This document shows positions 1-64,000 of a stretch of DNA of 64,000 nt, piece after piece (the first letter of the stretch is position 1; every line of letters begins with the position of its first letter). The position numbers were made by a program, and so were the translations under genes. The notes beneath the pieces were generated by a model. That model made no database searches. It had not been told where the DNA came from and was given only the letters and a program-made list of their open reading frames with translations. Origin of the DNA: a virus; IMG/VR virus record IMGVR_UViG_3300028027_000059, positions 1 through 64,000 of that record; one strand, given 5' to 3'.

Positions 1-208
1 ATAGTTAAGGATAGTAGGCATTGCATCGTTACTGTCTTTAGGATACATTATCCAAATAGAATTTTCACCGTCTGCTGGTACTACTTTCATTAGCTTATAA
101 GTCTTACCGTGTATGACTATAAAGTCGCTTGGTTGTTCACGTACTTCACCTCGTTCACTACATGATATTAATGTGATTAATCCTAGTCCTAATAGTATTT
201 GTTTCATA
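1..208 (-). CDS. putative lipoprotein, truncated at the window edge
   Basis: Minus-strand ATG at 206-208. Predicted N-terminus MKQILLGLGLITLISCSE shows a signal peptide plus lipobox. The frame stays open to position 1. Confidence 0.35.
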
Positions 209-212
209 TTAT

Positions 213-443
213 TTAATTTTTTAATATTGCATTTACTCGTTCTTCTAATATTTGCCATTCTATATCGCTGTGATCAGCGTTGTAGCATTCGAATTTAATT
301 TCATAACCCTTACGCTTCATGTCTATTAGTACTAGTACATGGTATTCGTCTCCTAGATTACGCCCCGTTTTTTCTCTAACGTTATTAGCCATCTCAACTG
401 GTGCTGTTGATGGTAAGCGTACTATGAATATTGGCTTAGCCAT
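213..443 (-). CDS. hypothetical protein
   Basis: 76-aa ORF, tightly packed with its neighbours. Confidence 0.4.
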   Translation of the reverse strand: MAKPIFIVRLPSTAPVEMANNVREKTGRNLGDEYHVLVLIDMKRKGYEIKFECYNADHSDIEWQILEERVNAILKN

Positions 444-449
444 ACTATT

Positions 450-860
450 TTAGATTTTATATATTTTAATTCTTGTGAATTTAAACTGCTTATCTTGCTT
501 ACCTACAAGTATATCAATGCGCTTTTTATAACGTTTATTCATTACATCTTTAACTATGTATGTGCCGTTATGTTTACCTATACCTGTTACTCTAACTTTA
601 GTTCCAAATTTCCATTTACGTTTTAGATCTCTACTTACTGCTATTATCTTGTGTCGCTTAGGATTTAATGTGTCTATTTTAAATCCGCTAGCTGTAATGT
701 GTGGTGTACTATCACATTCATCTGTTGATGGGGTGTAAGTAGTTACTGTTACCTGTTCTGGTTTGAGTGTTGGAATTAATTGGCTTATTCTTAATTCTTC
801 TTGTTTTATTTTACAAGGTAGTAGTAATAGTGTAAATGATATTATTAAATTTATATTCAT
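450..860 (-). CDS. secreted 3D-domain (MltA-like) peptidoglycan-binding/lytic protein
   Basis: N-terminal signal peptide. C-terminal IIAVSRDL...FGTKVRVTG...GTYIVKDVM...RIDIL matches the three-Asp 3D-domain pattern. Confidence 0.5.
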   Translation of the reverse strand: MNINLIISFTLLLLPCKIKQEELRISQLIPTLKPEQVTVTTYTPSTDECDSTPHITASGFKIDTLNPKRHKIIAVSRDLKRKWKFGTKVRVTGIGKHNGTYIVKDVMNKRYKKRIDILVGKQDKQFKFTRIKIYKI

Positions 861-1058
861 TTTTAATTATTATCCATTTCGTATATTACTAAATCGATTT
901 CATCACGTACTTTATCTATTATTTCATTTATTTCATTAACATCAAGTAATTTGTGTTCTGAGTGATGTGTAATTGCTACGTTTAAACTGTAGTACAGTGT
1001 ATTTAATTCTTGTAATGTTAGTTCCATATTTTAATTTTATAACATCAATGTACGACCA

Positions 1059-1604
1059 TTACTCTGCCAAGTACAATCGATTATGATTGTATAATGCAAC
1101 GGGATTATCTTCGGTTAGTAATCCGTAGTTTTCCTTAACGTGCTCATATATTACACTTAATGGCTCATTAATCACTTCACCTAATAATTGAGCGAAGTAA
1201 TCGTTTGATGTTGTCACTGTTTCTTGCTCTGTACCTGGTAACCCACAATATGTTGCTTCACCTACCTCACTAATAAACATACCACTGTAGAATCCGTTTA
1301 ATTCGTGTCTATTCATGAATTGATCTGCATTACACCATATTGAGATACACTCAGTGTGTTTCAATGCGTCTACTGTCGTTGCATCAACTATATAGCCGTT
1401 ATTACCTATGAATTTACCTACACTGAATAATCCGAATGGCGAACCATGACCTAACATTATGATACGATCAACTCGAACCATTAATTCTTTAACTTGGTCC
1501 TTAGTTGCACCTCCATTTAATATAATGGCGTCGGTTAGGTTTGCATATATCGGTTTTAGGAAATCCGTTGATGCGTCTGTAGGGTGTATTACTAATGTTT
1601 TCAT
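1059..1604 (-). CDS. hypothetical protein
   Basis: 181-aa ORF with no recognisable motif. Confidence 0.45.
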   Translation of the reverse strand: MKTLVIHPTDASTDFLKPIYANLTDAIILNGGATKDQVKELMVRVDRIIMLGHGSPFGLFSVGKFIGNNGYIVDATTVDALKHTECISIWCNADQFMNRHELNGFYSGMFISEVGEATYCGLPGTEQETVTTSNDYFAQLLGEVINEPLSVIYEHVKENYGLLTEDNPVALYNHNRLYLAE

Positions 1605-1659
1605 ACGATAAAGATAGACACCTTACGGTGCCTATCCAAATTTACTAACCTAATCTAAA

Positions 1660-1938
1660 TTAATTCTCGTCTTCAATTTCAAAGTCGAATATTTCATCTC
1701 GTTTATCATCAATGATATCACCTAAATCGTTAAATGCATTGATAATATCACTACAAGCGTCACCTACTGATTTACCAATTTCGAATAAATTATCATCACC
1801 ATCAATGTCGTTTAATGTGTCTGAAGCATTATCTAACATGCTGTGAATTTCGACTAACTTTAATAATTGCTCTCTAGTTAATGTGATTAACTTTTCTTCT
1901 TTTGCTTCTAAACTTACTTTTACATTTGCTTTTGCCAT
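1660..1938 (-). CDS. hypothetical acidic protein
   Basis: The start was trimmed to MAKANVK (ATG at 1936-1938) because the conserved promoter-like motif lies inside the longer ORF. Confidence 0.4.
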   Translation of the reverse strand: MAKANVKVSLEAKEEKLITLTREQLLKLVEIHSMLDNASDTLNDIDGDDNLFEIGKSVGDACSDIINAFNDLGDIIDDKRDEIFDFEIEDEN

Positions 1939-2108
1939 AACTTTATTTTTTATTTTGTTTACGTGAATATAATTCGTCTTCAATGCCTATCCAATGTTTT
2001 CTCCACCATCTAGTGAATCGTGGGTTAGTATTATTTAGGGCATACGTTTCACCCATTACTAATAGTATTAATGATATAAATCCAAGGATGAATAGTATTA
2101 AGAATATT

Positions 2109-2357
2109 TTAAGCATTATCATAGCTATCTTCTTTTAACATTGAATTAACTTGATCTATAGTTAGTAACTCGCCTTTTTTAGCTTGATCCACTAACTCAA
2201 CCATATTAGCCCATAACATGTTTTTATCTTCGGCTAAGTAGTTATTTAATACAGTTTCAGCTAACGTTTCAGCGTCATCTCTAAATACTATTACTAATTG
2301 ATCATAAATTGAACTGATTTGTTCGTCTGTTAGGAGTTCGTCGTTACTGCTTGACAT
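2109..2357 (-). CDS. hypothetical protein
   Basis: 82-aa ORF. Confidence 0.35.
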   Translation of the reverse strand: MSSSNDELLTDEQISSIYDQLVIVFRDDAETLAETVLNNYLAEDKNMLWANMVELVDQAKKGELLTIDQVNSMLKEDSYDNA

Positions 2358-2788
2358 ATTTTAATTTTTTGTTTATTGGTAAGGTAAGTATAGAATTCTG
2401 CCAATGTACCATCGAAGTTAAGCATTTCATCATCAACTTCATCACGTTTCATTCCAAGTTCGTTTTTGAATGCTTTATACATTTCATCTAATATTTTAGC
2501 TTCGTCCGCTTCGTAATCCTTAGTTAAACGGCGTCTACGCTCTCCAAACATACATCTGATTTCGTGTTTCTTATCTGGATTAAGTTCATTAGCGATTGCT
2601 TCTTGCTCTAATACATCTTCATATTTGAGTTGCCAATAATAATCTGATACTTCGAAATCGCCATTTGGAATACGTTCGTCTAAACGATTATACTTGTGTA
2701 GCATTTGACGTGGCTGAAAGCGTCTCCACCAATAGAATTTATTGTAGGTATTCTTTCGAAACGTTGCTATTCTATCTTTTAATTCCAT
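2330..2788 (-). CDS. hypothetical protein
   Basis: 152-aa ORF. Confidence 0.4.
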   Translation of the reverse strand: MELKDRIATFRKNTYNKFYWWRRFQPRQMLHKYNRLDERIPNGDFEVSDYYWQLKYEDVLEQEAIANELNPDKKHEIRCMFGERRRRLTKDYEADEAKILDEMYKAFKNELGMKRDEVDDEMLNFDGTLAEFYTYLTNKQKIKICQAVTTNS

Positions 2789-3138
2789 CCATTTTCAGTT
2801 TTAACTTGAGTAATGTGCTTACAAGTGTGAGAATTACCTGACCAACCATAAGCAGGGCAAGTACAAGACCAAACATCATCTACACACTTAACTGTGTATG
2901 ATTTGCCTTTACTACCTGCAACTTCGGTTTCGTAATTATTTTTGAATGCTTCGTTTTTAGCACCCTTATACTCCTTTCTAAAGTGAGTAATGTGCTTATA
3001 ACCTAAATGGTTTGGGATTTCAGTCCATTTACCGTCGGCAATAACGTAACGTGTGCCTGGGTCGACTATAGAGTCAAACACAACGGGTACCATGTAACTG
3101 TGGACAATTAACTTGTCGTTTGTAATAATAACTGACAT
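2779..3138 (-). CDS. SWIM-type zinc-finger protein
   Basis: C-terminal WSCTCPAYGWSGNSHTCKHI fits the CxCxnCxH SWIM signature. Confidence 0.5.
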   Translation of the reverse strand: MSVIITNDKLIVHSYMVPVVFDSIVDPGTRYVIADGKWTEIPNHLGYKHITHFRKEYKGAKNEAFKNNYETEVAGSKGKSYTVKCVDDVWSCTCPAYGWSGNSHTCKHITQVKTENGWN

Positions 3139-3154
3139 AACCTTTAATTTTATA

Positions 3155-3170
3155 ACGTGAATATACGAAC
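3155..3170 (-). promoter_or_regulatory. conserved promoter-like motif
   Basis: Minus sense CGTTCGTATATTCACGT. The ATG of gene 2779..3138 follows ~25 nt further on, after TATAAAATTAAAGGTT. Confidence 0.4.
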
Positions 3171-3351
3171 GTTATAGTGCCATCCAACCTATTTATTCAA
3201 CCACTCATCAGCACCCATCTGCATTGCTTGAGCTGGTGTCATTGTTGGGTCTTCTTGCATATAGCGTAATGCATAATACACTACTTCGGCTTCTAGTCCC
3301 ATATCAAGTGCTTCCTCTAAGTAAACACCGATTGTTTTGATATCTTCTACT

Positions 3352-3549
3352 TTACCCATGATTTAGTCTTTCTTTTTTAATTTTAGCTAATCTAATCCAC
3401 TCAAGTTGTTCTGCTAGTGAAGCACCTCTTTGAGTTAATTCCATCCAAGCCTCTTCACCTAATGGCTTACGTTTTGACTTTTTATTCCAATTTCTGTCTA
3501 CTTTGTTTGACGCTTTGTCTTGAAACTGATCTCTGGTTTGAAATGCCAT
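3352..3549 (-). CDS. hypothetical basic protein
   Basis: 65-aa ORF. Confidence 0.3.
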   Translation of the reverse strand: MAFQTRDQFQDKASNKVDRNWNKKSKRKPLGEEAWMELTQRGASLAEQLEWIRLAKIKKERLNHG

Positions 3550-3577
3550 GTTTTGATTTTATTGATGATAAATATAA

Positions 3578-3853
3578 CTACTTTTTTACTGACAACCCGT
3601 AACCCATATCGAACCAACTGAATTCAAGTGATGCTTGTTGGTGATCGAATTTATAAACGTCTTGTATAGCCTTTATACTATACTCCTTCCATTCATTGTA
3701 CTGTTTTTTAGTCAGTTGGTGGTTTTGAAACCAATTTGGATCATCTTTAACCTCATCCCAAGTCTTACCCACATAAGCAAGTTGCTCATTAATTAAATGC
3801 ATTGGTAGTGTTTGCTCATTGAGCTTTGGTCGTCTTTGGAACAGGCGTTTCAT
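3578..3853 (-). CDS. hypothetical protein
   Basis: 91-aa ORF. Confidence 0.4.
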   Translation of the reverse strand: MKRLFQRRPKLNEQTLPMHLINEQLAYVGKTWDEVKDDPNWFQNHQLTKKQYNEWKEYSIKAIQDVYKFDHQQASLEFSWFDMGYGLSVKK

Positions 3854-3883
3854 GTAACATGGTTTTAGATGGTCGTAAATATA

Positions 3884-4156
3884 TCAATTTAAAGTTTCCT
3901 TAGCGTGTTTTAATTTAATTGCTAAATCAAATTTTTCCATGTCATTTAATACTCCAAAGCATGCAGCACGATGTAACATTCCACCTGTCTCTTTAAATTG
4001 AACCCATTGTCCTGATGCTGGAGTTATTCCTATAGCTCTGAAATCAGCACATTCAGGATTATAAACAATATTAATGACTGTAAATACATCACCTTTCTTA
4101 CATGTTAATTCACCTGTTACTCCATGATACACATCACATAACGCTTTAACTATCAT
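3884..4156 (-). CDS. hypothetical protein
   Basis: 90-aa ORF followed by the GGGGGT-TTTGACA-CCCCC hairpin at 4180-4200. Confidence 0.4.
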   Translation of the reverse strand: MIVKALCDVYHGVTGELTCKKGDVFTVINIVYNPECADFRAIGITPASGQWVQFKETGGMLHRAACFGVLNDMEKFDLAIKLKHAKETLN

Positions 4157-4213
4157 AACTTATTTGTTTAATAAAGATAAGATGGGGGTTTTGACACCCC
4201 CACTCACTTAAAA

Positions 4214-4960
4214 TTAAAGGTATGACTCAGCTAATTCGAACAATTGTTCGTTTAATTGAATATCTTTTTGGAAGTTCTTTACAGATCTAGCCTTACGACC
4301 ACCTGAAGTATATGAACCACCTAATATTTTTTCTTGAATACGATTAAATACTAACCATAAATCATTACCAACGTCTTCTTTACGAGTTGGTTCTAAGATA
4401 CTCATAATATTAACTGTTTTCTTAGTTCTCAATGCAGCCGCTTTAGTAGCGAAGTCTTCCATTTGAGGCTCAGTTAATACTTTAGTTTTAAACTTATTAA
4501 TCTTCTGAACTAATCCAGGTAACTTAGTAATCATTTCGTTTACCTTAACCTGTAATGAACCGAATGTGTAGTTAACGTGTCTGATAGACATTACTCCAAA
4601 ATCAGCATCGCTAATTACTAAACCATTACTACATACGAATCGGAAGATACCAACTCTAAAATTGAATGCAGCCTTACCATCATGTGAATTGGTAAGTAGG
4701 ATTTGGGGACATGAATCATCTCCATTAGCACCCTTAATCATAATAGATGGGTTTTGGAACATGATTAAATGTTTTTGGAAGCCTTTGTACTTACGAGATT
4801 TAACCTCTTGTACTTTAGTAACGTTCCAACCTAAATTCATTAAATCTTCTACAACACGGATTGTAGGTGTCTGAATGTATTTATCAGATAAATGTGAAGC
4901 TTTTTCAGTTGTAAATACTGACGGCGCTATTGCCTTAATTTGTTCAATGTTGTAACTCAT
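4214..4960 (-). CDS. DUF932-like phage/plasmid protein
   Basis: LLTNSHDGKAAFNFRVGIFRFVCSNG resembles the DUF932 core. The start was trimmed to MSYNIEQ because the promoter-like motif lies upstream. Confidence 0.45.
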   Translation of the reverse strand: MSYNIEQIKAIAPSVFTTEKASHLSDKYIQTPTIRVVEDLMNLGWNVTKVQEVKSRKYKGFQKHLIMFQNPSIMIKGANGDDSCPQILLTNSHDGKAAFNFRVGIFRFVCSNGLVISDADFGVMSIRHVNYTFGSLQVKVNEMITKLPGLVQKINKFKTKVLTEPQMEDFATKAAALRTKKTVNIMSILEPTRKEDVGNDLWLVFNRIQEKILGGSYTSGGRKARSVKNFQKDIQLNEQLFELAESYL

Positions 4961-4988
4961 AACCTTTATTTTAATTTTATTTATAACG

Positions 4989-5003
4989 TAAATATAGTAA
5001 GGG
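4989..5003 (-). terminator. GC-rich hairpin
   Basis: gggggcattgccccc forms a perfect 6-bp stem between two genes. Confidence 0.4.
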
Positions 5004-5020
5004 GGCATTGCCCCCTCTAA

Positions 5021-5206
5021 TTAATTTAATACTCCTAAACGTGCATATAATATAGCCTCGCTATACGCCTCCATTTCGTCTAATGTTTCAGGCTCGTACA
5101 TTTCATCTATTCGATATACGATCTCTTCTCTATCCATACCTCTTAACGTTAATGAACGGGTCCAATTTTCAACTTCGAAACATTTAGTTATCAATTCTGC
5201 TGTCAT
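5021..5206 (-). CDS. hypothetical protein
   Basis: 61-aa ORF preceded by the promoter-like motif. Confidence 0.35.
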   Translation of the reverse strand: MTAELITKCFEVENWTRSLTLRGMDREEIVYRIDEMYEPETLDEMEAYSEAILYARLGVLN

Positions 5207-5218
5207 ACTTAATTATTT

Positions 5219-5233
5219 GACATGAATGTACGA
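5219..5233 (-). promoter_or_regulatory. conserved promoter-like motif
   Basis: Minus sense GTCGTACATTCATGTC, 14 nt upstream of ATG 5206. Confidence 0.4.
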
Positions 5234-5635
5234 CTATTGCTCTGCCACCCACTTACCGCTATCAATCAACTTAAATTCCATATCATTTCTATCTATGAAT
5301 TGATACGTTGCTGATTGTAGATTAAAATGCTCGTTAATGTGATTTAATACTTGCTCAGGTGTGAAATCAGAGCAACTGTATAAGTCAAATTGGAACATTG
5401 AAGGATGAATTGCATCCCAAACATGTATTGAAGCGTGAGATGTAGCTAGTGTTACTGTACCTGTTATTCCCTCGTTTCCAAGTTCATTAACATATACTGA
5501 GGTAGGTCCTGCTACAACTACCATTCCGACTTTATTTACTAATTCTCTAAACCATTGGTTTAGTACTTCTTCTGACTTGGGTGGGTTAGTAATATAACCC
5601 TTTACTAATAGGTGGAGGTGATTTGGTACGAACAT
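5234..5635 (-). CDS. S-adenosylmethionine decarboxylase-like pyruvoyl proenzyme (SpeH/SpeD class 1B family)
   Basis: ITGTVTLATSHASIHVWD...FDLYSCSDF aligns with bacterial SpeH VVIISESHLTIHSFPE...IDVYTCGD. The self-cleavage dipeptide is T-S rather than E-S. Confidence 0.6.
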   Translation of the reverse strand: MFVPNHLHLLVKGYITNPPKSEEVLNQWFRELVNKVGMVVVAGPTSVYVNELGNEGITGTVTLATSHASIHVWDAIHPSMFQFDLYSCSDFTPEQVLNHINEHFNLQSATYQFIDRNDMEFKLIDSGKWVAEQ

Positions 5636-6264
5636 TACTTAAACTTAAATCCTGTTAATTTTTCAACATCAGCAAGATCGACTTGATTGTTATGAATACC
5701 GTCTGCTTTAGTTGTATTGTTATCAAATATAAATGCCATGTATTCTTTAGACTTTTTAGTGTATATTACTTTCCAGCATTGAGTTGGTACTGAAGTTGTA
5801 CCTATTTTTTTAGCTACGCCTACTGAACCACACCATACTTTAACTGAATCGTCTTTAAGTGCAATTTCACGAGATAACATCTCTAATGCTTTCCAATCGC
5901 CTCTGTTTAATGCAGGGTATTGAGCAGTCATATTGCTGAAGAAGAATGATTCTTCGTTTGCTATTTGATCACATACCACATCAGCTGCAGGCATATTATG
6001 TCCGCGATCGAATCCAGCGCCTGTATAATCTGCTTGAAGATTTGTTTCATTTGGTAATTTTGGATCTGGGATGAATTTATCACCACGTTTTACTTTAACA
6101 GGACATGTTAAACCTGCTTTAGTAATCCACCATTCAACTTTAACTGGGTAGTGTTTTGATTTACTGTAATGCGTTGTATACGCTTTGTGAGTTAGTGTAA
6201 CTACATCTTGAGCTGTAACTGTGAAACTAACTAATAATAATAGGGCTAATAGGCATTTTTTCAT
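5635..6264 (-). CDS. secreted DNA/RNA non-specific endonuclease (Serratia NucA family)
   Basis: Signal peptide MKKCLLALLLLVSFTVTAQ. DRGHNMPAAD catalytic motif. FSNMTAQ supplies the metal-binding Asn. Confidence 0.7.
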   Translation of the reverse strand: MKKCLLALLLLVSFTVTAQDVVTLTHKAYTTHYSKSKHYPVKVEWWITKAGLTCPVKVKRGDKFIPDPKLPNETNLQADYTGAGFDRGHNMPAADVVCDQIANEESFFFSNMTAQYPALNRGDWKALEMLSREIALKDDSVKVWCGSVGVAKKIGTTSVPTQCWKVIYTKKSKEYMAFIFDNNTTKADGIHNNQVDLADVEKLTGFKFK

Positions 6265-6275
6265 GCCGATAAATA

Positions 6276-6542
6276 TCAGGCACCTAACATAACCTTGGAT
6301 AGCCATATACCAAATACACTACCTACTACACCACCTAAAGCATAACCTAACCATTGATGTAATGTATTGTCGCTATTAGCAATACGTTTGATTACGAAAT
6401 AACCTAACGTTGCAATTGCGAAGTCAGATAGTGCTGACCATATGTAATGTGCTTGTGCTACTGCTCTATAGTTGATAACTAATAAGCCATAGCTTAGTGT
6501 TTGTATTCCTAACATAATTAGGAACTCTTTTAACTTAACCAT
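6276..6542 (-). CDS. small two-helix transmembrane protein (holin-like?)
   Basis: 88 aa with two hydrophobic helices. Lies immediately upstream of the nuclease. Confidence 0.35.
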   Translation of the reverse strand: MVKLKEFLIMLGIQTLSYGLLVINYRAVAQAHYIWSALSDFAIATLGYFVIKRIANSDNTLHQWLGYALGGVVGSVFGIWLSKVMLGA

Positions 6543-6617
6543 TGTGATAACATTGAAATTACGATTGTTAAACCTAACATTATTAACGTTATAGCCATGA
6601 ATAAATCCCCTTCTTGT

Positions 6618-6827
6618 TTACCCTTTTGCTTGCTCATCTAACTGTGTTTTAATTGTTTCGTAATATTCTTCACGTAAACGTCTAACTGCAGCTTCAGCGC
6701 TTGCTACACCTGCTTTAAACATTTGCTCATTACTTTGGTAACCACGCTCATTTATCACTTTAAATATTTCTTCGAACATTTCAAATCCGAATAAATTACT
6801 ACCTAATGCTTGATATTTGTCTCCCAT
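6618..6827 (-). CDS. hypothetical protein
   Basis: 69-aa ORF. Confidence 0.35.
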   Translation of the reverse strand: MGDKYQALGSNLFGFEMFEEIFKVINERGYQSNEQMFKAGVASAEAAVRRLREEYYETIKTQLDEQAKG

Positions 6828-6828
6828 A

Positions 6829-7065
6829 CTATACTATTTTATTTATAATTTTTAAAATGGTTTCTTCATCTTCCTTTGTTAATCTCCATTTGTTATCTAA
6901 TAGTTTGCTAACTGAATCATTCCATTCAGGTCCATCAGGATGTAATTCTTTCTCTAGCTTTTTAGGTATATAGCCCGCTTCATAGAGTTCATCTACTAGC
7001 TCTTGCTTTTCAAATCGGTCTAATCCATACATGATATCATCTACATCAACATCAAAACTTGCCAT
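6829..7065 (-). CDS. hypothetical protein
   Basis: 78-aa ORF. Confidence 0.35.
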   Translation of the reverse strand: MASFDVDVDDIMYGLDRFEKQELVDELYEAGYIPKKLEKELHPDGPEWNDSVSKLLDNKWRLTKEDEETILKIINKIV

Positions 7066-7143
7066 AATTTATATTTTAGTGAAAGTTAAAGAATTTAGTT
7101 TTACTCACTTGTTTATATTCTACTTTGGATTGTAATGGTCTTT

Positions 7144-8865
7144 CTACCACCACGCGCGCTTGCGGTTTACGACCTCTGCGTTTGCATATTCGTTCTTCGG
7201 TAACGCCCCAATTTGTTTCCTTGACCTGTTTGTAAAAGGCCTGCCTAATTTTTTCCCAGTATTCTTTATCTTGTTCCATAGACTTAAATGTACGACTTCT
7301 GGTTGTGCCTCCTCGGATCTTAATCTATTAATGTCAGCTTCTAACTCCTGAATAATTCGTTGGTTATTTTTAATACCAGCTAACATTTGCATTTTGATTT
7401 TTACATCATTATCCAATGTTCCTAGCTCAATATTATCTAATAGTGAATAGTGCTTTTCAGCTACACGTTCATTAGCTTCAGCTACTTGGGATGCCATTGC
7501 ATCTTCAAGACGTTGCTGTGATAGTTCAGCCATTCTACTATCGTCAAATTCTCTATTAAGTGAATTAACAACTTGTTGTATATCATCATCATTCATTTGT
7601 GGTGGTGGAACTGGTTCTGTTACATCTCCACCATTCCATTCTCTAGTTAATTCTTGAATAAGTTGTTCTCTGTTATAATTTTCTGGATCTAATAGGCCAT
7701 TCACATATCGTTCTCCATTAGGGCCATATGTGATATGATCTCCATTAGATGTTATTCTCATTCTTTCAACCCCATCATCTGTAAATCTAATATTTCCATT
7801 TCTAACTTCTAAATCACCATGAACTTGTATTTGTGCTGTTGGTGTTGAAGTACCTAACCCTATTCCCACATTGGTTGTAGTTGAACTAACTGTAAATGTA
7901 TTTGGGTTGTAAGTGTAAATAGTACCAGTACCTGTTGATGGCCAATTTGTTATTGTTGTACCACTACTTTCAACATGGTCTATTATACCACCTGATCTAT
8001 ATGAATTATCTATACCAGGTCCTTCTTCATACATTCCTGGTCTGTAATTACCATCCCTATACATTTCTAATTTATCACTTTCCTCTTGAGTCATTAATGT
8101 CTGATTAGGAACAGGCATTTCTTTAATTTCATTTCTGATTGCCTCTAATACTGCTGATGGTGCTTCTGAATCTAATGCCTCAATTCTTCTATCAGTAACA
8201 TCCCACCATGAGAATTCATTATCATGATTTGGGTCTATATTTTTAAAGCAAGCTACTTTATAACCTGTTTTCTTATTAATATTATAAATCAATATGCCAC
8301 GAGATGAATAGCGAGCATAGTATTGACCTGTATTGGTTGTAGTACACCATTTAGTATTAGCACCATATTTCATTGATGCCTCTAGTGATAGTGGTCTTAA
8401 GGATACCCAAGTATCGTCCTCGTATACCTTTTTAATTTGTTTCTCTAATTTCTTATCTATTAATTTGATTTCAGCTAATGCAACTGCTTGCTCAATTTCT
8501 TCCCATGTTGAATAAGACGTAACATCAGTGTTTTCAATTAATTTACGTTCAATGAATGAAGCGAACTTAGTAAATCGTTTTATATTTTCATCACCAATCA
8601 TATAATTAAAAGTACCAAGTAAGAATTGTAATGTATCTAAATCAAGTGTTTGAATATAATTATAATCTAATCCTGTATGTGATACTATATACTCAACTAC
8701 TTCATTACGATAATTATCTGAATGATGGTTGAGTTTGTTTTTATCTAATTTAATAAGCATTTCAATATACTTATTAGATTGATTTGGTGATATCATTTTA
8801 AAGACATCAATAGCGCTCATAGCGTAGAGTGGATGTTGTTTCTTTAATTCGTCTATTCTTGACAT
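7144..8865 (-). CDS. large hypothetical protein with a fibre-like G/T/S/N-rich central segment and a C-terminal coiled coil
   Basis: 573 aa. Central NVGIGLGTSTPTAQIQVHGDLEV resembles fibre motifs. An out-of-frame ORF 7076..7279 overlaps its 3' end. Confidence 0.45.
   Translation of the reverse strand: MSRIDELKKQHPLYAMSAIDVFKMISPNQSNKYIEMLIKLDKNKLNHHSDNYRNEVVEYIVSHTGLDYNYIQTLDLDTLQFLLGTFNYMIGDENIKRFTKFASFIERKLIENTDVTSYSTWEEIEQAVALAEIKLIDKKLEKQIKKVYEDDTWVSLRPLSLEASMKYGANTKWCTTTNTGQYYARYSSRGILIYNINKKTGYKVACFKNIDPNHDNEFSWWDVTDRRIEALDSEAPSAVLEAIRNEIKEMPVPNQTLMTQEESDKLEMYRDGNYRPGMYEEGPGIDNSYRSGGIIDHVESSGTTITNWPSTGTGTIYTYNPNTFTVSSTTTNVGIGLGTSTPTAQIQVHGDLEVRNGNIRFTDDGVERMRITSNGDHITYGPNGERYVNGLLDPENYNREQLIQELTREWNGGDVTEPVPPPQMNDDDIQQVVNSLNREFDDSRMAELSQQRLEDAMASQVAEANERVAEKHYSLLDNIELGTLDNDVKIKMQMLAGIKNNQRIIQELEADINRLRSEEAQPEVVHLSLWNKIKNTGKKLGRPFTNRSRKQIGALPKNEYANAEVVNRKRAWW
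7283..7296 (-). promoter_or_regulatory. conserved promoter-like motif
   Basis: Minus sense GTCGTACATTTAAG, upstream of ATG 7279. Confidence 0.35.
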
Positions 8866-8901
8866 AACATTATTTTATTAGATAAAGGTAATGAGAAGGC
8901 C

Positions 8902-9969
8902 TTAGGCCTCCTCTTTACTCCAAAATGGTTTTTCGTATTTAGGTTTCATTAACTTCCAAATGATATGGTCATATGGTTTTCCATCCCACATTGCAAAGCA
9001 CACTGAACGATGTCCAGGCAATACATTACCTTTTTCTAGGTGTAATGCAAAGTCCTTTTTAGTTGGTTCAGGATCTACATCATTGTATTTACCATATCTA
9101 AAGTAATCATGTATTTTACCACAGTACTCTCTAATACTGTATTTACCATACTCAAATGATCTAATTTGGTCTCTAACCCACTTATCGAATTCATCTGGTA
9201 CTCGTTCTAAGAATGGTTCTAAATCGTCTCCATTCATCATCAATTCCCAAATGTCTTTAGATGAGAAATTAGTTAGTATTCTATGTAAACGAACATATTC
9301 TTCACCTTTGATTTTCATTCTCATACCTGATCTAAATCGAATAACATATCCTTCTTGGTTAGGATCGATCATTTGCTTCAACGCTTTATAATCGTTTATA
9401 CCATCATATCGTTTTACAACTTCAAATCCTTCACTAACCATATTATCAATACTACCTTCATTACCTGTTTCGTTATTATAAACCCCAATTACAATTAGTT
9501 TTTCAACCCCACCATAATCAACTACAATTCTATTTTCAGGATAAATAATTTCAAATAAGTAAGTATAACCAGGTATCATTCCATATTCAGTATTTTCCTT
9601 ATCTAATAGTTGTTTACCTTTAATAGCTTGTTCTGATGTGAATGATCCTTTGGAGGCGAAATGCCATTCTCCATTATAATGAAAAGCAATACCTAATGAT
9701 CCATCTAACTTTTCAGTTACAGTAAATGGTTCGTTTGGAATTGAATCCAATTCTTCCATATTGAAGAACTTAGGAAACGCCTTTGCTACAACGTTACCTT
9801 TATCATCTAAGATCAAACCACGACAAGTCATAGTAACATTATCCCATTTACCTTCGTATTGACAAGTACGAGAGTAATTGTATATTGATAAAGGTAAAGA
9901 TGGGTGGTCTTGTTTAATCACCAATCCATCCTCTATGTATTTATTTAATATATTTAAACTATATTTCAT
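8902..9969 (-). CDS. ATP-dependent RNA ligase (T4 Rnl1-like nucleotidyltransferase)
   Basis: Motif I TEKLDGSL (KxDGSL). Motif IV NQEGYVIRF. Motif V MRMKIKGEEY. Confidence 0.7.
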   Translation of the reverse strand: MKYSLNILNKYIEDGLVIKQDHPSLPLSIYNYSRTCQYEGKWDNVTMTCRGLILDDKGNVVAKAFPKFFNMEELDSIPNEPFTVTEKLDGSLGIAFHYNGEWHFASKGSFTSEQAIKGKQLLDKENTEYGMIPGYTYLFEIIYPENRIVVDYGGVEKLIVIGVYNNETGNEGSIDNMVSEGFEVVKRYDGINDYKALKQMIDPNQEGYVIRFRSGMRMKIKGEEYVRLHRILTNFSSKDIWELMMNGDDLEPFLERVPDEFDKWVRDQIRSFEYGKYSIREYCGKIHDYFRYGKYNDVDPEPTKKDFALHLEKGNVLPGHRSVCFAMWDGKPYDHIIWKLMKPKYEKPFWSKEEA

Positions 9970-10567
9970 CTAAACTATCTGGGTAATATAATAATGTTGG
10001 GTTTTTCTTTTGAATATCGATGTGTGGAAATAAATCACTAAATTCTTTAACATCAAAGCGTTTAGTAATCAGATGAAATCCATTCTTTGTTGGAATTATA
10101 GTTTCAACTTTATTATCAATTTCAGGTCTACATACGCCAATTGCTGTTATTATACTTAATAATTTTGAACCATCTTTAGTATCAACATCTACAATCCATC
10201 TTTTCTCATGTGTTTTAAGTTGACCTACAACCGAATCAAATAAACCTTGTTGTTCGTGTTGTCCGTCTCTTATTTTTTGAGCTAACGCTACCATCATTTC
10301 CAATGATACGTCTTTATGGTTTTGTTTTTGAACATGAATATAAGCTCTTGCCTTAAACACCTCACACAGCATCATTATTTCATCATATCGCTTTTCTAAT
10401 TGCTCAATCGATTTGATACAGTATGATCTTATTGTTCTTACTGATTGGTGATTGTCCTTCTCGCTTTCAGGTTGATCCTTCTTACGTTTGAAAACGTATA
10501 ACATATAGAAATCACCTTCATTTTCGAAGTTAAGTAATGGTTTAATATGTTCTATGTTGTTTATCAT
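9959..10567 (-). CDS. hypothetical protein
   Basis: 202-aa ORF inside the RNA-repair gene block. Confidence 0.4.
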   Translation of the reverse strand: MINNIEHIKPLLNFENEGDFYMLYVFKRKKDQPESEKDNHQSVRTIRSYCIKSIEQLEKRYDEIMMLCEVFKARAYIHVQKQNHKDVSLEMMVALAQKIRDGQHEQQGLFDSVVGQLKTHEKRWIVDVDTKDGSKLLSIITAIGVCRPEIDNKVETIIPTKNGFHLITKRFDVKEFSDLFPHIDIQKKNPTLLYYPDSLDEI

Positions 10568-10974
10568 AACTTAATTTTATCTAATCTAATAACTGAACCT
10601 TGCCCATGCATTAACTGAATAACATATGAGCCTAAATAGTAAGCCATAGAAGTAAACATGTTCCAGTATTTTTCATCTCTACATTTTTCACCGTACTTTT
10701 CAGCATATAATAATAATATCCAAAGTAATGGCTCTCTAGGTTCACAACCTCGTTTATATTCTCTACTTACGTACTCATCAGAATAATATTTATTCATTAA
10801 TTTTTCAGTTAATAAGTCTATATTATCACCATAATGCGTTTTAATTTTTTCAACCCATCTGTTATCAACTTCATTTTTAACATTCATTCTTTCAATGAAT
10901 GCTTTCATATGAGCTTTACCCTTATCTGATTTAAGATAATCATCTAGTTCTTGTTTGAATGTTGATCTTGTCAT
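10564..10974 (-). CDS. hypothetical protein
   Basis: 136-aa ORF. Confidence 0.4.
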   Translation of the reverse strand: MTRSTFKQELDDYLKSDKGKAHMKAFIERMNVKNEVDNRWVEKIKTHYGDNIDLLTEKLMNKYYSDEYVSREYKRGCEPREPLLWILLLYAEKYGEKCRDEKYWNMFTSMAYYLGSYVIQLMHGQGSVIRLDKIKL

Positions 10975-10984
10975 AATTTAATAT

Positions 10985-11173
10985 TTAATCTTCTTCATCA
11001 ATCATCCACTCAGCATCGCATGGTGAACTTTTATCATTGTCAAATAAATCTTTACAATCATCACAGAAATGTTGAGAAGCGTATGCCCAAGCTTCTTCAC
11101 AGGAATCAAATCCACCCTTAGAGGGGTCATTCCTATCCGATGCAGGCATATAAATTGCTTCCCACTTTTTCAT
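10985..11173 (-). CDS. small Cys/Asp-rich protein
   Basis: 62 aa with CEEAWAY...CDDCKD...CDAEW. Confidence 0.3.
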   Translation of the reverse strand: MKKWEAIYMPASDRNDPSKGGFDSCEEAWAYASQHFCDDCKDLFDNDKSSPCDAEWMIDEED

Positions 11174-11174
11174 A

Positions 11175-11585
11175 TTATAATTTAATTTGAAATCTGTTTT
11201 TCATTTGTTCTAACTTCTCATCAGGCACATTGTGTACTGATTTATTTCCATGTCTATTTTCTACTATTAATGATATTACTTTATAATCATATTTGTTAGC
11301 TAAATCAATATATGGTTGTAGTTCCTTTTCAGTAGTAGATGTATTTGATACTACAATTTCAGGATAATATTGAGGGTTTTCTTCATGAGTTTTCATAGCT
11401 TGCTCTACTCTCGATTGACAGTCTTTATGTGCTGCTCCTAATTTAGTAGCATCAAAGTTATAATTACCTTCATTATCGTAGAAATATTGGTCAGCTTCAA
11501 ATATAACTCCACTTTGCCAAATGAAATTAGCAAATGTACTTTTACCTGCTCCAGGTAATCCTCTTAATAATATTAATTGTTTCAT
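11175..11585 (-). CDS. P-loop kinase, polynucleotide kinase-like
   Basis: N-terminus MKQLILLRGLPGAGKSTFANFI parallels the T4 Pnk kinase domain (Walker A GxxGxGKST). Confidence 0.55.
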   Translation of the reverse strand: MKQLILLRGLPGAGKSTFANFIWQSGVIFEADQYFYDNEGNYNFDATKLGAAHKDCQSRVEQAMKTHEENPQYYPEIVVSNTSTTEKELQPYIDLANKYDYKVISLIVENRHGNKSVHNVPDEKLEQMKNRFQIKL

Positions 11586-11588
11586 AAC

Positions 11589-11996
11589 TTATACTGTATG
11601 TTGAATTTGTACCCTAACACAATTTTGTGGTAATCGGCTTACGTGTCTATAATTGTTAATATAACCCATTATATTTGCCGAGCCAATAGCGTTTGCTGAG
11701 TGAGTGTAAACATCAAATATTGCTTCACCTTCTATCCATCTATCAACTAACCACTTAGCACAATCGTATCCTGTTTTTTCAGTGATATTGTTGTAGTCTA
11801 ATTGGTAATTTTTATAGACGTTTGTACGCCATTCTTTCATAGCACTATCACCTAAATCATGATCTAGAGATACTAATTCAATATTATTGAATCCAATTTT
11901 TTCAATTGTACTAACAAATTCGTCATAGTTTCTAACTATAACCCACCCTTCATCAATTGGGGTTCTAACATCGTCTAAGTATATTCTTTGTTTCAT
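11589..11996 (-). CDS. DHDLG-motif domain protein (possible receiver-like, cyclic-phosphate-processing domain)
   Basis: RIYLDDVRTP...VSLDHDLGD...TGYDCAKWL...HSANAIG. Lies between the kinase and the phosphoesterase. Confidence 0.35.
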   Translation of the reverse strand: MKQRIYLDDVRTPIDEGWVIVRNYDEFVSTIEKIGFNNIELVSLDHDLGDSAMKEWRTNVYKNYQLDYNNITEKTGYDCAKWLVDRWIEGEAIFDVYTHSANAIGSANIMGYINNYRHVSRLPQNCVRVQIQHTV

Positions 11997-12679
11997 TATT
12001 GTTCGTTTTTTAATCGTTCTTCGTGATGGTCGGAAGGTAATTTATTTGATTGGACAGGCCTACCTTTTAATGTTCTAATAATTTCAGTTGCGTTATAAGG
12101 CATCATGTTATTACCATCCATACCTACATCCATACTTCTACCATCCATTAATTTTTGGACTGGGGGTAAGTGAACGTGTCCAAATAAGTGAAATACACCT
12201 TTATTCATATCATGCCAACTACATAATGGGTAATGATCAATAATAAAATTATATTGTCCACCTATAAGTGCGCCGTGTGATGGATACTTTACGTGTAACC
12301 AAGTATATTGAAATGTTTGAGTGAATAGACTTTGAATATCGTTTTTATTCTTTTCAATATGATGATCATGATTACCATAAGCCAAATATATGTTTTGACA
12401 TATAATTCTGTCTCTAAATTCCTTAATAGAATCAAATCCACCAAATGACCAATCGCCTAAGTGAATTAAGATATCATCTTGACCTACTACACTATTAATG
12501 TTATTAACAATAGTATCGTTCATATGACCTAAATCCTTAAAGTCTCTAGTTTGATCAACAGGTATTTTATCGTCTGCTGTTCTCCAATCAGTAACTCCTC
12601 TACAAATATTTTTATGGTTGTAGTGAGTGTCAGATGTGAAGAATAGTTTTTGACCCCATTTTAATTCTATCTTTAACAT
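11996..12679 (-). CDS. calcineurin-like metallophosphoesterase
   Basis: Motifs SDTHYNH, LGDWSFGG, GNHDHH and GHVH. Confidence 0.7.
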   Translation of the reverse strand: MLKIELKWGQKLFFTSDTHYNHKNICRGVTDWRTADDKIPVDQTRDFKDLGHMNDTIVNNINSVVGQDDILIHLGDWSFGGFDSIKEFRDRIICQNIYLAYGNHDHHIEKNKNDIQSLFTQTFQYTWLHVKYPSHGALIGGQYNFIIDHYPLCSWHDMNKGVFHLFGHVHLPPVQKLMDGRSMDVGMDGNNMMPYNATEIIRTLKGRPVQSNKLPSDHHEERLKNEQ

Positions 12680-12682
12680 AAC

Positions 12683-12883
12683 TTAATTTATATATTCAGT
12701 TAATAATTCTTTAGCGCCTACAACATATTGTAATGCTCTTAATTTACATTCATCTTTAAACGGTTTACCGTTTTTAATATTCATATCCCATTGAGGTTCA
12801 CCTCCATTAGCCAACCCAGTAAAGAATCCATCTTCACTGAATATAACGAATTCATGTACTTTGGGTTCTTTTACTTTTTTCAT
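12683..12883 (-). CDS. hypothetical protein
   Basis: 66 aa. The promoter-like motif abuts its ATG. Confidence 0.4.
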   Translation of the reverse strand: MKKVKEPKVHEFVIFSEDGFFTGLANGGEPQWDMNIKNGKPFKDECKLRALQYVVGAKELLTEYIN

Positions 12884-12945
12884 GACGTGAATATAAGAAG
12901 GGGACTCTGACGAGCCCCCTAACTTATTATCATATATAAATAGCT

Positions 12946-13890
12946 CTATTGAATATTCTTAAACATTTGAGGTACAGTACCATATACAGGTAATTTACCA
13001 TCCCACTTATTAATATACTCTAACTGTAATAACAATGGTGTTAATGTTTGTTGTTTCATTCTATTTGATTCAGCTTCAGCCTTAGCGCTTGTTAACATCG
13101 CTTGAGCGTTACCTTCAGCCGTTGCTACTTTAATTTTAGCTTGTGCTTCAGCCGTTTTAACTTCATTTTCAGCTCGTAATGCTGCTTGTACAGCGTTATT
13201 CTTAGCTTCGATTGATTTCTTAAACGTTTCAGGATATACTAAGTTGGATGTGAATTGGTTAATTACGAATCCTTCTTTTAATAAGGTAACATCTAGTAAT
13301 CTTCTAACTTCAACTTCAAATACTGCTCTATTACTAATTAATTCATCAGCTGTATATTTGTTAGTTGCTAATCTAAATGCATCATATACCGCTGTCTTTA
13401 AGAATCCTTCTTCAATATCTTCTAGTGGTCTACGATATTTAGAGAAGATTGAAGGTACTTTTTCACGTTGTACTGAGTAGTTCATAATTGGAGATACTGC
13501 AAATTCAGATCCATCCTTACTATTTACAATAAATGAATTATCACCTACATATTCCTTGTGTTGGATAAATGTTGGAAACTCATATACTTTAGTAGTGATT
13601 GGATTGTAGAATACCATACCAGTAACTGCTACTACATCGTCTACACCTTTGTTATCACCATATTGATTTACTTTAACACCAACATGTCCAGCGTCAATAC
13701 GCTCACACGACATAAATAAGAATATTAAAGCGAAGAAACCTAATACACCTGCTGTAATTAACTTTGTCATTTTTTGTTTTATTATTTGTTGTTTTTGATT
13801 AAATTCTTGTTCTAGTTGATCAATTTCTTCATTACTTCTACGTCTACCGTAGTTGTCATACTGATAATCATACCTTCTAAATGTAGCCAT
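12946..13890 (-). CDS. SPFH/band-7 (prohibitin/HflC-like) membrane protein
   Basis: N-terminal TM helix, SPFH core, and a C-terminal Ala/Glu/Lys-rich coiled coil. Confidence 0.7.
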   Translation of the reverse strand: MATFRRYDYQYDNYGRRRSNEEIDQLEQEFNQKQQIIKQKMTKLITAGVLGFFALIFLFMSCERIDAGHVGVKVNQYGDNKGVDDVVAVTGMVFYNPITTKVYEFPTFIQHKEYVGDNSFIVNSKDGSEFAVSPIMNYSVQREKVPSIFSKYRRPLEDIEEGFLKTAVYDAFRLATNKYTADELISNRAVFEVEVRRLLDVTLLKEGFVINQFTSNLVYPETFKKSIEAKNNAVQAALRAENEVKTAEAQAKIKVATAEGNAQAMLTSAKAEAESNRMKQQTLTPLLLQLEYINKWDGKLPVYGTVPQMFKNIQ

Positions 13891-13891
13891 A

Positions 13892-14170
13892 CTATTTTGT
13901 TTTTTTAGTTTTTACTTGTTTCATCTTTTTATCAAGGTCCGCTTTCCACTTTGCCTCAAGTGCTTTTTCTTCCTCTGATTTAGTAAAGTATTTTTCCTTT
14001 ACATAATTAAGATCAAATAAGAACACAGCAATAAACCCTAACACAGTTAACATATTAATAAATGTACTTGCTGCTGTTAATCCTGGAAATATGATCAAAT
14101 CAAATGCAGCAATGTTGCCTAATAGCATTAAGATGGGTTCCCATCGTTTATCATTGAATAATTTTTTCAT
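13892..14170 (-). CDS. small membrane protein (possible NfeD-like partner of the SPFH protein)
   Basis: 92 aa with two TM helices. Directly downstream of the SPFH gene. Confidence 0.35.
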   Translation of the reverse strand: MKKLFNDKRWEPILMLLGNIAAFDLIIFPGLTAASTFINMLTVLGFIAVFLFDLNYVKEKYFTKSEEEKALEAKWKADLDKKMKQVKTKKTK

Positions 14171-14189
14171 AACCTATTTATTTTTTATT

Positions 14190-14447
14190 TTATTTATTTA
14201 CTTGCCAAATATGCCATACAAATGGACCATCAAATAATGAATCAATGTAGGTATGGGTCAGATAATCAAATTCAAAACTATGACCTGTACCAATTATTTC
14301 AAAATTACTTTCATATGTTTCTTTCTCATTTTGATCTACTAATACCCATATTTGCATAGTACCATTTTGCATTCCAACTTTTAAAACTTGTGAATCAATT
14401 GGTAATGTAACTTTTTTTGCTAATTCATATTTGTAAATCACTTTCAT
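14190..14447 (-). CDS. hypothetical protein
   Basis: 85-aa ORF. Confidence 0.35.
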   Translation of the reverse strand: MKVIYKYELAKKVTLPIDSQVLKVGMQNGTMQIWVLVDQNEKETYESNFEIIGTGHSFEFDYLTHTYIDSLFDGPFVWHIWQVNK

Positions 14448-14456
14448 AACCTATTT

Positions 14457-15245
14457 TTATTTATTATTTAATATCCCTAAATGTACGTCTCCATCTTTGA
14501 CAACCAAATATTGATTTTGTCCATATTCAAGTGTGTCAATGAAATAATATCTACCACCTGTAGCTTTGCCTTCAATATCAATTTGATCTTGAGGTGTATG
14601 TCCTACTACTTGTCTAATGAAATTTTTAAGTGTTTCTTTATTAGTAAGTTTACCATCTTGAGTTGACTTATTAGCAGCCATTAACGCTTTAGGTCTAATC
14701 CAAATTGGACCTTGAAACGTTTCCTCACCATAACCTCTAGCTCCAATCCACTCAGTTTCACTTATCATTTTAAATGAACGATAAGCAATTAAGCCTGGTT
14801 GGTGTTTGAATAATTCATTAACCTTATCAACCATATTAGTTACATCCCAATCTCCAATCATATCATCTAACCATTCACTACTTAACCCAGCATGTGAACA
14901 TACGAAATCATCAAATTGATAAGCTACTTGTAAGTGTTTCTTATTCTCACCTAATAGGATTTTGAAAGTAGGAGCCATTACTGTTTGATAACCTGATGTT
15001 GATGTGTCATCAATTTCAGGTAAATAATGGTAATCATGATTACCTAATAACAATACTACTTCTTTATCAGTTGATTGTTTAAATTCAATGATGTCTAAGA
15101 AATTATCCATTTGCTTTACACCTGGAATTGTAAATGAATCAAAATAATCACCTACGAAGACAAATCTGTCTGCGTCTTGCTCTTGTTCAGTAATTTGTTT
15201 CCAGTAAGGACGGCCATGAATATCGCCTATTAATACGGTTTTCAT
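14457..15245 (-). CDS. PPP-family Ser/Thr (lambda-type) protein phosphatase or phosphoesterase
   Basis: Motifs GDIHG, GDYFD, GNHDY and GHT. Confidence 0.7.
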   Translation of the reverse strand: MKTVLIGDIHGRPYWKQITEQEQDADRFVFVGDYFDSFTIPGVKQMDNFLDIIEFKQSTDKEVVLLLGNHDYHYLPEIDDTSTSGYQTVMAPTFKILLGENKKHLQVAYQFDDFVCSHAGLSSEWLDDMIGDWDVTNMVDKVNELFKHQPGLIAYRSFKMISETEWIGARGYGEETFQGPIWIRPKALMAANKSTQDGKLTNKETLKNFIRQVVGHTPQDQIDIEGKATGGRYYFIDTLEYGQNQYLVVKDGDVHLGILNNK

Positions 15246-15272
15246 AACTTAAATTTATAACCTTAATTATGC

Positions 15273-15497
15273 CTACCAAAACTTATACCATGCTTTCTCA
15301 ACTATGGGTTTTGGTGTTGAGCGTTTTATTGTACGATTAAGTAACAATGATGCTGTTTGATACATCTTATACTTATCATCTTCACTAAGATCTTTTAAAC
15401 TAATCTGTATTATAACGGGAGCTGTCGAATCGCCAGCTTGCATTTCGGTGTTAATTACTATATATTCCTTTCCGTTATTTTTAGTTAGTTTTATCAT
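15273..15497 (-). CDS. hypothetical protein
   Basis: 74-aa ORF. Confidence 0.35.
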   Translation of the reverse strand: MIKLTKNNGKEYIVINTEMQAGDSTAPVIIQISLKDLSEDDKYKMYQTASLLLNRTIKRSTPKPIVEKAWYKFW

Positions 15498-15515
15498 AGC
15501 GGATATAAATATATG

Positions 15516-15785
15516 CTACTCGGTTTCGCTTAGTTTGTCTTCAAATTTTTTAGCAGCAACACTATCTTCTTCACTTAATAAACCTAAAGCAGTCTCATAT
15601 CTACCAACATTAGATTGATTAATAAATAATTCAGCTTGTAAACTATCTAAATTTGTATTTTGGTAGGTTTTAATTTCGCTTCGTAATTTAGCTAATTCCT
15701 TTTGTTGTAAGTAGTTAACTACCAACATAGTAAGAGCAAATCCCATACCTAGTTTGCCGTAATTCTTTTTAATAAATTCTATCAT
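15516..15785 (-). CDS. hypothetical membrane-anchored protein
   Basis: 89 aa with one TM helix. Confidence 0.35.
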   Translation of the reverse strand: MIEFIKKNYGKLGMGFALTMLVVNYLQQKELAKLRSEIKTYQNTNLDSLQAELFINQSNVGRYETALGLLSEEDSVAAKKFEDKLSETE

Positions 15786-15795
15786 AATTATAATT

Positions 15796-16161
15796 TTAAT
15801 CCCACCATTTTTCTATATTATTACTTAAATATTTAAATAATTCTTGTCTTGCTTTATTATGATCTTTTGTAGACTTATTCATTCCTTCAGTAGTCCACTC
15901 TGTAGTCTCTGATAGATACTTATCAAGATGATACTCAGTTTGCACCTTTTCTATCATATCAATTGCTTTTAAAATATCATCAGCATCTCGATTATTATAA
16001 AAATGAACACCGTCTCTACGAATATATTTTTCAGTATCAATTAATTTTTGTTTTAATATCTCGTAAACGAAATAATAATCCCAATCACGATCTCTCCATA
16101 TAATTGGAATCCAACGTATTAATTTACGTAGTTGTTTTATTTTTTGTTTAATTCTATACAT
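15796..16161 (-). CDS. hypothetical protein
   Basis: 121-aa ORF. Confidence 0.4.
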   Translation of the reverse strand: MYRIKQKIKQLRKLIRWIPIIWRDRDWDYYFVYEILKQKLIDTEKYIRRDGVHFYNNRDADDILKAIDMIEKVQTEYHLDKYLSETTEWTTEGMNKSTKDHNKARQELFKYLSNNIEKWWD

Positions 16162-16175
16162 AACATTAATTTAGA

Positions 16176-16195
16176 GTAGAAAGTTGGCCTATCCA
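16176..16195 (-). terminator. perfect hairpin
   Basis: ggcctatc-caaa-gataggcc. Confidence 0.45.
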
Positions 16196-16212
16196 AAGAT
16201 AGGCCTTAACTT

Positions 16213-16386
16213 ATTACTTTACAGCTTCAACTTCTGTTGTAGGAGTTGCTGTACCTGCTGCAGTTGAATCAGTTGCTACTACTGTTGAATCTACTGCTAC
16301 TGCAGTTGAATCAGTCTTTACTTCAGTTGAAGCACCACCACAAGCTGTCAATGTAGCCACTGCTACGATTGCGATTACTTTTTTCA
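16213..16386 (-). CDS. small lipoprotein (57 aa)
   Basis: MKKVIAIVAVATLTACGG has a lipobox. Hand-translated because it falls below the 60-aa cutoff of the ORF track. Confidence 0.4.
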
Positions 16387-16445
16387 TAATGTAATTTTTG
16401 TTTTATTATAATTAAATATACAACCTAATTCTGCCATCTCCAATC

Positions 16446-17831
16446 TTAGAACATTGTTCTTGCTCCAATCATGAAGAAGTTTAATATAGGTGAACCAGGC
16501 GCCGTTGATGCATTTAATTTCCAATCAATAGCAAATGCGAATCGTTTTGATAATTGATAGGAATAACCAACACCAACTAACCCAGCTATGTTATAGTTCC
16601 AGGAGCCTCCGGTTTCCGTATTGTACGCATACGGGGAACCCATGATGAAGACCCCTGGGGATACCGTTGATTTCTTATTCAACGGATAAGGTTTGGTCCA
16701 GAAGCCTGTAGTCGACGATGCGAACTGATATGAATAGCTATCTGCACCTTTAAGTTTAATATTAATAATTGATAAGTTATAGCCTAATACACCATACTTA
16801 GGATGTGGTCTAACATAAGTGTAACCACCAAATGTCATTGGAATACCATTCATCCAAGCGAATGTATATGAATATGCTTTAATTGCTTTTAAACCACCTT
16901 TCTTATCAAACACCATGTTACTAGTGTTACCTGATAATGCAAATGATTTTAAATCAGCATAGATCATACTCGATAAACCCCAACTCGCGTCGCCTGCAGC
17001 TGAAGATGAAGACATACCTAATGAAATAATAGGTGTAAATCCGCCTGTTGGGTTTTGAGCTGTAGTTAGATCTGAATTAACTAAGATTGGGTTTAATCGT
17101 AGTTGTTTCTTTTCATCTTTCTTCTTATCCTCTTTTTTTTCTTCCTTTTTATCTTCTTTTTTTTCCTCTTTAGATTCAGATTTAGATTCTTCTTTCGATT
17201 CCGATTTGCTTTCTGACTTGCTCTCTGAACTGCTCTCGCTTTTTGTTTCGCTGCTTGATCCTGAACTCTCCGTGCTTGAGCTTGATGAAGAGGATTCCCC
17301 AGAAGACGATGAAGATTGGGAAGATGAGGAAGAGGACGATGAAGTTGATTGGGTAGATGAAGAAGCGGTTCCACTCGAAGCGGTTGATGCGCTCGATGAA
17401 GCAGCGCTTGAAGCACTTGATGATGCTGATGACGATGCTGAGGAAGCTGCTGTACTTGCAGCTGAAGACGCTGCGGATGAAGCTGCGCTTGCTGCTGACG
17501 ATGCTGCTGCTGATGCTGCTGTTGAGGCGGCTTGTGATACAGTTGCAGTTATTGTTTGTTGTACCGCTGTGTTTGTAGGACATGGCGTTGCGAATATTTC
17601 ACTGATCCATTTAGTTACTGTACCTGAAGCAAAATCAGCATATGTAAATGTTCTAGATTTGTTTCTGATAAGTACAACTACACCAGGTTGGTTTGATGCT
17701 ATAGGAACTAATACTGTGTATGTTTTGGAATCACAGGGATCAATGTAGGTTTGAGTAATAAATTGACCATTCGCTTTATTAGCGAAGGCAAACGAAACTA
17801 ATATTAATAGACTTAATATCCATTTTTTCAT
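16446..17831 (-). CDS. secreted protein with a long disordered Ser/Ala- and Lys/Glu-rich linker and a C-terminal outer-membrane beta-barrel-like domain
   Basis: Signal peptide. About 150 aa of (A/S)n then (ESK)n and KE-rich sequence. The last ~220 aa show alternating amphipathic strands and end ...GARTMF with a terminal Phe. Confidence 0.5.
   Translation of the reverse strand: MKKWILSLLILVSFAFANKANGQFITQTYIDPCDSKTYTVLVPIASNQPGVVVLIRNKSRTFTYADFASGTVTKWISEIFATPCPTNTAVQQTITATVSQAASTAASAAASSAASAASSAASSAASTAASSASSSASSSASSAASSSASTASSGTASSSTQSTSSSSSSSSQSSSSSGESSSSSSSTESSGSSSETKSESSSESKSESKSESKEESKSESKEEKKEDKKEEKKEDKKKDEKKQLRLNPILVNSDLTTAQNPTGGFTPIISLGMSSSSAAGDASWGLSSMIYADLKSFALSGNTSNMVFDKKGGLKAIKAYSYTFAWMNGIPMTFGGYTYVRPHPKYGVLGYNLSIINIKLKGADSYSYQFASSTTGFWTKPYPLNKKSTVSPGVFIMGSPYAYNTETGGSWNYNIAGLVGVGYSYQLSKRFAFAIDWKLNASTAPGSPILNFFMIGARTMF
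17093..17583. repeat. coding low-complexity tandem codon repeats
   Basis: gct/gca/tca/tct-rich on the coding strand, followed by gaa/aag repeats. Both strands give long spurious ORFs here. Confidence 0.6.
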
Positions 17832-18112
17832 TATCTTTTTCTAGATGGACGAGGAGGTAATTGTCTTTGTGGAACGAAACGATGAGTTGGTCTTTGAGGT
17901 ATCCAACGTTGTGGTTGGTATCTAGGTACACCCCATCTTTGAATTATAATTGGATTATAATAAGGAATTGGATTATAAAATAAAGGTGTATACTGGTAAT
18001 CGTATATTATTCTTTGTTTTTTAACTACTGAATCTTTAGGATCTACATACACATATTGTAACGGGGTACATCCTGCTAGAGCAAGAAACAGTATTAATAA
18101 TAAGAATCTCAT
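17831..18112 (-). CDS. Pro/Gln/Arg-rich lipoprotein
   Basis: MRFLLLILFLALAGCTP has a lipobox. Confidence 0.45.
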   Translation of the reverse strand: MRFLLLILFLALAGCTPLQYVYVDPKDSVVKKQRIIYDYQYTPLFYNPIPYYNPIIIQRWGVPRYQPQRWIPQRPTHRFVPQRQLPPRPSRKR

Positions 18113-18220
18113 GTTACTTTAATTTACTTAATATAACTTGATTAGCCTTAACTAATTCAAATTTTTTAACTCCAGAGCGTCTGCTACGCATTGAACGTGG
18201 CTTTGATTTTTTATTTGCCA

Positions 18221-18937
18221 TTACTTATCGAATATTTTTTTATCAACCATTCTCTTTAAAATACGAGCACAAGCGATATCAAGTGCTTTCTTAGTACAGA
18301 TACTGATTGTTGATTGATTAAATTTAATTGGATCTATTGTTGCGTCAGATAATAAAGTTAACTCACGTTTTGTAGTTGCTTCACCTAAACCAGATGCTCC
18401 AAATACAACTCCAGTTTCAGCGTTAGTAAATCTAACTTGTAAACCGATTCTAGTTACTAAATTATCTTTAATACCGTCTTTTAAATTGATAGTTTCATCT
18501 TCAGATACTGAGTAATCATAACATTCAACTGTAACGAAGTATTCAGCTAAGTTGATTTTACCTCTACCGTCTAATTTATTTTCAGAAATACCAGCTTGTG
18601 ATGCTTGGAATTGCTTAACCATACGATTCTTAATTTCAGTTTTGTCTTCTGTAAATTTGAATCGGTTTAAGTTTTCTAGATATTCCATTGTAATGTTAGC
18701 AACACCTAATCCAACACGTTTTTCCTTTAATTCAGGATACATTTCATATATCTCATCACTAATACCTGCTTTAAGGATTTGAATTGGTATTTGTTTACCT
18801 TCATAATCCATAAATTGACTAATGTCAATAGCAGTTTCAAACGATGCTTTATATTGTTCTGTTTTAGTGCTTCCTATTGTTTGGGCAGTTGCACCTATAG
18901 TTAAGAACAATCCTAATAATACTAATAATTTTTTCAT
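18221..18937 (-). CDS. secreted CsgG/LpoB-like protein
   Basis: Signal peptide ...ATAQ. VTVECYDYSVSED and TRIGLQVRFTNAETGVVFGASG resemble the CsgG core strands. Confidence 0.35.
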   Translation of the reverse strand: MKKLLVLLGLFLTIGATAQTIGSTKTEQYKASFETAIDISQFMDYEGKQIPIQILKAGISDEIYEMYPELKEKRVGLGVANITMEYLENLNRFKFTEDKTEIKNRMVKQFQASQAGISENKLDGRGKINLAEYFVTVECYDYSVSEDETINLKDGIKDNLVTRIGLQVRFTNAETGVVFGASGLGEATTKRELTLLSDATIDPIKFNQSTISICTKKALDIACARILKRMVDKKIFDK

Positions 18938-19122
18938 ACATCTTACTTATTAAAGGTACCATCTAAGGCCCAAGTTAATTCGTTACCGATTTTTGTTGCT
19001 AATTCAGGTTTAGCATAGCTTAAAGTTAACATTGTAACTTGAAATGATAGGGCAAATATTACCCATACAAACGCTAACTTTACAAACCCTTCGAATAATT
19101 TTTGTTTCATAAACTTATATTT

Positions 19123-19140
19123 AAAAGGGGGTATTTAACC
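19123..19140 (-). terminator. GC hairpin
   Basis: gggggt-attta-accccc. Confidence 0.4.
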
Positions 19141-19151
19141 CCCTTAATTAA

Positions 19152-19427
19152 TTAACCTTCTTCTTCGGTTTCAGCATCTAATTTAGCCTTATCGTGTTCT
19201 GCTTTACGATTGATATATTTGTCAACCGAAGCAATACCGAATGAACCTAATGTGATTACTAAGAAACCATTAAAAATGTATTCGTTGATTAATAATTCTT
19301 TACCCATCCAACCTGTGATTAGGTCTACAAATAAAGCGATTACCATCATACCGAATGACAAGAACCCAACTACTGATTTTTCGTTGATGTCGTTGTTGTC
19401 TTTAAATAAATCTTTCCAGAAGCCCAT
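19152..19427 (-). CDS. small membrane protein
   Basis: 91 aa with two TM helices. Confidence 0.4.
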   Translation of the reverse strand: MGFWKDLFKDNNDINEKSVVGFLSFGMMVIALFVDLITGWMGKELLINEYIFNGFLVITLGSFGIASVDKYINRKAEHDKAKLDAETEEEG

Positions 19428-19452
19428 ACTTTTAATTTTTAATTGTGATCAA

Positions 19453-20025
19453 TTATCCTACCTGTTCAGCATCATCATCTTTGATTTTGCCGCATTTTAA
19501 ACATTCTAAATCACCATCGTTATCAGAATCACCCCAAATGTGCTCACATTGTCTATGTTCGAAATACTCATCAATATCACCATCACCATCTGTATCTAAA
19601 CCATCCATTACTCCATCTCCATCTTCATCGATTTCAACAGGAACGAATGCTGCTTTAGGAGCTTCAGTTGTTTTTTCAGTTGATTCTGGTAATGTAACTA
19701 CTGTAGGTACTATTGGGGTGTTAGGCATATCAGCAGTATTACTTAATGATGTACCATCTTCCTCATCCATTTTCTGAACTAGCATTTTATCTTTATCAGT
19801 ATCACTAAACCAATAGTCAATGATTTTACCATAACTACCGATAAATGCTCCTAATAATAATAATAACAATTCTTTCCACTCACCAGCAATCTCAGATTTA
19901 TTTAATATAGCGAAGAACATTCCTCCTATAATTAACATAAATCCACCTAATACCAACGCAGTAATGTACCATCTGCGTTTCATCATATTGCTTAATAAAT
20001 CCTTAAATCCACTTGGTTGTTGCAT
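19453..20025 (-). CDS. membrane protein with thrombospondin type-3-like Ca-binding Asp repeats
   Basis: Two TM helices. DEDGDGVMDGLDTDGDGDIDE and DSDNDGDLECLKCG match DxDxDG repeats. Confidence 0.45.
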   Translation of the reverse strand: MQQPSGFKDLLSNMMKRRWYITALVLGGFMLIIGGMFFAILNKSEIAGEWKELLLLLLGAFIGSYGKIIDYWFSDTDKDKMLVQKMDEEDGTSLSNTADMPNTPIVPTVVTLPESTEKTTEAPKAAFVPVEIDEDGDGVMDGLDTDGDGDIDEYFEHRQCEHIWGDSDNDGDLECLKCGKIKDDDAEQVG

Positions 20026-20045
20026 ACTTTATTTTTTATTTTATA

Positions 20046-20357
20046 TTACCACGCAGCTGGTTTCTCTTTAAATTCGTCTGCTTCTTTCTTAGGCTTAGCT
20101 GGTGCTGCAGGTTTAGCTGCTACTTCTTTCTCTTTAATAATCACAGTTTTACCACCTGAAGCTGCTGCTTGTTGGTTGCTGTTAGTAATATTAATTACTG
20201 GAGCTGCTTGTTGTACTGGAGCTGCTGGTTCATCACCACCACCTGTTAATTTGTTGGTAACAAAACCACCAACACCTAATGTTACTGTACTCACTAAGGT
20301 AATTAAAATACCTTTAAATGATTTACCAGTTGATTCTTGTTCTACTTCTTCTGACAT
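20046..20357 (-). CDS. membrane-anchored Ala/Pro/Lys-rich protein
   Basis: 103 aa with one TM helix. Confidence 0.4.
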   Translation of the reverse strand: MSEEVEQESTGKSFKGILITLVSTVTLGVGGFVTNKLTGGGDEPAAPVQQAAPVINITNSNQQAAASGGKTVIIKEKEVAAKPAAPAKPKKEADEFKEKPAAW

Positions 20358-20370
20358 AATTTTTTAATTT

Positions 20371-20727
20371 TTATTTAATAACTAATGGGTATTTTACTTC
20401 CTTACCATTTATGTCGATAAATATTAAATCGTAGTCGCTCTTTGATAAAGTTGATAAATTGTATATCTTTTGAGTTGTTACATCACTCGCCGTGAATCCT
20501 TCCTTAAATGATGGTTTTTCACTACCGAACGGAATTACTTGTACTGAATACTTAGCTCCTGGTGTAGTTTCAAATACAGCTGTTACTGTATTATTCACTT
20601 GAACTATTGATTTAATACTAGTTGCTTGCGATTGAACACCTAAATCAATTGTTTGTTGTGGTGTTGGAGCAATCTTTGTACAAGCTGCTGCTAAGAACAT
20701 AACCATTATTAATGTTGCTTTTTTCAT
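20371..20727 (-). CDS. lipoprotein
   Basis: MKKATLIMVMFLAAACTK has a lipobox. Confidence 0.45.
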   Translation of the reverse strand: MKKATLIMVMFLAAACTKIAPTPQQTIDLGVQSQATSIKSIVQVNNTVTAVFETTPGAKYSVQVIPFGSEKPSFKEGFTASDVTTQKIYNLSTLSKSDYDLIFIDINGKEVKYPLVIK

Positions 20728-20728
20728 A

Positions 20729-22867
20729 TTAGAAATTGTTATATCCTGTTAATTTAATTGTTGTTGAATTTAGAACTACACCTAATTGATTACCCTTATT
20801 ATCAGCAGCATCCATTGTTTGTGATACTTTTACTGATGTTAATATATCAACTCCATCACCAATAGTTGAAAATTTCAATTTAAATGGCATGTTTGTTCCT
20901 TTAATTGGGTTTGAATTGTTTTGATCTAATGCTCCAAATTTAACTACACCATTTTTAGCGTTTGCAAATACAAACCAGCTATTAGGTACGTTTGAAGCCA
21001 TTTCTTCAAATTTAATCTTATTAGGGTCGTATGCAAATTCTAATTGTAAACCACCTACACTATTACCTTTAGTATCAATATTAATTGGTATTTCAATTGT
21101 GTTTGAAGTTACTGTTTGGTTAGTTAAATTTACATCAATTGAAGTATAAGCAAAATCAGTGTTAATAAACGGTCCTGTACTTGCCATTGACATCTTTTGA
21201 GTAACTTCATTAAATGCAATATTCATTTGTAAGCTTGGAATAGCATTTGTTTGAATTGTACTTGAACCACCTGCTGTAGTTACAACTTGAGATGAGTGAG
21301 AACGGTTTACATCACCCCATAAAAGATATTTTAAATCTAATATAGCATTTGCACCTAAAATACCTGTTCTAAAGTATGTTCTAGGATATGTAATATTACC
21401 CCAGTTAGTAGTTGTAATAGCACCCCAAGAATTATTAACTGAAGTATTGAATTCAAATTCAGCTCTAAAGTTATAATCTGTTTGGTTTTGTCTTATATAT
21501 GCTGCATAAGTTGAAGTTCCGTCTGTTGCTTTAGCAAATGATGATGGTACTTTATATAATGCCCAAGCAGCATCTTCACTTATATATTCAACAGGTCCTG
21601 TGTAAACATCAAATAATTGAATACTTCTTACTTGATTTGGAGTTGTTCCAGCTGGAAATTCTCTCATATCAATTCTTAAAGCACTAACTCCAGCTGAATA
21701 GCTATTTGGAGAAACATAAGCCCATTCTGTTTGACCCCATGTTGTGGTACCATCTGCTGCTCTCCATGTTGGTAAACTCATCCATCCACCACTACCTGCT
21801 GTATAACCTGCTGGTAATGTCATTAATGTATCTTTACCTGCTACTTGACCTAACAATCTAGGTAAATCACCACCATCAATTGCTCTATTTCTGTTAATAT
21901 CAGCAGCATATAATGCTTGACCTGTATTTAAGTTTGCACCTTTACCTCCTGGAGTTAATCCCATAGATGTAAATTCAGCTTGTGCTGTTGAGAAGTCAGA
22001 TATTGTAATAGCACCATTATAGATAGCATATGTTTTATCCATCTCATGCATTAAACTAACATCATAAACTGTATTAGCTGCTAATAATGATTGGTTAATA
22101 TCAACTGTACCATCTGCTAATACTGAGAATAATTGTCCTTGATTTGTTGCTGTATCTTTAAATGATACTTTTAAACTAGATAAATTATATAAGTTTGAGT
22201 TTAAATCAACTTTAGCACTAACAAATTTACCAAAGTTTTGGTTCATTAATACTGATGTTGATAATGGAGATTCCATTAAAGTGGCCTCTTGAACCCCAGA
22301 TCCATTCCAACCAGCAACAAAGTTTAATTTGATTGGATTAAATGTATAAGCAGTTGAATTTGCTTTTAATCTAAATACATAAACAATTAATCTGTCATAC
22401 CCACTATAAGGCATACCGTTTGTAGTAGACCATGTTAATGTAGTTCTTAAAATTGCATTTGCACCACCAGCACCATTAAATGTGTAATTAGCATATTGGT
22501 AGTTAGTAGTACCATTAGTTGTGTTATTAGCACTAGTACCTGATGTAACTGCATTCCAAGTGTAGTTTGGGTAGTTGGTGAAACTTAAATTAATTGTAGA
22601 GCCTGCAGGTAATACACCACCATTACCACCTGTACCTGTATGGTTAACAGATACTAATTCAAAGTTTACTTGATCATATTGCATATCAACCAAGATTTGA
22701 CGAGTAGTAGTGTTACCATTACCATTTGCTTGAACGATGTACTCAAATGTACCTCCTCTATCAAGTGTAGCTCCACCTACTGCTGATAATGCTCTAAATT
22801 TAATAGGGTTCTGTGCTGTTGCCCCAAAGCTTACTAATGTAAGCAATAATACTAATAATTTCTTCAT
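20729..22867 (-). CDS. large secreted Asn/Thr/Ser/Gly-rich protein (adhesin or structural-like)
   Basis: 712 aa. Signal peptide MKKLLVLLLTLVSFGATAQ. Confidence 0.5.
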   Translation of the reverse strand: MKKLLVLLLTLVSFGATAQNPIKFRALSAVGGATLDRGGTFEYIVQANGNGNTTTRQILVDMQYDQVNFELVSVNHTGTGGNGGVLPAGSTINLSFTNYPNYTWNAVTSGTSANNTTNGTTNYQYANYTFNGAGGANAILRTTLTWSTTNGMPYSGYDRLIVYVFRLKANSTAYTFNPIKLNFVAGWNGSGVQEATLMESPLSTSVLMNQNFGKFVSAKVDLNSNLYNLSSLKVSFKDTATNQGQLFSVLADGTVDINQSLLAANTVYDVSLMHEMDKTYAIYNGAITISDFSTAQAEFTSMGLTPGGKGANLNTGQALYAADINRNRAIDGGDLPRLLGQVAGKDTLMTLPAGYTAGSGGWMSLPTWRAADGTTTWGQTEWAYVSPNSYSAGVSALRIDMREFPAGTTPNQVRSIQLFDVYTGPVEYISEDAAWALYKVPSSFAKATDGTSTYAAYIRQNQTDYNFRAEFEFNTSVNNSWGAITTTNWGNITYPRTYFRTGILGANAILDLKYLLWGDVNRSHSSQVVTTAGGSSTIQTNAIPSLQMNIAFNEVTQKMSMASTGPFINTDFAYTSIDVNLTNQTVTSNTIEIPINIDTKGNSVGGLQLEFAYDPNKIKFEEMASNVPNSWFVFANAKNGVVKFGALDQNNSNPIKGTNMPFKLKFSTIGDGVDILTSVKVSQTMDAADNKGNQLGVVLNSTTIKLTGYNNF

Positions 22868-22870
22868 GTC

Positions 22871-23362
22871 TTAAAAAAGTTTAGACACAACCAATACGCA
22901 CGTTTTCTTAATAGCGTTTCTTGATACTGTAGAATTGAATTTTCCGTCTGTCGCAACTAAACCTGTTGACGCGATAATTTCGCTTGAACTGTCCTCAACA
23001 AGGACATTTTTTATAACTTGACCATCTTTTGTAACCTGGCCTCTCATTCTAATTACAACTGCATTTTCATCTTTATGAAATACAGATACACTACTTTTAG
23101 ATTTTTCAATATCAAAATAAATGATATCAATATCTAAAACTAAATCAGCATCCCATCTATCAGTTACAATAGAGTAACCTTTATCTTGAGTTGCTTCCTC
23201 AAGAACATTTTTAACACCAAACGCTAAGTTTGTGTTATTTGTTAGGGGTCCGACTTTAATTAGATTGTTAACGCTACTGATATATAGTTTTGTAGGAGCA
23301 ACTTGACTGTTTCCTACAAAACTGATTAGTAATGCGAAAACAACTATAGCAAGCTGTTTCAT
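22871..23362 (-). CDS. secreted protein
   Basis: 163 aa. Signal peptide ending ...GNSQ. Confidence 0.45.
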   Translation of the reverse strand: MKQLAIVVFALLISFVGNSQVAPTKLYISSVNNLIKVGPLTNNTNLAFGVKNVLEEATQDKGYSIVTDRWDADLVLDIDIIYFDIEKSKSSVSVFHKDENAVVIRMRGQVTKDGQVIKNVLVEDSSSEIIASTGLVATDGKFNSTVSRNAIKKTCVLVVSKLF

Positions 23363-23416
23363 ACTTTTAATTTTTAACGGCTATAAATATCTGGAAAGTA
23401 AGAGTTACTAATATAA

Positions 23417-23442
23417 AAGGGTAACCTTTCGGTTACCCTTAA
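23417..23442. terminator. perfect 10-bp hairpin
   Basis: aagggtaacc-tttc-ggttaccctt lies between the secreted-protein gene and the tmRNA 3' end. Confidence 0.5.
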
Positions 23443-23444
23443 TG

Positions 23445-23867
23445 TGGAGATGAGGGGAGTCGAACCCCTGTCTTTAATAGAGACAGCTATACCAGCGTGT
23501 CACACGTTTAGATCTGTTGCCTGATCAGTAGCTTTTGATCTACGTTTTAAGCTGATCAGTAAGGGCCGTACAGTTAAGTACCAAACCACCACTTTGTTTT
23601 ATGACTACAAAGAAAACTAATGATCACTCGAATCTTCCGCTAGTAGTGTGATCGTACTCCAGCTGTGCTGTTCTGTTGCAAGGCTATCAGCTGCCCCGTG
23701 CAATTAAGCCGCTAAAGCGTACTCGTTCGCGCCTACGAAAGACATTGCATCTTCGAAGGTCATAGTAGATAATTCTACGGTTATTGTTTTGCAAGTATTT
23801 AAAGACATTCTTACTTTGTCTACGTGTGGTATTACCTCTACAATTAAATCAATTCCAGGGCATCCCC
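23445..23867 (-). ncRNA. ssrA: tmRNA (SsrA)
   Basis: 5' GGGGAUG pairs with 3' CAUCUCC and includes a G3-U wobble. The T-arm is GGGGTTCGACTCCCC. The internal reading frame gcg aac gag tac gct tta gcg gct taa encodes the tag ANEYALAA*. Confidence 0.8.
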
Positions 23868-24248
23868 ATGTTTTTTACGTGGTTTCTTATCTAATATTTT
23901 CTTAACCTCAGCACATAATTCATACTCCTCAATTGCAATTAAATCGTTCAAACAATTGCTTAATAAATCAGTATACTGCGATTTTTCAATATTAAATATC
24001 ATTCCACTCATATCTTTGAATGTGATATCAAATATATCAATTCCGTCTTTATTTCGCTTATATGCGCTAAGTACACATTTAACCATTTTAAGAATCAAGT
24101 CGCTATCTCGTTCTTTCATTAGTTGAAAGAACTCACGTTGATCTTTTAATGTTAAACAATGACATGCCATGTAGATAAATATTTGAAAAAATACTAAGCA
24201 ACTCCCGAACTCTTGCCATGGGTGGTCTGGGAAAGCTGATTTGATCAA
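23844..24248 (-). CDS. hypothetical protein
   Basis: 134-aa ORF. Its 3' end overlaps the tmRNA 5' end by about 24 nt, so the true extent is uncertain. Confidence 0.3.
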   Translation of the reverse strand: MIKSAFPDHPWQEFGSCLVFFQIFIYMACHCLTLKDQREFFQLMKERDSDLILKMVKCVLSAYKRNKDGIDIFDITFKDMSGMIFNIEKSQYTDLLSNCLNDLIAIEEYELCAEVKKILDKKPRKKHGDALELI

Positions 24249-24292
24249 GACCAGACTCGGCCACTCATTCCTTGCGGATAGTATTTTTTTTG

Positions 24293-24378
24293 TGCCTCAG
24301 GCGGGAATCGAACCCGCACTCGCGTTGCGGCGAACAGGATTTTAAGTCCTGCGTGTCTACCAGTTCCACCACCAAGGC
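24293..24378 (-). tRNA. tRNA-Leu(TAA)
   Basis: Anticodon arm CAGGA-CTTAAAA-TCCTG, long variable arm, T-loop GGTTCGATTCC. Confidence 0.7.
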
Positions 24379-24384
24379 ATTAGC

Positions 24385-24545
24385 TGTAGGGGCTGGAATC
24401 GAACCAGCACGCAGCGATTCAATAAATGACAAAATAGCCGGCTTTGTGGTCAACCCCTATCATTTATCTATCTCGTTATCTGCACCCACGAGACGAGTGG
24501 GCGTGTATTCCAGTGGCGTACGCCTTTTCACCACCCTACAGTTTT
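24385..24545 (-). ncRNA. atypical ~160-nt tRNA-like element
   Basis: 3' T-arm GCTGGTTCGATTCCAGC. Acceptor-like 5' TGTAGGG pairs with 3' CCCTACA. About 65 extra internal nucleotides, so an intron or degenerate gene is possible. Confidence 0.3.
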
Positions 24546-24799
24546 TAATTAATACTGTCTTCTGTAAGATCAATATTAAACTTAGTTTGATTAATTCTAG
24601 CTTGTTCAGCTTCTTTAACCATATTAATCCAAGTTATAGACACATCAACTGGGGCTAATATCCAAGCCATAATTAAAACCATTATGGAATCCATTTCTGG
24701 TGATGTTCCATAATCAACACCTCTTGTTTTGTATTTTTTACTTAACTGATAGAAACAGTAAATAATACAAATAACGTAATACGTTAAAAAAATATTCAT
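24545..24799 (-). CDS. small membrane protein
   Basis: 84 aa with two TM helices. Confidence 0.35.
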   Translation of the reverse strand: MNIFLTYYVICIIYCFYQLSKKYKTRGVDYGTSPEMDSIMVLIMAWILAPVDVSITWINMVKEAEQARINQTKFNIDLTEDSIN

Positions 24800-24804
24800 A
24801 ATCT

Positions 24805-25263
24805 TTATTTTACTAAGTGATCTGCAGCATAAGTCATAATTGGTGAGTTACCTTTATGTCTTACTGCATATCCCATTCCTGTTACAATACCAACAGCGCT
24901 CGTTAATGCAGCATTTGATTTGTATTTTGGATCTGGATTTAGGTCAATATCAATCCACTTTGCTGCCACTCCAACCTCGTTTTTAATTATTTCAGCAGTT
25001 TCTACAGACATCCAAACTTCATTTAATAAACGATTTACGTTTTCACGTTCACGCGTTGTGGTAAAACGAGAGTATAATACGTGAGCACCTTTACCTGGTG
25101 TGTACAAACCAATTACGATAGCATAAATGGTTTCACGTTTTCTATTTTGTGAATCACAACCAACCAATATTTCTATATTTGGATGTTGCGAAACATACTC
25201 TTTTACGTAATCAATTAGTTCAATTTTTTTATTTGAAACTAATGTTTTGAATTGCCTTTCCAT
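24805..25263 (-). CDS. DUF458/YkuK-family protein (RNase H-like fold)
   Basis: ILVGCDSQNRKRETIYAIVIGLYTPGKGAH matches the vGtDSQ...GkG core of the family. Confidence 0.5.
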   Translation of the reverse strand: MERQFKTLVSNKKIELIDYVKEYVSQHPNIEILVGCDSQNRKRETIYAIVIGLYTPGKGAHVLYSRFTTTRERENVNRLLNEVWMSVETAEIIKNEVGVAAKWIDIDLNPDPKYKSNAALTSAVGIVTGMGYAVRHKGNSPIMTYAADHLVK

Positions 25264-25296
25264 AGCTGTTTTATTTCATAGATAAATATATTTTGG

Positions 25297-25378
25297 TACC
25301 CCATGAGGGAGTCGAACCCTCAATGCCTAAGGCGCTAGATCCTAAATCTAGTGTGTCTACCAATTCCACCAACGGGGC
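25297..25378 (-). tRNA. tRNA-Leu(TAG)
   Basis: Anticodon arm CTAGA-TTTAGGA-TCTAG, long variable arm. Confidence 0.7.
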
Positions 25379-25383
25379 ATTCA

Positions 25384-25487
25384 AATCAGGACAGGAATCA
25401 AACCTGTTTCAGCTTTATCATACAGAGTGCCATTAGCAGTTAGTCTCAACCTGGAGGGTGCTATGTTATCAATACACTACCTGATTT
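25384..25487 (-). ncRNA. ~105-nt tRNA-like element, anticodon unassigned
   Basis: Acceptor AATCAGG/CCTGATT, T-arm ACAGGTTTGATTCCTGT, long internal region. Confidence 0.3.
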
Positions 25488-25489
25488 TG

Positions 25490-25563
25490 AGGTCTTAATA
25501 GGATTCGAACCTATATAAATTCCTTAGAAGGGAATTGTACTAAATCCATTGTACGATAAGACC
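25490..25563 (-). tRNA. tRNA-Arg(TCT)
   Basis: Acceptor GGTCTTA/TAAGACC. Anticodon loop CTTCTAA. Confidence 0.7.
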
Positions 25564-25568
25564 AATTG

Positions 25569-25641
25569 AGCGAGTAGTCAGAATCGAACTGACATATCCT
25601 ACTTGGAAGGAAGGCATAATAAGCCATTATACTATACTCGC
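25569..25641 (-). tRNA. tRNA-Gly(TCC)
   Basis: Acceptor GCGAGTA/TACTCGC. Anticodon loop CTTCCAA. Confidence 0.6.
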
Positions 25642-25693
25642 CTGGAGAGGGACACGTTATTTATCCGTTTAAGGGACTCCCTCAGACCCTATG

Positions 25694-25765
25694 AGCTCAG
25701 TAACAGACTCGAACTGTTGTCTAATGATTACAAATCACTTGTTCTACCTACTGAACTAACCGAGC
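25694..25765 (-). tRNA. tRNA-Thr(TGT)
   Basis: Anticodon arm AGTGA-TTTGTAA-TCATT. T-loop AGTTCGAGTCT. Confidence 0.65.
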
Positions 25766-25969
25766 TTATTCAGGCCAGACTTAGGTTTCGTCTTTGGCCC
25801 TACTTAATAGTTGTGTTTAGAGGGAAGTCATAAACACGGTATTCACCAAAAGCGACTTTACTTTCAGATATCGTCGAAACTTTTAACCACGCTCAATTTA
25901 TATTTTTTAATTGTTTCTTTAACGTTAAAACAATTGTCTTAAATTGAGAAAGACAAAAAATACGACCTG

Positions 25970-26041
25970 TTGCGGGAGCCGGATTTGCACCGACGACTAG
26001 GAGCTTATGAGACTCCTCTGCTACTGCTGCATCATCCCGCA
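25970..26041 (-). tRNA. tRNA-Met(CAT), elongator or Ile2-like
   Basis: Anticodon arm GGAGT-CTCATAA-GCTCC. No three consecutive G-C pairs, so it is not called as initiator. Confidence 0.6.
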
Positions 26042-26046
26042 ATATG

Positions 26047-26119
26047 TGGATTCTGAGGGTCACGATCCCCCGACCTCGACATTATGAGTGTCTTGCTCTA
26101 CCAGCTGAGCTAAGAATCC
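26047..26119 (-). tRNA. tRNA-Met(CAT), second copy
   Basis: Acceptor GGATTCT/AGAATCC. D-arm GCTC-AGCTGGTA-GAGC. Anticodon loop CTCATAA. Confidence 0.6.
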
Positions 26120-26198
26120 ATATAACAACTACCCACAATTTTTCATAGGCACCTCCTTGTCATGCAATGGTTGACCAAGCGGCAGGTAGCATTATTAG

Positions 26199-26272
26199 CA
26201 CAACGTATGGGATTCGAACCCATGAACTCCTCCGTGACAGGGAGGCATGATAGACCACTTCACTAACGCTGT
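26199..26272 (-). tRNA. tRNA-Asp(GTC)
   Basis: Anticodon arm CCTCC-CTGTCAC-GGAGG. T-arm ATGGGTTCGAATCCCAT. Confidence 0.7.
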
Positions 26273-26279
26273 ATATTAG

Positions 26280-26351
26280 TACTCTGTACGGGATTCGAAC
26301 CCGTATTACCTCCGTGAAAGGGAGGTGAACTAACCCTTATTCGAACAGAGC
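26280..26351 (-). tRNA. tRNA-Glu(TTC)
   Basis: Anticodon arm CCTCC-CTTTCAC-GGAGG. Confidence 0.7.
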
Positions 26352-26360
26352 ATTCTTATA

Positions 26361-26375
26361 ATGTGAATATACGAC
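26361..26375 (-). promoter_or_regulatory. conserved promoter-like motif immediately upstream of tRNA-Glu
   Basis: Minus-strand sense GTCGTATATTCACAT. Confidence 0.4.
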
Positions 26376-26398
26376 TTTTATTTCGCCATTCACATTTG

Positions 26399-26480
26399 TT
26401 GAAGTGGAGGGACTCGAACCCCCGAACTCGAAAGAGAGCTGATTTACAGTCAGCTGCCATTGCCACTAGGCGACACTTCA
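26399..26480 (-). tRNA. tRNA-Tyr(GTA)
   Basis: Anticodon arm GCTGA-CTGTAAA-TCAGC. Long variable arm. Confidence 0.65.
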
Positions 26481-26485
26481 ATTTG

Positions 26486-26557
26486 CGCGGATGGAGAATT
26501 ACGATATCTCGACCTTGAACTTAACAGGTTCCTGCTCTGCCTCTGAGCTACATCCAC
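26486..26557 (-). tRNA. tRNA-Asn(GTT)
   Basis: Acceptor GTGGATG/CATCCGC. D-arm GCTC-AGAGGCA-GAGC. Anticodon loop CTGTTAA. The T-loop ATCGTAA is atypical. Confidence 0.5.
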
Positions 26558-26562
26558 TATTG

Positions 26563-26635
26563 TGCTTATGGGAAGACTCGAACTTCCAACTTCACGCGTA
26601 TCAGGCGTGTGCTCTCACCATTGAACTACATAAGC
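26563..26635 (-). tRNA. tRNA-Ile(GAT)
   Basis: Acceptor GCTTATG/CATAAGC. Anticodon arm CACGC-CTGATAC-GCGTG. Confidence 0.7.
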
Positions 26636-26840
26636 TTGAGCCCCGATACCAGCTTTCCATCGAACTCGGGGCATGATTCGCGTCGTACTGGGTCTGCGGA
26701 GAGTGGAGGTAACGATCCTCCTCGACTTTTACATCGGCCTCAGTTTAGCAAACTGGCCAGTTACCTTTCCTGCAACTCTCCATTTTAGTAGTTTTTTAAG
26801 TCATATCGAGGGACGGAGATACCAGCTCCTAAACTCGGGG
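26636..26840 (-). other. ~200-nt structured spacer with a duplicated element
   Basis: CCCCGAGTT...AGCTGGTATC occurs at both ends. GGAG-CTGGTAT-CTCC is an anticodon-arm-like hairpin. No canonical tRNA fold was found by hand. Confidence 0.3.
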
Positions 26841-26915
26841 TGGGGTGTAAGGACGGTATCGAACCGTCTTATCTGGCTCCACAAACCAGCGCATCACCTT
26901 AATGCTTCAAACACC
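26841..26915 (-). tRNA. tRNA-His(GTG)
   Basis: Extra G-1 opposite C73, and the CCA end is encoded. Anticodon arm CTGGT-TTGTGGA-GCCAG. T-arm GACGGTTCGATACCGTC. Two U-U mismatches in the acceptor stem. Confidence 0.6.
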
Positions 26916-26916
26916 G

Positions 26917-26981
26917 TATTGAGGAATCGAACCTCCTTCCCAACTAGCGGTCAGGCGATACTCCAGTATCCTTGCCGGTTG
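26917..26981 (-). ncRNA. tRNA-like element with a canonical T-loop but no assignable cloverleaf
   Basis: GGAGGTTCGATTCCTC is present, but the acceptor pairing is poor. Confidence 0.25.
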
Positions 26982-27067
26982 AGGTAGGTGCCGGATTCGA
27001 ACCCGCGAACCTGTTACGGCTTCTAGTTTTCAAGACTAGTGCAATCGACCAACTCTGCCAACCTACC
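26982..27067 (-). tRNA. tRNA-Ser(TGA)
   Basis: Acceptor GGTAGGT/ACCTACC. Anticodon arm CTAGT-CTTGAAA-ACTAG. Long variable arm. Confidence 0.7.
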
Positions 27068-27073
27068 TTATTG

Positions 27074-27145
27074 TTGTCCCTCAGGGATTCGAACCCCAAC
27101 TATCTGGACCAAAACCAGATGTACTAGCCGTTATACTAAAGGACA
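27074..27145 (-). tRNA. tRNA-Gln(TTG)
   Basis: Anticodon arm TCTGG-TTTTGGT-CCAGA. Confidence 0.6.
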
Positions 27146-27230
27146 ATATCCAATTTTGTTATCGCCATTCCCCCAGGTGTGCTTTATACACTAATCTTCC
27201 CGGAGTGCGTTCCTGATTGGTAACAGTTTG

Positions 27231-27306
27231 TAGAAGATATAGGATTCGAACCTATGATCTCTTGCATGTAAGGCAAGCGCTTTAAGACCAGCTAAGCGAA
27301 TCTTCT
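27231..27306 (-). tRNA. tRNA-Val(TAC)
   Basis: D-arm GCTT-AGCTGGTCTTA-AAGC. Anticodon arm CTTGC-CTTACAT-GCAAG. Confidence 0.65.
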
Positions 27307-27370
27307 ATGGGAGGAGACTGAATTTTACTTCACCCCTGTCGACATTGGGTAAGCTTTCGCTAATCTCCTG

Positions 27371-27443
27371 TGGAGAAGGTGGAACTCGAATCCACAACCT
27401 CATGCTTGCAAAGCACGTGCTCATCCACTAGAGCTTCATCCCC
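27371..27443 (-). tRNA. tRNA-Ala(TGC)
   Basis: G3-U70 identity pair. D-arm GCTC-TAGTGGAT-GAGC. Anticodon arm CGTGC-TTTGCAA-GCATG. Confidence 0.65.
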
Positions 27444-27448
27444 ATTTG

Positions 27449-27523
27449 TCGGGTAAGCAGGACTCGAACCTGCATGATGTCCACATCCCAAATGTGGCGA
27501 CTTAGCCATTAGTCCACTACCCG
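27449..27523 (-). tRNA. tRNA-Pro(TGG)
   Basis: Anticodon arm CCACA-TTTGGGA-TGTGG. Confidence 0.7.
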
Positions 27524-27529
27524 TTTTTG

Positions 27530-27600
27530 AGTCACGTGTTGGAGTCGAACCAACCTCAAGGGATTTGCAGTCCCTTACCTAACCGCTCGGCCAACCTGAC
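27530..27600 (-). tRNA. tRNA-Cys(GCA)
   Basis: Anticodon arm AGGGA-CTGCAAA-TCCCT. Confidence 0.65.
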
Positions 27601-27606
27601 TTATTG

Positions 27607-27680
27607 TACTCTCGAGTGGATTCGAACCACTACCCCTTGATCCGTAGTCAAGAATTCTGATCCATTAAACTACAAGAGCA
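27607..27680 (-). tRNA. tRNA-Arg(ACG)
   Basis: Anticodon arm CTTGA-CTACGGA-TCAAG. Confidence 0.6.
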
Positions 27681-27684
27681 TTCG

Positions 27685-27755
27685 CACGGATACCAGGACT
27701 CGAACCTAGAACAGCAGTTTTGGAGACTGTTATGATGCCATTTCACTATACCCGT
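27685..27755 (-). tRNA. tRNA-Trp(CCA)
   Basis: Acceptor ACGGGTA/TATCCGT. Anticodon loop CTCCAAA. Confidence 0.55.
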
Positions 27756-27783
27756 ATTTTCATCTATGTCAAAGATCCTTTCG

Positions 27784-27857
27784 TTCCCCCGGTGAGGCTC
27801 GAACTCACAACCCCATGGTTAAAAGCCACGTACTCTAGCCAATTGAGCTACAAGGGA
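27784..27857 (-). tRNA. tRNA-Lys(TTT)
   Basis: D-arm GCTC-AATTGGCTA-GAGT. Anticodon arm CGTGG-CTTTTAA-CCATG. Confidence 0.65.
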
Positions 27858-27934
27858 ATATTCGTTCCCTCTTGCTTCAGAGGGACTACTTACGTTTTCG
27901 TTTTAACATTTTTGTTTTCATAGTTGTTGTGTTG

Positions 27935-28007
27935 TGGTGAACCTCAGTTCCGACCTGAGTCCTCTAGATTTTCAGTCTAGTGCTTCTACCAAGTTAGCTT
28001 GATCACC
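27935..28007 (-). tRNA. tRNA-Phe(GAA)
   Basis: Acceptor GGTGATC/GTTCACC. Anticodon arm CTAGA-CTGAAAA-TCTAG. Confidence 0.65.
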
Positions 28008-28012
28008 ATAAA

Positions 28013-28050
28013 AAAAGCCCTGAATCTTTTGAATCCAGGGCTTGTAATAT
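28013..28050 (-). terminator. rho-independent terminator (minus strand) ahead of the tRNA array
   Basis: The 8-bp stem aagccctg...cagggctt is followed on the minus strand by TTTTTTTAT. Confidence 0.55.
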
Positions 28051-28458
28051 TGTTTTAAATTATAGTTTTAACCTACATCAGTATCACATTGCCCTGGTTT
28101 ATGCGGATTGCCCTTTTGATCGACTGTAATCGAACTAAAGCAATACCCTAGCGCTAACGTACTCATACGTTCTGCTTGCCATTGACTGTTATGTAATATG
28201 TTTGTTTTCATTGTTTGCGTCTATAAATATATACAAATCCTGTTTCCCGTTAAATATAAAACACCTTTCGTTGACATCCAAATAATAAGTTAGATTTCGT
28301 AAAGAGTTTTGATTGTTAATTTTTACTGTTTTTGAATCCTTGAACTTTGAACTTTGAGGAATCATTATCAGTATCATTTTCAGAGTATGTCAGGCACGAG
28401 GCCTAACAGAATTGAAATCAACTCACTATTCTTCAATCAACTACTCGGTGTTAGTTTT

Positions 28459-28902
28459 TTAGTACCCTACGATTGACGTTAAGGCATTAAATGCATCAAT
28501 TTCGTCTTGAATTGCTTCAATTTCGTCTTGAATTGATTTTACTTTAGCTTCTTTTTCTACTTCAGTAACATCAACGGCATACGTAAATGTTGAAGTTGAA
28601 TTGTAGCTATTGCTTTTAACAATACCTTCAGTTGTACTCATACTTGAGATATTAGTTAAGAAACTTTTTAATTCGCCCAATCTAAAGATTTTTGCTCTGA
28701 TTGGTTCTGAAGTTGAATGGATTGCTGATTTTAAAGCAACATAGTCATTCAACTGTGCTTCAGCTTGAGCCATTAACTCTTTTGAATTATACACTTTCTT
28801 ACTATCAACATCATAGCTGTTGTACGCTCTCATTTTCTGAACAGTCTTATTGTATTCAGATAATTTTTTGTTTTTAAGCTTTAAAGCTTTTGCTAAATTC
28901 AT
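28459..28902 (-). CDS. hypothetical coiled-coil protein
   Basis: 147-aa ORF. Confidence 0.4.
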   Translation of the reverse strand: MNLAKALKLKNKKLSEYNKTVQKMRAYNSYDVDSKKVYNSKELMAQAEAQLNDYVALKSAIHSTSEPIRAKIFRLGELKSFLTNISSMSTTEGIVKSNSYNSTSTFTYAVDVTEVEKEAKVKSIQDEIEAIQDEIDAFNALTSIVGY

Positions 28903-28932
28903 AACTATTTTTATTTGATTAAATATATAATC

Positions 28933-29163
28933 TTATTCTGCCGTCTCCACATTTTCTGCTAAGATAACTTGTACGATTTTAGATTCTGATGCTGCTTTAA
29001 CTTCAAAATCACTCTCATCGTTATCAGTTAGATACTTAGTTACCCTTGCTTCAGCTTCAGTAACTGACATTGCGTCAACTAAATAAGCGATATTTTGTTT
29101 TTTTGCTTTACCTTTATCATCGATATCAGTAAATTGTACTTTTACTTGGAAAAATTGTGCCAT
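28933..29163 (-). CDS. hypothetical protein
   Basis: 76-aa ORF. Confidence 0.35.
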   Translation of the reverse strand: MAQFFQVKVQFTDIDDKGKAKKQNIAYLVDAMSVTEAEARVTKYLTDNDESDFEVKAASESKIVQVILAENVETAE

Positions 29164-29169
29164 GTTTTA

Positions 29170-29463
29170 TTAATTTTGTTTTTCGTAAACTGAATAATCG
29201 TACAAGTATCTTCTGTACTTATATAATACTTTTGCAAATTTAGAACGTTGTCTAAATTGTTCTGGTGTTTCATCTTCACTACGTAATGGTCTATGAGCCA
29301 TATAATAATCAATATCATCGTTAGTGATTTGATTTTCATTGGCGAATAACATCATTTTAGTAAATGCTAATGAACCTACTAACTGTACACCTGCTCTGTG
29401 AGCATGTTTGATTTCTGCTGGTACTTCAAACTCAGCATATTTCTGTGCTAATTCGTAACTCAT
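29170..29463 (-). CDS. hypothetical protein
   Basis: 97 aa with the promoter-like motif upstream. Confidence 0.4.
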   Translation of the reverse strand: MSYELAQKYAEFEVPAEIKHAHRAGVQLVGSLAFTKMMLFANENQITNDDIDYYMAHRPLRSEDETPEQFRQRSKFAKVLYKYRRYLYDYSVYEKQN

Positions 29464-29481
29464 GTTTTATTTTTATTTATA

Positions 29482-29495
29482 CTTAAATGTACGAC
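29482..29495 (-). promoter_or_regulatory. conserved promoter-like motif
   Basis: Minus sense GTCGTACATTTAAG, ~20 nt upstream of ATG 29463. Confidence 0.4.
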
Positions 29496-29505
29496 TGGAT
29501 TTTGC

Positions 29506-30096
29506 CTAATCCAACAATCCTAATGCTTTCATATTCTCTATGTGAGCTTCATCCATGTCCCAATCGTGTGCCACTGCTTGTACTTGAGTATTGTCCTCAA
29601 TATGTCGTACTTGATCTGGTGTTAGTGGATCTGCTACTAATAAAAAGTAGTCATTATAACATAACAATTCAAGATTATCTAGTAAATAGTTGTTTTTATT
29701 ACCATCTTTAAAATTAAGTAATAATGGCATTTTGTAATCTGTAACTCGACGTTCACTAAAACCACAATTATAACATTCTTCTTTTAAATAACCCTCAGCA
29801 ATTAACCTTGATTTAATTTTTTCAGGTGTAAATGATTCCCACCCAGTGCCCGTTTCAACTATAATTTTAACGTTTGGTTCCTTACGTCTATTAGGTAAGA
29901 ATTTAGGAATACCTTTACCACTTTGATTTTTATGAGCATCAAATAATGTTACACCTTCATCATTAGTATGAAGTTTAGCATACGGCTTATAGTGTTGGTA
30001 TGAGCAACCTAAATAGCGAGCGGCAGCACGATTTGATTTTGTAAATCGCATTGCACGTAGTATATCTTCTTTACTTAGTGGTTTTGCTTGAGGCAT
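29506..30096 (-). CDS. putative DNA-binding protein (N-terminal HTH, central CxxC)
   Basis: LSKEDILRAMRFTKSNRAAARYLGCSYQHY resembles an HTH. ECYNCG is a CxxC pair. Confidence 0.4.
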   Translation of the reverse strand: MPQAKPLSKEDILRAMRFTKSNRAAARYLGCSYQHYKPYAKLHTNDEGVTLFDAHKNQSGKGIPKFLPNRRKEPNVKIIVETGTGWESFTPEKIKSRLIAEGYLKEECYNCGFSERRVTDYKMPLLLNFKDGNKNNYLLDNLELLCYNDYFLLVADPLTPDQVRHIEDNTQVQAVAHDWDMDEAHIENMKALGLLD

Positions 30097-30499
30097 TTTT
30101 TATAACATTTATTAAATCCCATAATTCAGCTGGACTGTTTAATACTATAGGATTGTCATTCATATCTCTTAATTCGTTAATAGAACCATCTGGATTCATT
30201 CTTTCATAAACATAAAAGAATATTACTTCAGCTGCTTGCTTTCCAAACTGCATTACCATTAAATTATCTATTACTTCGTAAAAGGTTTCATCATATTTAC
30301 TTAAATCGATTTCAAATTCAGTACCTACTAAAGCGGTTCTTATATTTGCTCGTTCTAAAGCAATAATGATTTTTTCAAACAGTTCTCTGTTTAAGTCGTG
30401 TTCGCTCTTCTTTTTACGTTTGAGAGATAAATCTGTACCAATCATCGTCTCAAGGGTTTGTTTAACTCCTTGAGCGTGTTTCTCACCTTTACTTTCCAT
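30071..30499 (-). CDS. hypothetical protein
   Basis: 142-aa ORF. Confidence 0.4.
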   Translation of the reverse strand: MESKGEKHAQGVKQTLETMIGTDLSLKRKKKSEHDLNRELFEKIIIALERANIRTALVGTEFEIDLSKYDETFYEVIDNLMVMQFGKQAAEVIFFYVYERMNPDGSINELRDMNDNPIVLNSPAELWDLINVIKNASSKTTK

Positions 30500-30501
30500 A
30501 A

Positions 30502-30801
30502 CTACAATTTATTAATCAAATCTCTACATTCAATACATCTATCGTATTCTTCTTTTTCAACGAAGTATTCGATTGCTGCTTCAAGAGATGGTTTGAATTT
30601 ATCTTTATTTAATTGAAGATAATAATCTGAATTTGCTACTTCAAACAATTCTATACTTGATTTCTTACGTTTAACCGCATCTTTAATAGCAACAATAACC
30701 TCCTCAATCACTACCTCTTTAACTTCAGGTATTTCATGTAGTTGGTTATAGTCAGCACCAGGTTGAACGTGAACTCTAAACACTGGTATTTGTCTTTTCA
30801 T
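30502..30801 (-). CDS. hypothetical protein
   Basis: 99-aa ORF. Confidence 0.4.
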   Translation of the reverse strand: MKRQIPVFRVHVQPGADYNQLHEIPEVKEVVIEEVIVAIKDAVKRKKSSIELFEVANSDYYLQLNKDKFKPSLEAAIEYFVEKEEYDRCIECRDLINKL

Positions 30802-30803
30802 AG

Positions 30804-31127
30804 TTAAATGTTTGGTTCTGCAGGAGGCGCTTCTGCTGGAGCAGCAGGTGCTGTGCTTGTGCCTTTTAAGGCATTTTTAATCATCAATCTAATATCCTGA
30901 ATTGTAATTAGAAAACCGATAATATTAGCATAAGGAACATCCGTGTCTATATTAGCAGTTAGATTATATTGAGCTAAACCTTGATTAAGTCTAGATTGTA
31001 ACTTTTGAGTCATTGTTGTTTTCTCATCACCAACTAAGGTTTGAGGTAATATGAATTGAACTTTAACACCCTTTTTAGTTGGATTGTGGTTAACGTCTAT
31101 CTTTAATTTTGGTTGCATTTCAGCCAT
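30804..31127 (-). CDS. hypothetical protein with an Ala/Pro-rich tail
   Basis: 107-aa ORF. Confidence 0.4.
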   Translation of the reverse strand: MAEMQPKLKIDVNHNPTKKGVKVQFILPQTLVGDEKTTMTQKLQSRLNQGLAQYNLTANIDTDVPYANIIGFLITIQDIRLMIKNALKGTSTAPAAPAEAPPAEPNI

Positions 31128-31155
31128 GGTCTGTGTTTATATATAAATATGTGAA

Positions 31156-31698
31156 TTATTCTAGAATCTCATCAACTAAACCATATCTCTGTGCTGTTTT
31201 AACATCGAAATACCATTCAGCTTGCTTTTCTCTATGTGGTTTTAATACCTTATCAGTAAATTTAGTTTTAGACATAAAGTAAGTATCACATAATTTATCA
31301 ATACGAATACATTCAGCTAGTTCTTGTTTATGAAATCCTACTTTACCTTCAACTTCATATGCACCTTCATGATACATGAATGTAGCATACTTGCTTGCTA
31401 TTCTGTGGTGTCCTGCTGAAAATACTACTAGTCCCATTGACATTGCATGACCATGACATATTGTATGAATTGGAGTCTGCGAGTTATCAATTACATCAAT
31501 TAAAGCCATACCATTATATATCTCTCCTCCAGGTGAGTTAATAATGAGTTTAATTGGGTCTACTATTTGTTTTTTAGCGTCTTCAGCATTAATCTCGTAA
31601 ATATCTTGGATTATTTCATTAACTGTTAACCCATCAATGTATCCTAGTGTTATAACTCGACTTAACGGGTCTAATTTGGAACGGCGCTCTCTTGACAT
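31156..31698 (-). CDS. ClpP-family serine protease (possible prohead protease)
   Basis: INSPGGEIY and HAMSMG catalytic-Ser motifs. Downstream His and Asp residues. Confidence 0.7.
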   Translation of the reverse strand: MSRERRSKLDPLSRVITLGYIDGLTVNEIIQDIYEINAEDAKKQIVDPIKLIINSPGGEIYNGMALIDVIDNSQTPIHTICHGHAMSMGLVVFSAGHHRIASKYATFMYHEGAYEVEGKVGFHKQELAECIRIDKLCDTYFMSKTKFTDKVLKPHREKQAEWYFDVKTAQRYGLVDEILE

Positions 31699-31730
31699 AA
31701 ACTAAATTTTCGATAAATATAATTAAAGTT

Positions 31731-32609
31731 TTAGAATATTTCAAATTCGATTTCAGTATCTCCAAATCCCCATGATTCGGTATTCTCTGTTTGTTTCTGA
31801 TAGATTATAGCTCGGTATTGGTCATTTGATTTTTTATTAATACCATCAGCTATTCCACCACCACCCCAGCCTTTAGAACCATGGTTAATGTGAAACATAG
31901 GTGGGTTGTATATTGCTTTTAGTCCAAAACCATGCATTACTGCTTTCTTCTGAACATTAGTATCAGCAAATAATGGGTATATTAGTTCTTCTTCAAATCC
32001 ACGAATACCATCCCAAACATGTTTAGGTGCTAATTGAAAATCACCACAGCAATTAATAATACTATAATCATCACCTGCCATTGTTTTTTCTTCATCCTTA
32101 CGTTCTTCAGAGTTAATATAAATGTAATCTCTTAATTCACTCCATTGGTCGTACTTTAATTCACCACCATGAAATTCTTTAATGATATCCCAAGTCATTT
32201 CTCTTCTACTAAGGGTAATAAATGTATTATCATCGCTATTTTTAATAATAGTTTCTATATCTTCACGTTTTGGGTGGATGATATCAATGTTAGTAGAAAC
32301 GATATAATCGCCTGTTGCTCTTCTAATGCCTATATTACGAGCTAGTACTTCGCAGCATTTTTGGGCCTGAGGATCGTTGTTTGTTAGTATTGAAGCCACT
32401 TCGGGCGTAATAACAATATGTTTTAAATTACCTTTAAGTTGTAAATTGTCTTTAATATCATAAAGCAAACTATGATTTTCTGAGTTCCAATCAATATAGA
32501 ATACTTCATCGTAAGTAGAGATTGCTGAATTGATAGCATAAGTTGCTCTTTCAGCTAAGTGTCCACCGTAATTGTCATTTCTAGATATTATTATTGCTGA
32601 TATTTTCAT
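31731..32609 (-). CDS. glycosyltransferase family 2
   Basis: N-terminal KISAIIISRND and a GT-A DxD region. Confidence 0.55.
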   Translation of the reverse strand: MKISAIIISRNDNYGGHLAERATYAINSAISTYDEVFYIDWNSENHSLLYDIKDNLQLKGNLKHIVITPEVASILTNNDPQAQKCCEVLARNIGIRRATGDYIVSTNIDIIHPKREDIETIIKNSDDNTFITLSRREMTWDIIKEFHGGELKYDQWSELRDYIYINSEERKDEEKTMAGDDYSIINCCGDFQLAPKHVWDGIRGFEEELIYPLFADTNVQKKAVMHGFGLKAIYNPPMFHINHGSKGWGGGGIADGINKKSNDQYRAIIYQKQTENTESWGFGDTEIEFEIF

Positions 32610-33465
32610 TTTCTATTTTAATTAAGAATTTTTTTAATTCGTCTGGAAATTGTTTATATGATAGTTCTCTTGAATTTTCTTTGTTTGCTACAGATTTTAC
32701 TTTGTCATTTGATCTGTCTGCAACCATATTTTCACTAATGTAAGCGCCTTTAAGTAAATATTGTTTAACATCAATACCTGCTCTAACAGCATAATTGCTA
32801 GCATACATAGCAAATGTATCTTCAGATCCATATCCACCAAATGATTCAGGTATGCCTATTAAGTCCCAAAATTCCTTAGAATATAAGGTATGCATACCAC
32901 AACCAAATTTAAATGTATCAAGTAATTGTAAACTTACTTCATTTATATCTTGATTATAAGTTAAATCAGCATCGTGTGTTAAATGATAGTTATATTCTTT
33001 ATTTATAAAATTATCATGAACAGCTAAATCCCAACTATTATCCCATAATTTAACTATTTGAGGTAATATAATGTATTTACCATTTAATTGATAAGACGCC
33101 TCAAGTTGGTATTTAAGTAATTGTTCTGGAAATGCTATGTCAGTATCTATAAAAATGAATTGATCATAGTTTAATTTAATAGCATCACGTTTTTGAGCTG
33201 TTGTTCCATATCCAGGCACTCTGCTAACTACCTCATTAATGTTTTTAACAGATTGTGCTTTACTAAATCTTCTAATAAAGTAAGGTTGTTTTAACTCACT
33301 GTTATCCCAATCAGTTAACGATGGAGATAAATTTAATGTTGCCATTAAGGTAACATTATCAGTATCATCTAAATATTGAAGTGCTTTTTTATATTGTTCC
33401 ACCCACCTATCGAATAAATCCATTTCATTAGGCATTACGTGAACACATACTAATGTTGATTTCAT
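32581..33465 (-). CDS. putative GT-A glycosyltransferase
   Basis: FIFIDTDIAF is a DxD motif. Confidence 0.4.
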   Translation of the reverse strand: MKSTLVCVHVMPNEMDLFDRWVEQYKKALQYLDDTDNVTLMATLNLSPSLTDWDNSELKQPYFIRRFSKAQSVKNINEVVSRVPGYGTTAQKRDAIKLNYDQFIFIDTDIAFPEQLLKYQLEASYQLNGKYIILPQIVKLWDNSWDLAVHDNFINKEYNYHLTHDADLTYNQDINEVSLQLLDTFKFGCGMHTLYSKEFWDLIGIPESFGGYGSEDTFAMYASNYAVRAGIDVKQYLLKGAYISENMVADRSNDKVKSVANKENSRELSYKQFPDELKKFLIKIENENISNNNI

Positions 33466-34286
33466 ATTACTCCGTTTTCTTTAAACAATTCAACGATTGT
33501 GTTTTTAATATTACCTACATAATCTTTATACTCAAACGCTTTTTGGTAATTATATTCAATAGCAGATAATTTTTCATTATAGAAGTCTGAGTCTATTAAG
33601 TTATTTATTACTTCAATGATTTGATCAGCATTGCTAACTTGAATAATACCTCCATCATCATAAAAATCACCTATGTTAGAGCAACCCCAATAGATTGGAA
33701 TTGTTTTATTCAATATACAATCAGTTATTTTCTCAGAAAAATAGTTCTCACGAGATGAATTTTCAATACAAACTGAATATTGGTATGGTCTAAATGTTTT
33801 GATTTTATCTTCACGCCATTGTTCAAAGTTACCTCTTTCACCTAATTTATCCCAGAATTGGATTGGTGTTTTTATTTCATTTTGTCTATCAAATAACTCA
33901 TGTCTGATAGCATGTCCAGGTAATTTTAATAATCCTCCTCTTAAGAATGATACTTTAAATTCCTTTTCAGTTTCAGTATATTCAAACGGTCTATCTTGCC
34001 ACCAACTTTCACCATATGTAACTTGTAAAGCATTAGGCACTTGATTAAGTACTTTAGTACTCCACGTTAATATGACACTAAATAAATGATGATTACGAAC
34101 AGCATAATCATGATTACCAAAATATTCATTTGGTTCGCTTCCAATTAACAATATGTTAATAGGATTTTTCTTTAATTCATCATAAGTAGGTTGATACTCA
34201 TTAAAGAAGGAAAAGTTCAGATGGGCTAGGTCCGCAAAGGCCTTTTCCCATCTTTCTTGTTCTATATAATTAGATACTATATACAT
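33462..34286 (-). CDS. GT10-like (alpha-1,3-fucosyltransferase-motif) glycosyltransferase
   Basis: YQYSVCIENSSRENYFSEKITD matches the FucT motif (F/Y)xxxFENS...YxTEK. Confidence 0.5.
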   Translation of the reverse strand: MYIVSNYIEQERWEKAFADLAHLNFSFFNEYQPTYDELKKNPINILLIGSEPNEYFGNHDYAVRNHHLFSVILTWSTKVLNQVPNALQVTYGESWWQDRPFEYTETEKEFKVSFLRGGLLKLPGHAIRHELFDRQNEIKTPIQFWDKLGERGNFEQWREDKIKTFRPYQYSVCIENSSRENYFSEKITDCILNKTIPIYWGCSNIGDFYDDGGIIQVSNADQIIEVINNLIDSDFYNEKLSAIEYNYQKAFEYKDYVGNIKNTIVELFKENGVI

Positions 34287-35224
34287 TATTTAAAACTATT
34301 AAAGTAAATGTCTAAGAATTCTTTAGTTTTTGTTGGGATATAATCATCAGTAGTATTTGGGTCTCTAGTAAAGTCTAATGTGTGTCTATATCCAATAACT
34401 TCTTTTTCTAAATTAGTGATTAAATCTTGAACATTTCTGTCTTGATAAACTGATGCTCTATTATAGATTAATTTATCATCACCAATCATCTTTTGAGTAT
34501 AATAGCCACCCCAAATATCATCCATTCTACCAACATAAGGCCACACTGCATAATGCTTTAAAGCATCTCTATGGATAAATGTGTTTTGAGAGTTGAATGG
34601 AGATATTTCAGCTGCAGCAAATGGAGCTGTAGTATCGAATTTAACAATTGGTTTAAATGTTAATCTACACATTGCATCAATGTCAGGATCACCATCCCAT
34701 AAATCAGCTTGAATTAATGGTATAATTGTTCTCTTACCCTTATATTCAATACTATTTTTTAAATGTAATAAATCGATTGGAAATCCTCTATGCCATAAGT
34801 TAGATTGATTAGTTACGGATAATGGATCAAATACTAAAAGTTCTTTATTAGTATAATAATCAACTTCTACTTCCTTACCAATATATAAATCAGTTCCCCA
34901 ATTGTCATAAGGGATATTATCATCATCAACTGTGGCTACTATGTCAGCACCTTTATTATAAGCATAAACAAACCCAATATTACGACGTTGAATTGTTTTC
35001 CATCCAATAATTTCACTTAATTCAGGATATAATTCAGCTTGTTGTTCTGGATCTAAATAGGTTACTGTTGGGTAATCTCTTTCAAGTTCTCTATATTCAT
35101 CATGTGGTGTTTTAGTATCACCTACAATAACGAATATCCAATTATCACGTTTTGCTATTTCAGCAAATAAACGAGTTGCTTTAGTTGGGTAATTAATTGT
35201 TGTTGTAACTATAAATTTATTCAT
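34286..35224 (-). CDS. putative glycosyltransferase (STELLO/DUF288-like)
   Basis: N-terminal TTINYPT and VDDDN. Confidence 0.35.
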   Translation of the reverse strand: MNKFIVTTTINYPTKATRLFAEIAKRDNWIFVIVGDTKTPHDEYRELERDYPTVTYLDPEQQAELYPELSEIIGWKTIQRRNIGFVYAYNKGADIVATVDDDNIPYDNWGTDLYIGKEVEVDYYTNKELLVFDPLSVTNQSNLWHRGFPIDLLHLKNSIEYKGKRTIIPLIQADLWDGDPDIDAMCRLTFKPIVKFDTTAPFAAAEISPFNSQNTFIHRDALKHYAVWPYVGRMDDIWGGYYTQKMIGDDKLIYNRASVYQDRNVQDLITNLEKEVIGYRHTLDFTRDPNTTDDYIPTKTKEFLDIYFNSFK

Positions 35225-35227
35225 ATA

Positions 35228-35833
35228 TTATTTTTGTAAAATGAAACAGCCTACTCCAAATGCTCTATCAGTGTATAATACATCTTCCATTTCATTTGGA
35301 TCAGTAATAACCCACTCATCATTAATTAATCTATAAGTGTATGATTCAACTATTTTAGAGCCTTTAGTTAAATCAAGAATTGCTTGCCAGTTGTAGTTTT
35401 GATGATACGGCTGCCAAACGTGTTTCCCAAAGGGTACTGTTAAGAATATATAACCACCATCATTTAAAATTGATAATGCTTTTTCATATCCTTTTCTATC
35501 ATATCCTTCTCTAAACACAACGTCTGATTCAGTACATTGAGGAAAATGTTCTAATGAAGATAAGAATATACCAATATCAAACTTCTGAGTTTCAAAATCA
35601 ATTTGAACAAAATCACCTGGGTAATGACATTCTCTGAAATTACTTACTCTATAATCGATATTGTTGTCTTTAATAAAATTATAGAAATTGCTTAGATGGG
35701 TGTGATTTGTAGGTACACCTCCAATATCAATAATTACATTTCCTTGTTTGTAGTATTTCTTAACACATTCTTCTATGAATATAGTTTCAACACTACGTTC
35801 ACTACCTAAGTAGTTTTGGATGGTTTGTTCCAT
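35228..35833 (-). CDS. class I SAM-dependent methyltransferase
   Basis: VIIDIGG motif I and GGYIFLTVP. Confidence 0.5.
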   Translation of the reverse strand: MEQTIQNYLGSERSVETIFIEECVKKYYKQGNVIIDIGGVPTNHTHLSNFYNFIKDNNIDYRVSNFRECHYPGDFVQIDFETQKFDIGIFLSSLEHFPQCTESDVVFREGYDRKGYEKALSILNDGGYIFLTVPFGKHVWQPYHQNYNWQAILDLTKGSKIVESYTYRLINDEWVITDPNEMEDVLYTDRAFGVGCFILQK

Positions 35834-36810
35834 TATGATAATTTGTTTAACCAGTAATTTAATAAATCTGTCATTGTTTGTTCAACAGGTATTTTTGGTT
35901 CCCAACCTGTTAATTGTTTTAATTCTTTACTATCACCTATTTGAACTTGAATATCAATTGGTCTGTAGAATGGAGCGTAAATTTCTTGTTTAATTTCATC
36001 ATATTCAAACTTAGATGCTTTAATTAACAAGTCAGTATAATGTTGCATTTTATGAACATCATCACCACAAACGTTAAATACCTTTTTATTGCTATCTGGG
36101 TTTAACATTAATAAATAATAAGCGTTAACACAATCTCTAACGTCAACTACTACTCTTTCTGTTTGTAAATTACCTACTTTCAATACTGGTTCTTGTAAAC
36201 CTAATTGCATTTTAGCAATTTGATAAGCATCAGAACTAATACTGAATATTTTACCTCTACGAGGACCAGTATGACTGAATGCTCTAGTTACGAATCCATC
36301 TAAGAAACCATTTGCTGTACGTTCTTGAACGTATAAATCGATAGCTGCTTTAGAAGAACCATAAGGATTACTTGGTGCTAAAGGAGTATCAACTGATAGC
36401 AATCCTACATCTTTACAAGTATCACCATATACTTCACTTGTAGAACAGAACATAAAGCGAGTATTACTACCTTCTAATGCTGTAATCAAGTTCATAGATG
36501 CACCTACGTTTTCTTCCCATGTTAAGATTGGATCTTTAAAACTGGTTGGTGGGTGTGATTGAGCTGCTAAATGGAATACACCATCAAACTTCTCGTTATT
36601 CAATAATTTTTGAACACTATGATACATCTTTAAATCCAAATAATGGAATTTAATAGCATCTAACTCATTTAGTGTTAAAATGTCTAATAAATCTGTTTCT
36701 CTACCGTTAGCTGTTCTTACAACTCCGTGTACTTCATGTCCTTCTTTTAATAATAGTTTTGCTAAATTAGGACCTGCAAAACCTGTAATGCCAGTAATTA
36801 AATACTTCAT
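35833..36810 (-). CDS. GDP-mannose 4,6-dehydratase / GDP-4-keto-6-deoxymannose reductase (GMD/RMD family SDR)
   Basis: ITGITGFAG, STSEVYG, YGSSK and FSHTGPRRG (compare GMD NHESPRRG). At 325 aa it is closer to RMD in size. Confidence 0.65.
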   Translation of the reverse strand: MKYLITGITGFAGPNLAKLLLKEGHEVHGVVRTANGRETDLLDILTLNELDAIKFHYLDLKMYHSVQKLLNNEKFDGVFHLAAQSHPPTSFKDPILTWEENVGASMNLITALEGSNTRFMFCSTSEVYGDTCKDVGLLSVDTPLAPSNPYGSSKAAIDLYVQERTANGFLDGFVTRAFSHTGPRRGKIFSISSDAYQIAKMQLGLQEPVLKVGNLQTERVVVDVRDCVNAYYLLMLNPDSNKKVFNVCGDDVHKMQHYTDLLIKASKFEYDEIKQEIYAPFYRPIDIQVQIGDSKELKQLTGWEPKIPVEQTMTDLLNYWLNKLS

Positions 36811-36813
36811 GTT

Positions 36814-37416
36814 TTATATTTTTGGAATAATAAATAAAAAGCCTTGATGTCTCAACGATTTCTCAAAAGTATGAGTATCTTTAAACATATCATAAATAAA
36901 TTGTGATTTAGTAACTAAACCCAATTCTTCTTGAAGTCCTGAATAAGCCCAGCCTCCAAATTCATAGTCACCTTCTTCGTATAACTTAAAATCATCAATT
37001 AAGAATACATCTTTGTCTGTATTTCTAAATTTCTTGATTGCTGTTAATTCTTGATGTAATGGAAATGCTTCATCCTTGTATGTACGGATTGATTCTTCAT
37101 AAGTCATCTTGTGAAAATCAGCTCCAGGGAAATGAGCATCTAGGAAAAAGAATACTGGTTCTTGATCTAATGTTGGAACATATTGTTCTAATGCTTTAGA
37201 AGAATAATCATTAATTAATGTTAATGGGTATCCTACAAAGCGGTTTTTAGCAGCAGCAACTAGTTCTTCATCTAAATCAACCGAATAGAATTTTTCAAAG
37301 TCAAAATTCAAAGCATGACTTAAACAAACACCTTTTCCGGTTCCTGTTTCGAAGTATGTTTTACAGTTATGTTTCTCAACATAAGGTGTTAAATCGAATA
37401 TATTAATCTCTCCCAT
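36814..37416 (-). CDS. putative methyltransferase (TylF/MycF-like?)
   Basis: FETGTGKG is a Gly-rich loop. LDAHFPGAD. Confidence 0.35.
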   Translation of the reverse strand: MGEINIFDLTPYVEKHNCKTYFETGTGKGVCLSHALNFDFEKFYSVDLDEELVAAAKNRFVGYPLTLINDYSSKALEQYVPTLDQEPVFFFLDAHFPGADFHKMTYEESIRTYKDEAFPLHQELTAIKKFRNTDKDVFLIDDFKLYEEGDYEFGGWAYSGLQEELGLVTKSQFIYDMFKDTHTFEKSLRHQGFLFIIPKI

Positions 37417-37419
37417 AAT

Positions 37420-38154
37420 TTAATTGTGGTAAACCCACTTGCTTTTAAATAAGTTTTTAATATGCATCCAGTTAGATGGAGTGTATCTTGAATACATGTT
37501 TACTCCATTTTCTAATGCTAGTTTTTCAAACAAATAACACCATGATGTATCTACAGTGTGAATTTGAAGAGCACACTGCATAATGTAGCTCCAATCAAAT
37601 AATGTAAAACCAGGTATATTATCTACTTCTACTACTTTAAGTGGGGTATTGAAGTTGATTTGTGTACAAACACCCTCTTTACCACTACCGAAGTATCTAT
37701 TAGTAACGATATAATTTTCTTCTGTCAATTCCAACAAATCGAATAAATCTCTTTCTCTTCCTTCATTACGATTGAAGTCAAAATAATCAGCCCAATCATC
37801 AAAATCCATATTGACCATCTTATATTTTGCTTCCATTACTGATCCTGGAATTTGCCAGTCAGCATGTTGAAGAGGGAGATATAAGCAATTATCTTCAATT
37901 TCAATTATATCTGAAATTGGTTGCTCGTAGACGTTTTTGTGTTTAAAATCTGATGATAACGGAATAAAGTCAACGTTTGGGGCAATTAGATAATCTTTAA
38001 CCCATATAAATTCATCTAATACAGGCCAAGTTACTCTGCAGTTGTAATGTTCAGCTAAGGTATGGGCGATCTTCTGTGTGAAGAATATATCGCCCAATCC
38101 TGCTGGTTGTTTTATTAGTATACTATCCATTAACTTGTTTATTAATCCATTCAA
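37420..38154 (-). CDS. putative glycosyltransferase (GT9-like?)
   Basis: QPAGLGD resembles the heptosyltransferase GLGD motif. Weak call. Confidence 0.25.
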   Translation of the reverse strand: MNGLINKLMDSILIKQPAGLGDIFFTQKIAHTLAEHYNCRVTWPVLDEFIWVKDYLIAPNVDFIPLSSDFKHKNVYEQPISDIIEIEDNCLYLPLQHADWQIPGSVMEAKYKMVNMDFDDWADYFDFNRNEGRERDLFDLLELTEENYIVTNRYFGSGKEGVCTQINFNTPLKVVEVDNIPGFTLFDWSYIMQCALQIHTVDTSWCYLFEKLALENGVNMYSRYTPSNWMHIKNLFKSKWVYHN

Positions 38155-39181
38155 ATGTTTGATTGATACCTTTATCTAAAGGATAATATACATCTGATCC
38201 GATTTTTTCTTTGAATAGTTTGTTATCTGAATTTCTACCTCTAACACCTACTGGACATTTAAAACCATATTTTGCTTCAAATTCTTCACCAGCAATGTTT
38301 TTGATAGTAATGTTTTTGCCTGAAGCAGCAATAGCTAATTCAGCTAATGTGTTAATAGTAACCATTTCTTCTGATCCAATATTAACTGGTCCTATAAATT
38401 CTTCTTGTCTCATTAAACGTAATACTGCATATACACACTCATCAATGTATAGGAATGAACGTGTTTGTTGACCATCACCCCATACTTCAATTGTTCCACC
38501 ATCTTCAGTTTCAGCTGCTTTACGACACATTGCTGCAGGTGCTTTTTCTTTACCACCTTTCCAAGTGCCTTGTGGTCCAAAGATATTGTGGAAACGAGCT
38601 ACACGAACATCTAATTTATAATTTCTATTAAATGCTAAGAATAAACGCTCACTAAACAGCTTTTCCCAGCCGTATTCTGAATCTGGATTTGCTGGATATG
38701 CACTTGATTCTTCACAATTTGGATTATTTGGATCCAATTGATTATGCTCAGGATACATACAAGCAGATGAGCTGTAGAATACACGTTTAGCTTTTTGCTT
38801 AACAGCCTCATGAGCAACGTTTAAGTTAACTAAAGCTGAATTATGCATTACATTTGCATCATTATCACCTGTAAAAATATAACCAGCACCACCCATATCA
38901 GCTGCTAATTGATAAACTTCATCAAATTGCAAACTTTCAGAAAATGGATAAGGTAAATACTTACAAGGTAATGGATGACCACTATATCCTTCTAGACGCA
39001 TTGCTGCTTCTACATTTTTAGGATCACGTAAATCATAAAGTAAAAAATCGTCTGCTGCTGTTTCTTCAAACTCAGGACGCTTTAAATCTACTCCACGAAC
39101 CCAAAATCCTTCTGATTTTAATCGTTTAACGAGGTGTGAGCCAATAAACCCACCTGCTCCTAATACTAGTGCTGTTTTCAT
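38123..39181 (-). CDS. GDP-mannose 3,5-epimerase (GME)
   Basis: GAGGFIGSH, LAADMGGAGYI, YSSSACMYPE, RFHNIFGPQGTWKGGKEKAPAAMCRKA and GVRGRNSDN align with plant GME nearly motif-for-motif. Confidence 0.8.
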   Translation of the reverse strand: MKTALVLGAGGFIGSHLVKRLKSEGFWVRGVDLKRPEFEETAADDFLLYDLRDPKNVEAAMRLEGYSGHPLPCKYLPYPFSESLQFDEVYQLAADMGGAGYIFTGDNDANVMHNSALVNLNVAHEAVKQKAKRVFYSSSACMYPEHNQLDPNNPNCEESSAYPANPDSEYGWEKLFSERLFLAFNRNYKLDVRVARFHNIFGPQGTWKGGKEKAPAAMCRKAAETEDGGTIEVWGDGQQTRSFLYIDECVYAVLRLMRQEEFIGPVNIGSEEMVTINTLAELAIAASGKNITIKNIAGEEFEAKYGFKCPVGVRGRNSDNKLFKEKIGSDVYYPLDKGINQTFEWINKQVNG

Positions 39182-39801
39182 ATTGTACTATAATAATTGT
39201 TTTGTTTTTCTTGTCTTTCAATTGTTTTAGGGTGTATTAACTCTAAATCATATCCTGTAGGAAGAAATGATACATTTGCATTGAATCCATCATCTCCTAA
39301 TATTCGTTCATGTACTTTACCTACCCACTTAAATTGTGGAATATTCTTACATAATCTAACTTGGTAATCAGGATAATTAACCCATCCCTTTTCATCTACT
39401 TTCCATCCCCATTTTTGAATATGTTCTTGAGTTAATCCTTCAACTGTGTTAATTCGAGGTACTGCGTATATGTCTATTACAGGATTTGCCTCTAATATGT
39501 CTGATAGATTTAATAGGAGGACATCTGATAAGTATTCATCAGCATCAATTTGGAATATATAATCTCTGGTACATAAACCTTTAAGATTATTTTTAAATGT
39601 AGCGAAATCATTATTTAACGGATGGAAATAATTCATCAACTTGTACTTATTGACTACTGCTTTAACCTCATCGGTAGCAGTAATATCCATCTGTACTACG
39701 ATTTCATCTTCAGGACGAATATGTTCTGTAAGTTGACTTAATAATCTATCTAATTCAACATGCTCATTATGAGCTGTGATTGCATAACTGATTGAGGGCA
39801 T
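39178..39801 (-). CDS. glycosyltransferase family 2
   Basis: ISYAITAHNE and FQIDADE (DxD). Confidence 0.6.
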   Translation of the reverse strand: MPSISYAITAHNEHVELDRLLSQLTEHIRPEDEIVVQMDITATDEVKAVVNKYKLMNYFHPLNNDFATFKNNLKGLCTRDYIFQIDADEYLSDVLLLNLSDILEANPVIDIYAVPRINTVEGLTQEHIQKWGWKVDEKGWVNYPDYQVRLCKNIPQFKWVGKVHERILGDDGFNANVSFLPTGYDLELIHPKTIERQEKQNNYYSTI

Positions 39802-39804
39802 AAC

Positions 39805-40197
39805 TTATTTTTGTTTAAAATAACCTATATATTCTAGAGCATCCATAAATCCATTTTGCTCATATTCTTTTTTAGTAGACATATCTGCCTTACCTTCTTT
39901 AGCTTGTACTGCTGACCATTTCCAGTTTTCAATTGAAGACCCTTCAGCAAATACCATTGATTTATCTTCTAACATTACACTGTTTGGGTACCAATACTTA
40001 CCATCAACATCCTTAAATCTAAGGGCTTTATACAATTCAGGTAAAGTACCTTCCATTTCAATATAATTCTTATCGGTAATTGTAGTATTAGATGTAAACC
40101 CACATCCCATACAAATCCATATTGTAACGACACCATTGGTCATTTCGCTACAAGCGTTACCACTACATTTAGGACATATTACTAATTTTTCTTCCAT
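39805..40197 (-). CDS. zinc-ribbon protein
   Basis: CPKCSGNAC...CMGCG. Confidence 0.4.
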   Translation of the reverse strand: MEEKLVICPKCSGNACSEMTNGVVTIWICMGCGFTSNTTITDKNYIEMEGTLPELYKALRFKDVDGKYWYPNSVMLEDKSMVFAEGSSIENWKWSAVQAKEGKADMSTKKEYEQNGFMDALEYIGYFKQK

Positions 40198-40198
40198 T

Positions 40199-41479
40199 TT
40201 ACTTTATTTTAGGTAGTTCGATTTTCTTTAATTGTGGTAGTTTAAATTCTACTGGTTTAGGTACTTTACTATCTAATATTGATAATAATTTCTCACCCAT
40301 TTTTTCTAAACTAAATTCAGTACGTGAACGATACGATTGTTTCTTTGCATTATCAATATATTTGTTATAATTCTTATAAACATCTACTAATACTTTAGAT
40401 GCACGTTCATAGTTAACTGTAAACCAAGCGCTTTCAGGAATTAACATATCTTGTACTACTGCTGAACCATGAATTTGTTTTAATTCACCAGGTAGCATTA
40501 TTGATAATTCTTTATCAAGAAAATCTAAATGACCACTATAAGCACTAGCAATTACTGGTTTGCCTGTAATTGATGCTTCAAGTAATGGGCGTCCATATCC
40601 TTCACCTTTAGTAAATGAAACAAATGCTTTTACTTTAGGATGGTTATTTAATTCATTAATTTCTTCATCACTTAATTCACCATGTACTAAATAAACACTT
40701 GGTAAATCACCACCTACTTCTTCTTGAATTTTTCTAATTTTATCTAATATCTCTTCTCTATCCATTACAGATGGGGTAGCAGATTGTGTTTTTAGTACTA
40801 ATGCAGGGCGTGGTTTTTTACCTTTAAACGTTTCAAGGAATGTTTTAATTAACATGCCTACATCTTTTCTATCTTGTCCAGTTTCACCTTGTAACCAATG
40901 ACCTACAAATAAATAACAGAACTCTTCATTAATACCATCTAATACTTCTTTTACATCAGTACTAAGTGTATCTAATCTTTTATAGATATCTAAATTAGCA
41001 CCTTCAAATAATACTTCTACTGGTGATTTTAATTCAATAATACCTTCTACTTGTTGTGTTTGTTGATTACGTCTTTCAAACTTAGATTCTTGGAATACTT
41101 TTTTAGCATGTTCTGAAGATACTAGGTTTAAATTCATTCTATTACAACCTTCAATCCATTGTGGAGCACATACTGTAGTTTCAATACCAGCAGTAATACC
41201 AATATTAAATTTGCCTACAGTTTGAAACTCATTTGGTACAGTAATCTGAATCCAAACATCTGGTTGTTTGGGCATTTGTTGAATAAAACAATCTTTAATT
41301 AACTTATGATCAGGGTTCTCATTTTGTAAGAATCCCCAAGGTGTACTACCCCATCTTTGAGGTAATATTTTTACATCGTAATTACCTGATTTAATTAAGG
41401 GTAATACTATATCTCTACTTCTTGCTCCATAACCTGAATATGTGTCAGCTGGGCAGCTTATAACTACTAGTGGTTTCAT
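40199..41479 (-). CDS. glycosyltransferase family 4 (GT-B)
   Basis: FVSFTKGEGYGRPLLEASITGKPVIAS is an EX7E motif. Confidence 0.6.
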   Translation of the reverse strand: MKPLVVISCPADTYSGYGARSRDIVLPLIKSGNYDVKILPQRWGSTPWGFLQNENPDHKLIKDCFIQQMPKQPDVWIQITVPNEFQTVGKFNIGITAGIETTVCAPQWIEGCNRMNLNLVSSEHAKKVFQESKFERRNQQTQQVEGIIELKSPVEVLFEGANLDIYKRLDTLSTDVKEVLDGINEEFCYLFVGHWLQGETGQDRKDVGMLIKTFLETFKGKKPRPALVLKTQSATPSVMDREEILDKIRKIQEEVGGDLPSVYLVHGELSDEEINELNNHPKVKAFVSFTKGEGYGRPLLEASITGKPVIASAYSGHLDFLDKELSIMLPGELKQIHGSAVVQDMLIPESAWFTVNYERASKVLVDVYKNYNKYIDNAKKQSYRSRTEFSLEKMGEKLLSILDSKVPKPVEFKLPQLKKIELPKIK

Positions 41480-41480
41480 A

Positions 41481-42935
41481 TTATTGTGCGATAACGTGTT
41501 TTACAAAATGTTTTGGATTCTCTAAGGGTTCTACCTTAATTAGCTCAAATGCATATCTAGGTTCCCATTTAGCGAATGTTTCTTCAATACCATCCATTAT
41601 ATTTTTAGACATTGCTGTTGATGTCATCATTGCTTCTTCTGAAGTAACCCATTTATAGGCAGCTTGGCATTGTTCATTATATACTTCTGGAGTTTCTGTT
41701 TTAGTTTTATACAATGCTGTTATTTGATCAGCAATATGAAATGGCTCAGCTCTGTCATCAAAAATATAAGGTGTTGGAATAGAACCTACAATTGATAAGT
41801 TTGAAGGGAATACGGGGTAGGCCCATTTACCGTGTTTTTTATATTTACCTCTATGGTTAGATCCGAATTCTTCAGTAAACTTAATCCACTCACCATTTTC
41901 ATCTTCAAAACGCATTTGGTCTTGCATACCACCTGTTACAGTAGCTATAATAGGTTTACCACACATCATTGCTTCTGTTAATGATAATCCCCAACCTTCA
42001 TTACTACTAATTAAAGCGGTTGCATCACAAGCATTATAAAGCAAATTCATAATGTTTGCTGGGTATCTACCTTCATCGAAGATAATGTTACCACCTTCTC
42101 TACCAAACAACATTTGTTGTACTGCTGGTAAGTCAGTTCCATTATCATCTAATCTTTGAGTATGCATTACTAAAGCACATTTATCTCTTTTATCTTCTGG
42201 GAGTTGATCACGGAATATCTTCCATGCTAACATTAAATCAGGAACGGATTTACGACGGATGTTACGCGCGTTATATAATAGAGTAAAATCATAAGTTTTT
42301 TCTCCAAATAAGCGCTTTTTAAATTCTTGTACAGCCAAGTACTCTGGGTGTTCTTGGGAGACAGGGAAGAATAGTTTTTCATTGATTCCATGGGGAACAT
42401 ATTTAATTACTTTTTCTGAAGCAACATCACCTAATACTGCTCGGTTAATGTTTTCTGTTTGTTTACTAATAGCTAATAAACAATCACATGATTCATAGTA
42501 TGGTTTATTATACATTGGATAAGGTAAATCATCCCAAATGTTTAAGTAAATTAATGGAATTTGTTTTCTAATCTCATGTTCCATCTGAAATAACCAAATC
42601 CAATATCTAGGATCTGTAAAGATCATAATTGCATCTGGTTTTTCAATTTCCATCATTTGTCTAATTAGCTCAGGAGAACCATAACCATCAATAGGATAAA
42701 GGTAAACACTCGCATCCGTAATACCAGCATGTTGGTTGGTATCATGGTTTAAATCGAATCTTTTACCTTTGTCTGGGTGTTGAATAGCACCTCCAATGTT
42801 TACCCAATTGTATTTATGGGCAGTACCTATAACGATTTCTCTAGCCATAGTGGAAATACCACTAGTCATTCGAATATCATCACATAATAATAGGATTTTT
42901 TTACGTTTCTCCTGCGGGATATAACCTTCTTTCAT
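41481..42935 (-). CDS. glycosyltransferase family 4 (GT-B)
   Basis: ISSNEGWGLSLTEAMMCGKPIIAT. Confidence 0.6.
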   Translation of the reverse strand: MKEGYIPQEKRKKILLLCDDIRMTSGISTMAREIVIGTAHKYNWVNIGGAIQHPDKGKRFDLNHDTNQHAGITDASVYLYPIDGYGSPELIRQMMEIEKPDAIMIFTDPRYWIWLFQMEHEIRKQIPLIYLNIWDDLPYPMYNKPYYESCDCLLAISKQTENINRAVLGDVASEKVIKYVPHGINEKLFFPVSQEHPEYLAVQEFKKRLFGEKTYDFTLLYNARNIRRKSVPDLMLAWKIFRDQLPEDKRDKCALVMHTQRLDDNGTDLPAVQQMLFGREGGNIIFDEGRYPANIMNLLYNACDATALISSNEGWGLSLTEAMMCGKPIIATVTGGMQDQMRFEDENGEWIKFTEEFGSNHRGKYKKHGKWAYPVFPSNLSIVGSIPTPYIFDDRAEPFHIADQITALYKTKTETPEVYNEQCQAAYKWVTSEEAMMTSTAMSKNIMDGIEETFAKWEPRYAFELIKVEPLENPKHFVKHVIAQ

Positions 42936-42942
42936 AACGTTT

Positions 42943-43143
42943 TTACTCGGTTTCTTTTGGTAATGTTGTGTCTAATTGATTGTGAATTTGTTTTCTAAAT
43001 TCATCGCTTGTCAGGTATAAGAACATTGTACGCTCAGTTAATTTTTGAACGCTAAATTTGTACTTAACACAGGCAATCTTGAATTGTTCAAACAAATCCT
43101 CAGGGATCTTCACACTTGTTAGTTGCATGTTTGATTTTGCCAT
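42943..43143 (-). CDS. hypothetical protein
   Basis: 66 aa with the promoter-like motif upstream. Confidence 0.35.
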   Translation of the reverse strand: MAKSNMQLTSVKIPEDLFEQFKIACVKYKFSVQKLTERTMFLYLTSDEFRKQIHNQLDTTLPKETE

Positions 43144-43161
43144 AATATTATATTTTGATAT

Positions 43162-43174
43162 AAATATATACGAC
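43162..43174 (-). promoter_or_regulatory. conserved promoter-like motif
   Basis: Minus sense GTCGTATATATTT, upstream of ATG 43143. Confidence 0.35.
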
Positions 43175-44118
43175 TACATAGAACCTGCAACTTTATCGCA
43201 AAGATCTGGTGAATCTTTGTAGGGGCACCATTTACAGCTGCTTTCACCTACATTTTTAAGGTACGACTTTATTTGTGGTTTACCACTATCGTCGAAACAA
43301 TCCTTAATAAATGATTGAAAATTTTCTACTGCTTGTTTACGCTTATTTTTCCCACTTGCTGGTTTGAAGGATTGGGTTCTGGGGATAGCATATTCGGATT
43401 GTTCCCAGATTTTTCGTTTAACGATGAAGTACTCGACTTCAATTTTCTCAACATCGAACCCAAATTGTTTTGAAAAGTACTCCTTGTATAGTAGGATTTG
43501 AGCAATTTTACTATCGTCTCTCTTTTCGGAGTCGCTCCATCCTCTTGTTGATGTTTTGATATCATATATATAAACTTTATCTAATTCTTCATCATACAAC
43601 ACAAAGTCAATAAATCCTTTTAAAAATACGTTATTAGCTACATTTAGTAATAGAGGTATCTCTATACCTAGTAAGCGCATTTTACGTATAGTAAATAATT
43701 TATTTCTATTTTTCTTAATAAAGTGAAGTATTGCTAAGGCATCTTCAAAAAATTCACCCATTTCTACAGGAGAACTAAAATGGTTACCTACTTTTTTATA
43801 CTCTTCAGCATATATAGTAGAAAATTTAGATTGAAATATATCAACTAAATCCATAGCATCAGCAGCAGTACCACTCACTTCATACATTGTACTAATGTAT
43901 GCTTGCAATGTTTCGTGAAACGCTGTACCAAATACAGTATGAATACTAGCTTGGTATGGTTGTTTGTTCTCTACATAGGTAAGATACCATTTGTGAGGAC
44001 ACGACGCCCACATAGAAAACTGAGAATAAGACACGCTTCTTTGGAATGCATGGTTAATCTCAGGTTTCTGATAATTTTTTATTTTAAGCTCTATCTCAGT
44101 AGATTTTCTTTTCGCCAC
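43174..44118 (-). CDS. PD-(D/E)xK nuclease of the Cas4/RecB family with an Fe-S Cys cluster
   Basis: N-terminal Cys (ASCPHKWYL) plus C-terminal CKWCPYKDSPDLC. IDFVLYDEELDKVYIYDIKTS is a D..E..K motif. Confidence 0.6.
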   Translation of the reverse strand: MAKRKSTEIELKIKNYQKPEINHAFQRSVSYSQFSMWASCPHKWYLTYVENKQPYQASIHTVFGTAFHETLQAYISTMYEVSGTAADAMDLVDIFQSKFSTIYAEEYKKVGNHFSSPVEMGEFFEDALAILHFIKKNRNKLFTIRKMRLLGIEIPLLLNVANNVFLKGFIDFVLYDEELDKVYIYDIKTSTRGWSDSEKRDDSKIAQILLYKEYFSKQFGFDVEKIEVEYFIVKRKIWEQSEYAIPRTQSFKPASGKNKRKQAVENFQSFIKDCFDDSGKPQIKSYLKNVGESSCKWCPYKDSPDLCDKVAGSM

Positions 44119-44416
44119 TTTGGATTGTTATTTGTTTAATTTTTTCTAAATACAGAATAGCGTCCATATGCTCTTGTTTAGCATGTTCAATCCATTCCAG
44201 TAATGATAAATCATCACGATCAAGATCAACACCGTATTTTGCCTTACCCATTTTAGCTCGTGATGTAAACTGTTCTATAATAGATGTAACTACTGAATCT
44301 AATTGTTGTTCTTTTTCTAGTTCTTCTCTCATGTGTTGTTGGTTTTTTTCTTGTTCACACATAAAGCAATAACCCTCTTGATTAGTTGCCCAGGGATGTT
44401 TACTACACTTTTCCAT
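44096..44416 (-). CDS. hypothetical protein (CxxC)
   Basis: 106-aa ORF. Confidence 0.35.
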   Translation of the reverse strand: MEKCSKHPWATNQEGYCFMCEQEKNQQHMREELEKEQQLDSVVTSIIEQFTSRAKMGKAKYGVDLDRDDLSLLEWIEHAKQEHMDAILYLEKIKQITIQSGEKKIY

Positions 44417-44780
44417 TAATTTGTGATATTATATTTTTTAGTTCATCTTTAGGTAACATATCAATATATTGTTTAGCTTCTTTTTTACTAACTTCAAAGT
44501 ATGTAACTACCGCTTCTACATCACTAGCATCATATTCGTTCTTTTTAGATGATTTGATGTATTTAAGATACTTGTATTGCTTAGGTATAAGATCCTTATA
44601 TAGGTTGTATAGGTACTCACCCTTCATTTGCCAAGTATTCTTCTGAACTATATTTACTACTTCACAGTAGTCTTGATCCATACTTAAAAAACGATTGATC
44701 ATCCAATTATTCCAACCTTCGTCTCCTAAGTAAGCACCCTTATTAGTAGTGATATTTTTAATATGATCAAATATATTCAT
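44403..44780 (-). CDS. hypothetical protein
   Basis: 125-aa ORF. Confidence 0.4.
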   Translation of the reverse strand: MNIFDHIKNITTNKGAYLGDEGWNNWMINRFLSMDQDYCEVVNIVQKNTWQMKGEYLYNLYKDLIPKQYKYLKYIKSSKKNEYDASDVEAVVTYFEVSKKEAKQYIDMLPKDELKNIISQINGKV

Positions 44781-45025
44781 TAGTAGTATCTTGAGTTGTT
44801 ATCGGTTCTGCTAAAATCACCTATTGTTATATTAAGTAATTTTATTTGAGTCTCATAATCTTTTATTAGATTAGTTAAATCATCTTTTTCACGTAATAAT
44901 AAAGAATTATTAGCCTGAACAACACGAATTGATTTTTCTAGATGTTTATTTTTTTCTGTTAATTCTTTTATAACAGTATTCAGACGTTCTATTTCACGTT
45001 TTTTCTTATTTAAGAAGCTAAACAT
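44780..45025 (-). CDS. hypothetical coiled-coil protein
   Basis: 81-aa ORF. Confidence 0.35.
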   Translation of the reverse strand: MFSFLNKKKREIERLNTVIKELTEKNKHLEKSIRVVQANNSLLLREKDDLTNLIKDYETQIKLLNITIGDFSRTDNNSRYY

Positions 45026-45028
45026 AAA

Positions 45029-45328
45029 TTAAAATTGAATAATTTTGCCACCACTATCGTTTGTTGGTTCTTCTTCAATCACTTCAATAAATTCATTTTT
45101 AGATTGATTTTTTAATTGAATAGGCATAAATTCATCATTTACATGACCACATTTAGTACAAGCAAATACTTGAATAGGAATTAAAGCATCCTGTGGTGAA
45201 CCAGTTAATAAACGAGATGCTTTTCTAAGCAAGAATGATTGATTAAAGGTTTGGTTATCACACTTCTCACATTTAAGAGCTTGTGTTTGATCTAAACTAA
45301 TGTTTAGGTTAAAATCTTGTTGATTCAT
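45029..45328 (-). CDS. zinc-ribbon protein
   Basis: CEKCDN...CTKCGH. Confidence 0.4.
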   Translation of the reverse strand: MNQQDFNLNISLDQTQALKCEKCDNQTFNQSFLLRKASRLLTGSPQDALIPIQVFACTKCGHVNDEFMPIQLKNQSKNEFIEVIEEEPTNDSGGKIIQF

Positions 45329-45344
45329 TATTATTTTATTTTAT

Positions 45345-45839
45345 TTAGTCTACTATTTCGGTTACATTAACAGGAACAGCATTTGTTTGATTAAATCTGC
45401 CTTGTACATCATAAGAACCCAAAGTCATATTTTCAACATGCTTTCTATATACTGGGCTTCTAAATACTGTTTCAACTAATTTAGTACTAACATCAGCTCT
45501 TTTTTGAGATTCTTCTAGTTTTAATTTAAGCATTTCTACTTCTAAATTTCTTTCTCTTTCTTCTAATTTAGACCATTCTGCTTTTAGTTGTTGCTCTGAG
45601 TAGGTATGTTGGCGTTCTTTTTCTAGTTTTTCTTTAAAATTACTAATATCTTTGTTTGCTTCAGATAATACTCTATTTAAATAATCAACTTCAGCCTCTA
45701 ATTTATCGGCCTTATTTAATCTTTCTTTAAGTACATCACCAACATGCTGTGGTAAATTTTTGGAAATAATGTCTTTAATTTCTTGTTCCATAACTATAAT
45801 ATTTGTTTTTTGTTTGTTTCTAACACTTTGGCTATACAA
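45345..45839 (-). CDS. hypothetical coiled-coil protein
   Basis: 164-aa ORF. Confidence 0.4.
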   Translation of the reverse strand: MYSQSVRNKQKTNIIVMEQEIKDIISKNLPQHVGDVLKERLNKADKLEAEVDYLNRVLSEANKDISNFKEKLEKERQHTYSEQQLKAEWSKLEERERNLEVEMLKLKLEESQKRADVSTKLVETVFRSPVYRKHVENMTLGSYDVQGRFNQTNAVPVNVTEIVD

Positions 45840-46714
45840 GCAGCGAAATTAATTTCTTTGTCAGGTACTACACCTGCTCTCCAGATGAAATCATCTAATA
45901 TAACCGATAATTGAGCATCGTTTCCGTAACTGAATTCAGTTAAATGATCAAACATATAGCGATAAGCGGTTTGAAAATCATCTACTTGCGCGTCTGCTAC
46001 TAATTGTCGTACTTGGTACCAAGCGTTTTTATCGCGCTTAATCAGTATTTGAACTAACTGTTTAGTCCAATCATCATCAATAGTATCAACAACTAATTTA
46101 CCATTTTTAGAGAACTGTTGTAATGTTTTAAGTATAGAACGTACATCAGGGTAAAACGTATTAATAACCTGAGCTACATCTTTCATATCATACGTAACAT
46201 TCTCAATATCAAGAACATTAAGACATAAATGTTTAGCAACAGCACCTTTAGTTGGTGGTTTTAACATATGTAATTCACAACGTGATTGAAGTGGTTCAAT
46301 TAAACGCTCTACATAATTACAAGTCAATATAAAACGAGTATACGCTGAATATTCCTCAATTAAATTACGTAATGCTGCTTGAGCAGGTTGAGTTAAGAAA
46401 TCAGCCTCATCTAATATAACAACCTTAAGTGGTTGGAAAGATGCTGTAGAAGCAAACCCTTTAACTTTATCTCTAATAGTATCAATTCCATTCTCATCGC
46501 TGGCGTTAATATAAAGATAATCACATTGGATGTTCTTGACAATCAACTTCGCGAGGGTAGTTTTTCCTGTGCCTGCGCTACCAGCAAATAAGAGATGGGG
46601 TATATCGTTATTAGCAATACAATCGGCGATGCGAGCTTTAATCGCATCATTGCCGATGTATTGTTCTAATGTTTCTGATCTGTATTTTTCAATCCAAAGA
46701 GTGTGTTGTTTCAT
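45794..46714 (-). CDS. clamp loader ATPase (RFC small subunit / T4 gp44-like)
   Basis: WIEKYRS, GSAGTGKTT, ILDEAD and SRC motifs. Confidence 0.8.
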   Translation of the reverse strand: MKQHTLWIEKYRSETLEQYIGNDAIKARIADCIANNDIPHLLFAGSAGTGKTTLAKLIVKNIQCDYLYINASDENGIDTIRDKVKGFASTASFQPLKVVILDEADFLTQPAQAALRNLIEEYSAYTRFILTCNYVERLIEPLQSRCELHMLKPPTKGAVAKHLCLNVLDIENVTYDMKDVAQVINTFYPDVRSILKTLQQFSKNGKLVVDTIDDDWTKQLVQILIKRDKNAWYQVRQLVADAQVDDFQTAYRYMFDHLTEFSYGNDAQLSVILDDFIWRAGVVPDKEINFAACIAKVLETNKKQIL

Positions 46715-46734
46715 AACCTTATATTTTTATCAAA

Positions 46735-48357
46735 TTACATTCCAAATCCTGCCATTCCACCCATATCGTCTGCTTTCTTTTCATCTGGCTTACTATGGAT
46801 AACACATTCAGTCATAAGTAATGTAACTGCGGCTGCCGCTGCATTTTCAATTGCTGAGCGTACTACCTTAGTTGGATCAATAATACCTGCTTCAAATGCA
46901 TCAATTGTATTGTTTTCTGATAAATTAGGTACAATTGTATTTCCATCTTGAGCATATATTTGATTCCACCACTCATTAGCATCTTCACCAGCATTAGTTA
47001 AGATTTGTTTGAATGGAGTAGCACATGCTTTAAATACAATCTCAGCACCTTTACTCTTATCATCTTTACCATTAAGTACAAGTACTTTTCTAGCATGTAA
47101 TAATGCCACACCAGCACCTGGTAAAATACCTTCATCTAAAGCGGCTTTAGTTGCTTGTAAAGCATCGTCTAAACGATCTTTTTTCTCTTTCATTTCGATT
47201 TCAGTACCACCACCTACATTGATAATAGCAACCCCACCAACTAACTTACCTAAACGCTCTTGTAAACGCTCAACGTTATAAGGTGTTGTTTCTTTATCTA
47301 ATTGTGTTTTTAAAGACATGATACGCTCTTCAATCTTATCAGCATCACCTTTACCATCAACAATTGTAGTTGTTTCTTTACCCACAGTAACTACTCTAGC
47401 TTTACCTAACCAATCCATGTTTAATTTAGCTAATGACATACCTCTCTCAGTTGAAATAACTGTAGCGCCTGTCAAAATAGCCATATCTTCTAACATTTGG
47501 TTTCTTAAATCACCAAATCCAGGAGCTTTAACAGCAGCAACTTTTAATGCACCTCTACCCTTGTTCATAACAAGTGTTGCTAATGCTTCACCTTCAATAT
47601 CTTCAGCAATAACAAGTAACGATTTTTGTTCAGCAGATACTTTCTCTAGTAATGGTAATAAATCCTTAATTGTACTAATTTTCTTATCGTAAATTAAAAT
47701 TAATGGATCATTTAATACAGCTGACATTGAAGTATTATCAGTCACAAAGTAATGTGATTTATAACCTCTATCAAACTGTAAACCCTCTACTACCTCAAGT
47801 GATGTCTCACCTGAACGAGATTCTTCCACTGTAACTACCCCATCTCTACCTACTTTATCTAACGCTGTAGCTACTAACTCACCTATTTCAGTGTCGCCAT
47901 TAGCTGATAATGTTGCTACTTGCTTGATTTGTTCTTCACCTGTAATGTCTTTAGACATTGCTTTTAATTCAGCAACTACTTCTTTAACAGCGGCTTCAAT
48001 ACCACGCTTAATTTGAGTTGCATTAGTTGAAGCATGTGATGTAGCATTCAATGCTTGAGAAGCAATTGAATATGCTAACACAGTAGATGTTGTTGTACCA
48101 TCACCTGCTGCATCAACTGTTTTTTGTGCTGCCTGCTTAATAACTGTAGCGGCCATGTTTTCAATTGGATCTTCCAAAGTAATGGTTTTAGCTACTGTAA
48201 CACCATCTTTAGTTGATGAAACCTCACCATGTTCTTTTTCAATCAAAACATTACGTCCGAAAGGACCCATTGTTGTCGCAACTGCTTTATTTACTTTTTC
48301 GATGCCCGCTTGTAGCTTTTGTTTTGCTTCGCGATCGAAACTAATTATTTTACTCAT
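46735..48357 (-). CDS. groL: chaperonin GroEL (Cpn60)
   Basis: 540 aa with GroEL-wide similarity. ATP-binding DGTTT and a GGM-type C-terminal tail (MGGMAGFGM). Confidence 0.9.
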
Positions 48358-48364
48358 TTTTTAT

Positions 48365-48655
48365 TTATTTTTCTATTACTGCAATTAAATCTGTTTCTTT
48401 TAACACAACGTACTCATCACCATCAACGGTAATTTTAGTACCTCCGAATGCAGGAAACACTACTGTTAAACCCACTTCTAAAGTTGTTTTTACATAAGCA
48501 CCTGTTTCAGTAGTTCTACCTAATCCAATTGCTACAATCTCACCCATTAGCGGTTTTTCCTTACCCATATCAGGTACTAGGATGTTACCATACATTTCTT
48601 CTGTGTTGTCAGTTTGTTTAATCACAACGTTGTTGTGTAACGGAATAATTTTCAT
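48365..48655 (-). CDS. groS: co-chaperonin GroES (Cpn10)
   Basis: 96 aa, MKIIPLHNNVVIK. Lies directly upstream of groEL. Confidence 0.8.
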   Translation of the reverse strand: MKIIPLHNNVVIKQTDNTEEMYGNILVPDMGKEKPLMGEIVAIGLGRTTETGAYVKTTLEVGLTVVFPAFGGTKITVDGDEYVVLKETDLIAVIEK

Positions 48656-48683
48656 TTTATAACTTTGTTTATTTTTAAATATA

Positions 48684-48695
48684 ACGACAGGTCTC
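48684..48695. promoter_or_regulatory. 12-mer ACGACAGGTCTC upstream of groES
   Basis: The same 12-mer occurs in the opposite orientation at 49204-49215 upstream of hsp20. Confidence 0.35.
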
Positions 48696-48708
48696 GGGTT
48701 TTCAAAAC

Positions 48709-49161
48709 TTATTTTTTCTTGCTTGGTTTTAACTCAAGCGGAGCATTAATCGAAATTTTCTTTGGTGCTCTTTCTGCTGAAACTGGAATGTCAATTATTA
48801 ACAATCCTTTATCCATAGTAGCTGTTAATTGATTTAAATCAAATTTCATTGCTACTTTCCATGCTAAATCAAATGAACGTCTAGCTATACCTCTTTGGAT
48901 ATAAGGACGGTATTCATCTGTTGCCTTTCTGTCGTGGGTAATTCTAAGTGTATCTCCTTCTACTTGGATATCTAAGTCTTCTTGATTGAGACCTACTACT
49001 GCTAATTCGAAACGTAAACCGTTTTCGATTTCATAAATGTCAACTGGATAGTTGATTTTGCTGTCTAATGTATTGAATGGGGAATTTACATCTAAAAAAT
49101 TCTTCCAAACAATGTCGAATGGGTCCATTGCCCAATGTTGTAATTGTGTCATTTTGTTCAC
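48709..49161 (-). CDS. small heat-shock protein (Hsp20 / alpha-crystallin domain)
   Basis: ACD core FELAVVGLNQEDLDIQVEGDTLRITH...RSFDL. Confidence 0.8.
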   Translation of the reverse strand: MNKMTQLQHWAMDPFDIVWKNFLDVNSPFNTLDSKINYPVDIYEIENGLRFELAVVGLNQEDLDIQVEGDTLRITHDRKATDEYRPYIQRGIARRSFDLAWKVAMKFDLNQLTATMDKGLLIIDIPVSAERAPKKISINAPLELKPSKKK

Positions 49162-49199
49162 ATTTTGTGCTCCCCTAAGGTAAGCGGTTTAATAATAAA

Positions 49200-49224
49200 A
49201 TTTGAGACCTGTCGTATCTCAAAT
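49200..49224. promoter_or_regulatory. inverted repeat ATTTGAGA-N9-TCTCAAAT upstream of hsp20
   Basis: Contains the shared 12-mer GAGACCTGTCGT (reverse complement of ACGACAGGTCTC). Confidence 0.35.
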
Positions 49225-49240
49225 ATAAATATATCCAAGA

Positions 49241-49963
49241 TTATATTTTCGCGAGAATTATATAAGAAGATTGTTGAAAATCTTCGGTCATGAAATCTAA
49301 TTTCATAGCACCATCATTTGAAACATAAGCATTACCTGTAGCTCCATAATTAGCATCGAATATAGCTTTTAAATAATCTGCATTGAATTTTAATGTTGTA
49401 GATTCCATAGCTAATTCTGTAATTGGAATTTCAAATTGTATTTTATTTGAGTGTCCTTCGGGTTCACCTAATGTAAAGTTTACCTTATGTTCATTATCTT
49501 CGTTTGTGTATGCTTTTAATATTGTTGTATCCGAATTTAATGCTTTTTTAGCTTTAATCCAATTGTTAATAAAGTCATTATCAATAGTAAATTCATAGTC
49601 GCTTTCAAATTCACTAACTGTAAAATTAACGTTTGGTGCTAACATTAAGTTTGCTAAAGCATATTCTAAGTTATATTCGCTGTCGGCTAATAATAGTTTA
49701 GTTGCTATTTTACCTTCAAGCTGTATATCCATAGTAAGGAATTGGTTACATATCCCGACAAGCTTTAAAAATTTGGACGTGTCGAATATTACAAATTCAC
49801 TATCTGGAAATTCGAATGGAGCCGTAACTACACCTACCATATCTTTAGTTGGTGAGAATGTTTTGATAGTAACAGTGTTATCTTTAACTGTCCATTTTAC
49901 TTTTTCGCCTATACCATTTAGGTAGTACTTATCGATTATCGATATTAATGATTGTTTTTCCAT
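49241..49963 (-). CDS. putative sliding clamp (gp45-like)
   Basis: 240 aa, a size typical of phage clamps. Lies between the polymerase and chaperone genes near the clamp loader. Call is from context only. Confidence 0.35.
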   Translation of the reverse strand: MEKQSLISIIDKYYLNGIGEKVKWTVKDNTVTIKTFSPTKDMVGVVTAPFEFPDSEFVIFDTSKFLKLVGICNQFLTMDIQLEGKIATKLLLADSEYNLEYALANLMLAPNVNFTVSEFESDYEFTIDNDFINNWIKAKKALNSDTTILKAYTNEDNEHKVNFTLGEPEGHSNKIQFEIPITELAMESTTLKFNADYLKAIFDANYGATGNAYVSNDGAMKLDFMTEDFQQSSYIILAKI

Positions 49964-49964
49964 A

Positions 49965-50303
49965 TTATTTCCAAAGTATTTGAATTAAAATTATGCAAAC
50001 TCCTAGGCTTAAACAAGTAAGTGTTTTAGGAGTTAATGGTTCATTAAACATAAAATGAGACATAGCAGTAAATACTATTACTCCTATCCCAAACCCAATT
50101 AAACGTGAAGGCCATATTTGCCCATCATATGCACCTACGAAATTACGTACCGAATACATAAATAACAATGATATAGGTACACCCATACACGCTACTAGTA
50201 ATGTATTATTTTTAAACCACTCTATTTTCATTTGTCCTTGTAGTTGGAAAAATGTAAGCACTTGGGCTATTAGACCAAATATAAAACCTTTTAATAATTG
50301 CAT
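49965..50303 (-). CDS. membrane protein
   Basis: 112 aa with three to four TM helices. The promoter-like motif abuts its ATG. Confidence 0.4.
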   Translation of the reverse strand: MQLLKGFIFGLIAQVLTFFQLQGQMKIEWFKNNTLLVACMGVPISLLFMYSVRNFVGAYDGQIWPSRLIGFGIGVIVFTAMSHFMFNEPLTPKTLTCLSLGVCIILIQILWK

Positions 50304-50304
50304 A

Positions 50305-50317
50305 ACGTGAATATATA
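50305..50317 (-). promoter_or_regulatory. conserved promoter-like motif abutting a start codon
   Basis: Minus sense TATATATTCACGTTATG. The same arrangement occurs at 12885-12897. Confidence 0.35.
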
Positions 50318-50330
50318 ACCTTTATTGTGA

Positions 50331-52901
50331 CTAATCAAATTTAAAGAATTTACCTGCTTTTTCGTGCATCGATGGGAATACCCATCCTAAATCCTCATAA
50401 ATACCTACTAACTTATTCATCAATGATGATTCGAATCCCTGTTCTCTATCAGCATATTTGTTCATAAATTCAGTTATAAATTCAGGATCATTACCTGTAA
50501 ATCCTATTACATCGATTCTATATGGATTATCTTTCAATTGAATATATTTCATTTTATCACCTTCAGTAAAACATGGATATTTTTTATCTAGTTTCTTAAA
50601 ACGTAGTAAATCATTATACCATATTGCTGCTTTGGTATTGATAGGACATTTTAATTTTAATGTACTAAATATCTCACCAATACCTGGTTTACGATCAATA
50701 TATGAAGATACTTGTTTTACTCCAGTAGGTTTAGCTATATCACTAAGAGGTAAGTCTTTAACATATTTTTTAAAGTCAAGTATACGTTTATCAATATCTG
50801 ATTTAGGAGCACCAAACATAATTTGTTGTAATAGTTCCTCTCCAAATTTACGATACATTGGGGTCATATTTGATTTCATTAGATCAAGACCCATCATTAC
50901 CATTTCATCAACAGTAACACCTTCTTTATTTACAATATACATTGCATAACGTCTTTTACCTGCAAAGTAACCTCTTTCAATAACCACTTCTTGTTTTAAT
51001 TCAAAATAATGATCACCTTTAATATTAAATTTTTCTCTAGCTACACGTTCAATATTAGCATTAGCATATTTTTGTACTTCAGTAGCAATCTCTAATACTG
51101 CTTTAATATATTCATCCTTAGTTTTAGTTTCAGGATAGCGTTGTAATACTAAATCTTTAACTTGAATGAATAATGAATCAGTATCTGATGTTACAACATA
51201 ATCTTTATCAGTAGTACCTAGTTGTTCATTCATCCAAGCATTACAAAATTTAATTGATTCTTGTGTTACACGTTGGCCTGTAAGTGTAATGGCTTTAGAT
51301 ATAATTTTATGTCCGTCAGTGTATCTCCATCCGTTAATAGCATAACAGCCATAAACGTCATTTAATTTAATTTTGTAAGCATGTTGTCTACGGTTGTAGA
51401 ATTCGCCTTTAACAGCATCGCCTGCTTTATAGGCTTTCTTCATTAAATTTTTATATTCAACACGCTTATTAAACCAATCAGTTAATACCTCACACACTAC
51501 AGATGGTTTATCGGTTCTAAAGATAGCACCCGATGCTGCTATCATCATTCCTCCTTGTTCAATGTAATCAATAATTTGACCTACTTTAATTTCGCTTTGT
51601 GATGTTGTTTTATCATCTTTTAGGCGTTCAATAGTAACTAATTGTTCATGATCCATTCCTTTAAGATCATCTAATGTCCAATTATTATCGTATTTATCTT
51701 TATTAACTATACGTCCAATGTATGTTTCAATACCAATATTAAGCGAGCGTATAATTGACGGATACAACGACGTAAAATCCAAATCAATAACCCATTCATA
51801 AAGTCCAGGTACTGGGTCTTTTAGGTATCCACCTGCATATTCTTCTTTAATGTCGTATAATGCAGGGCGAATAGTAGTTGGTTTATTTGGTGAAACTATA
51901 TCTTGACGTTTAAGATATGTTAATATAGCTCCATCATTTAGTGCTGTTGATAAATAAATCTGTTCATAGGGCACATGACATAAGTGACAAATTGCAATTG
52001 TTAATTCTATAAATTTGAATTTACTTTCTAATTTAATTAATATTTCAACGTCACGAATATTATATTCAATAAACTTATTTATATCTTCTTGAAATAATCT
52101 ATCTAAATTACCTTCATATTCAATTTTAGATAATCCAACATATTTCTCTCCTATATCACCTAATTTGTAAGACGGTTCTTGTTTTGGATTATACTTTTTA
52201 AACAACAACATATAATCTAAATGATTTAATCCTGCTAATTCTACAGGAGCATCATGTGCATATTGTCCAAATTTTACTTTACGTAACGGAGACATACGAG
52301 CAGCCTCACTAGCACCTAATTGATTTTCTATTCTATAATATAAGAATGGAACGTCAAAATATTCTGTATTCCATCCTGTGATAATAGTAGGATCTAATTG
52401 TTCCCATAAATTAAGGAAGGCATGTAGTAAATCATGCTCATGAGGAAATGGAATAATAGCTCTATTTTCCTCATTAATAGTTTGTAGCTGTTGTTTTTCA
52501 TCTAAAATTAAACAGTAATACTTTTGAGTAGTATTATCATAAATAGCTATAGATGTAATTTTAGTAGGGGCATTTTTAATGAGTTCAGGTGTTAATGCAC
52601 CTGCAATTTCACACTCAATATCGAAGTAAACAATGTTCTGCCACTCAGCAGTATCATCACTGTCTTTATATTTGTCAATTAATACTGATGTGTAGGCATC
52701 TAAATCTGATTCATATAATGAGTTATCCTTCCAATCATATTTGGTTACAGCGTTAGCACGCTTACCATCTAATGTTTGGTACTGACCATTAGGGTCAATC
52801 TTGAATCGTGGGCGATGATATTTGAATTCGCTCCAACCAGTCTTGTCGTCACGTAAATTAAATGTGTAGGTAGACCTATCGTAATAAATTGCTTGATACA
52901 T
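50331..52901 (-). CDS. DNA polymerase family B
   Basis: DFTSLYPSII (DxxSLYPS), KLNDVYGCYA (KxxxNSxYG-like) and VTSDTDSLF (YGDTDS-like). Confidence 0.9.
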   Translation of the reverse strand: MYQAIYYDRSTYTFNLRDDKTGWSEFKYHRPRFKIDPNGQYQTLDGKRANAVTKYDWKDNSLYESDLDAYTSVLIDKYKDSDDTAEWQNIVYFDIECEIAGALTPELIKNAPTKITSIAIYDNTTQKYYCLILDEKQQLQTINEENRAIIPFPHEHDLLHAFLNLWEQLDPTIITGWNTEYFDVPFLYYRIENQLGASEAARMSPLRKVKFGQYAHDAPVELAGLNHLDYMLLFKKYNPKQEPSYKLGDIGEKYVGLSKIEYEGNLDRLFQEDINKFIEYNIRDVEILIKLESKFKFIELTIAICHLCHVPYEQIYLSTALNDGAILTYLKRQDIVSPNKPTTIRPALYDIKEEYAGGYLKDPVPGLYEWVIDLDFTSLYPSIIRSLNIGIETYIGRIVNKDKYDNNWTLDDLKGMDHEQLVTIERLKDDKTTSQSEIKVGQIIDYIEQGGMMIAASGAIFRTDKPSVVCEVLTDWFNKRVEYKNLMKKAYKAGDAVKGEFYNRRQHAYKIKLNDVYGCYAINGWRYTDGHKIISKAITLTGQRVTQESIKFCNAWMNEQLGTTDKDYVVTSDTDSLFIQVKDLVLQRYPETKTKDEYIKAVLEIATEVQKYANANIERVAREKFNIKGDHYFELKQEVVIERGYFAGKRRYAMYIVNKEGVTVDEMVMMGLDLMKSNMTPMYRKFGEELLQQIMFGAPKSDIDKRILDFKKYVKDLPLSDIAKPTGVKQVSSYIDRKPGIGEIFSTLKLKCPINTKAAIWYNDLLRFKKLDKKYPCFTEGDKMKYIQLKDNPYRIDVIGFTGNDPEFITEFMNKYADREQGFESSLMNKLVGIYEDLGWVFPSMHEKAGKFFKFD

Positions 52902-52936
52902 ACCTTAAATATAAGATATTATTTTTGCCCTACAAA

Positions 52937-53491
52937 CTAACTAAATGTTAAAGTAATTGTTTGTGTTGGAGCATTAACTGTAGTACCATTGACACCACCC
53001 CAGTTTAAGTTATTAATCATTGGTCTTAAAGAGTATGTACTAGAAGCACTACATGAACCAATATTTGAAAATTCAACAGCTACACCTCCAATTTTAGGAG
53101 CACCACAACCAATACCAACATACCAAGTATTTGAAGAACCGGTTCCTATAAGAAAATTTCCAGCAGTGGCCGTTCTTAAATTATTTGCAATTTGTTGAAC
53201 TTTAATAGCATCAGTAACAGTTATACCAGCATTTAAATTACTAAAGAACCTGAATGTAGTGTAAGTACCTGTTAAACTTGCTCTAAATGTATTCCAAGCC
53301 GTTTCTATTGTAGTAGTTGGAGCAACACCTTGAGTAAATAGTTGAGAAAATGTAGTTCCTGATGGTAAAGGAGTTGGTGTTGGAATTGGTGGTGCAAATT
53401 CACCTACACTAAGGCCAATATTGCCTGTGTTGTTTGTGTTTGATAATCTTAAATTACCAGATGACCCATTATTGGAAAGTTGTATTGGCAT
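52937..53491 (-). CDS. putative virion structural protein (fibre-associated?)
   Basis: T/N/G-rich protein just downstream of the tail-fibre gene. Confidence 0.35.
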   Translation of the reverse strand: MPIQLSNNGSSGNLRLSNTNNTGNIGLSVGEFAPPIPTPTPLPSGTTFSQLFTQGVAPTTTIETAWNTFRASLTGTYTTFRFFSNLNAGITVTDAIKVQQIANNLRTATAGNFLIGTGSSNTWYVGIGCGAPKIGGVAVEFSNIGSCSASSTYSLRPMINNLNWGGVNGTTVNAPTQTITLTFS

Positions 53492-53530
53492 ATATATAAA
53501 TATAAGATGGGGCTTTTTAGGCCCCACTTT

Positions 53531-55252
53531 TTATACTAATCTAATTTTTATTGTGCCTGAGGTATGATATAAACCTCCTAAAGGAATACCACTTCCTGAT
53601 GCTTCAGTGTCATCAGCAAAATTAAAGCTTGATGATACTTGAGATAATATTGCTGTAGATCTTTGTACTGTTAATGAACCACTAGTTATCATTGATCCAC
53701 TAGTATAAAGATTATTTGAAAATATAGCTAAACCTGAACTGCTAATAAATAGTCTTTGGTTACCAAGACCATCAGCTATAATAATAGTATTATTTATAGA
53801 TGAAGTTTGTGGTAAAATTACTGCGCCTATAAAGGTATTATTAGAACCTGTTGTTAAATTTGAACCAGCAAAAGTACCTATAAATGTATTGTTTGAACCT
53901 GATATTAAGTCGGTTCCTGATCTTGAACCATAAGAAGAGTTATTAGTACCCGCTAATAGGCTAAATCCAGTATTCAAACCTATACCAATGTTGTTAGAAC
54001 CTGATGTAAGTGAGAAATGGCTAAAGTCACCTATTGCTATGTTTCTAATATTAGAAGCACTAACATTGCTAAATAAGGTGTTTACACCTATGGCTACGTT
54101 AGAACTAATTTTATTAGCTCCCGTTCCTATAGGTAATCCTTGAATTGATAGTGAACCAGTACCAGTAATAGATATATCACCGTTTATTACTTGGCTACCA
54201 CTAAATACATTTGAACTCGTTGTTGCAAGTATTGATTTATGATAACCATCTAAGAAATCTGCATTTGAAGCACTTAATGCGTAAGATGAACTTATAGCAC
54301 TAAAAGCAAGGGATGAAGTTTCAGCGTATATTGTATAAGAAGCTGTGTGCATTTCATCTACCATCATAGCATAAGATGCTGTATCAGACATTATTGAGTA
54401 TGAAGCAGTATCAGCTATCATAGCATATGAAGCAGTATCAGCCATAATAGCATATGAAGATGTGTGCATTTCATCCACCATCATAGCATAAGAAGCAGTA
54501 TCAGACATCATTGAGTATGAAGCGCTTGTAGCATTGGCTGCTTGAGAAGATATCAAAGCGTATGAAGCGCTTGTAGCATTGGCTGCTTGAGATGCTATAG
54601 ATGCATAAGAAGCACTTATAGCATTGTATGCTTGAGAAGCTGTAAAAGCGTAAGAAGCACTTTCGATACTACCACCAATAGTACCATTAATGATTCCTGT
54701 TACTGTTAAACTACCTGTAATAACTGTATTAACTTTTGAGGTAAAGGTAGATCCATCTTCAAATAATGCGGATGAAGTAATGTGATCACCACCTTGTCCT
54801 TTCATTAATGCATTTAATGTAGTTCCTTGTTCATTACCCATTGAACCCGTATTACGAGGACCTGAAATTAACATACCACCACTATAGCTTGAACCAGATG
54901 GGTTTGTATAAATCCAATGGTTGGCTTGGCTATCCCATAATATAGAGCCTGTTAATCCAGTTGATCCTGAATCATAAACAGCTAAACCTCCAAATCTAAT
55001 ACTTGGAGTACTAGTATTAACTGTAATTAAGTTAGTACTAATATCAAGTTGCGATGAAGTAATATACGATATACTTGAAGTACCATATACATTTAAGTTA
55101 CCAAATATTGATTGGTTACCTATAAATTCATTTGAACCTATGGTTGCAAATGAACCTGTATTATTGGCTAAATTTTCTAAGAAATCTAAGTTAGCATCAC
55201 CTTCTGCAAATGTTAGCGGAGTACCTTTTACTAGTCTTTTTATTAATGGCAT
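53531..55252 (-). CDS. putative tail fibre with internal tandem peptide repeats
   Basis: 573 aa. Repeated TASYAM(M/I)xD and ASQAANATSASYA units. S/T/N/G-rich flanks. Confidence 0.5.
   Translation of the reverse strand: MPLIKRLVKGTPLTFAEGDANLDFLENLANNTGSFATIGSNEFIGNQSIFGNLNVYGTSSISYITSSQLDISTNLITVNTSTPSIRFGGLAVYDSGSTGLTGSILWDSQANHWIYTNPSGSSYSGGMLISGPRNTGSMGNEQGTTLNALMKGQGGDHITSSALFEDGSTFTSKVNTVITGSLTVTGIINGTIGGSIESASYAFTASQAYNAISASYASIASQAANATSASYALISSQAANATSASYSMMSDTASYAMMVDEMHTSSYAIMADTASYAMIADTASYSIMSDTASYAMMVDEMHTASYTIYAETSSLAFSAISSSYALSASNADFLDGYHKSILATTSSNVFSGSQVINGDISITGTGSLSIQGLPIGTGANKISSNVAIGVNTLFSNVSASNIRNIAIGDFSHFSLTSGSNNIGIGLNTGFSLLAGTNNSSYGSRSGTDLISGSNNTFIGTFAGSNLTTGSNNTFIGAVILPQTSSINNTIIIADGLGNQRLFISSSGLAIFSNNLYTSGSMITSGSLTVQRSTAILSQVSSSFNFADDTEASGSGIPLGGLYHTSGTIKIRLV
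54240..54700. repeat. coding tandem repeats (~21-42-nt units) within the fibre gene
   Basis: Repeated gcatatgaagcagtatcag and tgcttgagaagctat variants are visible on the plus strand. Confidence 0.5.
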
Positions 55253-55255
55253 ATT

Positions 55256-55552
55256 TTATAGGAATGTAGTTTCGTAATAATATTGATCACCTTCTACATC
55301 ATAATAATCATCCCCGTTTACAGGATAATAATATGAATTTACTACTGTTGGGGCCCCTTTAGCAAATGATGGAGAAGACTGGTTTATATATGACACACTA
55401 CCAACACCATCAATAGTTCTATCACTAATGATGCTTAGACCTACAGTATAAGGAGATGCAGGGCGTGCAGGTCCTAAACTAGATTTTAATCCTAATAATC
55501 CTGTATTGCGTGGTGCCAAAATAAATGTGCTTTGCGTATAAATATACAACAA
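55256..55552 (-). CDS. hypothetical protein
   Basis: 98-aa ORF. Confidence 0.35.
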   Translation of the reverse strand: MLYIYTQSTFILAPRNTGLLGLKSSLGPARPASPYTVGLSIISDRTIDGVGSVSYINQSSPSFAKGAPTVVNSYYYPVNGDDYYDVEGDQYYYETTFL

Positions 55553-55575
55553 AGCACAATATTTTTAAAATTTAA

Positions 55576-56103
55576 TTACAAGCTACTGCGTTGCTTATCA
55601 TTTTGCCACTGACCATCATACTTTTCAGCTGGTTCACATTCATGAAAATAGATTTGTGCTACACGAGCATCTTTCTCAATGAATAATGGCTCATGGACGT
55701 ACAACAATGTGCCCATAAATTCTGTTTCAAATCCTGGATCAAATACAGGGCTATTAATTATTGCACCATTACGATATAATGATGAGCGTTGTTTGATAAA
55801 TGCTACACGATTTTCAGGTATTTTACAACCTTCATTAAATGTAATATCATATACACCATCATGTAATAACCACCCTTCAACACCATCTAACATGATAGTA
55901 CTTTGTAAAGTATAGGTAGTTAATTGCGTTTTATCTTTTAATACTTTACCAATTCTACCCTCCTTAAACGTATTGTAACCAATTCTGTTACCAATTTTAT
56001 TTACTGCTTTTAAGGTAATATCATAACCAACCTGTGCTGGTTTGCCTTGTGCATGTTCTAATAATAATAACCCTTCGTCAATAATTTGTTTTGCGTTTAA
56101 CAT
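55576..56103 (-). CDS. dcd: dCTP deaminase (dUTPase superfamily)
   Basis: VGYDITLK, SSLYRNG and DPGFETEFMGTLL. Confidence 0.7.
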   Translation of the reverse strand: MLNAKQIIDEGLLLLEHAQGKPAQVGYDITLKAVNKIGNRIGYNTFKEGRIGKVLKDKTQLTTYTLQSTIMLDGVEGWLLHDGVYDITFNEGCKIPENRVAFIKQRSSLYRNGAIINSPVFDPGFETEFMGTLLYVHEPLFIEKDARVAQIYFHECEPAEKYDGQWQNDKQRSSL

Positions 56104-56466
56104 AACTTTATTTTATTCTTTTAGATTCTATGTATTGTGCTTTTAACACTTCAGTTCTACGTACAACAGAAGGTTTAGTAAAGGTCTGACGATTACGCAG
56201 TTCCTTTACTATACCAATCTTGTTGTGTTTATTTTTGTATAATTTTAATACCTGTTCTATAGGTTTATTTCGTGCATCTATTATAATCATATAAATAAAT
56301 ATATTATAATTCTTCAGCCACTCCTAATAGTTCAGCTATAATTAGTAAAGCACCAGCTAATGGTAATTTACCAAATATTAAAGCAAATCCAGCCCCAAAT
56401 CTAAAACCAGATTTAACTAGGCTAATCCAGAAATGCCAATTTGTATGTGATTCTTTTATTTGCATA

Positions 56467-57099
56467 TTAGAATTTTGTTCCATTTACTTCAATTGCGTGT
56501 AAGAATTCTTCACGAATTAAATTTTCTTTTTCCATAAATACACCACTAAACTTATTTGTAGTCATAGTAGAACCATGTTTAATACCTCTGTGTGAACAAC
56601 ATGTATGCTTACAAGCAATACTAACTGCTACTGATTCACACTGCATTTTATCAGCAATATAATCATGAATTTGTGTTGTTAATGACTCTTGCATTTGTGG
56701 TCTACGTCCAAACCATTCAACTATACGATTTAATTTACTTAAACCAATAACGTTTTCTGCTGGTACATAAGCTACTGTAGCATAACCTGTAAATGCTAAA
56801 TTGTGGTGAGCACACATACTAACAATAGGGATACCTGATTGGATTACTAACCCATCGTAGCCTTCATCATTAGGGAATACTGTAATATTTGGTTCATCAC
56901 TAACTGATCCTACGATTAGGTCTTTTAACCATGCTTTAGCTACACGACGAGGTGTATCTACTGTTTGTCTATCAGCTGTGTAGTCAAATCCCACTGCATT
57001 AAGGAAATTTCCGTATGCTTTAGCTGCTTTATCAATCATTTGCTCAATTTCTTTTGGTGTACGAGCTAAACTACCATTTGATTTTTTTAATAATTCCAT
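56467..57099 (-). CDS. folE: GTP cyclohydrolase I (FolE)
   Basis: VSMCAHHNLAF is the CxHH zinc motif. QMQESLTTQI. Confidence 0.8.
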   Translation of the reverse strand: MELLKKSNGSLARTPKEIEQMIDKAAKAYGNFLNAVGFDYTADRQTVDTPRRVAKAWLKDLIVGSVSDEPNITVFPNDEGYDGLVIQSGIPIVSMCAHHNLAFTGYATVAYVPAENVIGLSKLNRIVEWFGRRPQMQESLTTQIHDYIADKMQCESVAVSIACKHTCCSHRGIKHGSTMTTNKFSGVFMEKENLIREEFLHAIEVNGTKF

Positions 57100-57103
57100 T
57101 TGT

Positions 57104-57538
57104 TTATAATTTATTTTCCCAATATAATTTCCTTACTTTGGCCCCCAACTCTTGATCGTTTGGAGTTCCTAAAATCGTGTTATAGTCTACGGCTATAGCA
57201 CCATGTTCTGTTCCTCTACTGTAGCAATTAGAACATAATTGACCAGCACCTTCAATATAACCATGTCTCATATCAACATGAGTACTGCGTTTATATGCTG
57301 TTTCTACTCCACATAGTACACAGTGATCAAATTCATTTGCTTTAGATTTATTTTCTGCTTCTAAAGCACAAGCTAAATGATCATAACCATTTAAATAATC
57401 GTACTCTACGTTTGAAGTGTCCTTACCACAGAATTGACAAGTCCACACTGTTGTTTGTTTATTTTCCATGTTTGTTTTTTTACCGCTTTTTTCTCTAATC
57501 CAGTTGTACATAAAGTCTGGATCTGATTTATTAGTCAT
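57104..57538 (-). CDS. Cys-rich zinc-binding protein of unknown function
   Basis: CQFCG...CVLCG...CSNC. Confidence 0.4.
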   Translation of the reverse strand: MTNKSDPDFMYNWIREKSGKKTNMENKQTTVWTCQFCGKDTSNVEYDYLNGYDHLACALEAENKSKANEFDHCVLCGVETAYKRSTHVDMRHGYIEGAGQLCSNCYSRGTEHGAIAVDYNTILGTPNDQELGAKVRKLYWENKL

Positions 57539-57789
57539 TACTTTTTAGTTGTTTTCTTTTTAGGTACTGCTTTTTTAGCTTTTGGTTTTGGTTCTTCAAT
57601 TTCCTCTAAGAATGAAAACTCAGTATCATCTTGATAACACTGATCATCGTCTAAACGAGTGATACCATCGCACATTCCATCAGGACAATCTTCAACCATT
57701 TCAATTGCTGTCTCATAATCATCAGCTTCAACTATATAAGTCCAAGCTTCTACAAGGGTACGTTCACCCATTATTTTATACTTTGGCAT
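57538..57789 (-). CDS. hypothetical acidic protein with a Lys-rich tail
   Basis: 83-aa ORF. Confidence 0.35.
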   Translation of the reverse strand: MPKYKIMGERTLVEAWTYIVEADDYETAIEMVEDCPDGMCDGITRLDDDQCYQDDTEFSFLEEIEEPKPKAKKAVPKKKTTKK

Positions 57790-57937
57790 ATTATTTTATT
57801 TGTTTAACCATCCATCTATAAAACCACTCTTAATGTCTGGGTAGTATTTAAGTAGTAAAAGGACTCCAACTACAGTCAATATAGATTTCCAATGTTTTTT
57901 ACCAAATGCTTCTAAATCTTTAATAAATTCTTTCATA

Positions 57938-58786
57938 TTATACGTTTAATGTTTTATCCCAAGCTGCAATGTGTAATCTAGTTAAACCACGGAAACGATA
58001 TTTCTTAGCCATTTCCATTACAAATCGAGTGCGCTCTTCGAAGTTAGAAGCATCATCTAAACCAGGCATACAAACAACGTTTTTAAGCGGTATATTAAAT
58101 GGTTCTACGAAGTCACGGAATAATTCCTTAACATCATCTTCGGTGCTGATAACGAATTTAAACTGGTAGTTTGCATGTTCCATAATACGCTTGATAGCAG
58201 CAGGAACAATACGTTGTTTTTCTGTCATGCCTGAATTAGCTAATTTAGGTGAACAGTTGATTTGACTTAACCAACTAAATAATTCGTCTTCAATAACGAT
58301 AGTACCATTTGTTTCAATTTCATGATATGGAACTTTTATGACTTCAGCATTTTCTACGCTTTCACTTCCTTGCCAATAGTTTAAAAAGTTAGTAATTGCT
58401 ACTTGATGACCTTTAATTGTTGGCTCACCACCAGTCCAAATAACATGAACAGTACCATCTAAAATATCATCATATACACCTTCTTCTTTCCAACGATTAA
58501 TTAAATAATCGAAATCTTTATCTTCACCTCTCCATAACCACTGAGATGTAGAGTCACAAGTCCAGGTAGCTTTACCTTCCTTAACTAAATCACCTTCAAA
58601 TATTTCACCATCTTCTAATTTAGCTTCTTTAGCTAACATATTAGTAAATGCACGAGACATACCGCAAGTTAGGTTACAAATACCTAAACGGACGAAATAT
58701 GCAGGAATGCCTGATGAAATACCTTCACCTTGTATTGTATAGAAATCACTACTGATGAGTAGTTTATGAGGATCAATTTTGCTCAT
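57938..58786 (-). CDS. queE: 7-carboxy-7-deazaguanine synthase (QueE, radical SAM)
   Basis: YTIQGEG...YFVRLGICNLTCG corresponds to the QueE TIQGEG...FVR..GC N-terminus. Confidence 0.65.
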   Translation of the reverse strand: MSKIDPHKLLISSDFYTIQGEGISSGIPAYFVRLGICNLTCGMSRAFTNMLAKEAKLEDGEIFEGDLVKEGKATWTCDSTSQWLWRGEDKDFDYLINRWKEEGVYDDILDGTVHVIWTGGEPTIKGHQVAITNFLNYWQGSESVENAEVIKVPYHEIETNGTIVIEDELFSWLSQINCSPKLANSGMTEKQRIVPAAIKRIMEHANYQFKFVISTEDDVKELFRDFVEPFNIPLKNVVCMPGLDDASNFEERTRFVMEMAKKYRFRGLTRLHIAAWDKTLNV

Positions 58787-58906
58787 TTGAATATTGTTTT
58801 TATGTAATTGAATATAGGACTAAAATTGTGCCATTCACTAATTATAGCAATAATACTAGGGTGTTTATCACCACATAGTCCTAATATGTGCATTATTTCG
58901 TGCATA

Positions 58907-59092
58907 TTATTTTACTTCTTCTGTTACGGGAACTGATTTTTTAAATTGGGCTCTCCACTCTGATTTTGGAATAAATTTCCAATACCCATTATTTACCTTT
59001 TCGTCTGCTTCAATATCTTTAACTCTGCGAATTTCATTTAGATCATAGCCTTTAGCTACTTTGATACACTTAATACACTTCATATTGTCCAT
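58907..59092 (-). CDS. hypothetical protein
   Basis: 61-aa ORF. Confidence 0.3.
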   Translation of the reverse strand: MDNMKCIKCIKVAKGYDLNEIRRVKDIEADEKVNNGYWKFIPKSEWRAQFKKSVPVTEEVK

Positions 59093-59119
59093 GTTTAGTT
59101 TTAAAATAAAAAAAAAAAC

Positions 59120-59140
59120 ATCCCCCTTTCGGGGGATGTT
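59120..59140 (-). terminator. rho-independent terminator
   Basis: catccccc-tttc-gggggatg is followed on the minus strand by T10. Confidence 0.6.
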
Positions 59141-59150
59141 GGGTCTCTAA

Positions 59151-59387
59151 TTACGCTTGAGCGTACTCAGAATTTTTTGCTCTACGACGTGTTAACATGT
59201 ACATTGCGTTTGCAATCTCATTTGTTACTTTACGTCTCAAACTTGTAATGTTTGATAAGTGGCTAACTGAATAACCTGTCTCTTCAGATAATCTTGTCAA
59301 ATCACCTTGCTTTTGGCGGTGAGTAAAGAATGACAATTTTGCTGTGCGGTTTAAATAGTTCGCACGAACTTTAGTTTGATAACTCAT
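59151..59387 (-). CDS. small HTH DNA-binding protein
   Basis: LSEETGYSVSHLSNI resembles an HTH. Confidence 0.4.
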   Translation of the reverse strand: MSYQTKVRANYLNRTAKLSFFTHRQKQGDLTRLSEETGYSVSHLSNITSLRRKVTNEIANAMYMLTRRRAKNSEYAQA

Positions 59388-59402
59388 AACTATATTTGGT
59401 TT

Positions 59403-60203
59403 TTATTTACTGTGTTGCGCTAATACTTCTTCAACATGAGCCTTAGCTACTTCCCATGTTACAGGTCCTGTTTCGTCAGCATATGCTACAGGATCAGGAC
59501 GATCTAATTTAATAAATGCTTCAATACGTTCTACTGATGAAGCTGATTTGTAATCGGAATACCACACGCCGTCAATTTCAATTGGTTTGTAGGAAGTATT
59601 TGTACGTTTGTACACTTCGTTAAAATCAATATTTAATTTAGCACATGCTGCATTTCCACTTTTTAAAATATCAAATTTATTTATTTGAAGATAAGGAGTC
59701 ATTATAGTTATTTTTTCAGTACCCCAATTACCTAATCTAAATGTTTTAAAATCAAAATCACGAAATTCTTCTCTACAATCAGGATATATAGCATGATCAC
59801 CAGCATGAATACCCATTGCTATAGCACATTCAGTATCTTTTTTAGTTGAAATAGATAATGCTACTGCTTGAATAATAGAACTAAATATTTTATTACGATT
59901 AGGTACAACTGTTTCTTTCATGTTGTCTTGTTCGTAATGTCCTTCTGGTACATCATTACCACCTTCAACTAATGATGAGTTTAGTAATTGTGATAAACCA
60001 TCTAATTTAATAACCTGATAAGTTACTGGTAGATTGTGTGATTTTAAGTAATCAACTAATTCTTGTGCTCGTTGTAATTCAACTTTATGTTTTTGACCAT
60101 AATCAAAACCTAATGCTGTTACTTCAAATTGAGCTGATAGTAAATGGATTAATAATGAACTACTGTCCATTCCTCCAGATAATGATAAAACTGCTTGTTT
60201 CAT
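59403..60203 (-). CDS. queC: 7-cyano-7-deazaguanine synthase (QueC)
   Basis: PP-loop SLSGGMDSS. Confidence 0.8.
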   Translation of the reverse strand: MKQAVLSLSGGMDSSSLLIHLLSAQFEVTALGFDYGQKHKVELQRAQELVDYLKSHNLPVTYQVIKLDGLSQLLNSSLVEGGNDVPEGHYEQDNMKETVVPNRNKIFSSIIQAVALSISTKKDTECAIAMGIHAGDHAIYPDCREEFRDFDFKTFRLGNWGTEKITIMTPYLQINKFDILKSGNAACAKLNIDFNEVYKRTNTSYKPIEIDGVWYSDYKSASSVERIEAFIKLDRPDPVAYADETGPVTWEVAKAHVEEVLAQHSK

Positions 60204-60247
60204 TTGTTTGTAATTAAAAATATATAGGCGGTATTTTTACGTTTAGC

Positions 60248-61036
60248 CTATTTAATAAACGATTTAAACATTTGTACGTTAAATATAATATCTTCTATTT
60301 TGCCACTCAAATCTTTTTCAAAATAATGTTCAAGTTTTTCTTTTGGTTTCCATGTTAAGCCGCTGTCAGTGTATCTTTTACCTTCAGCACCAACTAGAAT
60401 TGGATTAGACGTATCCACTGATTTAATAAATGGCCAATCTTTGTATGACATAAATTCTTGTGGCAATGAACACCCTAATAAATGATGGTAATGTGATTTT
60501 CTAATAGTACCAGACACAACTAAACGTCTAATAAATTCCATTCTACCATACATTTGTGCTTTTAAATCAGGCATAGCACCGTCATATTCTTTTCTATAAG
60601 CAATGCTAGAATGATTAAACGCAATGTGGGTATAACCTATATCAACTAGGGTTTGATATGTTGTAACTAGCTCACCCATGTCATTACCTTGACATACTGC
60701 CATTAGGTTTACCTCATCGGGTATATGTTGCTTGTAGTTGATCATCCAACTTTTAGCATTTACTAATGTTGTGTTTGCATCATTCCAAGCATCAGGAACG
60801 ATGAATATATTAGGACGAACTAAATTGATTTTTTCTAATAAATCTTCTGTTGTATGAGTTACTCCTTCAAATAAACCATTATCCATGATAATGAATCGTT
60901 TATCTAAACGTGATTTTTGAAAGAATAATCTATATTGATCATAATGATCGATTAAATGGGGAAGGCAATAATCATAATCATTCCATTTGTAAGCGTTATG
61001 CATTAAGCTAAGAGGCAGCTCATGACTAATTTTCAT
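60248..61036 (-). CDS. tRNA-guanine transglycosylase-like protein (candidate DpdA DNA transglycosylase)
   Basis: FIIMDNGLFEG and SVDTSNP are in positions analogous to the two catalytic Asp motifs of TGT. Co-located with folE, queC, queD and queE. Confidence 0.4.
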   Translation of the reverse strand: MKISHELPLSLMHNAYKWNDYDYCLPHLIDHYDQYRLFFQKSRLDKRFIIMDNGLFEGVTHTTEDLLEKINLVRPNIFIVPDAWNDANTTLVNAKSWMINYKQHIPDEVNLMAVCQGNDMGELVTTYQTLVDIGYTHIAFNHSSIAYRKEYDGAMPDLKAQMYGRMEFIRRLVVSGTIRKSHYHHLLGCSLPQEFMSYKDWPFIKSVDTSNPILVGAEGKRYTDSGLTWKPKEKLEHYFEKDLSGKIEDIIFNVQMFKSFIK

Positions 61037-61325
61037 AGTGTTTTAGTTTTTTCTTTAATCTATTAATTCTAATTTGACAATACCATTTACCCATATTACC
61101 AGAGGCGTTAGCATATCTATCCTCCCAATACTTAATACCCTCATTTGTTTTTTTATTTGCTTTTTCAAGTATATCTATATCATAATAACTATGATTTTCT
61201 AGCAATTCATCTTCAGTAGGAATACGAGGATTATTTGCCTCATATTCTTCACGAAGCATTCTGCGACGAGATTTTTCTTGATTTTTTTCAAATTTTTTAC
61301 TCATAAATAGCAGTATTTTTACCAT
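61026..61325 (-). CDS. hypothetical basic protein
   Basis: 99-aa ORF. Confidence 0.35.
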   Translation of the reverse strand: MVKILLFMSKKFEKNQEKSRRRMLREEYEANNPRIPTEDELLENHSYYDIDILEKANKKTNEGIKYWEDRYANASGNMGKWYCQIRINRLKKKLKHYEN

Positions 61326-61758
61326 GCTCCATAAATTCTACTCTTATAACACTAACTCTACCTTCTGTTTCTTCTTGAACAAATGCATTTAATTTATCGT
61401 AAATATATTTTGCAAATTGTTCAGCACCAACAGATTCTAATTCTCTTAATTGAATAATACCTAATTCATTCATTGTTCTAAACCCACCAATACCTGGATC
61501 ATCTGTAGCTACAATTGTAGTATGATCAAACATATAATCCATCCATGCTTTAGGATTTTTACCATCAATAGTACATTTAGCGCGTTTCATACCTCCAAAA
61601 TCCCAAACCCAATTACGTTCGTCTAATTCACCTTCGAACCATACTCTAAATGATACTCCATATCCATGAAGGAATTTACAATGAGTACCTTCTGCTCTCC
61701 ATTGACGGAATACTGTGCTGAAACCATCAAATAATTTTGTTGATTGAAACTTTGCCAT
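61297..61758 (-). CDS. queD: 6-carboxy-5,6,7,8-tetrahydropterin synthase (QueD)
   Basis: CKFLHGYG is the CxxxHGH motif, with downstream His and Glu residues. Confidence 0.7.
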   Translation of the reverse strand: MAKFQSTKLFDGFSTVFRQWRAEGTHCKFLHGYGVSFRVWFEGELDERNWVWDFGGMKRAKCTIDGKNPKAWMDYMFDHTTIVATDDPGIGGFRTMNELGIIQLRELESVGAEQFAKYIYDKLNAFVQEETEGRVSVIRVEFMEHGKNTAIYE

Positions 61759-61759
61759 A

Positions 61760-61972
61760 TTAATCTTCTTTTTTTATGTTAATGTTTGATTTAAATAAAA
61801 TGCCTGCTAACATGTTTAAACCAAGTGCTTGCCAAAAGGTAACCATTGGTAAATCAAAAATTGTTGGCATTAGCCAATTCCACAATAATTGGAGTGGTAG
61901 TGCAAGTAAAATTGCTGCTAGTACAATTAATCCTACAATTAGGAGGATTGCTTCTAAAACGTTATTCTTCAT
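61760..61972 (-). CDS. small membrane protein
   Basis: 70 aa with two TM helices. Confidence 0.35.
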   Translation of the reverse strand: MKNNVLEAILLIVGLIVLAAILLALPLQLLWNWLMPTIFDLPMVTFWQALGLNMLAGILFKSNINIKKED

Positions 61973-62149
61973 CTTGTTGTATTGTTTTTAAACTTTCTTC
62001 TTCCATTTTTTCTAGTTCACCATATGCTAAATCGTATGATGATTCTAACTTACCAACTATTTCTTTTACTTCATCTTCAGTTAATTCCACACCACTACTA
62101 ACTAGTTTTTCTATTTGTTTTAATTCTTCTAATGTTTGTTCTAACGTTT

Positions 62150-62341
62150 TCATTGCTTAAATTTAATAAATTTTTCTGCCACAACCACCTTTCCTTTAGT
62201 ATGTTTTGGATCATAAGGGCAGTGGCGACATCCGTTACCACAACATGATCCACGTTTAATGTGGAAGAGCGCAGTGAATATCACGCGCTCTCCCTCCATA
62301 TAGAAGTCTATATCTTGTTGTAAATTTTTAAACGATTTCAA
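62150..62341 (-). CDS. small Cys-rich protein
   Basis: SCCGNGCRHCPY. Confidence 0.35.
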   Translation of the reverse strand: MKSFKNLQQDIDFYMEGERVIFTALFHIKRGSCCGNGCRHCPYDPKHTKGKVVVAEKFIKFKQ

Positions 62342-62891
62342 TTTTTATTTTTGATTTTGTTCCGTCTGGTTGTGAATATACAGCATATTTTGGTGTTGTT
62401 GTAAATTCAGATGCCCCTTTATCTTTAAATAACTTTACATATTTTTTACCTAATCCTGGTTTTAAATAAGCTATAGTAGCATGGGGATGGTAATCTGGGA
62501 ATGTTTGTGTGTTAGGTAATGTTTGTAATTCATTGTTGCATTTGTGTAAGAATGCTCCCCCTCTTGTAGGATACCCTATATCATATTTTAATACATCAAA
62601 CTTTTCATTTTCAAATAAACTAGGACCTGTTGCTTTTAAATCGCTAAACTTATACTTGTTTATTATATTCTTTACTTCATCTAATGTCACACCATCGTGT
62701 AACCCATAAAGTAATGTACAGTGGGGTTCATATTCAATACCGGTACCACCTACATTATCAGTAGATATGTCTTCAGGATTAATGATGTCCTGTAACTTAA
62801 TTATTTGGGAAGGAAAATCAAAGTAGAGCATAGCACAACCATAATCATACTTTTCCTTTTCTTCTTTTATCAAATCTATTAATTTTATCAT
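62328..62891 (-). CDS. 2H phosphoesterase (LigT-like 2'-5' RNA ligase / cyclic phosphodiesterase)
   Basis: Two HxT/Sx motifs, HCTLLY and HATIAY, about 80 aa apart. Confidence 0.55.
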   Translation of the reverse strand: MIKLIDLIKEEKEKYDYGCAMLYFDFPSQIIKLQDIINPEDISTDNVGGTGIEYEPHCTLLYGLHDGVTLDEVKNIINKYKFSDLKATGPSLFENEKFDVLKYDIGYPTRGGAFLHKCNNELQTLPNTQTFPDYHPHATIAYLKPGLGKKYVKLFKDKGASEFTTTPKYAVYSQPDGTKSKIKIEIV

Positions 62892-63466
62892 TTATATGAA
62901 TTTATACAATCTGTTATGTTTTTAATAGTACCCCAACTTACATTATATTCTCTGCCCAAACTAGATCTTTTATGGCCTTCTTTATACTTTAATCTAATTT
63001 CTTCTACTATATGTGGTGGTACTAATTTACCTCGCTCCCATTTGTTTGCACGAGGTTTACTCATTTTTTGTATTTGTTCCTCAGTGTATTTATATCCTTT
63101 AGGCATTCCTACCTTCCATGTTACTTCACGTCCTATAAAGCGTCCTTTATTAGCTTCACTTATTTTAGTATTTCGAGTTGTATTTTGTTTTACTCCTATA
63201 CTTATCTTTTTCCTAACATCATCACTTACTTTGTCGGGACCAAATGCTTTAAAAGACTTATTTAATAATTTATATCCCCAACTATGAAACAACCACATAT
63301 AATGTATTTCCCAGAAGTCAATATTATCATTCACTTCATCAATAATAACCATCTCTATGTTAGGACCAAATTTTTTAATATGATCTCGTTTTCTACTAGT
63401 TGGGGATATTGTTCGTCCTATATAGAACGGAACCTTATCTTTTTCTAAATAATATATATAATACAT
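62888..63466 (-). mobile_element. GIY-YIG homing endonuclease gene
   Basis: N-terminal YYIYYLEKDKVPFYIGRT is a GIY...YIG motif. C-terminal LGREYNVSWGTIKNI is an HTH/NUMOD-like region. Confidence 0.7.
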
Positions 63467-63491
63467 AATGCCTTATTGTCGGCAATAAATA

Positions 63492-64000
63492 TTACTGTAT
63501 TTCACAAGCCCCACCAGCGCACGCAAGGTTTTCACTGAATGCGGTATCATCGCTAAATTCAACGATTTGACTTAAGTCAATGTTATGTAAATGTTTAGCC
63601 ATCTCATTGAATTGTTCTTCAGTGATATCTTCAAATGGAGCTTGTGTGTAGCTGCCTCCGAAGTAAGGTAATACTGATAGGCCATTAAATGTATCTCTGT
63701 TTTCCCACATCCACTGTCCTACTTGTTCCCATTCATTTTCTTGAATTGAAACTGTAGCAGATACATTGTTTGTGTTTGCTCCTTTTCTATGACCCTTCTT
63801 AACCCACTGCATATTAAATTTCTTAGTACGCTCAAGCATATCCATTACATTTTCTGTTCTTAAAATAGATCCTGCTGGTGCTTTTTGTGGTACTGAAATT
63901 ACAGCTTGAATTGTTGGTTTAAAGAAATCATCTTCAACTAATTCAGGGTGGTTAATAGCTAAGTAATTGTAAATAGCTTCGTTCTTACCTACACGAATAC
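63492..64000 (-). CDS. ribonucleotide reductase large subunit, C-terminal fragment (gene continues beyond the window)
   Basis: The frame is open from the window edge. The C-terminus ...NLACAGGACEIQ parallels the class Ia NrdA redox tail CESGACKI. Confidence 0.45.
   Translation of the reverse strand, partial: IRVGKNEAIYNYLAINHPELVEDDFFKPTIQAVISVPQKAPAGSILRTENVMDMLERTKKFNMQWVKKGHRKGANTNNVSATVSIQENEWEQVGQWMWENRDTFNGLSVLPYFGGSYTQAPFEDITEEQFNEMAKHLHNIDLSQIVEFSDDTAFSENLACAGGACEIQ

What the first reader, a model, noticed from the sequence alone, without database searches (positions are those of the whole stretch)
31731..42935. Large nucleotide-sugar and glycosylation island with a plant-type GDP-mannose 3,5-epimerase
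Eleven kilobases encode:
- a GME (38123-39181) with near-complete motif identity to plant GDP-mannose 3,5-epimerase, which makes GDP-L-galactose and GDP-L-gulose and is rare outside plants and algae;
- a GMD/RMD-family enzyme (35833-36810);
- two SAM methyltransferases;
- about eight glycosyltransferases: two GT2, two GT4, one with the GT10 alpha-1,3-fucosyltransferase FENS...YxTEK-like motif, one STELLO-like, one GT9-like, and one further GT-A candidate.

This resembles chlorovirus-style virus-encoded glycosylation more than typical phage biology. It predicts that the phage builds its own L-sugar-containing, possibly methylated, glycan on virion proteins or on the host surface.
Basis: partly seen in the sequence, partly recalled or inferred. 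Interest (0 to 1): 0.78.

Follow-up and report, generated by a model that had tools for sequence, protein, structure and literature searches.

The report
Phage operon for L-galactose glycans
A large aquatic phage carries a tightly packed 13-gene operon that should turn the host's GDP-mannose into unusual L-sugars and build them into a methylated glycan. Such islands are already known in big aquatic phages, but this one hides an unrecognised enzyme pair that probably makes the very rare sugar L-galactofuranose.

Summary
The gene inventory is real. Window 31731-42935 holds 13 co-directional, almost gap-free ORFs:
- a true GDP-mannose 3,5-epimerase (all 8 diagnostic residues present);
- a GMD/RMD-family SDR;
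- two methyltransferase-like proteins;
- seven glycosyltransferases: two GT4-type, two GT2-type, one GT10, one GT9-like GT-B fold, one GT-A fold.

The "STELLO-like" ORF (34286-35224) is a GT75 homologue of MtdL, the GDP-L-galactose pyranose-to-furanose mutase.

The framing is wrong. The epimerase is bacterial-type: 72% identical to Bacteroidota enzymes against about 50% to the plant enzyme. Relatives occur in at least 420 bacterial genomes, at least 600 viral contigs and 143 phage records, and one was already annotated in cyanophage S-SCSM1. Glycosyltransferase islands are also a described feature of large aquatic T4-like myophages.

New here:
- The GT75 gene is tightly linked to the epimerase in viruses (71 of 80 loci, 40 adjacent) but in none of 80 bacterial loci.
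- A GT backbone is shared with Flavobacterium phage immuto and Microcystis phage Mel-JY01.
- Two cassettes in this island are absent from a near relative.

No island protein has a membrane segment. The acceptor (virion protein or host glycan) is unresolved.

The parts
42943..43143 (-). 66-aa ORF directly upstream of the operon. Possible ribbon-helix-helix regulator; untested.
   Evidence: ORF read and called as a gene in L001. A small ORF sits at the same position in Flavobacterium phage immuto. The fold assignment is by eye only.
41481..42935 (-). M: GT4-type (GT-B) glycosyltransferase, 484 aa. Backbone gene.
   Evidence: Pfam Glycos_transf_1 49.5 bits against a cut-off of 26.4. PHROG 2170, E 1e-21. 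56% identical to the Flavobacterium phage immuto GT and 45% to Microcystis phage Mel-JY01.
40199..41479 (-). L: GT4-like glycosyltransferase, 426 aa. Backbone gene.
   Evidence: Glycos_transf_1 25.9 bits, just under the 26.4 cut-off. PHROG 2170, E 4.6e-18. Syntenic with the immuto RfaG-type GT. Present in 18 of 81 GME loci.
39805..40197 (-). K: 130-aa protein with an N-terminal CxxC...CxxC zinc ribbon. Backbone gene of unknown role.
   Evidence: Weak Zn-ribbon Pfam hits, below cut-off. Conserved between L and J in 16 viral loci. An ORF of similar size sits at the same position in immuto.
39178..39801 (-). J: GT2 (GT-A) glycosyltransferase, 207 aa. Backbone gene.
   Evidence: Pfam Glycos_transf_2 31.6 bits against a cut-off of 23.3. 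Present in 19 of 81 loci, immediately upstream of GME.
38123..39181 (-). I: GDP-mannose 3,5-epimerase (GM35E/GME), 352 aa.
   Evidence: 274 bits to AtGME 2c59, against 70 bits to the next family. 8 of 8 diagnostic residues conserved.
37420..38130 (-). H: compact (236 aa) GT-B-fold glycosyltransferase, GT9-like. Part of the variable cassette.
36814..37416 (-). G: probable class I SAM-dependent methyltransferase, 200 aa, possibly metal-dependent. Part of the variable cassette.
   Evidence: ETGTGxG motif I. The family profile hits the SAM-binding N-terminus of KsgA/Erm/PIMT/YrrM at E 5e-4. The family has 1368 representatives, some fused to GT9, GT34 or TPR domains. Support is weak.
35833..36810 (-). 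F: GMD/RMD-family extended SDR, 325 aa. Either a GDP-hexose/heptose 4,6-dehydratase or a 4-reductase. Part of the variable cassette.
   Evidence: GDP_Man_Dehyd 204 bits. 7us5 189 bits, RMD 2pk3 149 bits, canonical GMD 112 bits or less. Far below the TIGR01472 gmd equivalog cut-off, 126 against 415. T124/E126/Y150/K154 are present.
35228..35833 (-). E: class I SAM-dependent methyltransferase, 201 aa. Part of the variable cassette.
   Evidence: 13 of 35 homologues hit Methyltransf_23, 9 hit DUF268 and 3 hit Methyltransf_11. Several homologues are named SAM-dependent methyltransferase by JGI. Weak PDB profile hits to the SAM-MTases 1ve3 and 1wzn.
34286..35224 (-). D: GT75-family protein, 312 aa, homologous to MtdL. 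Probable GDP-L-galactopyranose to GDP-L-galactofuranose mutase.
   Evidence: phmmer E 6e-19 and family profile E 2e-27 to MtdL structures 7yua and 7xpr. 11 of 14 functional residues are invariant; D87 is Ile, H287 is Gln and H292 is Gln. A GME lies within 10 kb in 71 of 80 viral loci and is adjacent in 40.
33462..34286 (-). C: GT10-like (alpha-1,3-fucosyltransferase family) glycosyltransferase, 274 aa. Part of the second variable cassette.
   Evidence: Pfam Glyco_transf_10 28 bits against a cut-off of 23.9. CIENS...NYFSEK motif. Absent from the near relative L088.
32581..33465 (-). B: GT-A-fold glycosyltransferase of an uncharacterised family, 294 aa. Part of the second variable cassette.
31731..32609 (-). 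A: GT2-like (GT-A) glycosyltransferase, 292 aa, usually directly downstream of D. Candidate furanosyltransferase.
   Evidence: GT2 20 bits, below cut-off, but 8 of 13 homologues hit GT2, best E 1e-6. Present in 52 of 80 D loci, next to D.

Best explanation
The stretch is one operon-like, 13-gene cytoplasmic glycan assembly line. It sits in a divergent T4-like myophage with a family-B polymerase, a clamp loader, GroES/EL and 23 tRNAs.

The architecture is a lineage-conserved backbone with two swappable cassettes:
- Backbone: GT4 M, GT4-like L, Zn-ribbon K, GT2 J, GME I, GT75 D, GT2-like A.
- Cassette 1: H-G-F-E.
- Cassette 2: C-B.

Proposed chemistry:
1. Host GDP-D-mannose is epimerised by I to GDP-L-galactose (plus GDP-L-gulose).
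2. D, a relative of the MtdL mutase, contracts the ring to GDP-L-galactofuranose.
3. The adjacent GT2-like A transfers the furanose.
4. M, L and J lay down the rest of the oligosaccharide.
5. F makes a GDP-6-deoxy-hexose or -heptose, which the GT9-like H transfers.
6. E and G O-methylate sugars.
7. GT10-like C adds L-galactose or L-fucose, and B adds one further sugar.

No membrane protein, flippase, polymerase or priming transferase is present. The M-L-J backbone also recurs in phages of different host phyla. I therefore slightly favour a phage-encoded protein, such as a virion component, as the acceptor.

Shown: family and fold assignments, catalytic residues, synteny and linkage. Inferred: substrates, order of steps and acceptor.
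For: Family and fold assignments:
- GME identity and 8 of 8 diagnostic residues.
- D is homologous to MtdL, E 6e-19 for the single sequence and 2e-27 for the profile. The DxD motif, nucleophile Arg159, base Asp260, Asp195, Ser228/Gln229, Arg257 and Arg289 are invariant.
- MtdL makes GDP-L-Galf from GDP-L-Galp downstream of a GME in A201A biosynthesis (PMC9937993; PMC6678494).
- Folds of H and B. Family of E. GT10 hit for C.
- Fucosyltransferases are known to accept GDP-L-Gal (PMC8787198).

Linkage and synteny:
- 71 of 80 viral D loci carry a GME within 10 kb, and in 40 it is adjacent.
- At least one of the 9 loci without a GME in range (L087, same contig as L014) carries it beyond the 10-kb flank.
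- A lies next to D in 52 of 80 loci.
- H and F are adjacent in several loci.
- The order N-M-L-K-J-I-(variable)-D-A-ClpP is conserved in IMG/VR loci.
- The M-L-J backbone sits at the same genome position in Flavobacterium phage immuto and Microcystis phage Mel-JY01, each with a different sugar cassette.
- Near relative L088 (GME 96% identical) lacks both cassettes.

Other:
- No hydrophobic segment in any of the 13 proteins; maximum KD19 is 1.18.
- Gene junctions run from -29 to +3 bases.
- GC content matches the rest of the genome.
Against: - D differs from MtdL at three residues that matter there. D87, essential in MtdL, is Ile. The Mn ligand H287 is Gln. H292 is Gln. All three changes are consistent across the viral family, so mutase activity or substrate could differ.
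- F cannot be assigned as dehydratase or reductase, and no partner 4-reductase or dehydratase is in the island.
- G's methyltransferase call is weak.
- Nothing identifies the acceptor. The literature on related cyanophage and pelagimyophage islands favours host O-chain modification, though without experiments.
- No structural genes adjoin the island.
- Promoter and late-promoter scans were uninformative.
Confidence: 0.45

Rival explanations
1. The enzymes and chemistry are the same, but the acceptor is a host envelope glycan (O-antigen, capsule or other undecaprenyl-linked intermediate). The soluble phage GTs decorate host lipid-linked precursors at the cytoplasmic face, and host flippases export them. 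The changed cell surface blocks superinfection or stops progeny being lost on debris.
For: - This is the standard reading of homologous 'LPS / cell-wall modification' clusters in cyanomyophages and pelagimyophages (PMC9602691; PMC7029224; PMC12801897).
- O-antigen GTs are typically peripheral proteins without TM helices (general knowledge).
- Cassette turnover resembles O-antigen locus diversity.
- The closest GME relatives are in Bacteroidota genomes.
Against: - The island has no priming phosphoglycosyltransferase, flippase, polymerase, ligase or Gtr-type membrane component.
- The backbone is conserved in phages of Flavobacterium and Microcystis, whose surface glycans differ.
- The role has never been shown experimentally for such islands.
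Confidence: 0.33
2. ORF D is not a mutase. It is a GT75-type arginine or self-glycosylating enzyme, or an ordinary GT-A transferase. GDP-L-galactose is then used only in pyranose form, for example by the GT10-like ORF C.
For: - The residues matching MtdL D87, H287 and H292 are replaced.
- D87N and D87S abolish MtdL mutase activity.
- GT75 proteins also autoglycosylate.
- A GT10-like enzyme that could take GDP-L-Galp is present.
Against: - The nucleophile Arg, the catalytic Asp260, Asp195 and the S-Q, R257 and DxD residues are all invariant.
- The D87 position also varies in active plant mutases, where it is Ser.
- Tight D-GME adjacency holds even in loci without a GT10-like gene.
Confidence: 0.3
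3. F (as GMD) and I together make GDP-L-fucose rather than GDP-L-galactose. I would act as a 3,5-epimerase on GDP-4-keto-6-deoxymannose. The GT10-like enzyme would fucosylate, and D would make L-fucofuranose as Hyg20 does.
For: - A GMD-family SDR and a GT10-like enzyme are both present.
- MtdL and Hyg20 also act on GDP-L-fucose.
- Cyanophage GME homologues sit next to GT11 fucosyltransferase-like genes.
Against: - I carries the GM35E-specific Lys217 and Arg306, not the His and Lys of GDP-fucose synthase.
- Its NCBIfam score to Fcl is 92 against a cut-off of 500.
- GME cycles its own NAD and has no net reductase activity (PMC8787198).
- F is absent from most loci that carry I and D.
Confidence: 0.08
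4. The transferases glycosylate phage DNA, giving hypermodified bases as in T-even phages, to evade restriction.
For: - The island lies in the replication and nuclease region.
- The phage is T4-like.
- A QueC gene elsewhere in the window hints at DNA base modification.
Against: - Seven GTs, two methyltransferases and L-sugar and 6-deoxy-sugar pathways far exceed any known DNA glycosylation, which adds one or two sugars (general knowledge).
- None of the GTs resembles the T4 alpha- or beta-GT families.
- The window was not screened for a hydroxymethylase (untested).
Confidence: 0.03

Closest known systems
Cell-wall / LPS-type gene clusters of T4-like cyanomyophages and pelagimyophages (S-SCSM1, S-SCSM2R, S-SSM7, S-T4, P-SSM2; PMC9602691, PMC12801897, PMC7029224)
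   Same: - Large aquatic myophage with a co-directional block of nucleotide-sugar SDRs, methyltransferases and many GTs.
- GME homologues at 56-61% identity.
- S-SCSM1 ORF123 is already named GDP-mannose 3,5-epimerase.
- S-T4 carries both the GME and the GT75-like gene.
   Different: - The phage lineage differs: polymerase is only 28-36% identical.
- The island sits in the replication region, not the tail-fibre 'host recognition cluster'.
- The GT set differs: GT10 and GT9-like here, GT11 and GT25 there.
- The GT75 gene has been annotated only as a hypothetical or 'membrane' protein, so the GME-mutase pair has not been recognised.
A201A (Marinactinospora) and hygromycin A sugar pathways: GME-type epimerase plus the GT75 mutases MtdL and Hyg20 (PMC9937993, PMC6678494)
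   Same: - The same two-enzyme logic: GDP-mannose to GDP-L-galactopyranose to GDP-L-galactofuranose.
- D is 33% identical to MtdL over 230 residues, with 11 of 14 functional residues conserved.
   Different: - That is actinomycete secondary metabolism, whereas this is a phage glycan operon.
- D lacks the equivalents of Asp87, His287 and His292.
- No nucleoside-antibiotic genes are present.
Chlorovirus PBCV-1 autonomous capsid glycosylation (PMC5408694, PMC9614988)
   Same: - Virus-encoded GDP-sugar enzymes (GMD family), soluble cytoplasmic GTs and sugar O-methylation.
- The compact GT9-like ORF H has a structural match in PBCV-1 protein Q89398 (TM 0.76).
   Different: - That is a eukaryotic giant virus that makes GDP-L-fucose and D-rhamnose, with no GME or GT75.
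- Capsid glycosylation is proven there and unproven here.
GT backbone of Flavobacterium phage vB_FspM_immuto and Microcystis phage Mel-JY01
   Same: - The same order: PD-(D/E)XK nuclease, small ORF, GT4, GT4-like, small protein, GT2, followed by a sugar cassette.
- GroES/GroEL lies upstream in immuto, and polB plus clamp loader in Mel-JY01.
- M is 56% and 45% identical to the two phages' GTs.
   Different: - The downstream cassettes encode other sugars: WecE aminotransferases in immuto, a methyltransferase and other GTs in Mel-JY01.
- Neither has a GME or GT75 gene in the region shown.
Mycobacteriophage virion glycosylation (Freeman et al. 2023, cited in PMC12801897)
   Same: Phage-encoded soluble GTs, with methyltransferases, that modify capsid and tail proteins in the cytoplasm. 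This is a proven precedent for the favoured acceptor.
   Different: That system has only 2-4 genes, no nucleotide-sugar synthesis, unrelated phages and Gram-positive-type hosts.

Membership tests
GDP-mannose 3,5-epimerase (GM35E/GME, extended SDR, CEP1) | Best and discriminating sequence similarity to characterised GM35E rather than to GalE, GMER or UXS | tested here: met
   274 bits to AtGME and 265 bits to 8sg0, against 70 bits or less for UXS, GalE and GMER.
GDP-mannose 3,5-epimerase (GM35E/GME, extended SDR, CEP1) | Catalytic triad S143/Y174/K178, acid/base pair C145/K217 (Lys, not the His of GMER), Cys-acidifying R306 (Arg, not the Lys of GMER), R243 and N203 | tested here: met
   All eight are conserved: S139, C141, Y170, K174, N199, K213, R241 and R316. 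Criteria from PMC8787198.
GDP-mannose 3,5-epimerase (GM35E/GME, extended SDR, CEP1) | [quoted passage not shown] | not testable with these tools
   Requires an enzyme assay.
GT75 NDP-pyranose mutase (MtdL / Hyg20 / plant UAM-RGP) | Significant sequence homology to a characterised GT75 member across the GT-A catalytic domain | tested here: met
   phmmer E 6e-19 over residues 68-298. Family profile E 2e-27 over positions 30-288 to MtdL.
GT75 NDP-pyranose mutase (MtdL / Hyg20 / plant UAM-RGP) | DxD motif, nucleophilic/autoglycosylated Arg (R159), general base Asp260, Asp195, Ser228-Gln229, Arg257, Arg289 | tested here: met
   All are invariant in 19 viral family members.
GT75 NDP-pyranose mutase (MtdL / Hyg20 / plant UAM-RGP) | Mn2+-ligand His287, loop-A His292 and sugar-binding Asp87 (Ser in plant UAMs) | tested here: not met
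   The residues are Gln261, Gln266 and Ile78, consistently across the family. D87N and D87S inactivate MtdL.
GT75 NDP-pyranose mutase (MtdL / Hyg20 / plant UAM-RGP) | Genomic coupling to the enzyme that supplies its substrate (GME) | tested here: met
   71 of 80 viral loci have a GME within 10 kb, and in 40 it is adjacent.
GDP-mannose 4,6-dehydratase (GMD) / GDP-4-keto-6-deoxymannose reductase (RMD) | Membership of the GMD/RMD extended-SDR clade with the T-x-E...Y-x3-K active site | tested here: met
   PF16363 204 bits. 7us5 189 bits, 2pk3 149 bits. T124/E126/Y150/K154 read.
GDP-mannose 4,6-dehydratase (GMD) / GDP-4-keto-6-deoxymannose reductase (RMD) | Orthology to canonical GMD (NCBIfam equivalog TIGR01472) | tested here: not met
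   125.8 bits against a cut-off of 415. The choice between dehydratase and reductase is left open.
GT10 alpha-1,3/4-fucosyltransferase | Pfam PF00852 above the gathering score, and the FxxxFENS...YxTEK nucleotide-sugar motif | tested here: met
   28 bits against 23.9. Motif is CIENSSRENYFSEK, with Glu and Lys kept and Thr replaced by Ser. Homologues are only weakly flagged in public tables.
GT9 heptosyltransferase | GT-B fold closest to GT9 structures | tested here: met
GT9 heptosyltransferase | Sequence-level membership (Pfam PF01075) | tested here: not met
   No Pfam hit in 10 members. No PDB sequence hit. The protein is about 100 residues shorter than GT9 enzymes, so it is 'GT9-like fold' only.
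Class I SAM-dependent methyltransferase | Profile match to methyltransferase families plus glycine-rich motif I | tested here: met
   ORF E: 13 of 35 homologues hit Methyltransf_23, and motif VIIDIGG is present.
Class I SAM-dependent methyltransferase | The same test, applied to ORF G | tested here: inconclusive
   Only an N-terminal 55-residue profile match at E 5e-4 to KsgA/Erm. The Pfam MTase hits among members may come from fused domains.
Phage-encoded glycan ('LPS-like') islands of large aquatic myophages | A contiguous block of nucleotide-sugar enzymes and several GTs in a T4-like myophage, with variable content between relatives | tested here: met
   Context. Cassette variation. Comparators.

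The most novel reading that the evidence does not exclude
A widespread module of GME, a GT75-like mutase and a GT2-like transferase gives large aquatic phages their own route to GDP-L-galactofuranose (or a related L-furanose). In these data the module is virus-specific: at least 282 IMG/VR stretches carry the GT75-like gene, and none of the 80 closest bacterial GME loci does. L-galactofuranose is otherwise known essentially from one antibiotic. The phages would install it on their own virion proteins, with swappable cassettes diversifying the glycan.
Probability: 0.35. Interest if true: 0.68.

Novelty: new variant of a known kind. Interest (0 to 1): 0.45.

Why it matters
Phage-encoded glycan islands are common in abundant aquatic myophages, but none has been characterised biochemically, so their targets are guesses.

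This locus gives a concrete, testable pathway: GDP-mannose to GDP-L-Gal to GDP-L-Galf, then transfer. It has a compact enzyme set and a conserved GT backbone that is also present in two cultured phages (immuto, Mel-JY01) and in cyanophage S-T4, where experiments are possible.

If confirmed, it would:
- add a virus-borne source of a very rare L-furanose;
- supply new GM35E and GT75 biocatalysts for L-sugar synthesis;
- help decide whether these islands glycosylate virions or remodel host surfaces.

If not, the island is simply one more member of a known class.

Tried and rejected
- Megablast of the island against 50,697 phage records found no match, so there is no close sequenced relative.
- Single-sequence PDB searches of ORFs E and G gave nothing useful.
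- The family profile of B gave no PDB sequence hit; it too was resolved by fold.
- Pfam and PHROGs at relaxed thresholds found nothing for B, D, E, G or H as single sequences.
- The sigma-70 promoter and terminator scan found fewer sites than in shuffled sequence, so it is uninformative.
- The T4 late-promoter motif TATAAATA occurred 17 times against 17.2 expected, with none upstream of the operon. Expression timing cannot be inferred.
- The afdb50 fold library was unavailable.
- The A201A paper PMC5441726 is not held, so that pathway is cited through PMC9937993 and PMC6678494.
- 'STELLO-like' was considered for D and replaced by GT75/MtdL.
- Horizontal-transfer signal was checked and rejected: the island's GC (0.30-0.34) matches the rest of the genome.

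Full report
**1. What is at the coordinates**

Window 31731-42935 contains 13 ORFs, all on the - strand. Junctions between neighbours run from -29 to +3 bases, so this is an operon-like array. A 238-base gap upstream holds a 66-aa ORF. GC content (0.30-0.34) matches the rest of the window.

I label the ORFs M to A in the direction of transcription:
- M 41481-42935
- L 40199-41479
- K 39805-40197
- J 39178-39801
- I 38123-39181
- H 37420-38130
- G 36814-37416
- F 35833-36810
- E 35228-35833
- D 34286-35224
- C 33462-34286
- B 32581-33465
- A 31731-32609

**2. Genome context**

The window is phage.
- It encodes a T4 gp43-type family-B DNA polymerase, a gp44-type clamp loader, GroEL and an RnlA-type RNA ligase.
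- ClpP and a PD-(D/E)XK nuclease flank the island.
- It carries a block of 23 tRNAs plus a tmRNA.
- Nothing in GenBank phages matches at the DNA level.
- The polymerase is only 36% identical to its best match, Microcystis phage Mel-JY01, and about 28-30% to cyanomyophages.
- Identical proteins occur on metagenome contigs of up to 71 kb.

**3. The epimerase (I)**

- It scores 274 bits (E 1e-80) to Arabidopsis GME structures, against 70 bits or less for UXS, GalE and GDP-fucose synthase.
- The GM35E review PMC8787198 lists the residues that separate GM35E from GMER and GalE. All eight are conserved: S143, C145, Y174, K178, N203, K217, R243 and R306.
- Identity to the plant enzyme is 50.6% over 249 aligned positions.

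The call "GME with catalytic residues intact" is therefore confirmed. The claims "plant-type" and "rare outside plants and algae" are not.
- Relatives at 62-72% identity were found in at least 420 species-representative bacterial genomes. The top matches are mostly Bacteroidota: Phaeodactylibacter, Flavobacteriales, Lewinella, Maribacter, Flavobacterium.
- At least 600 IMG/VR viral contigs match at 64-79%, and one relative reaches 96%.
- 143 GenBank phage records match, 84 of them Synechococcus phages.
- A bacterial GM35E has been characterised (PMC6678494).
- Cyanophage S-SCSM1 ORF123 is already annotated as GDP-mannose 3,5-epimerase, inside a cluster with GMD, Fcl and fucosyltransferases (PMC9602691).

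**4. The second SDR (F)**

- It belongs to the GMD/RMD clade (PF16363, 204 bits).
- It is far below the gmd equivalog cut-off, 126 against 415 bits.
- Its best solved relatives are C. jejuni GDP-D-glycero-D-manno-heptose 4,6-dehydratase (189 bits) and the reductase RMD (149 bits). Canonical GMDs score 112 bits or less.
- T124/E126/Y150/K154 are present.

I cannot say whether it dehydrates or reduces, or whether it acts on a hexose or a heptose.

**5. The "STELLO-like" ORF (D)**

This is the most informative correction.
- D alone hits the MtdL structures 7yua and 7xpr at E 6e-19. A profile of 19 viral homologues hits them at E 2e-27.
- These entries are MtdL, the GT75 Mn2+-dependent GDP-L-galactopyranose to GDP-L-galactofuranose mutase of A201A biosynthesis (PMC9937993).
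- That pathway also uses a GM35E activity (PMC6678494).
- Of 14 residues assigned a function in MtdL, 11 are invariant in the viral family: DxD-N, the nucleophilic Arg159, Asp195, Ser228-Gln229, Arg257, the base Asp260 and Arg289.
- Three are consistently replaced: Asp87 by Ile, the Mn ligand His287 by Gln, and His292 by Gln. Asp87 is essential in MtdL but is Ser in active plant mutases.

D is therefore a divergent GT75 member. Mutase activity is probable, not certain.

**6. Linkage of D and the epimerase**

- Among 80 viral loci retrieved through D, 71 carry a GME within 10 kb. In 64 it lies within 3 kb and in 40 it is directly adjacent.
- At least one of the nine exceptions (L087, on the same contig as L014) has a longer insert and carries its GME beyond the flank.
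- Among the 80 closest bacterial GME loci, none has a D homologue within 6 kb.
- Cultured cyanophages S-T4 and Sf-CH5/8 carry D homologues at 56-57% identity, annotated as "hypothetical" or "putative membrane protein".
- I found no paper that links GT75 to phage L-galactose metabolism.

**7. The other ORFs**

- M is GT4-type (49.5 bits).
- L is GT4-like: just below the Pfam cut-off, but PHROG 2170 at E 5e-18.
- J is GT2 (31.6 bits).
- C passes the GT10 gathering score (28 against 23.9) and keeps the ENS...Y-x-S-E-K motif.
- A is GT2-like: 8 of 13 homologues hit GT2.
- E is a class I SAM methyltransferase by its homologues.
- G has only weak methyltransferase support.
- K is a small zinc-ribbon protein.

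**8. Architecture across relatives**

- IMG/VR relatives share the order nuclease-M-L-K-J-I-(variable)-D-A-ClpP.
- L088, whose GME is 96% identical, has I followed by D and A. It lacks H-G-F-E and C-B. Those two blocks are therefore swappable cassettes.
- Amino-acid identity varies strongly from gene to gene in that relative: I 96%, J 46%, K 54%. This indicates mosaic exchange.
- H and F travel together in other loci.
- The nuclease-small ORF-M-L-K-J backbone recurs in cultured Flavobacterium phage immuto, followed there by an aminotransferase-based sugar cassette.
- In Microcystis phage Mel-JY01 the nuclease-M-L-J part of that backbone sits at the same position after polB and the clamp loader.

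**9. Mechanism**

Shown: enzyme families, catalytic residues and gene linkage.

Inferred:
1. Host GDP-mannose is converted by I to GDP-L-Gal (and GDP-L-Gul).
2. D makes GDP-L-Galf.
3. The neighbouring GT2-like A transfers it. A lies next to D in 52 of 80 loci.
4. M, L and J build the remainder of the glycan.
5. Cassette 1 adds a 6-deoxy-hexose or -heptose (F, H) with O-methylation (E, G).
6. Cassette 2 adds L-Gal or L-Fuc through the GT10-like C, plus one more sugar through B. Fucosyltransferases are known to accept GDP-L-Gal.

No island protein has a hydrophobic segment; the maximum KD19 is 1.18. There is no priming transferase, flippase, polymerase or Gtr-type component. This, together with a backbone shared by phages of a Flavobacterium and a Microcystis host, slightly favours a phage-encoded protein acceptor. 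Proven precedents are chloroviruses and mycobacteriophages. Host O-chain or capsule remodelling is the usual, untested reading for cyanophage and pelagimyophage islands and remains a strong rival. DNA glycosylation is unlikely.

**10. Verdict**

A phage-built glycan that contains L-sugar and is probably methylated is plausible. The claims of rarity, plant type and chlorovirus-like exceptionality are not supported.
- The island is a variant of a known kind, the glycan islands of large aquatic myophages.
- The new element is the virus-linked GME-GT75 pair, which predicts L-galactofuranose, and the backbone-plus-cassette architecture.
- Interest is moderate.

Noticed in passing
window 23444-27857 (- strand): A dense array of 23 tRNA genes plus a tmRNA (tag ANEYALAA). 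It explains the GC rise to 0.47 at 26-28 kb.
   Followed up: partly
window 59403-60203 (- strand): A QueC homologue (PF06508, 132 bits), suggesting a 7-deazaguanine pathway for DNA or tRNA modification. The neighbouring ORFs 60248-63466 were not examined.
   Followed up: no
window 46735-48357 and upstream; 31156-31698: The phage encodes a GroEL. Per the gene table of L001, Cpn10 and HSP20 lie just upstream. A ClpP protease lies immediately downstream of the island. Together this is an unusually full proteostasis set for a phage.
   Followed up: partly
window 42943-43143 (- strand): A 66-aa ORF directly upstream of the operon whose sequence (…VKIPEDLFEQFKIAC…) looks like a ribbon-helix-helix DNA-binding protein. 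A small ORF occupies the same position in Flavobacterium phage immuto. It may regulate the operon; this is untested.
   Followed up: no
window 32581-33465 (ORF B): B belongs to a highly conserved family of 799 protein clusters with no Pfam domain and no PDB sequence match. It models as a GT-A glycosyltransferase. This is an abundant, uncharacterised GT family.
   Followed up: partly
window 37420-38130 (ORF H): The compact (about 235 aa) GT9-like GT-B fold has structural counterparts in Synechococcus phage S-T4, PBCV-1 (Q89398, TM 0.76), Bodo saltans virus and other giant viruses. This may be a minimal GT-B family shared by phages and giant viruses.
   Followed up: partly
L088 (IMGVR_UViG_3300032233_001678) compared with the window: In this near relative the GME is 96% identical, but the neighbouring J (46%) and K (54%) are far more diverged, and both cassettes are absent. 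This points to gene-by-gene mosaic recombination inside the operon.
   Followed up: partly
L191 (JABHBC010000215.1, 2.4-kb contig binned as a Flavobacteriaceae MAG): This contig carries K-J-I in phage order at 35-70% identity. It is probably a phage fragment binned into a bacterial MAG, which may hint at a Flavobacteriaceae host.
   Followed up: no
window 20729-22867 (- strand): A 712-aa ORF with a C-terminal cohesin-like domain (23 bits, just under the Pfam cut-off) and no other match.
   Followed up: no
L244 (Synechococcus phage S-T4, 77002-84424): The cultured cyanophage S-T4 has the GME, the GT75-like gene (annotated 'putative membrane protein'), heptose-pathway genes (GmhA, heptose kinase/adenylyltransferase), a methyltransferase and two GT11-type genes in one block. 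It is a tractable system for testing the pathway.
   Followed up: partly
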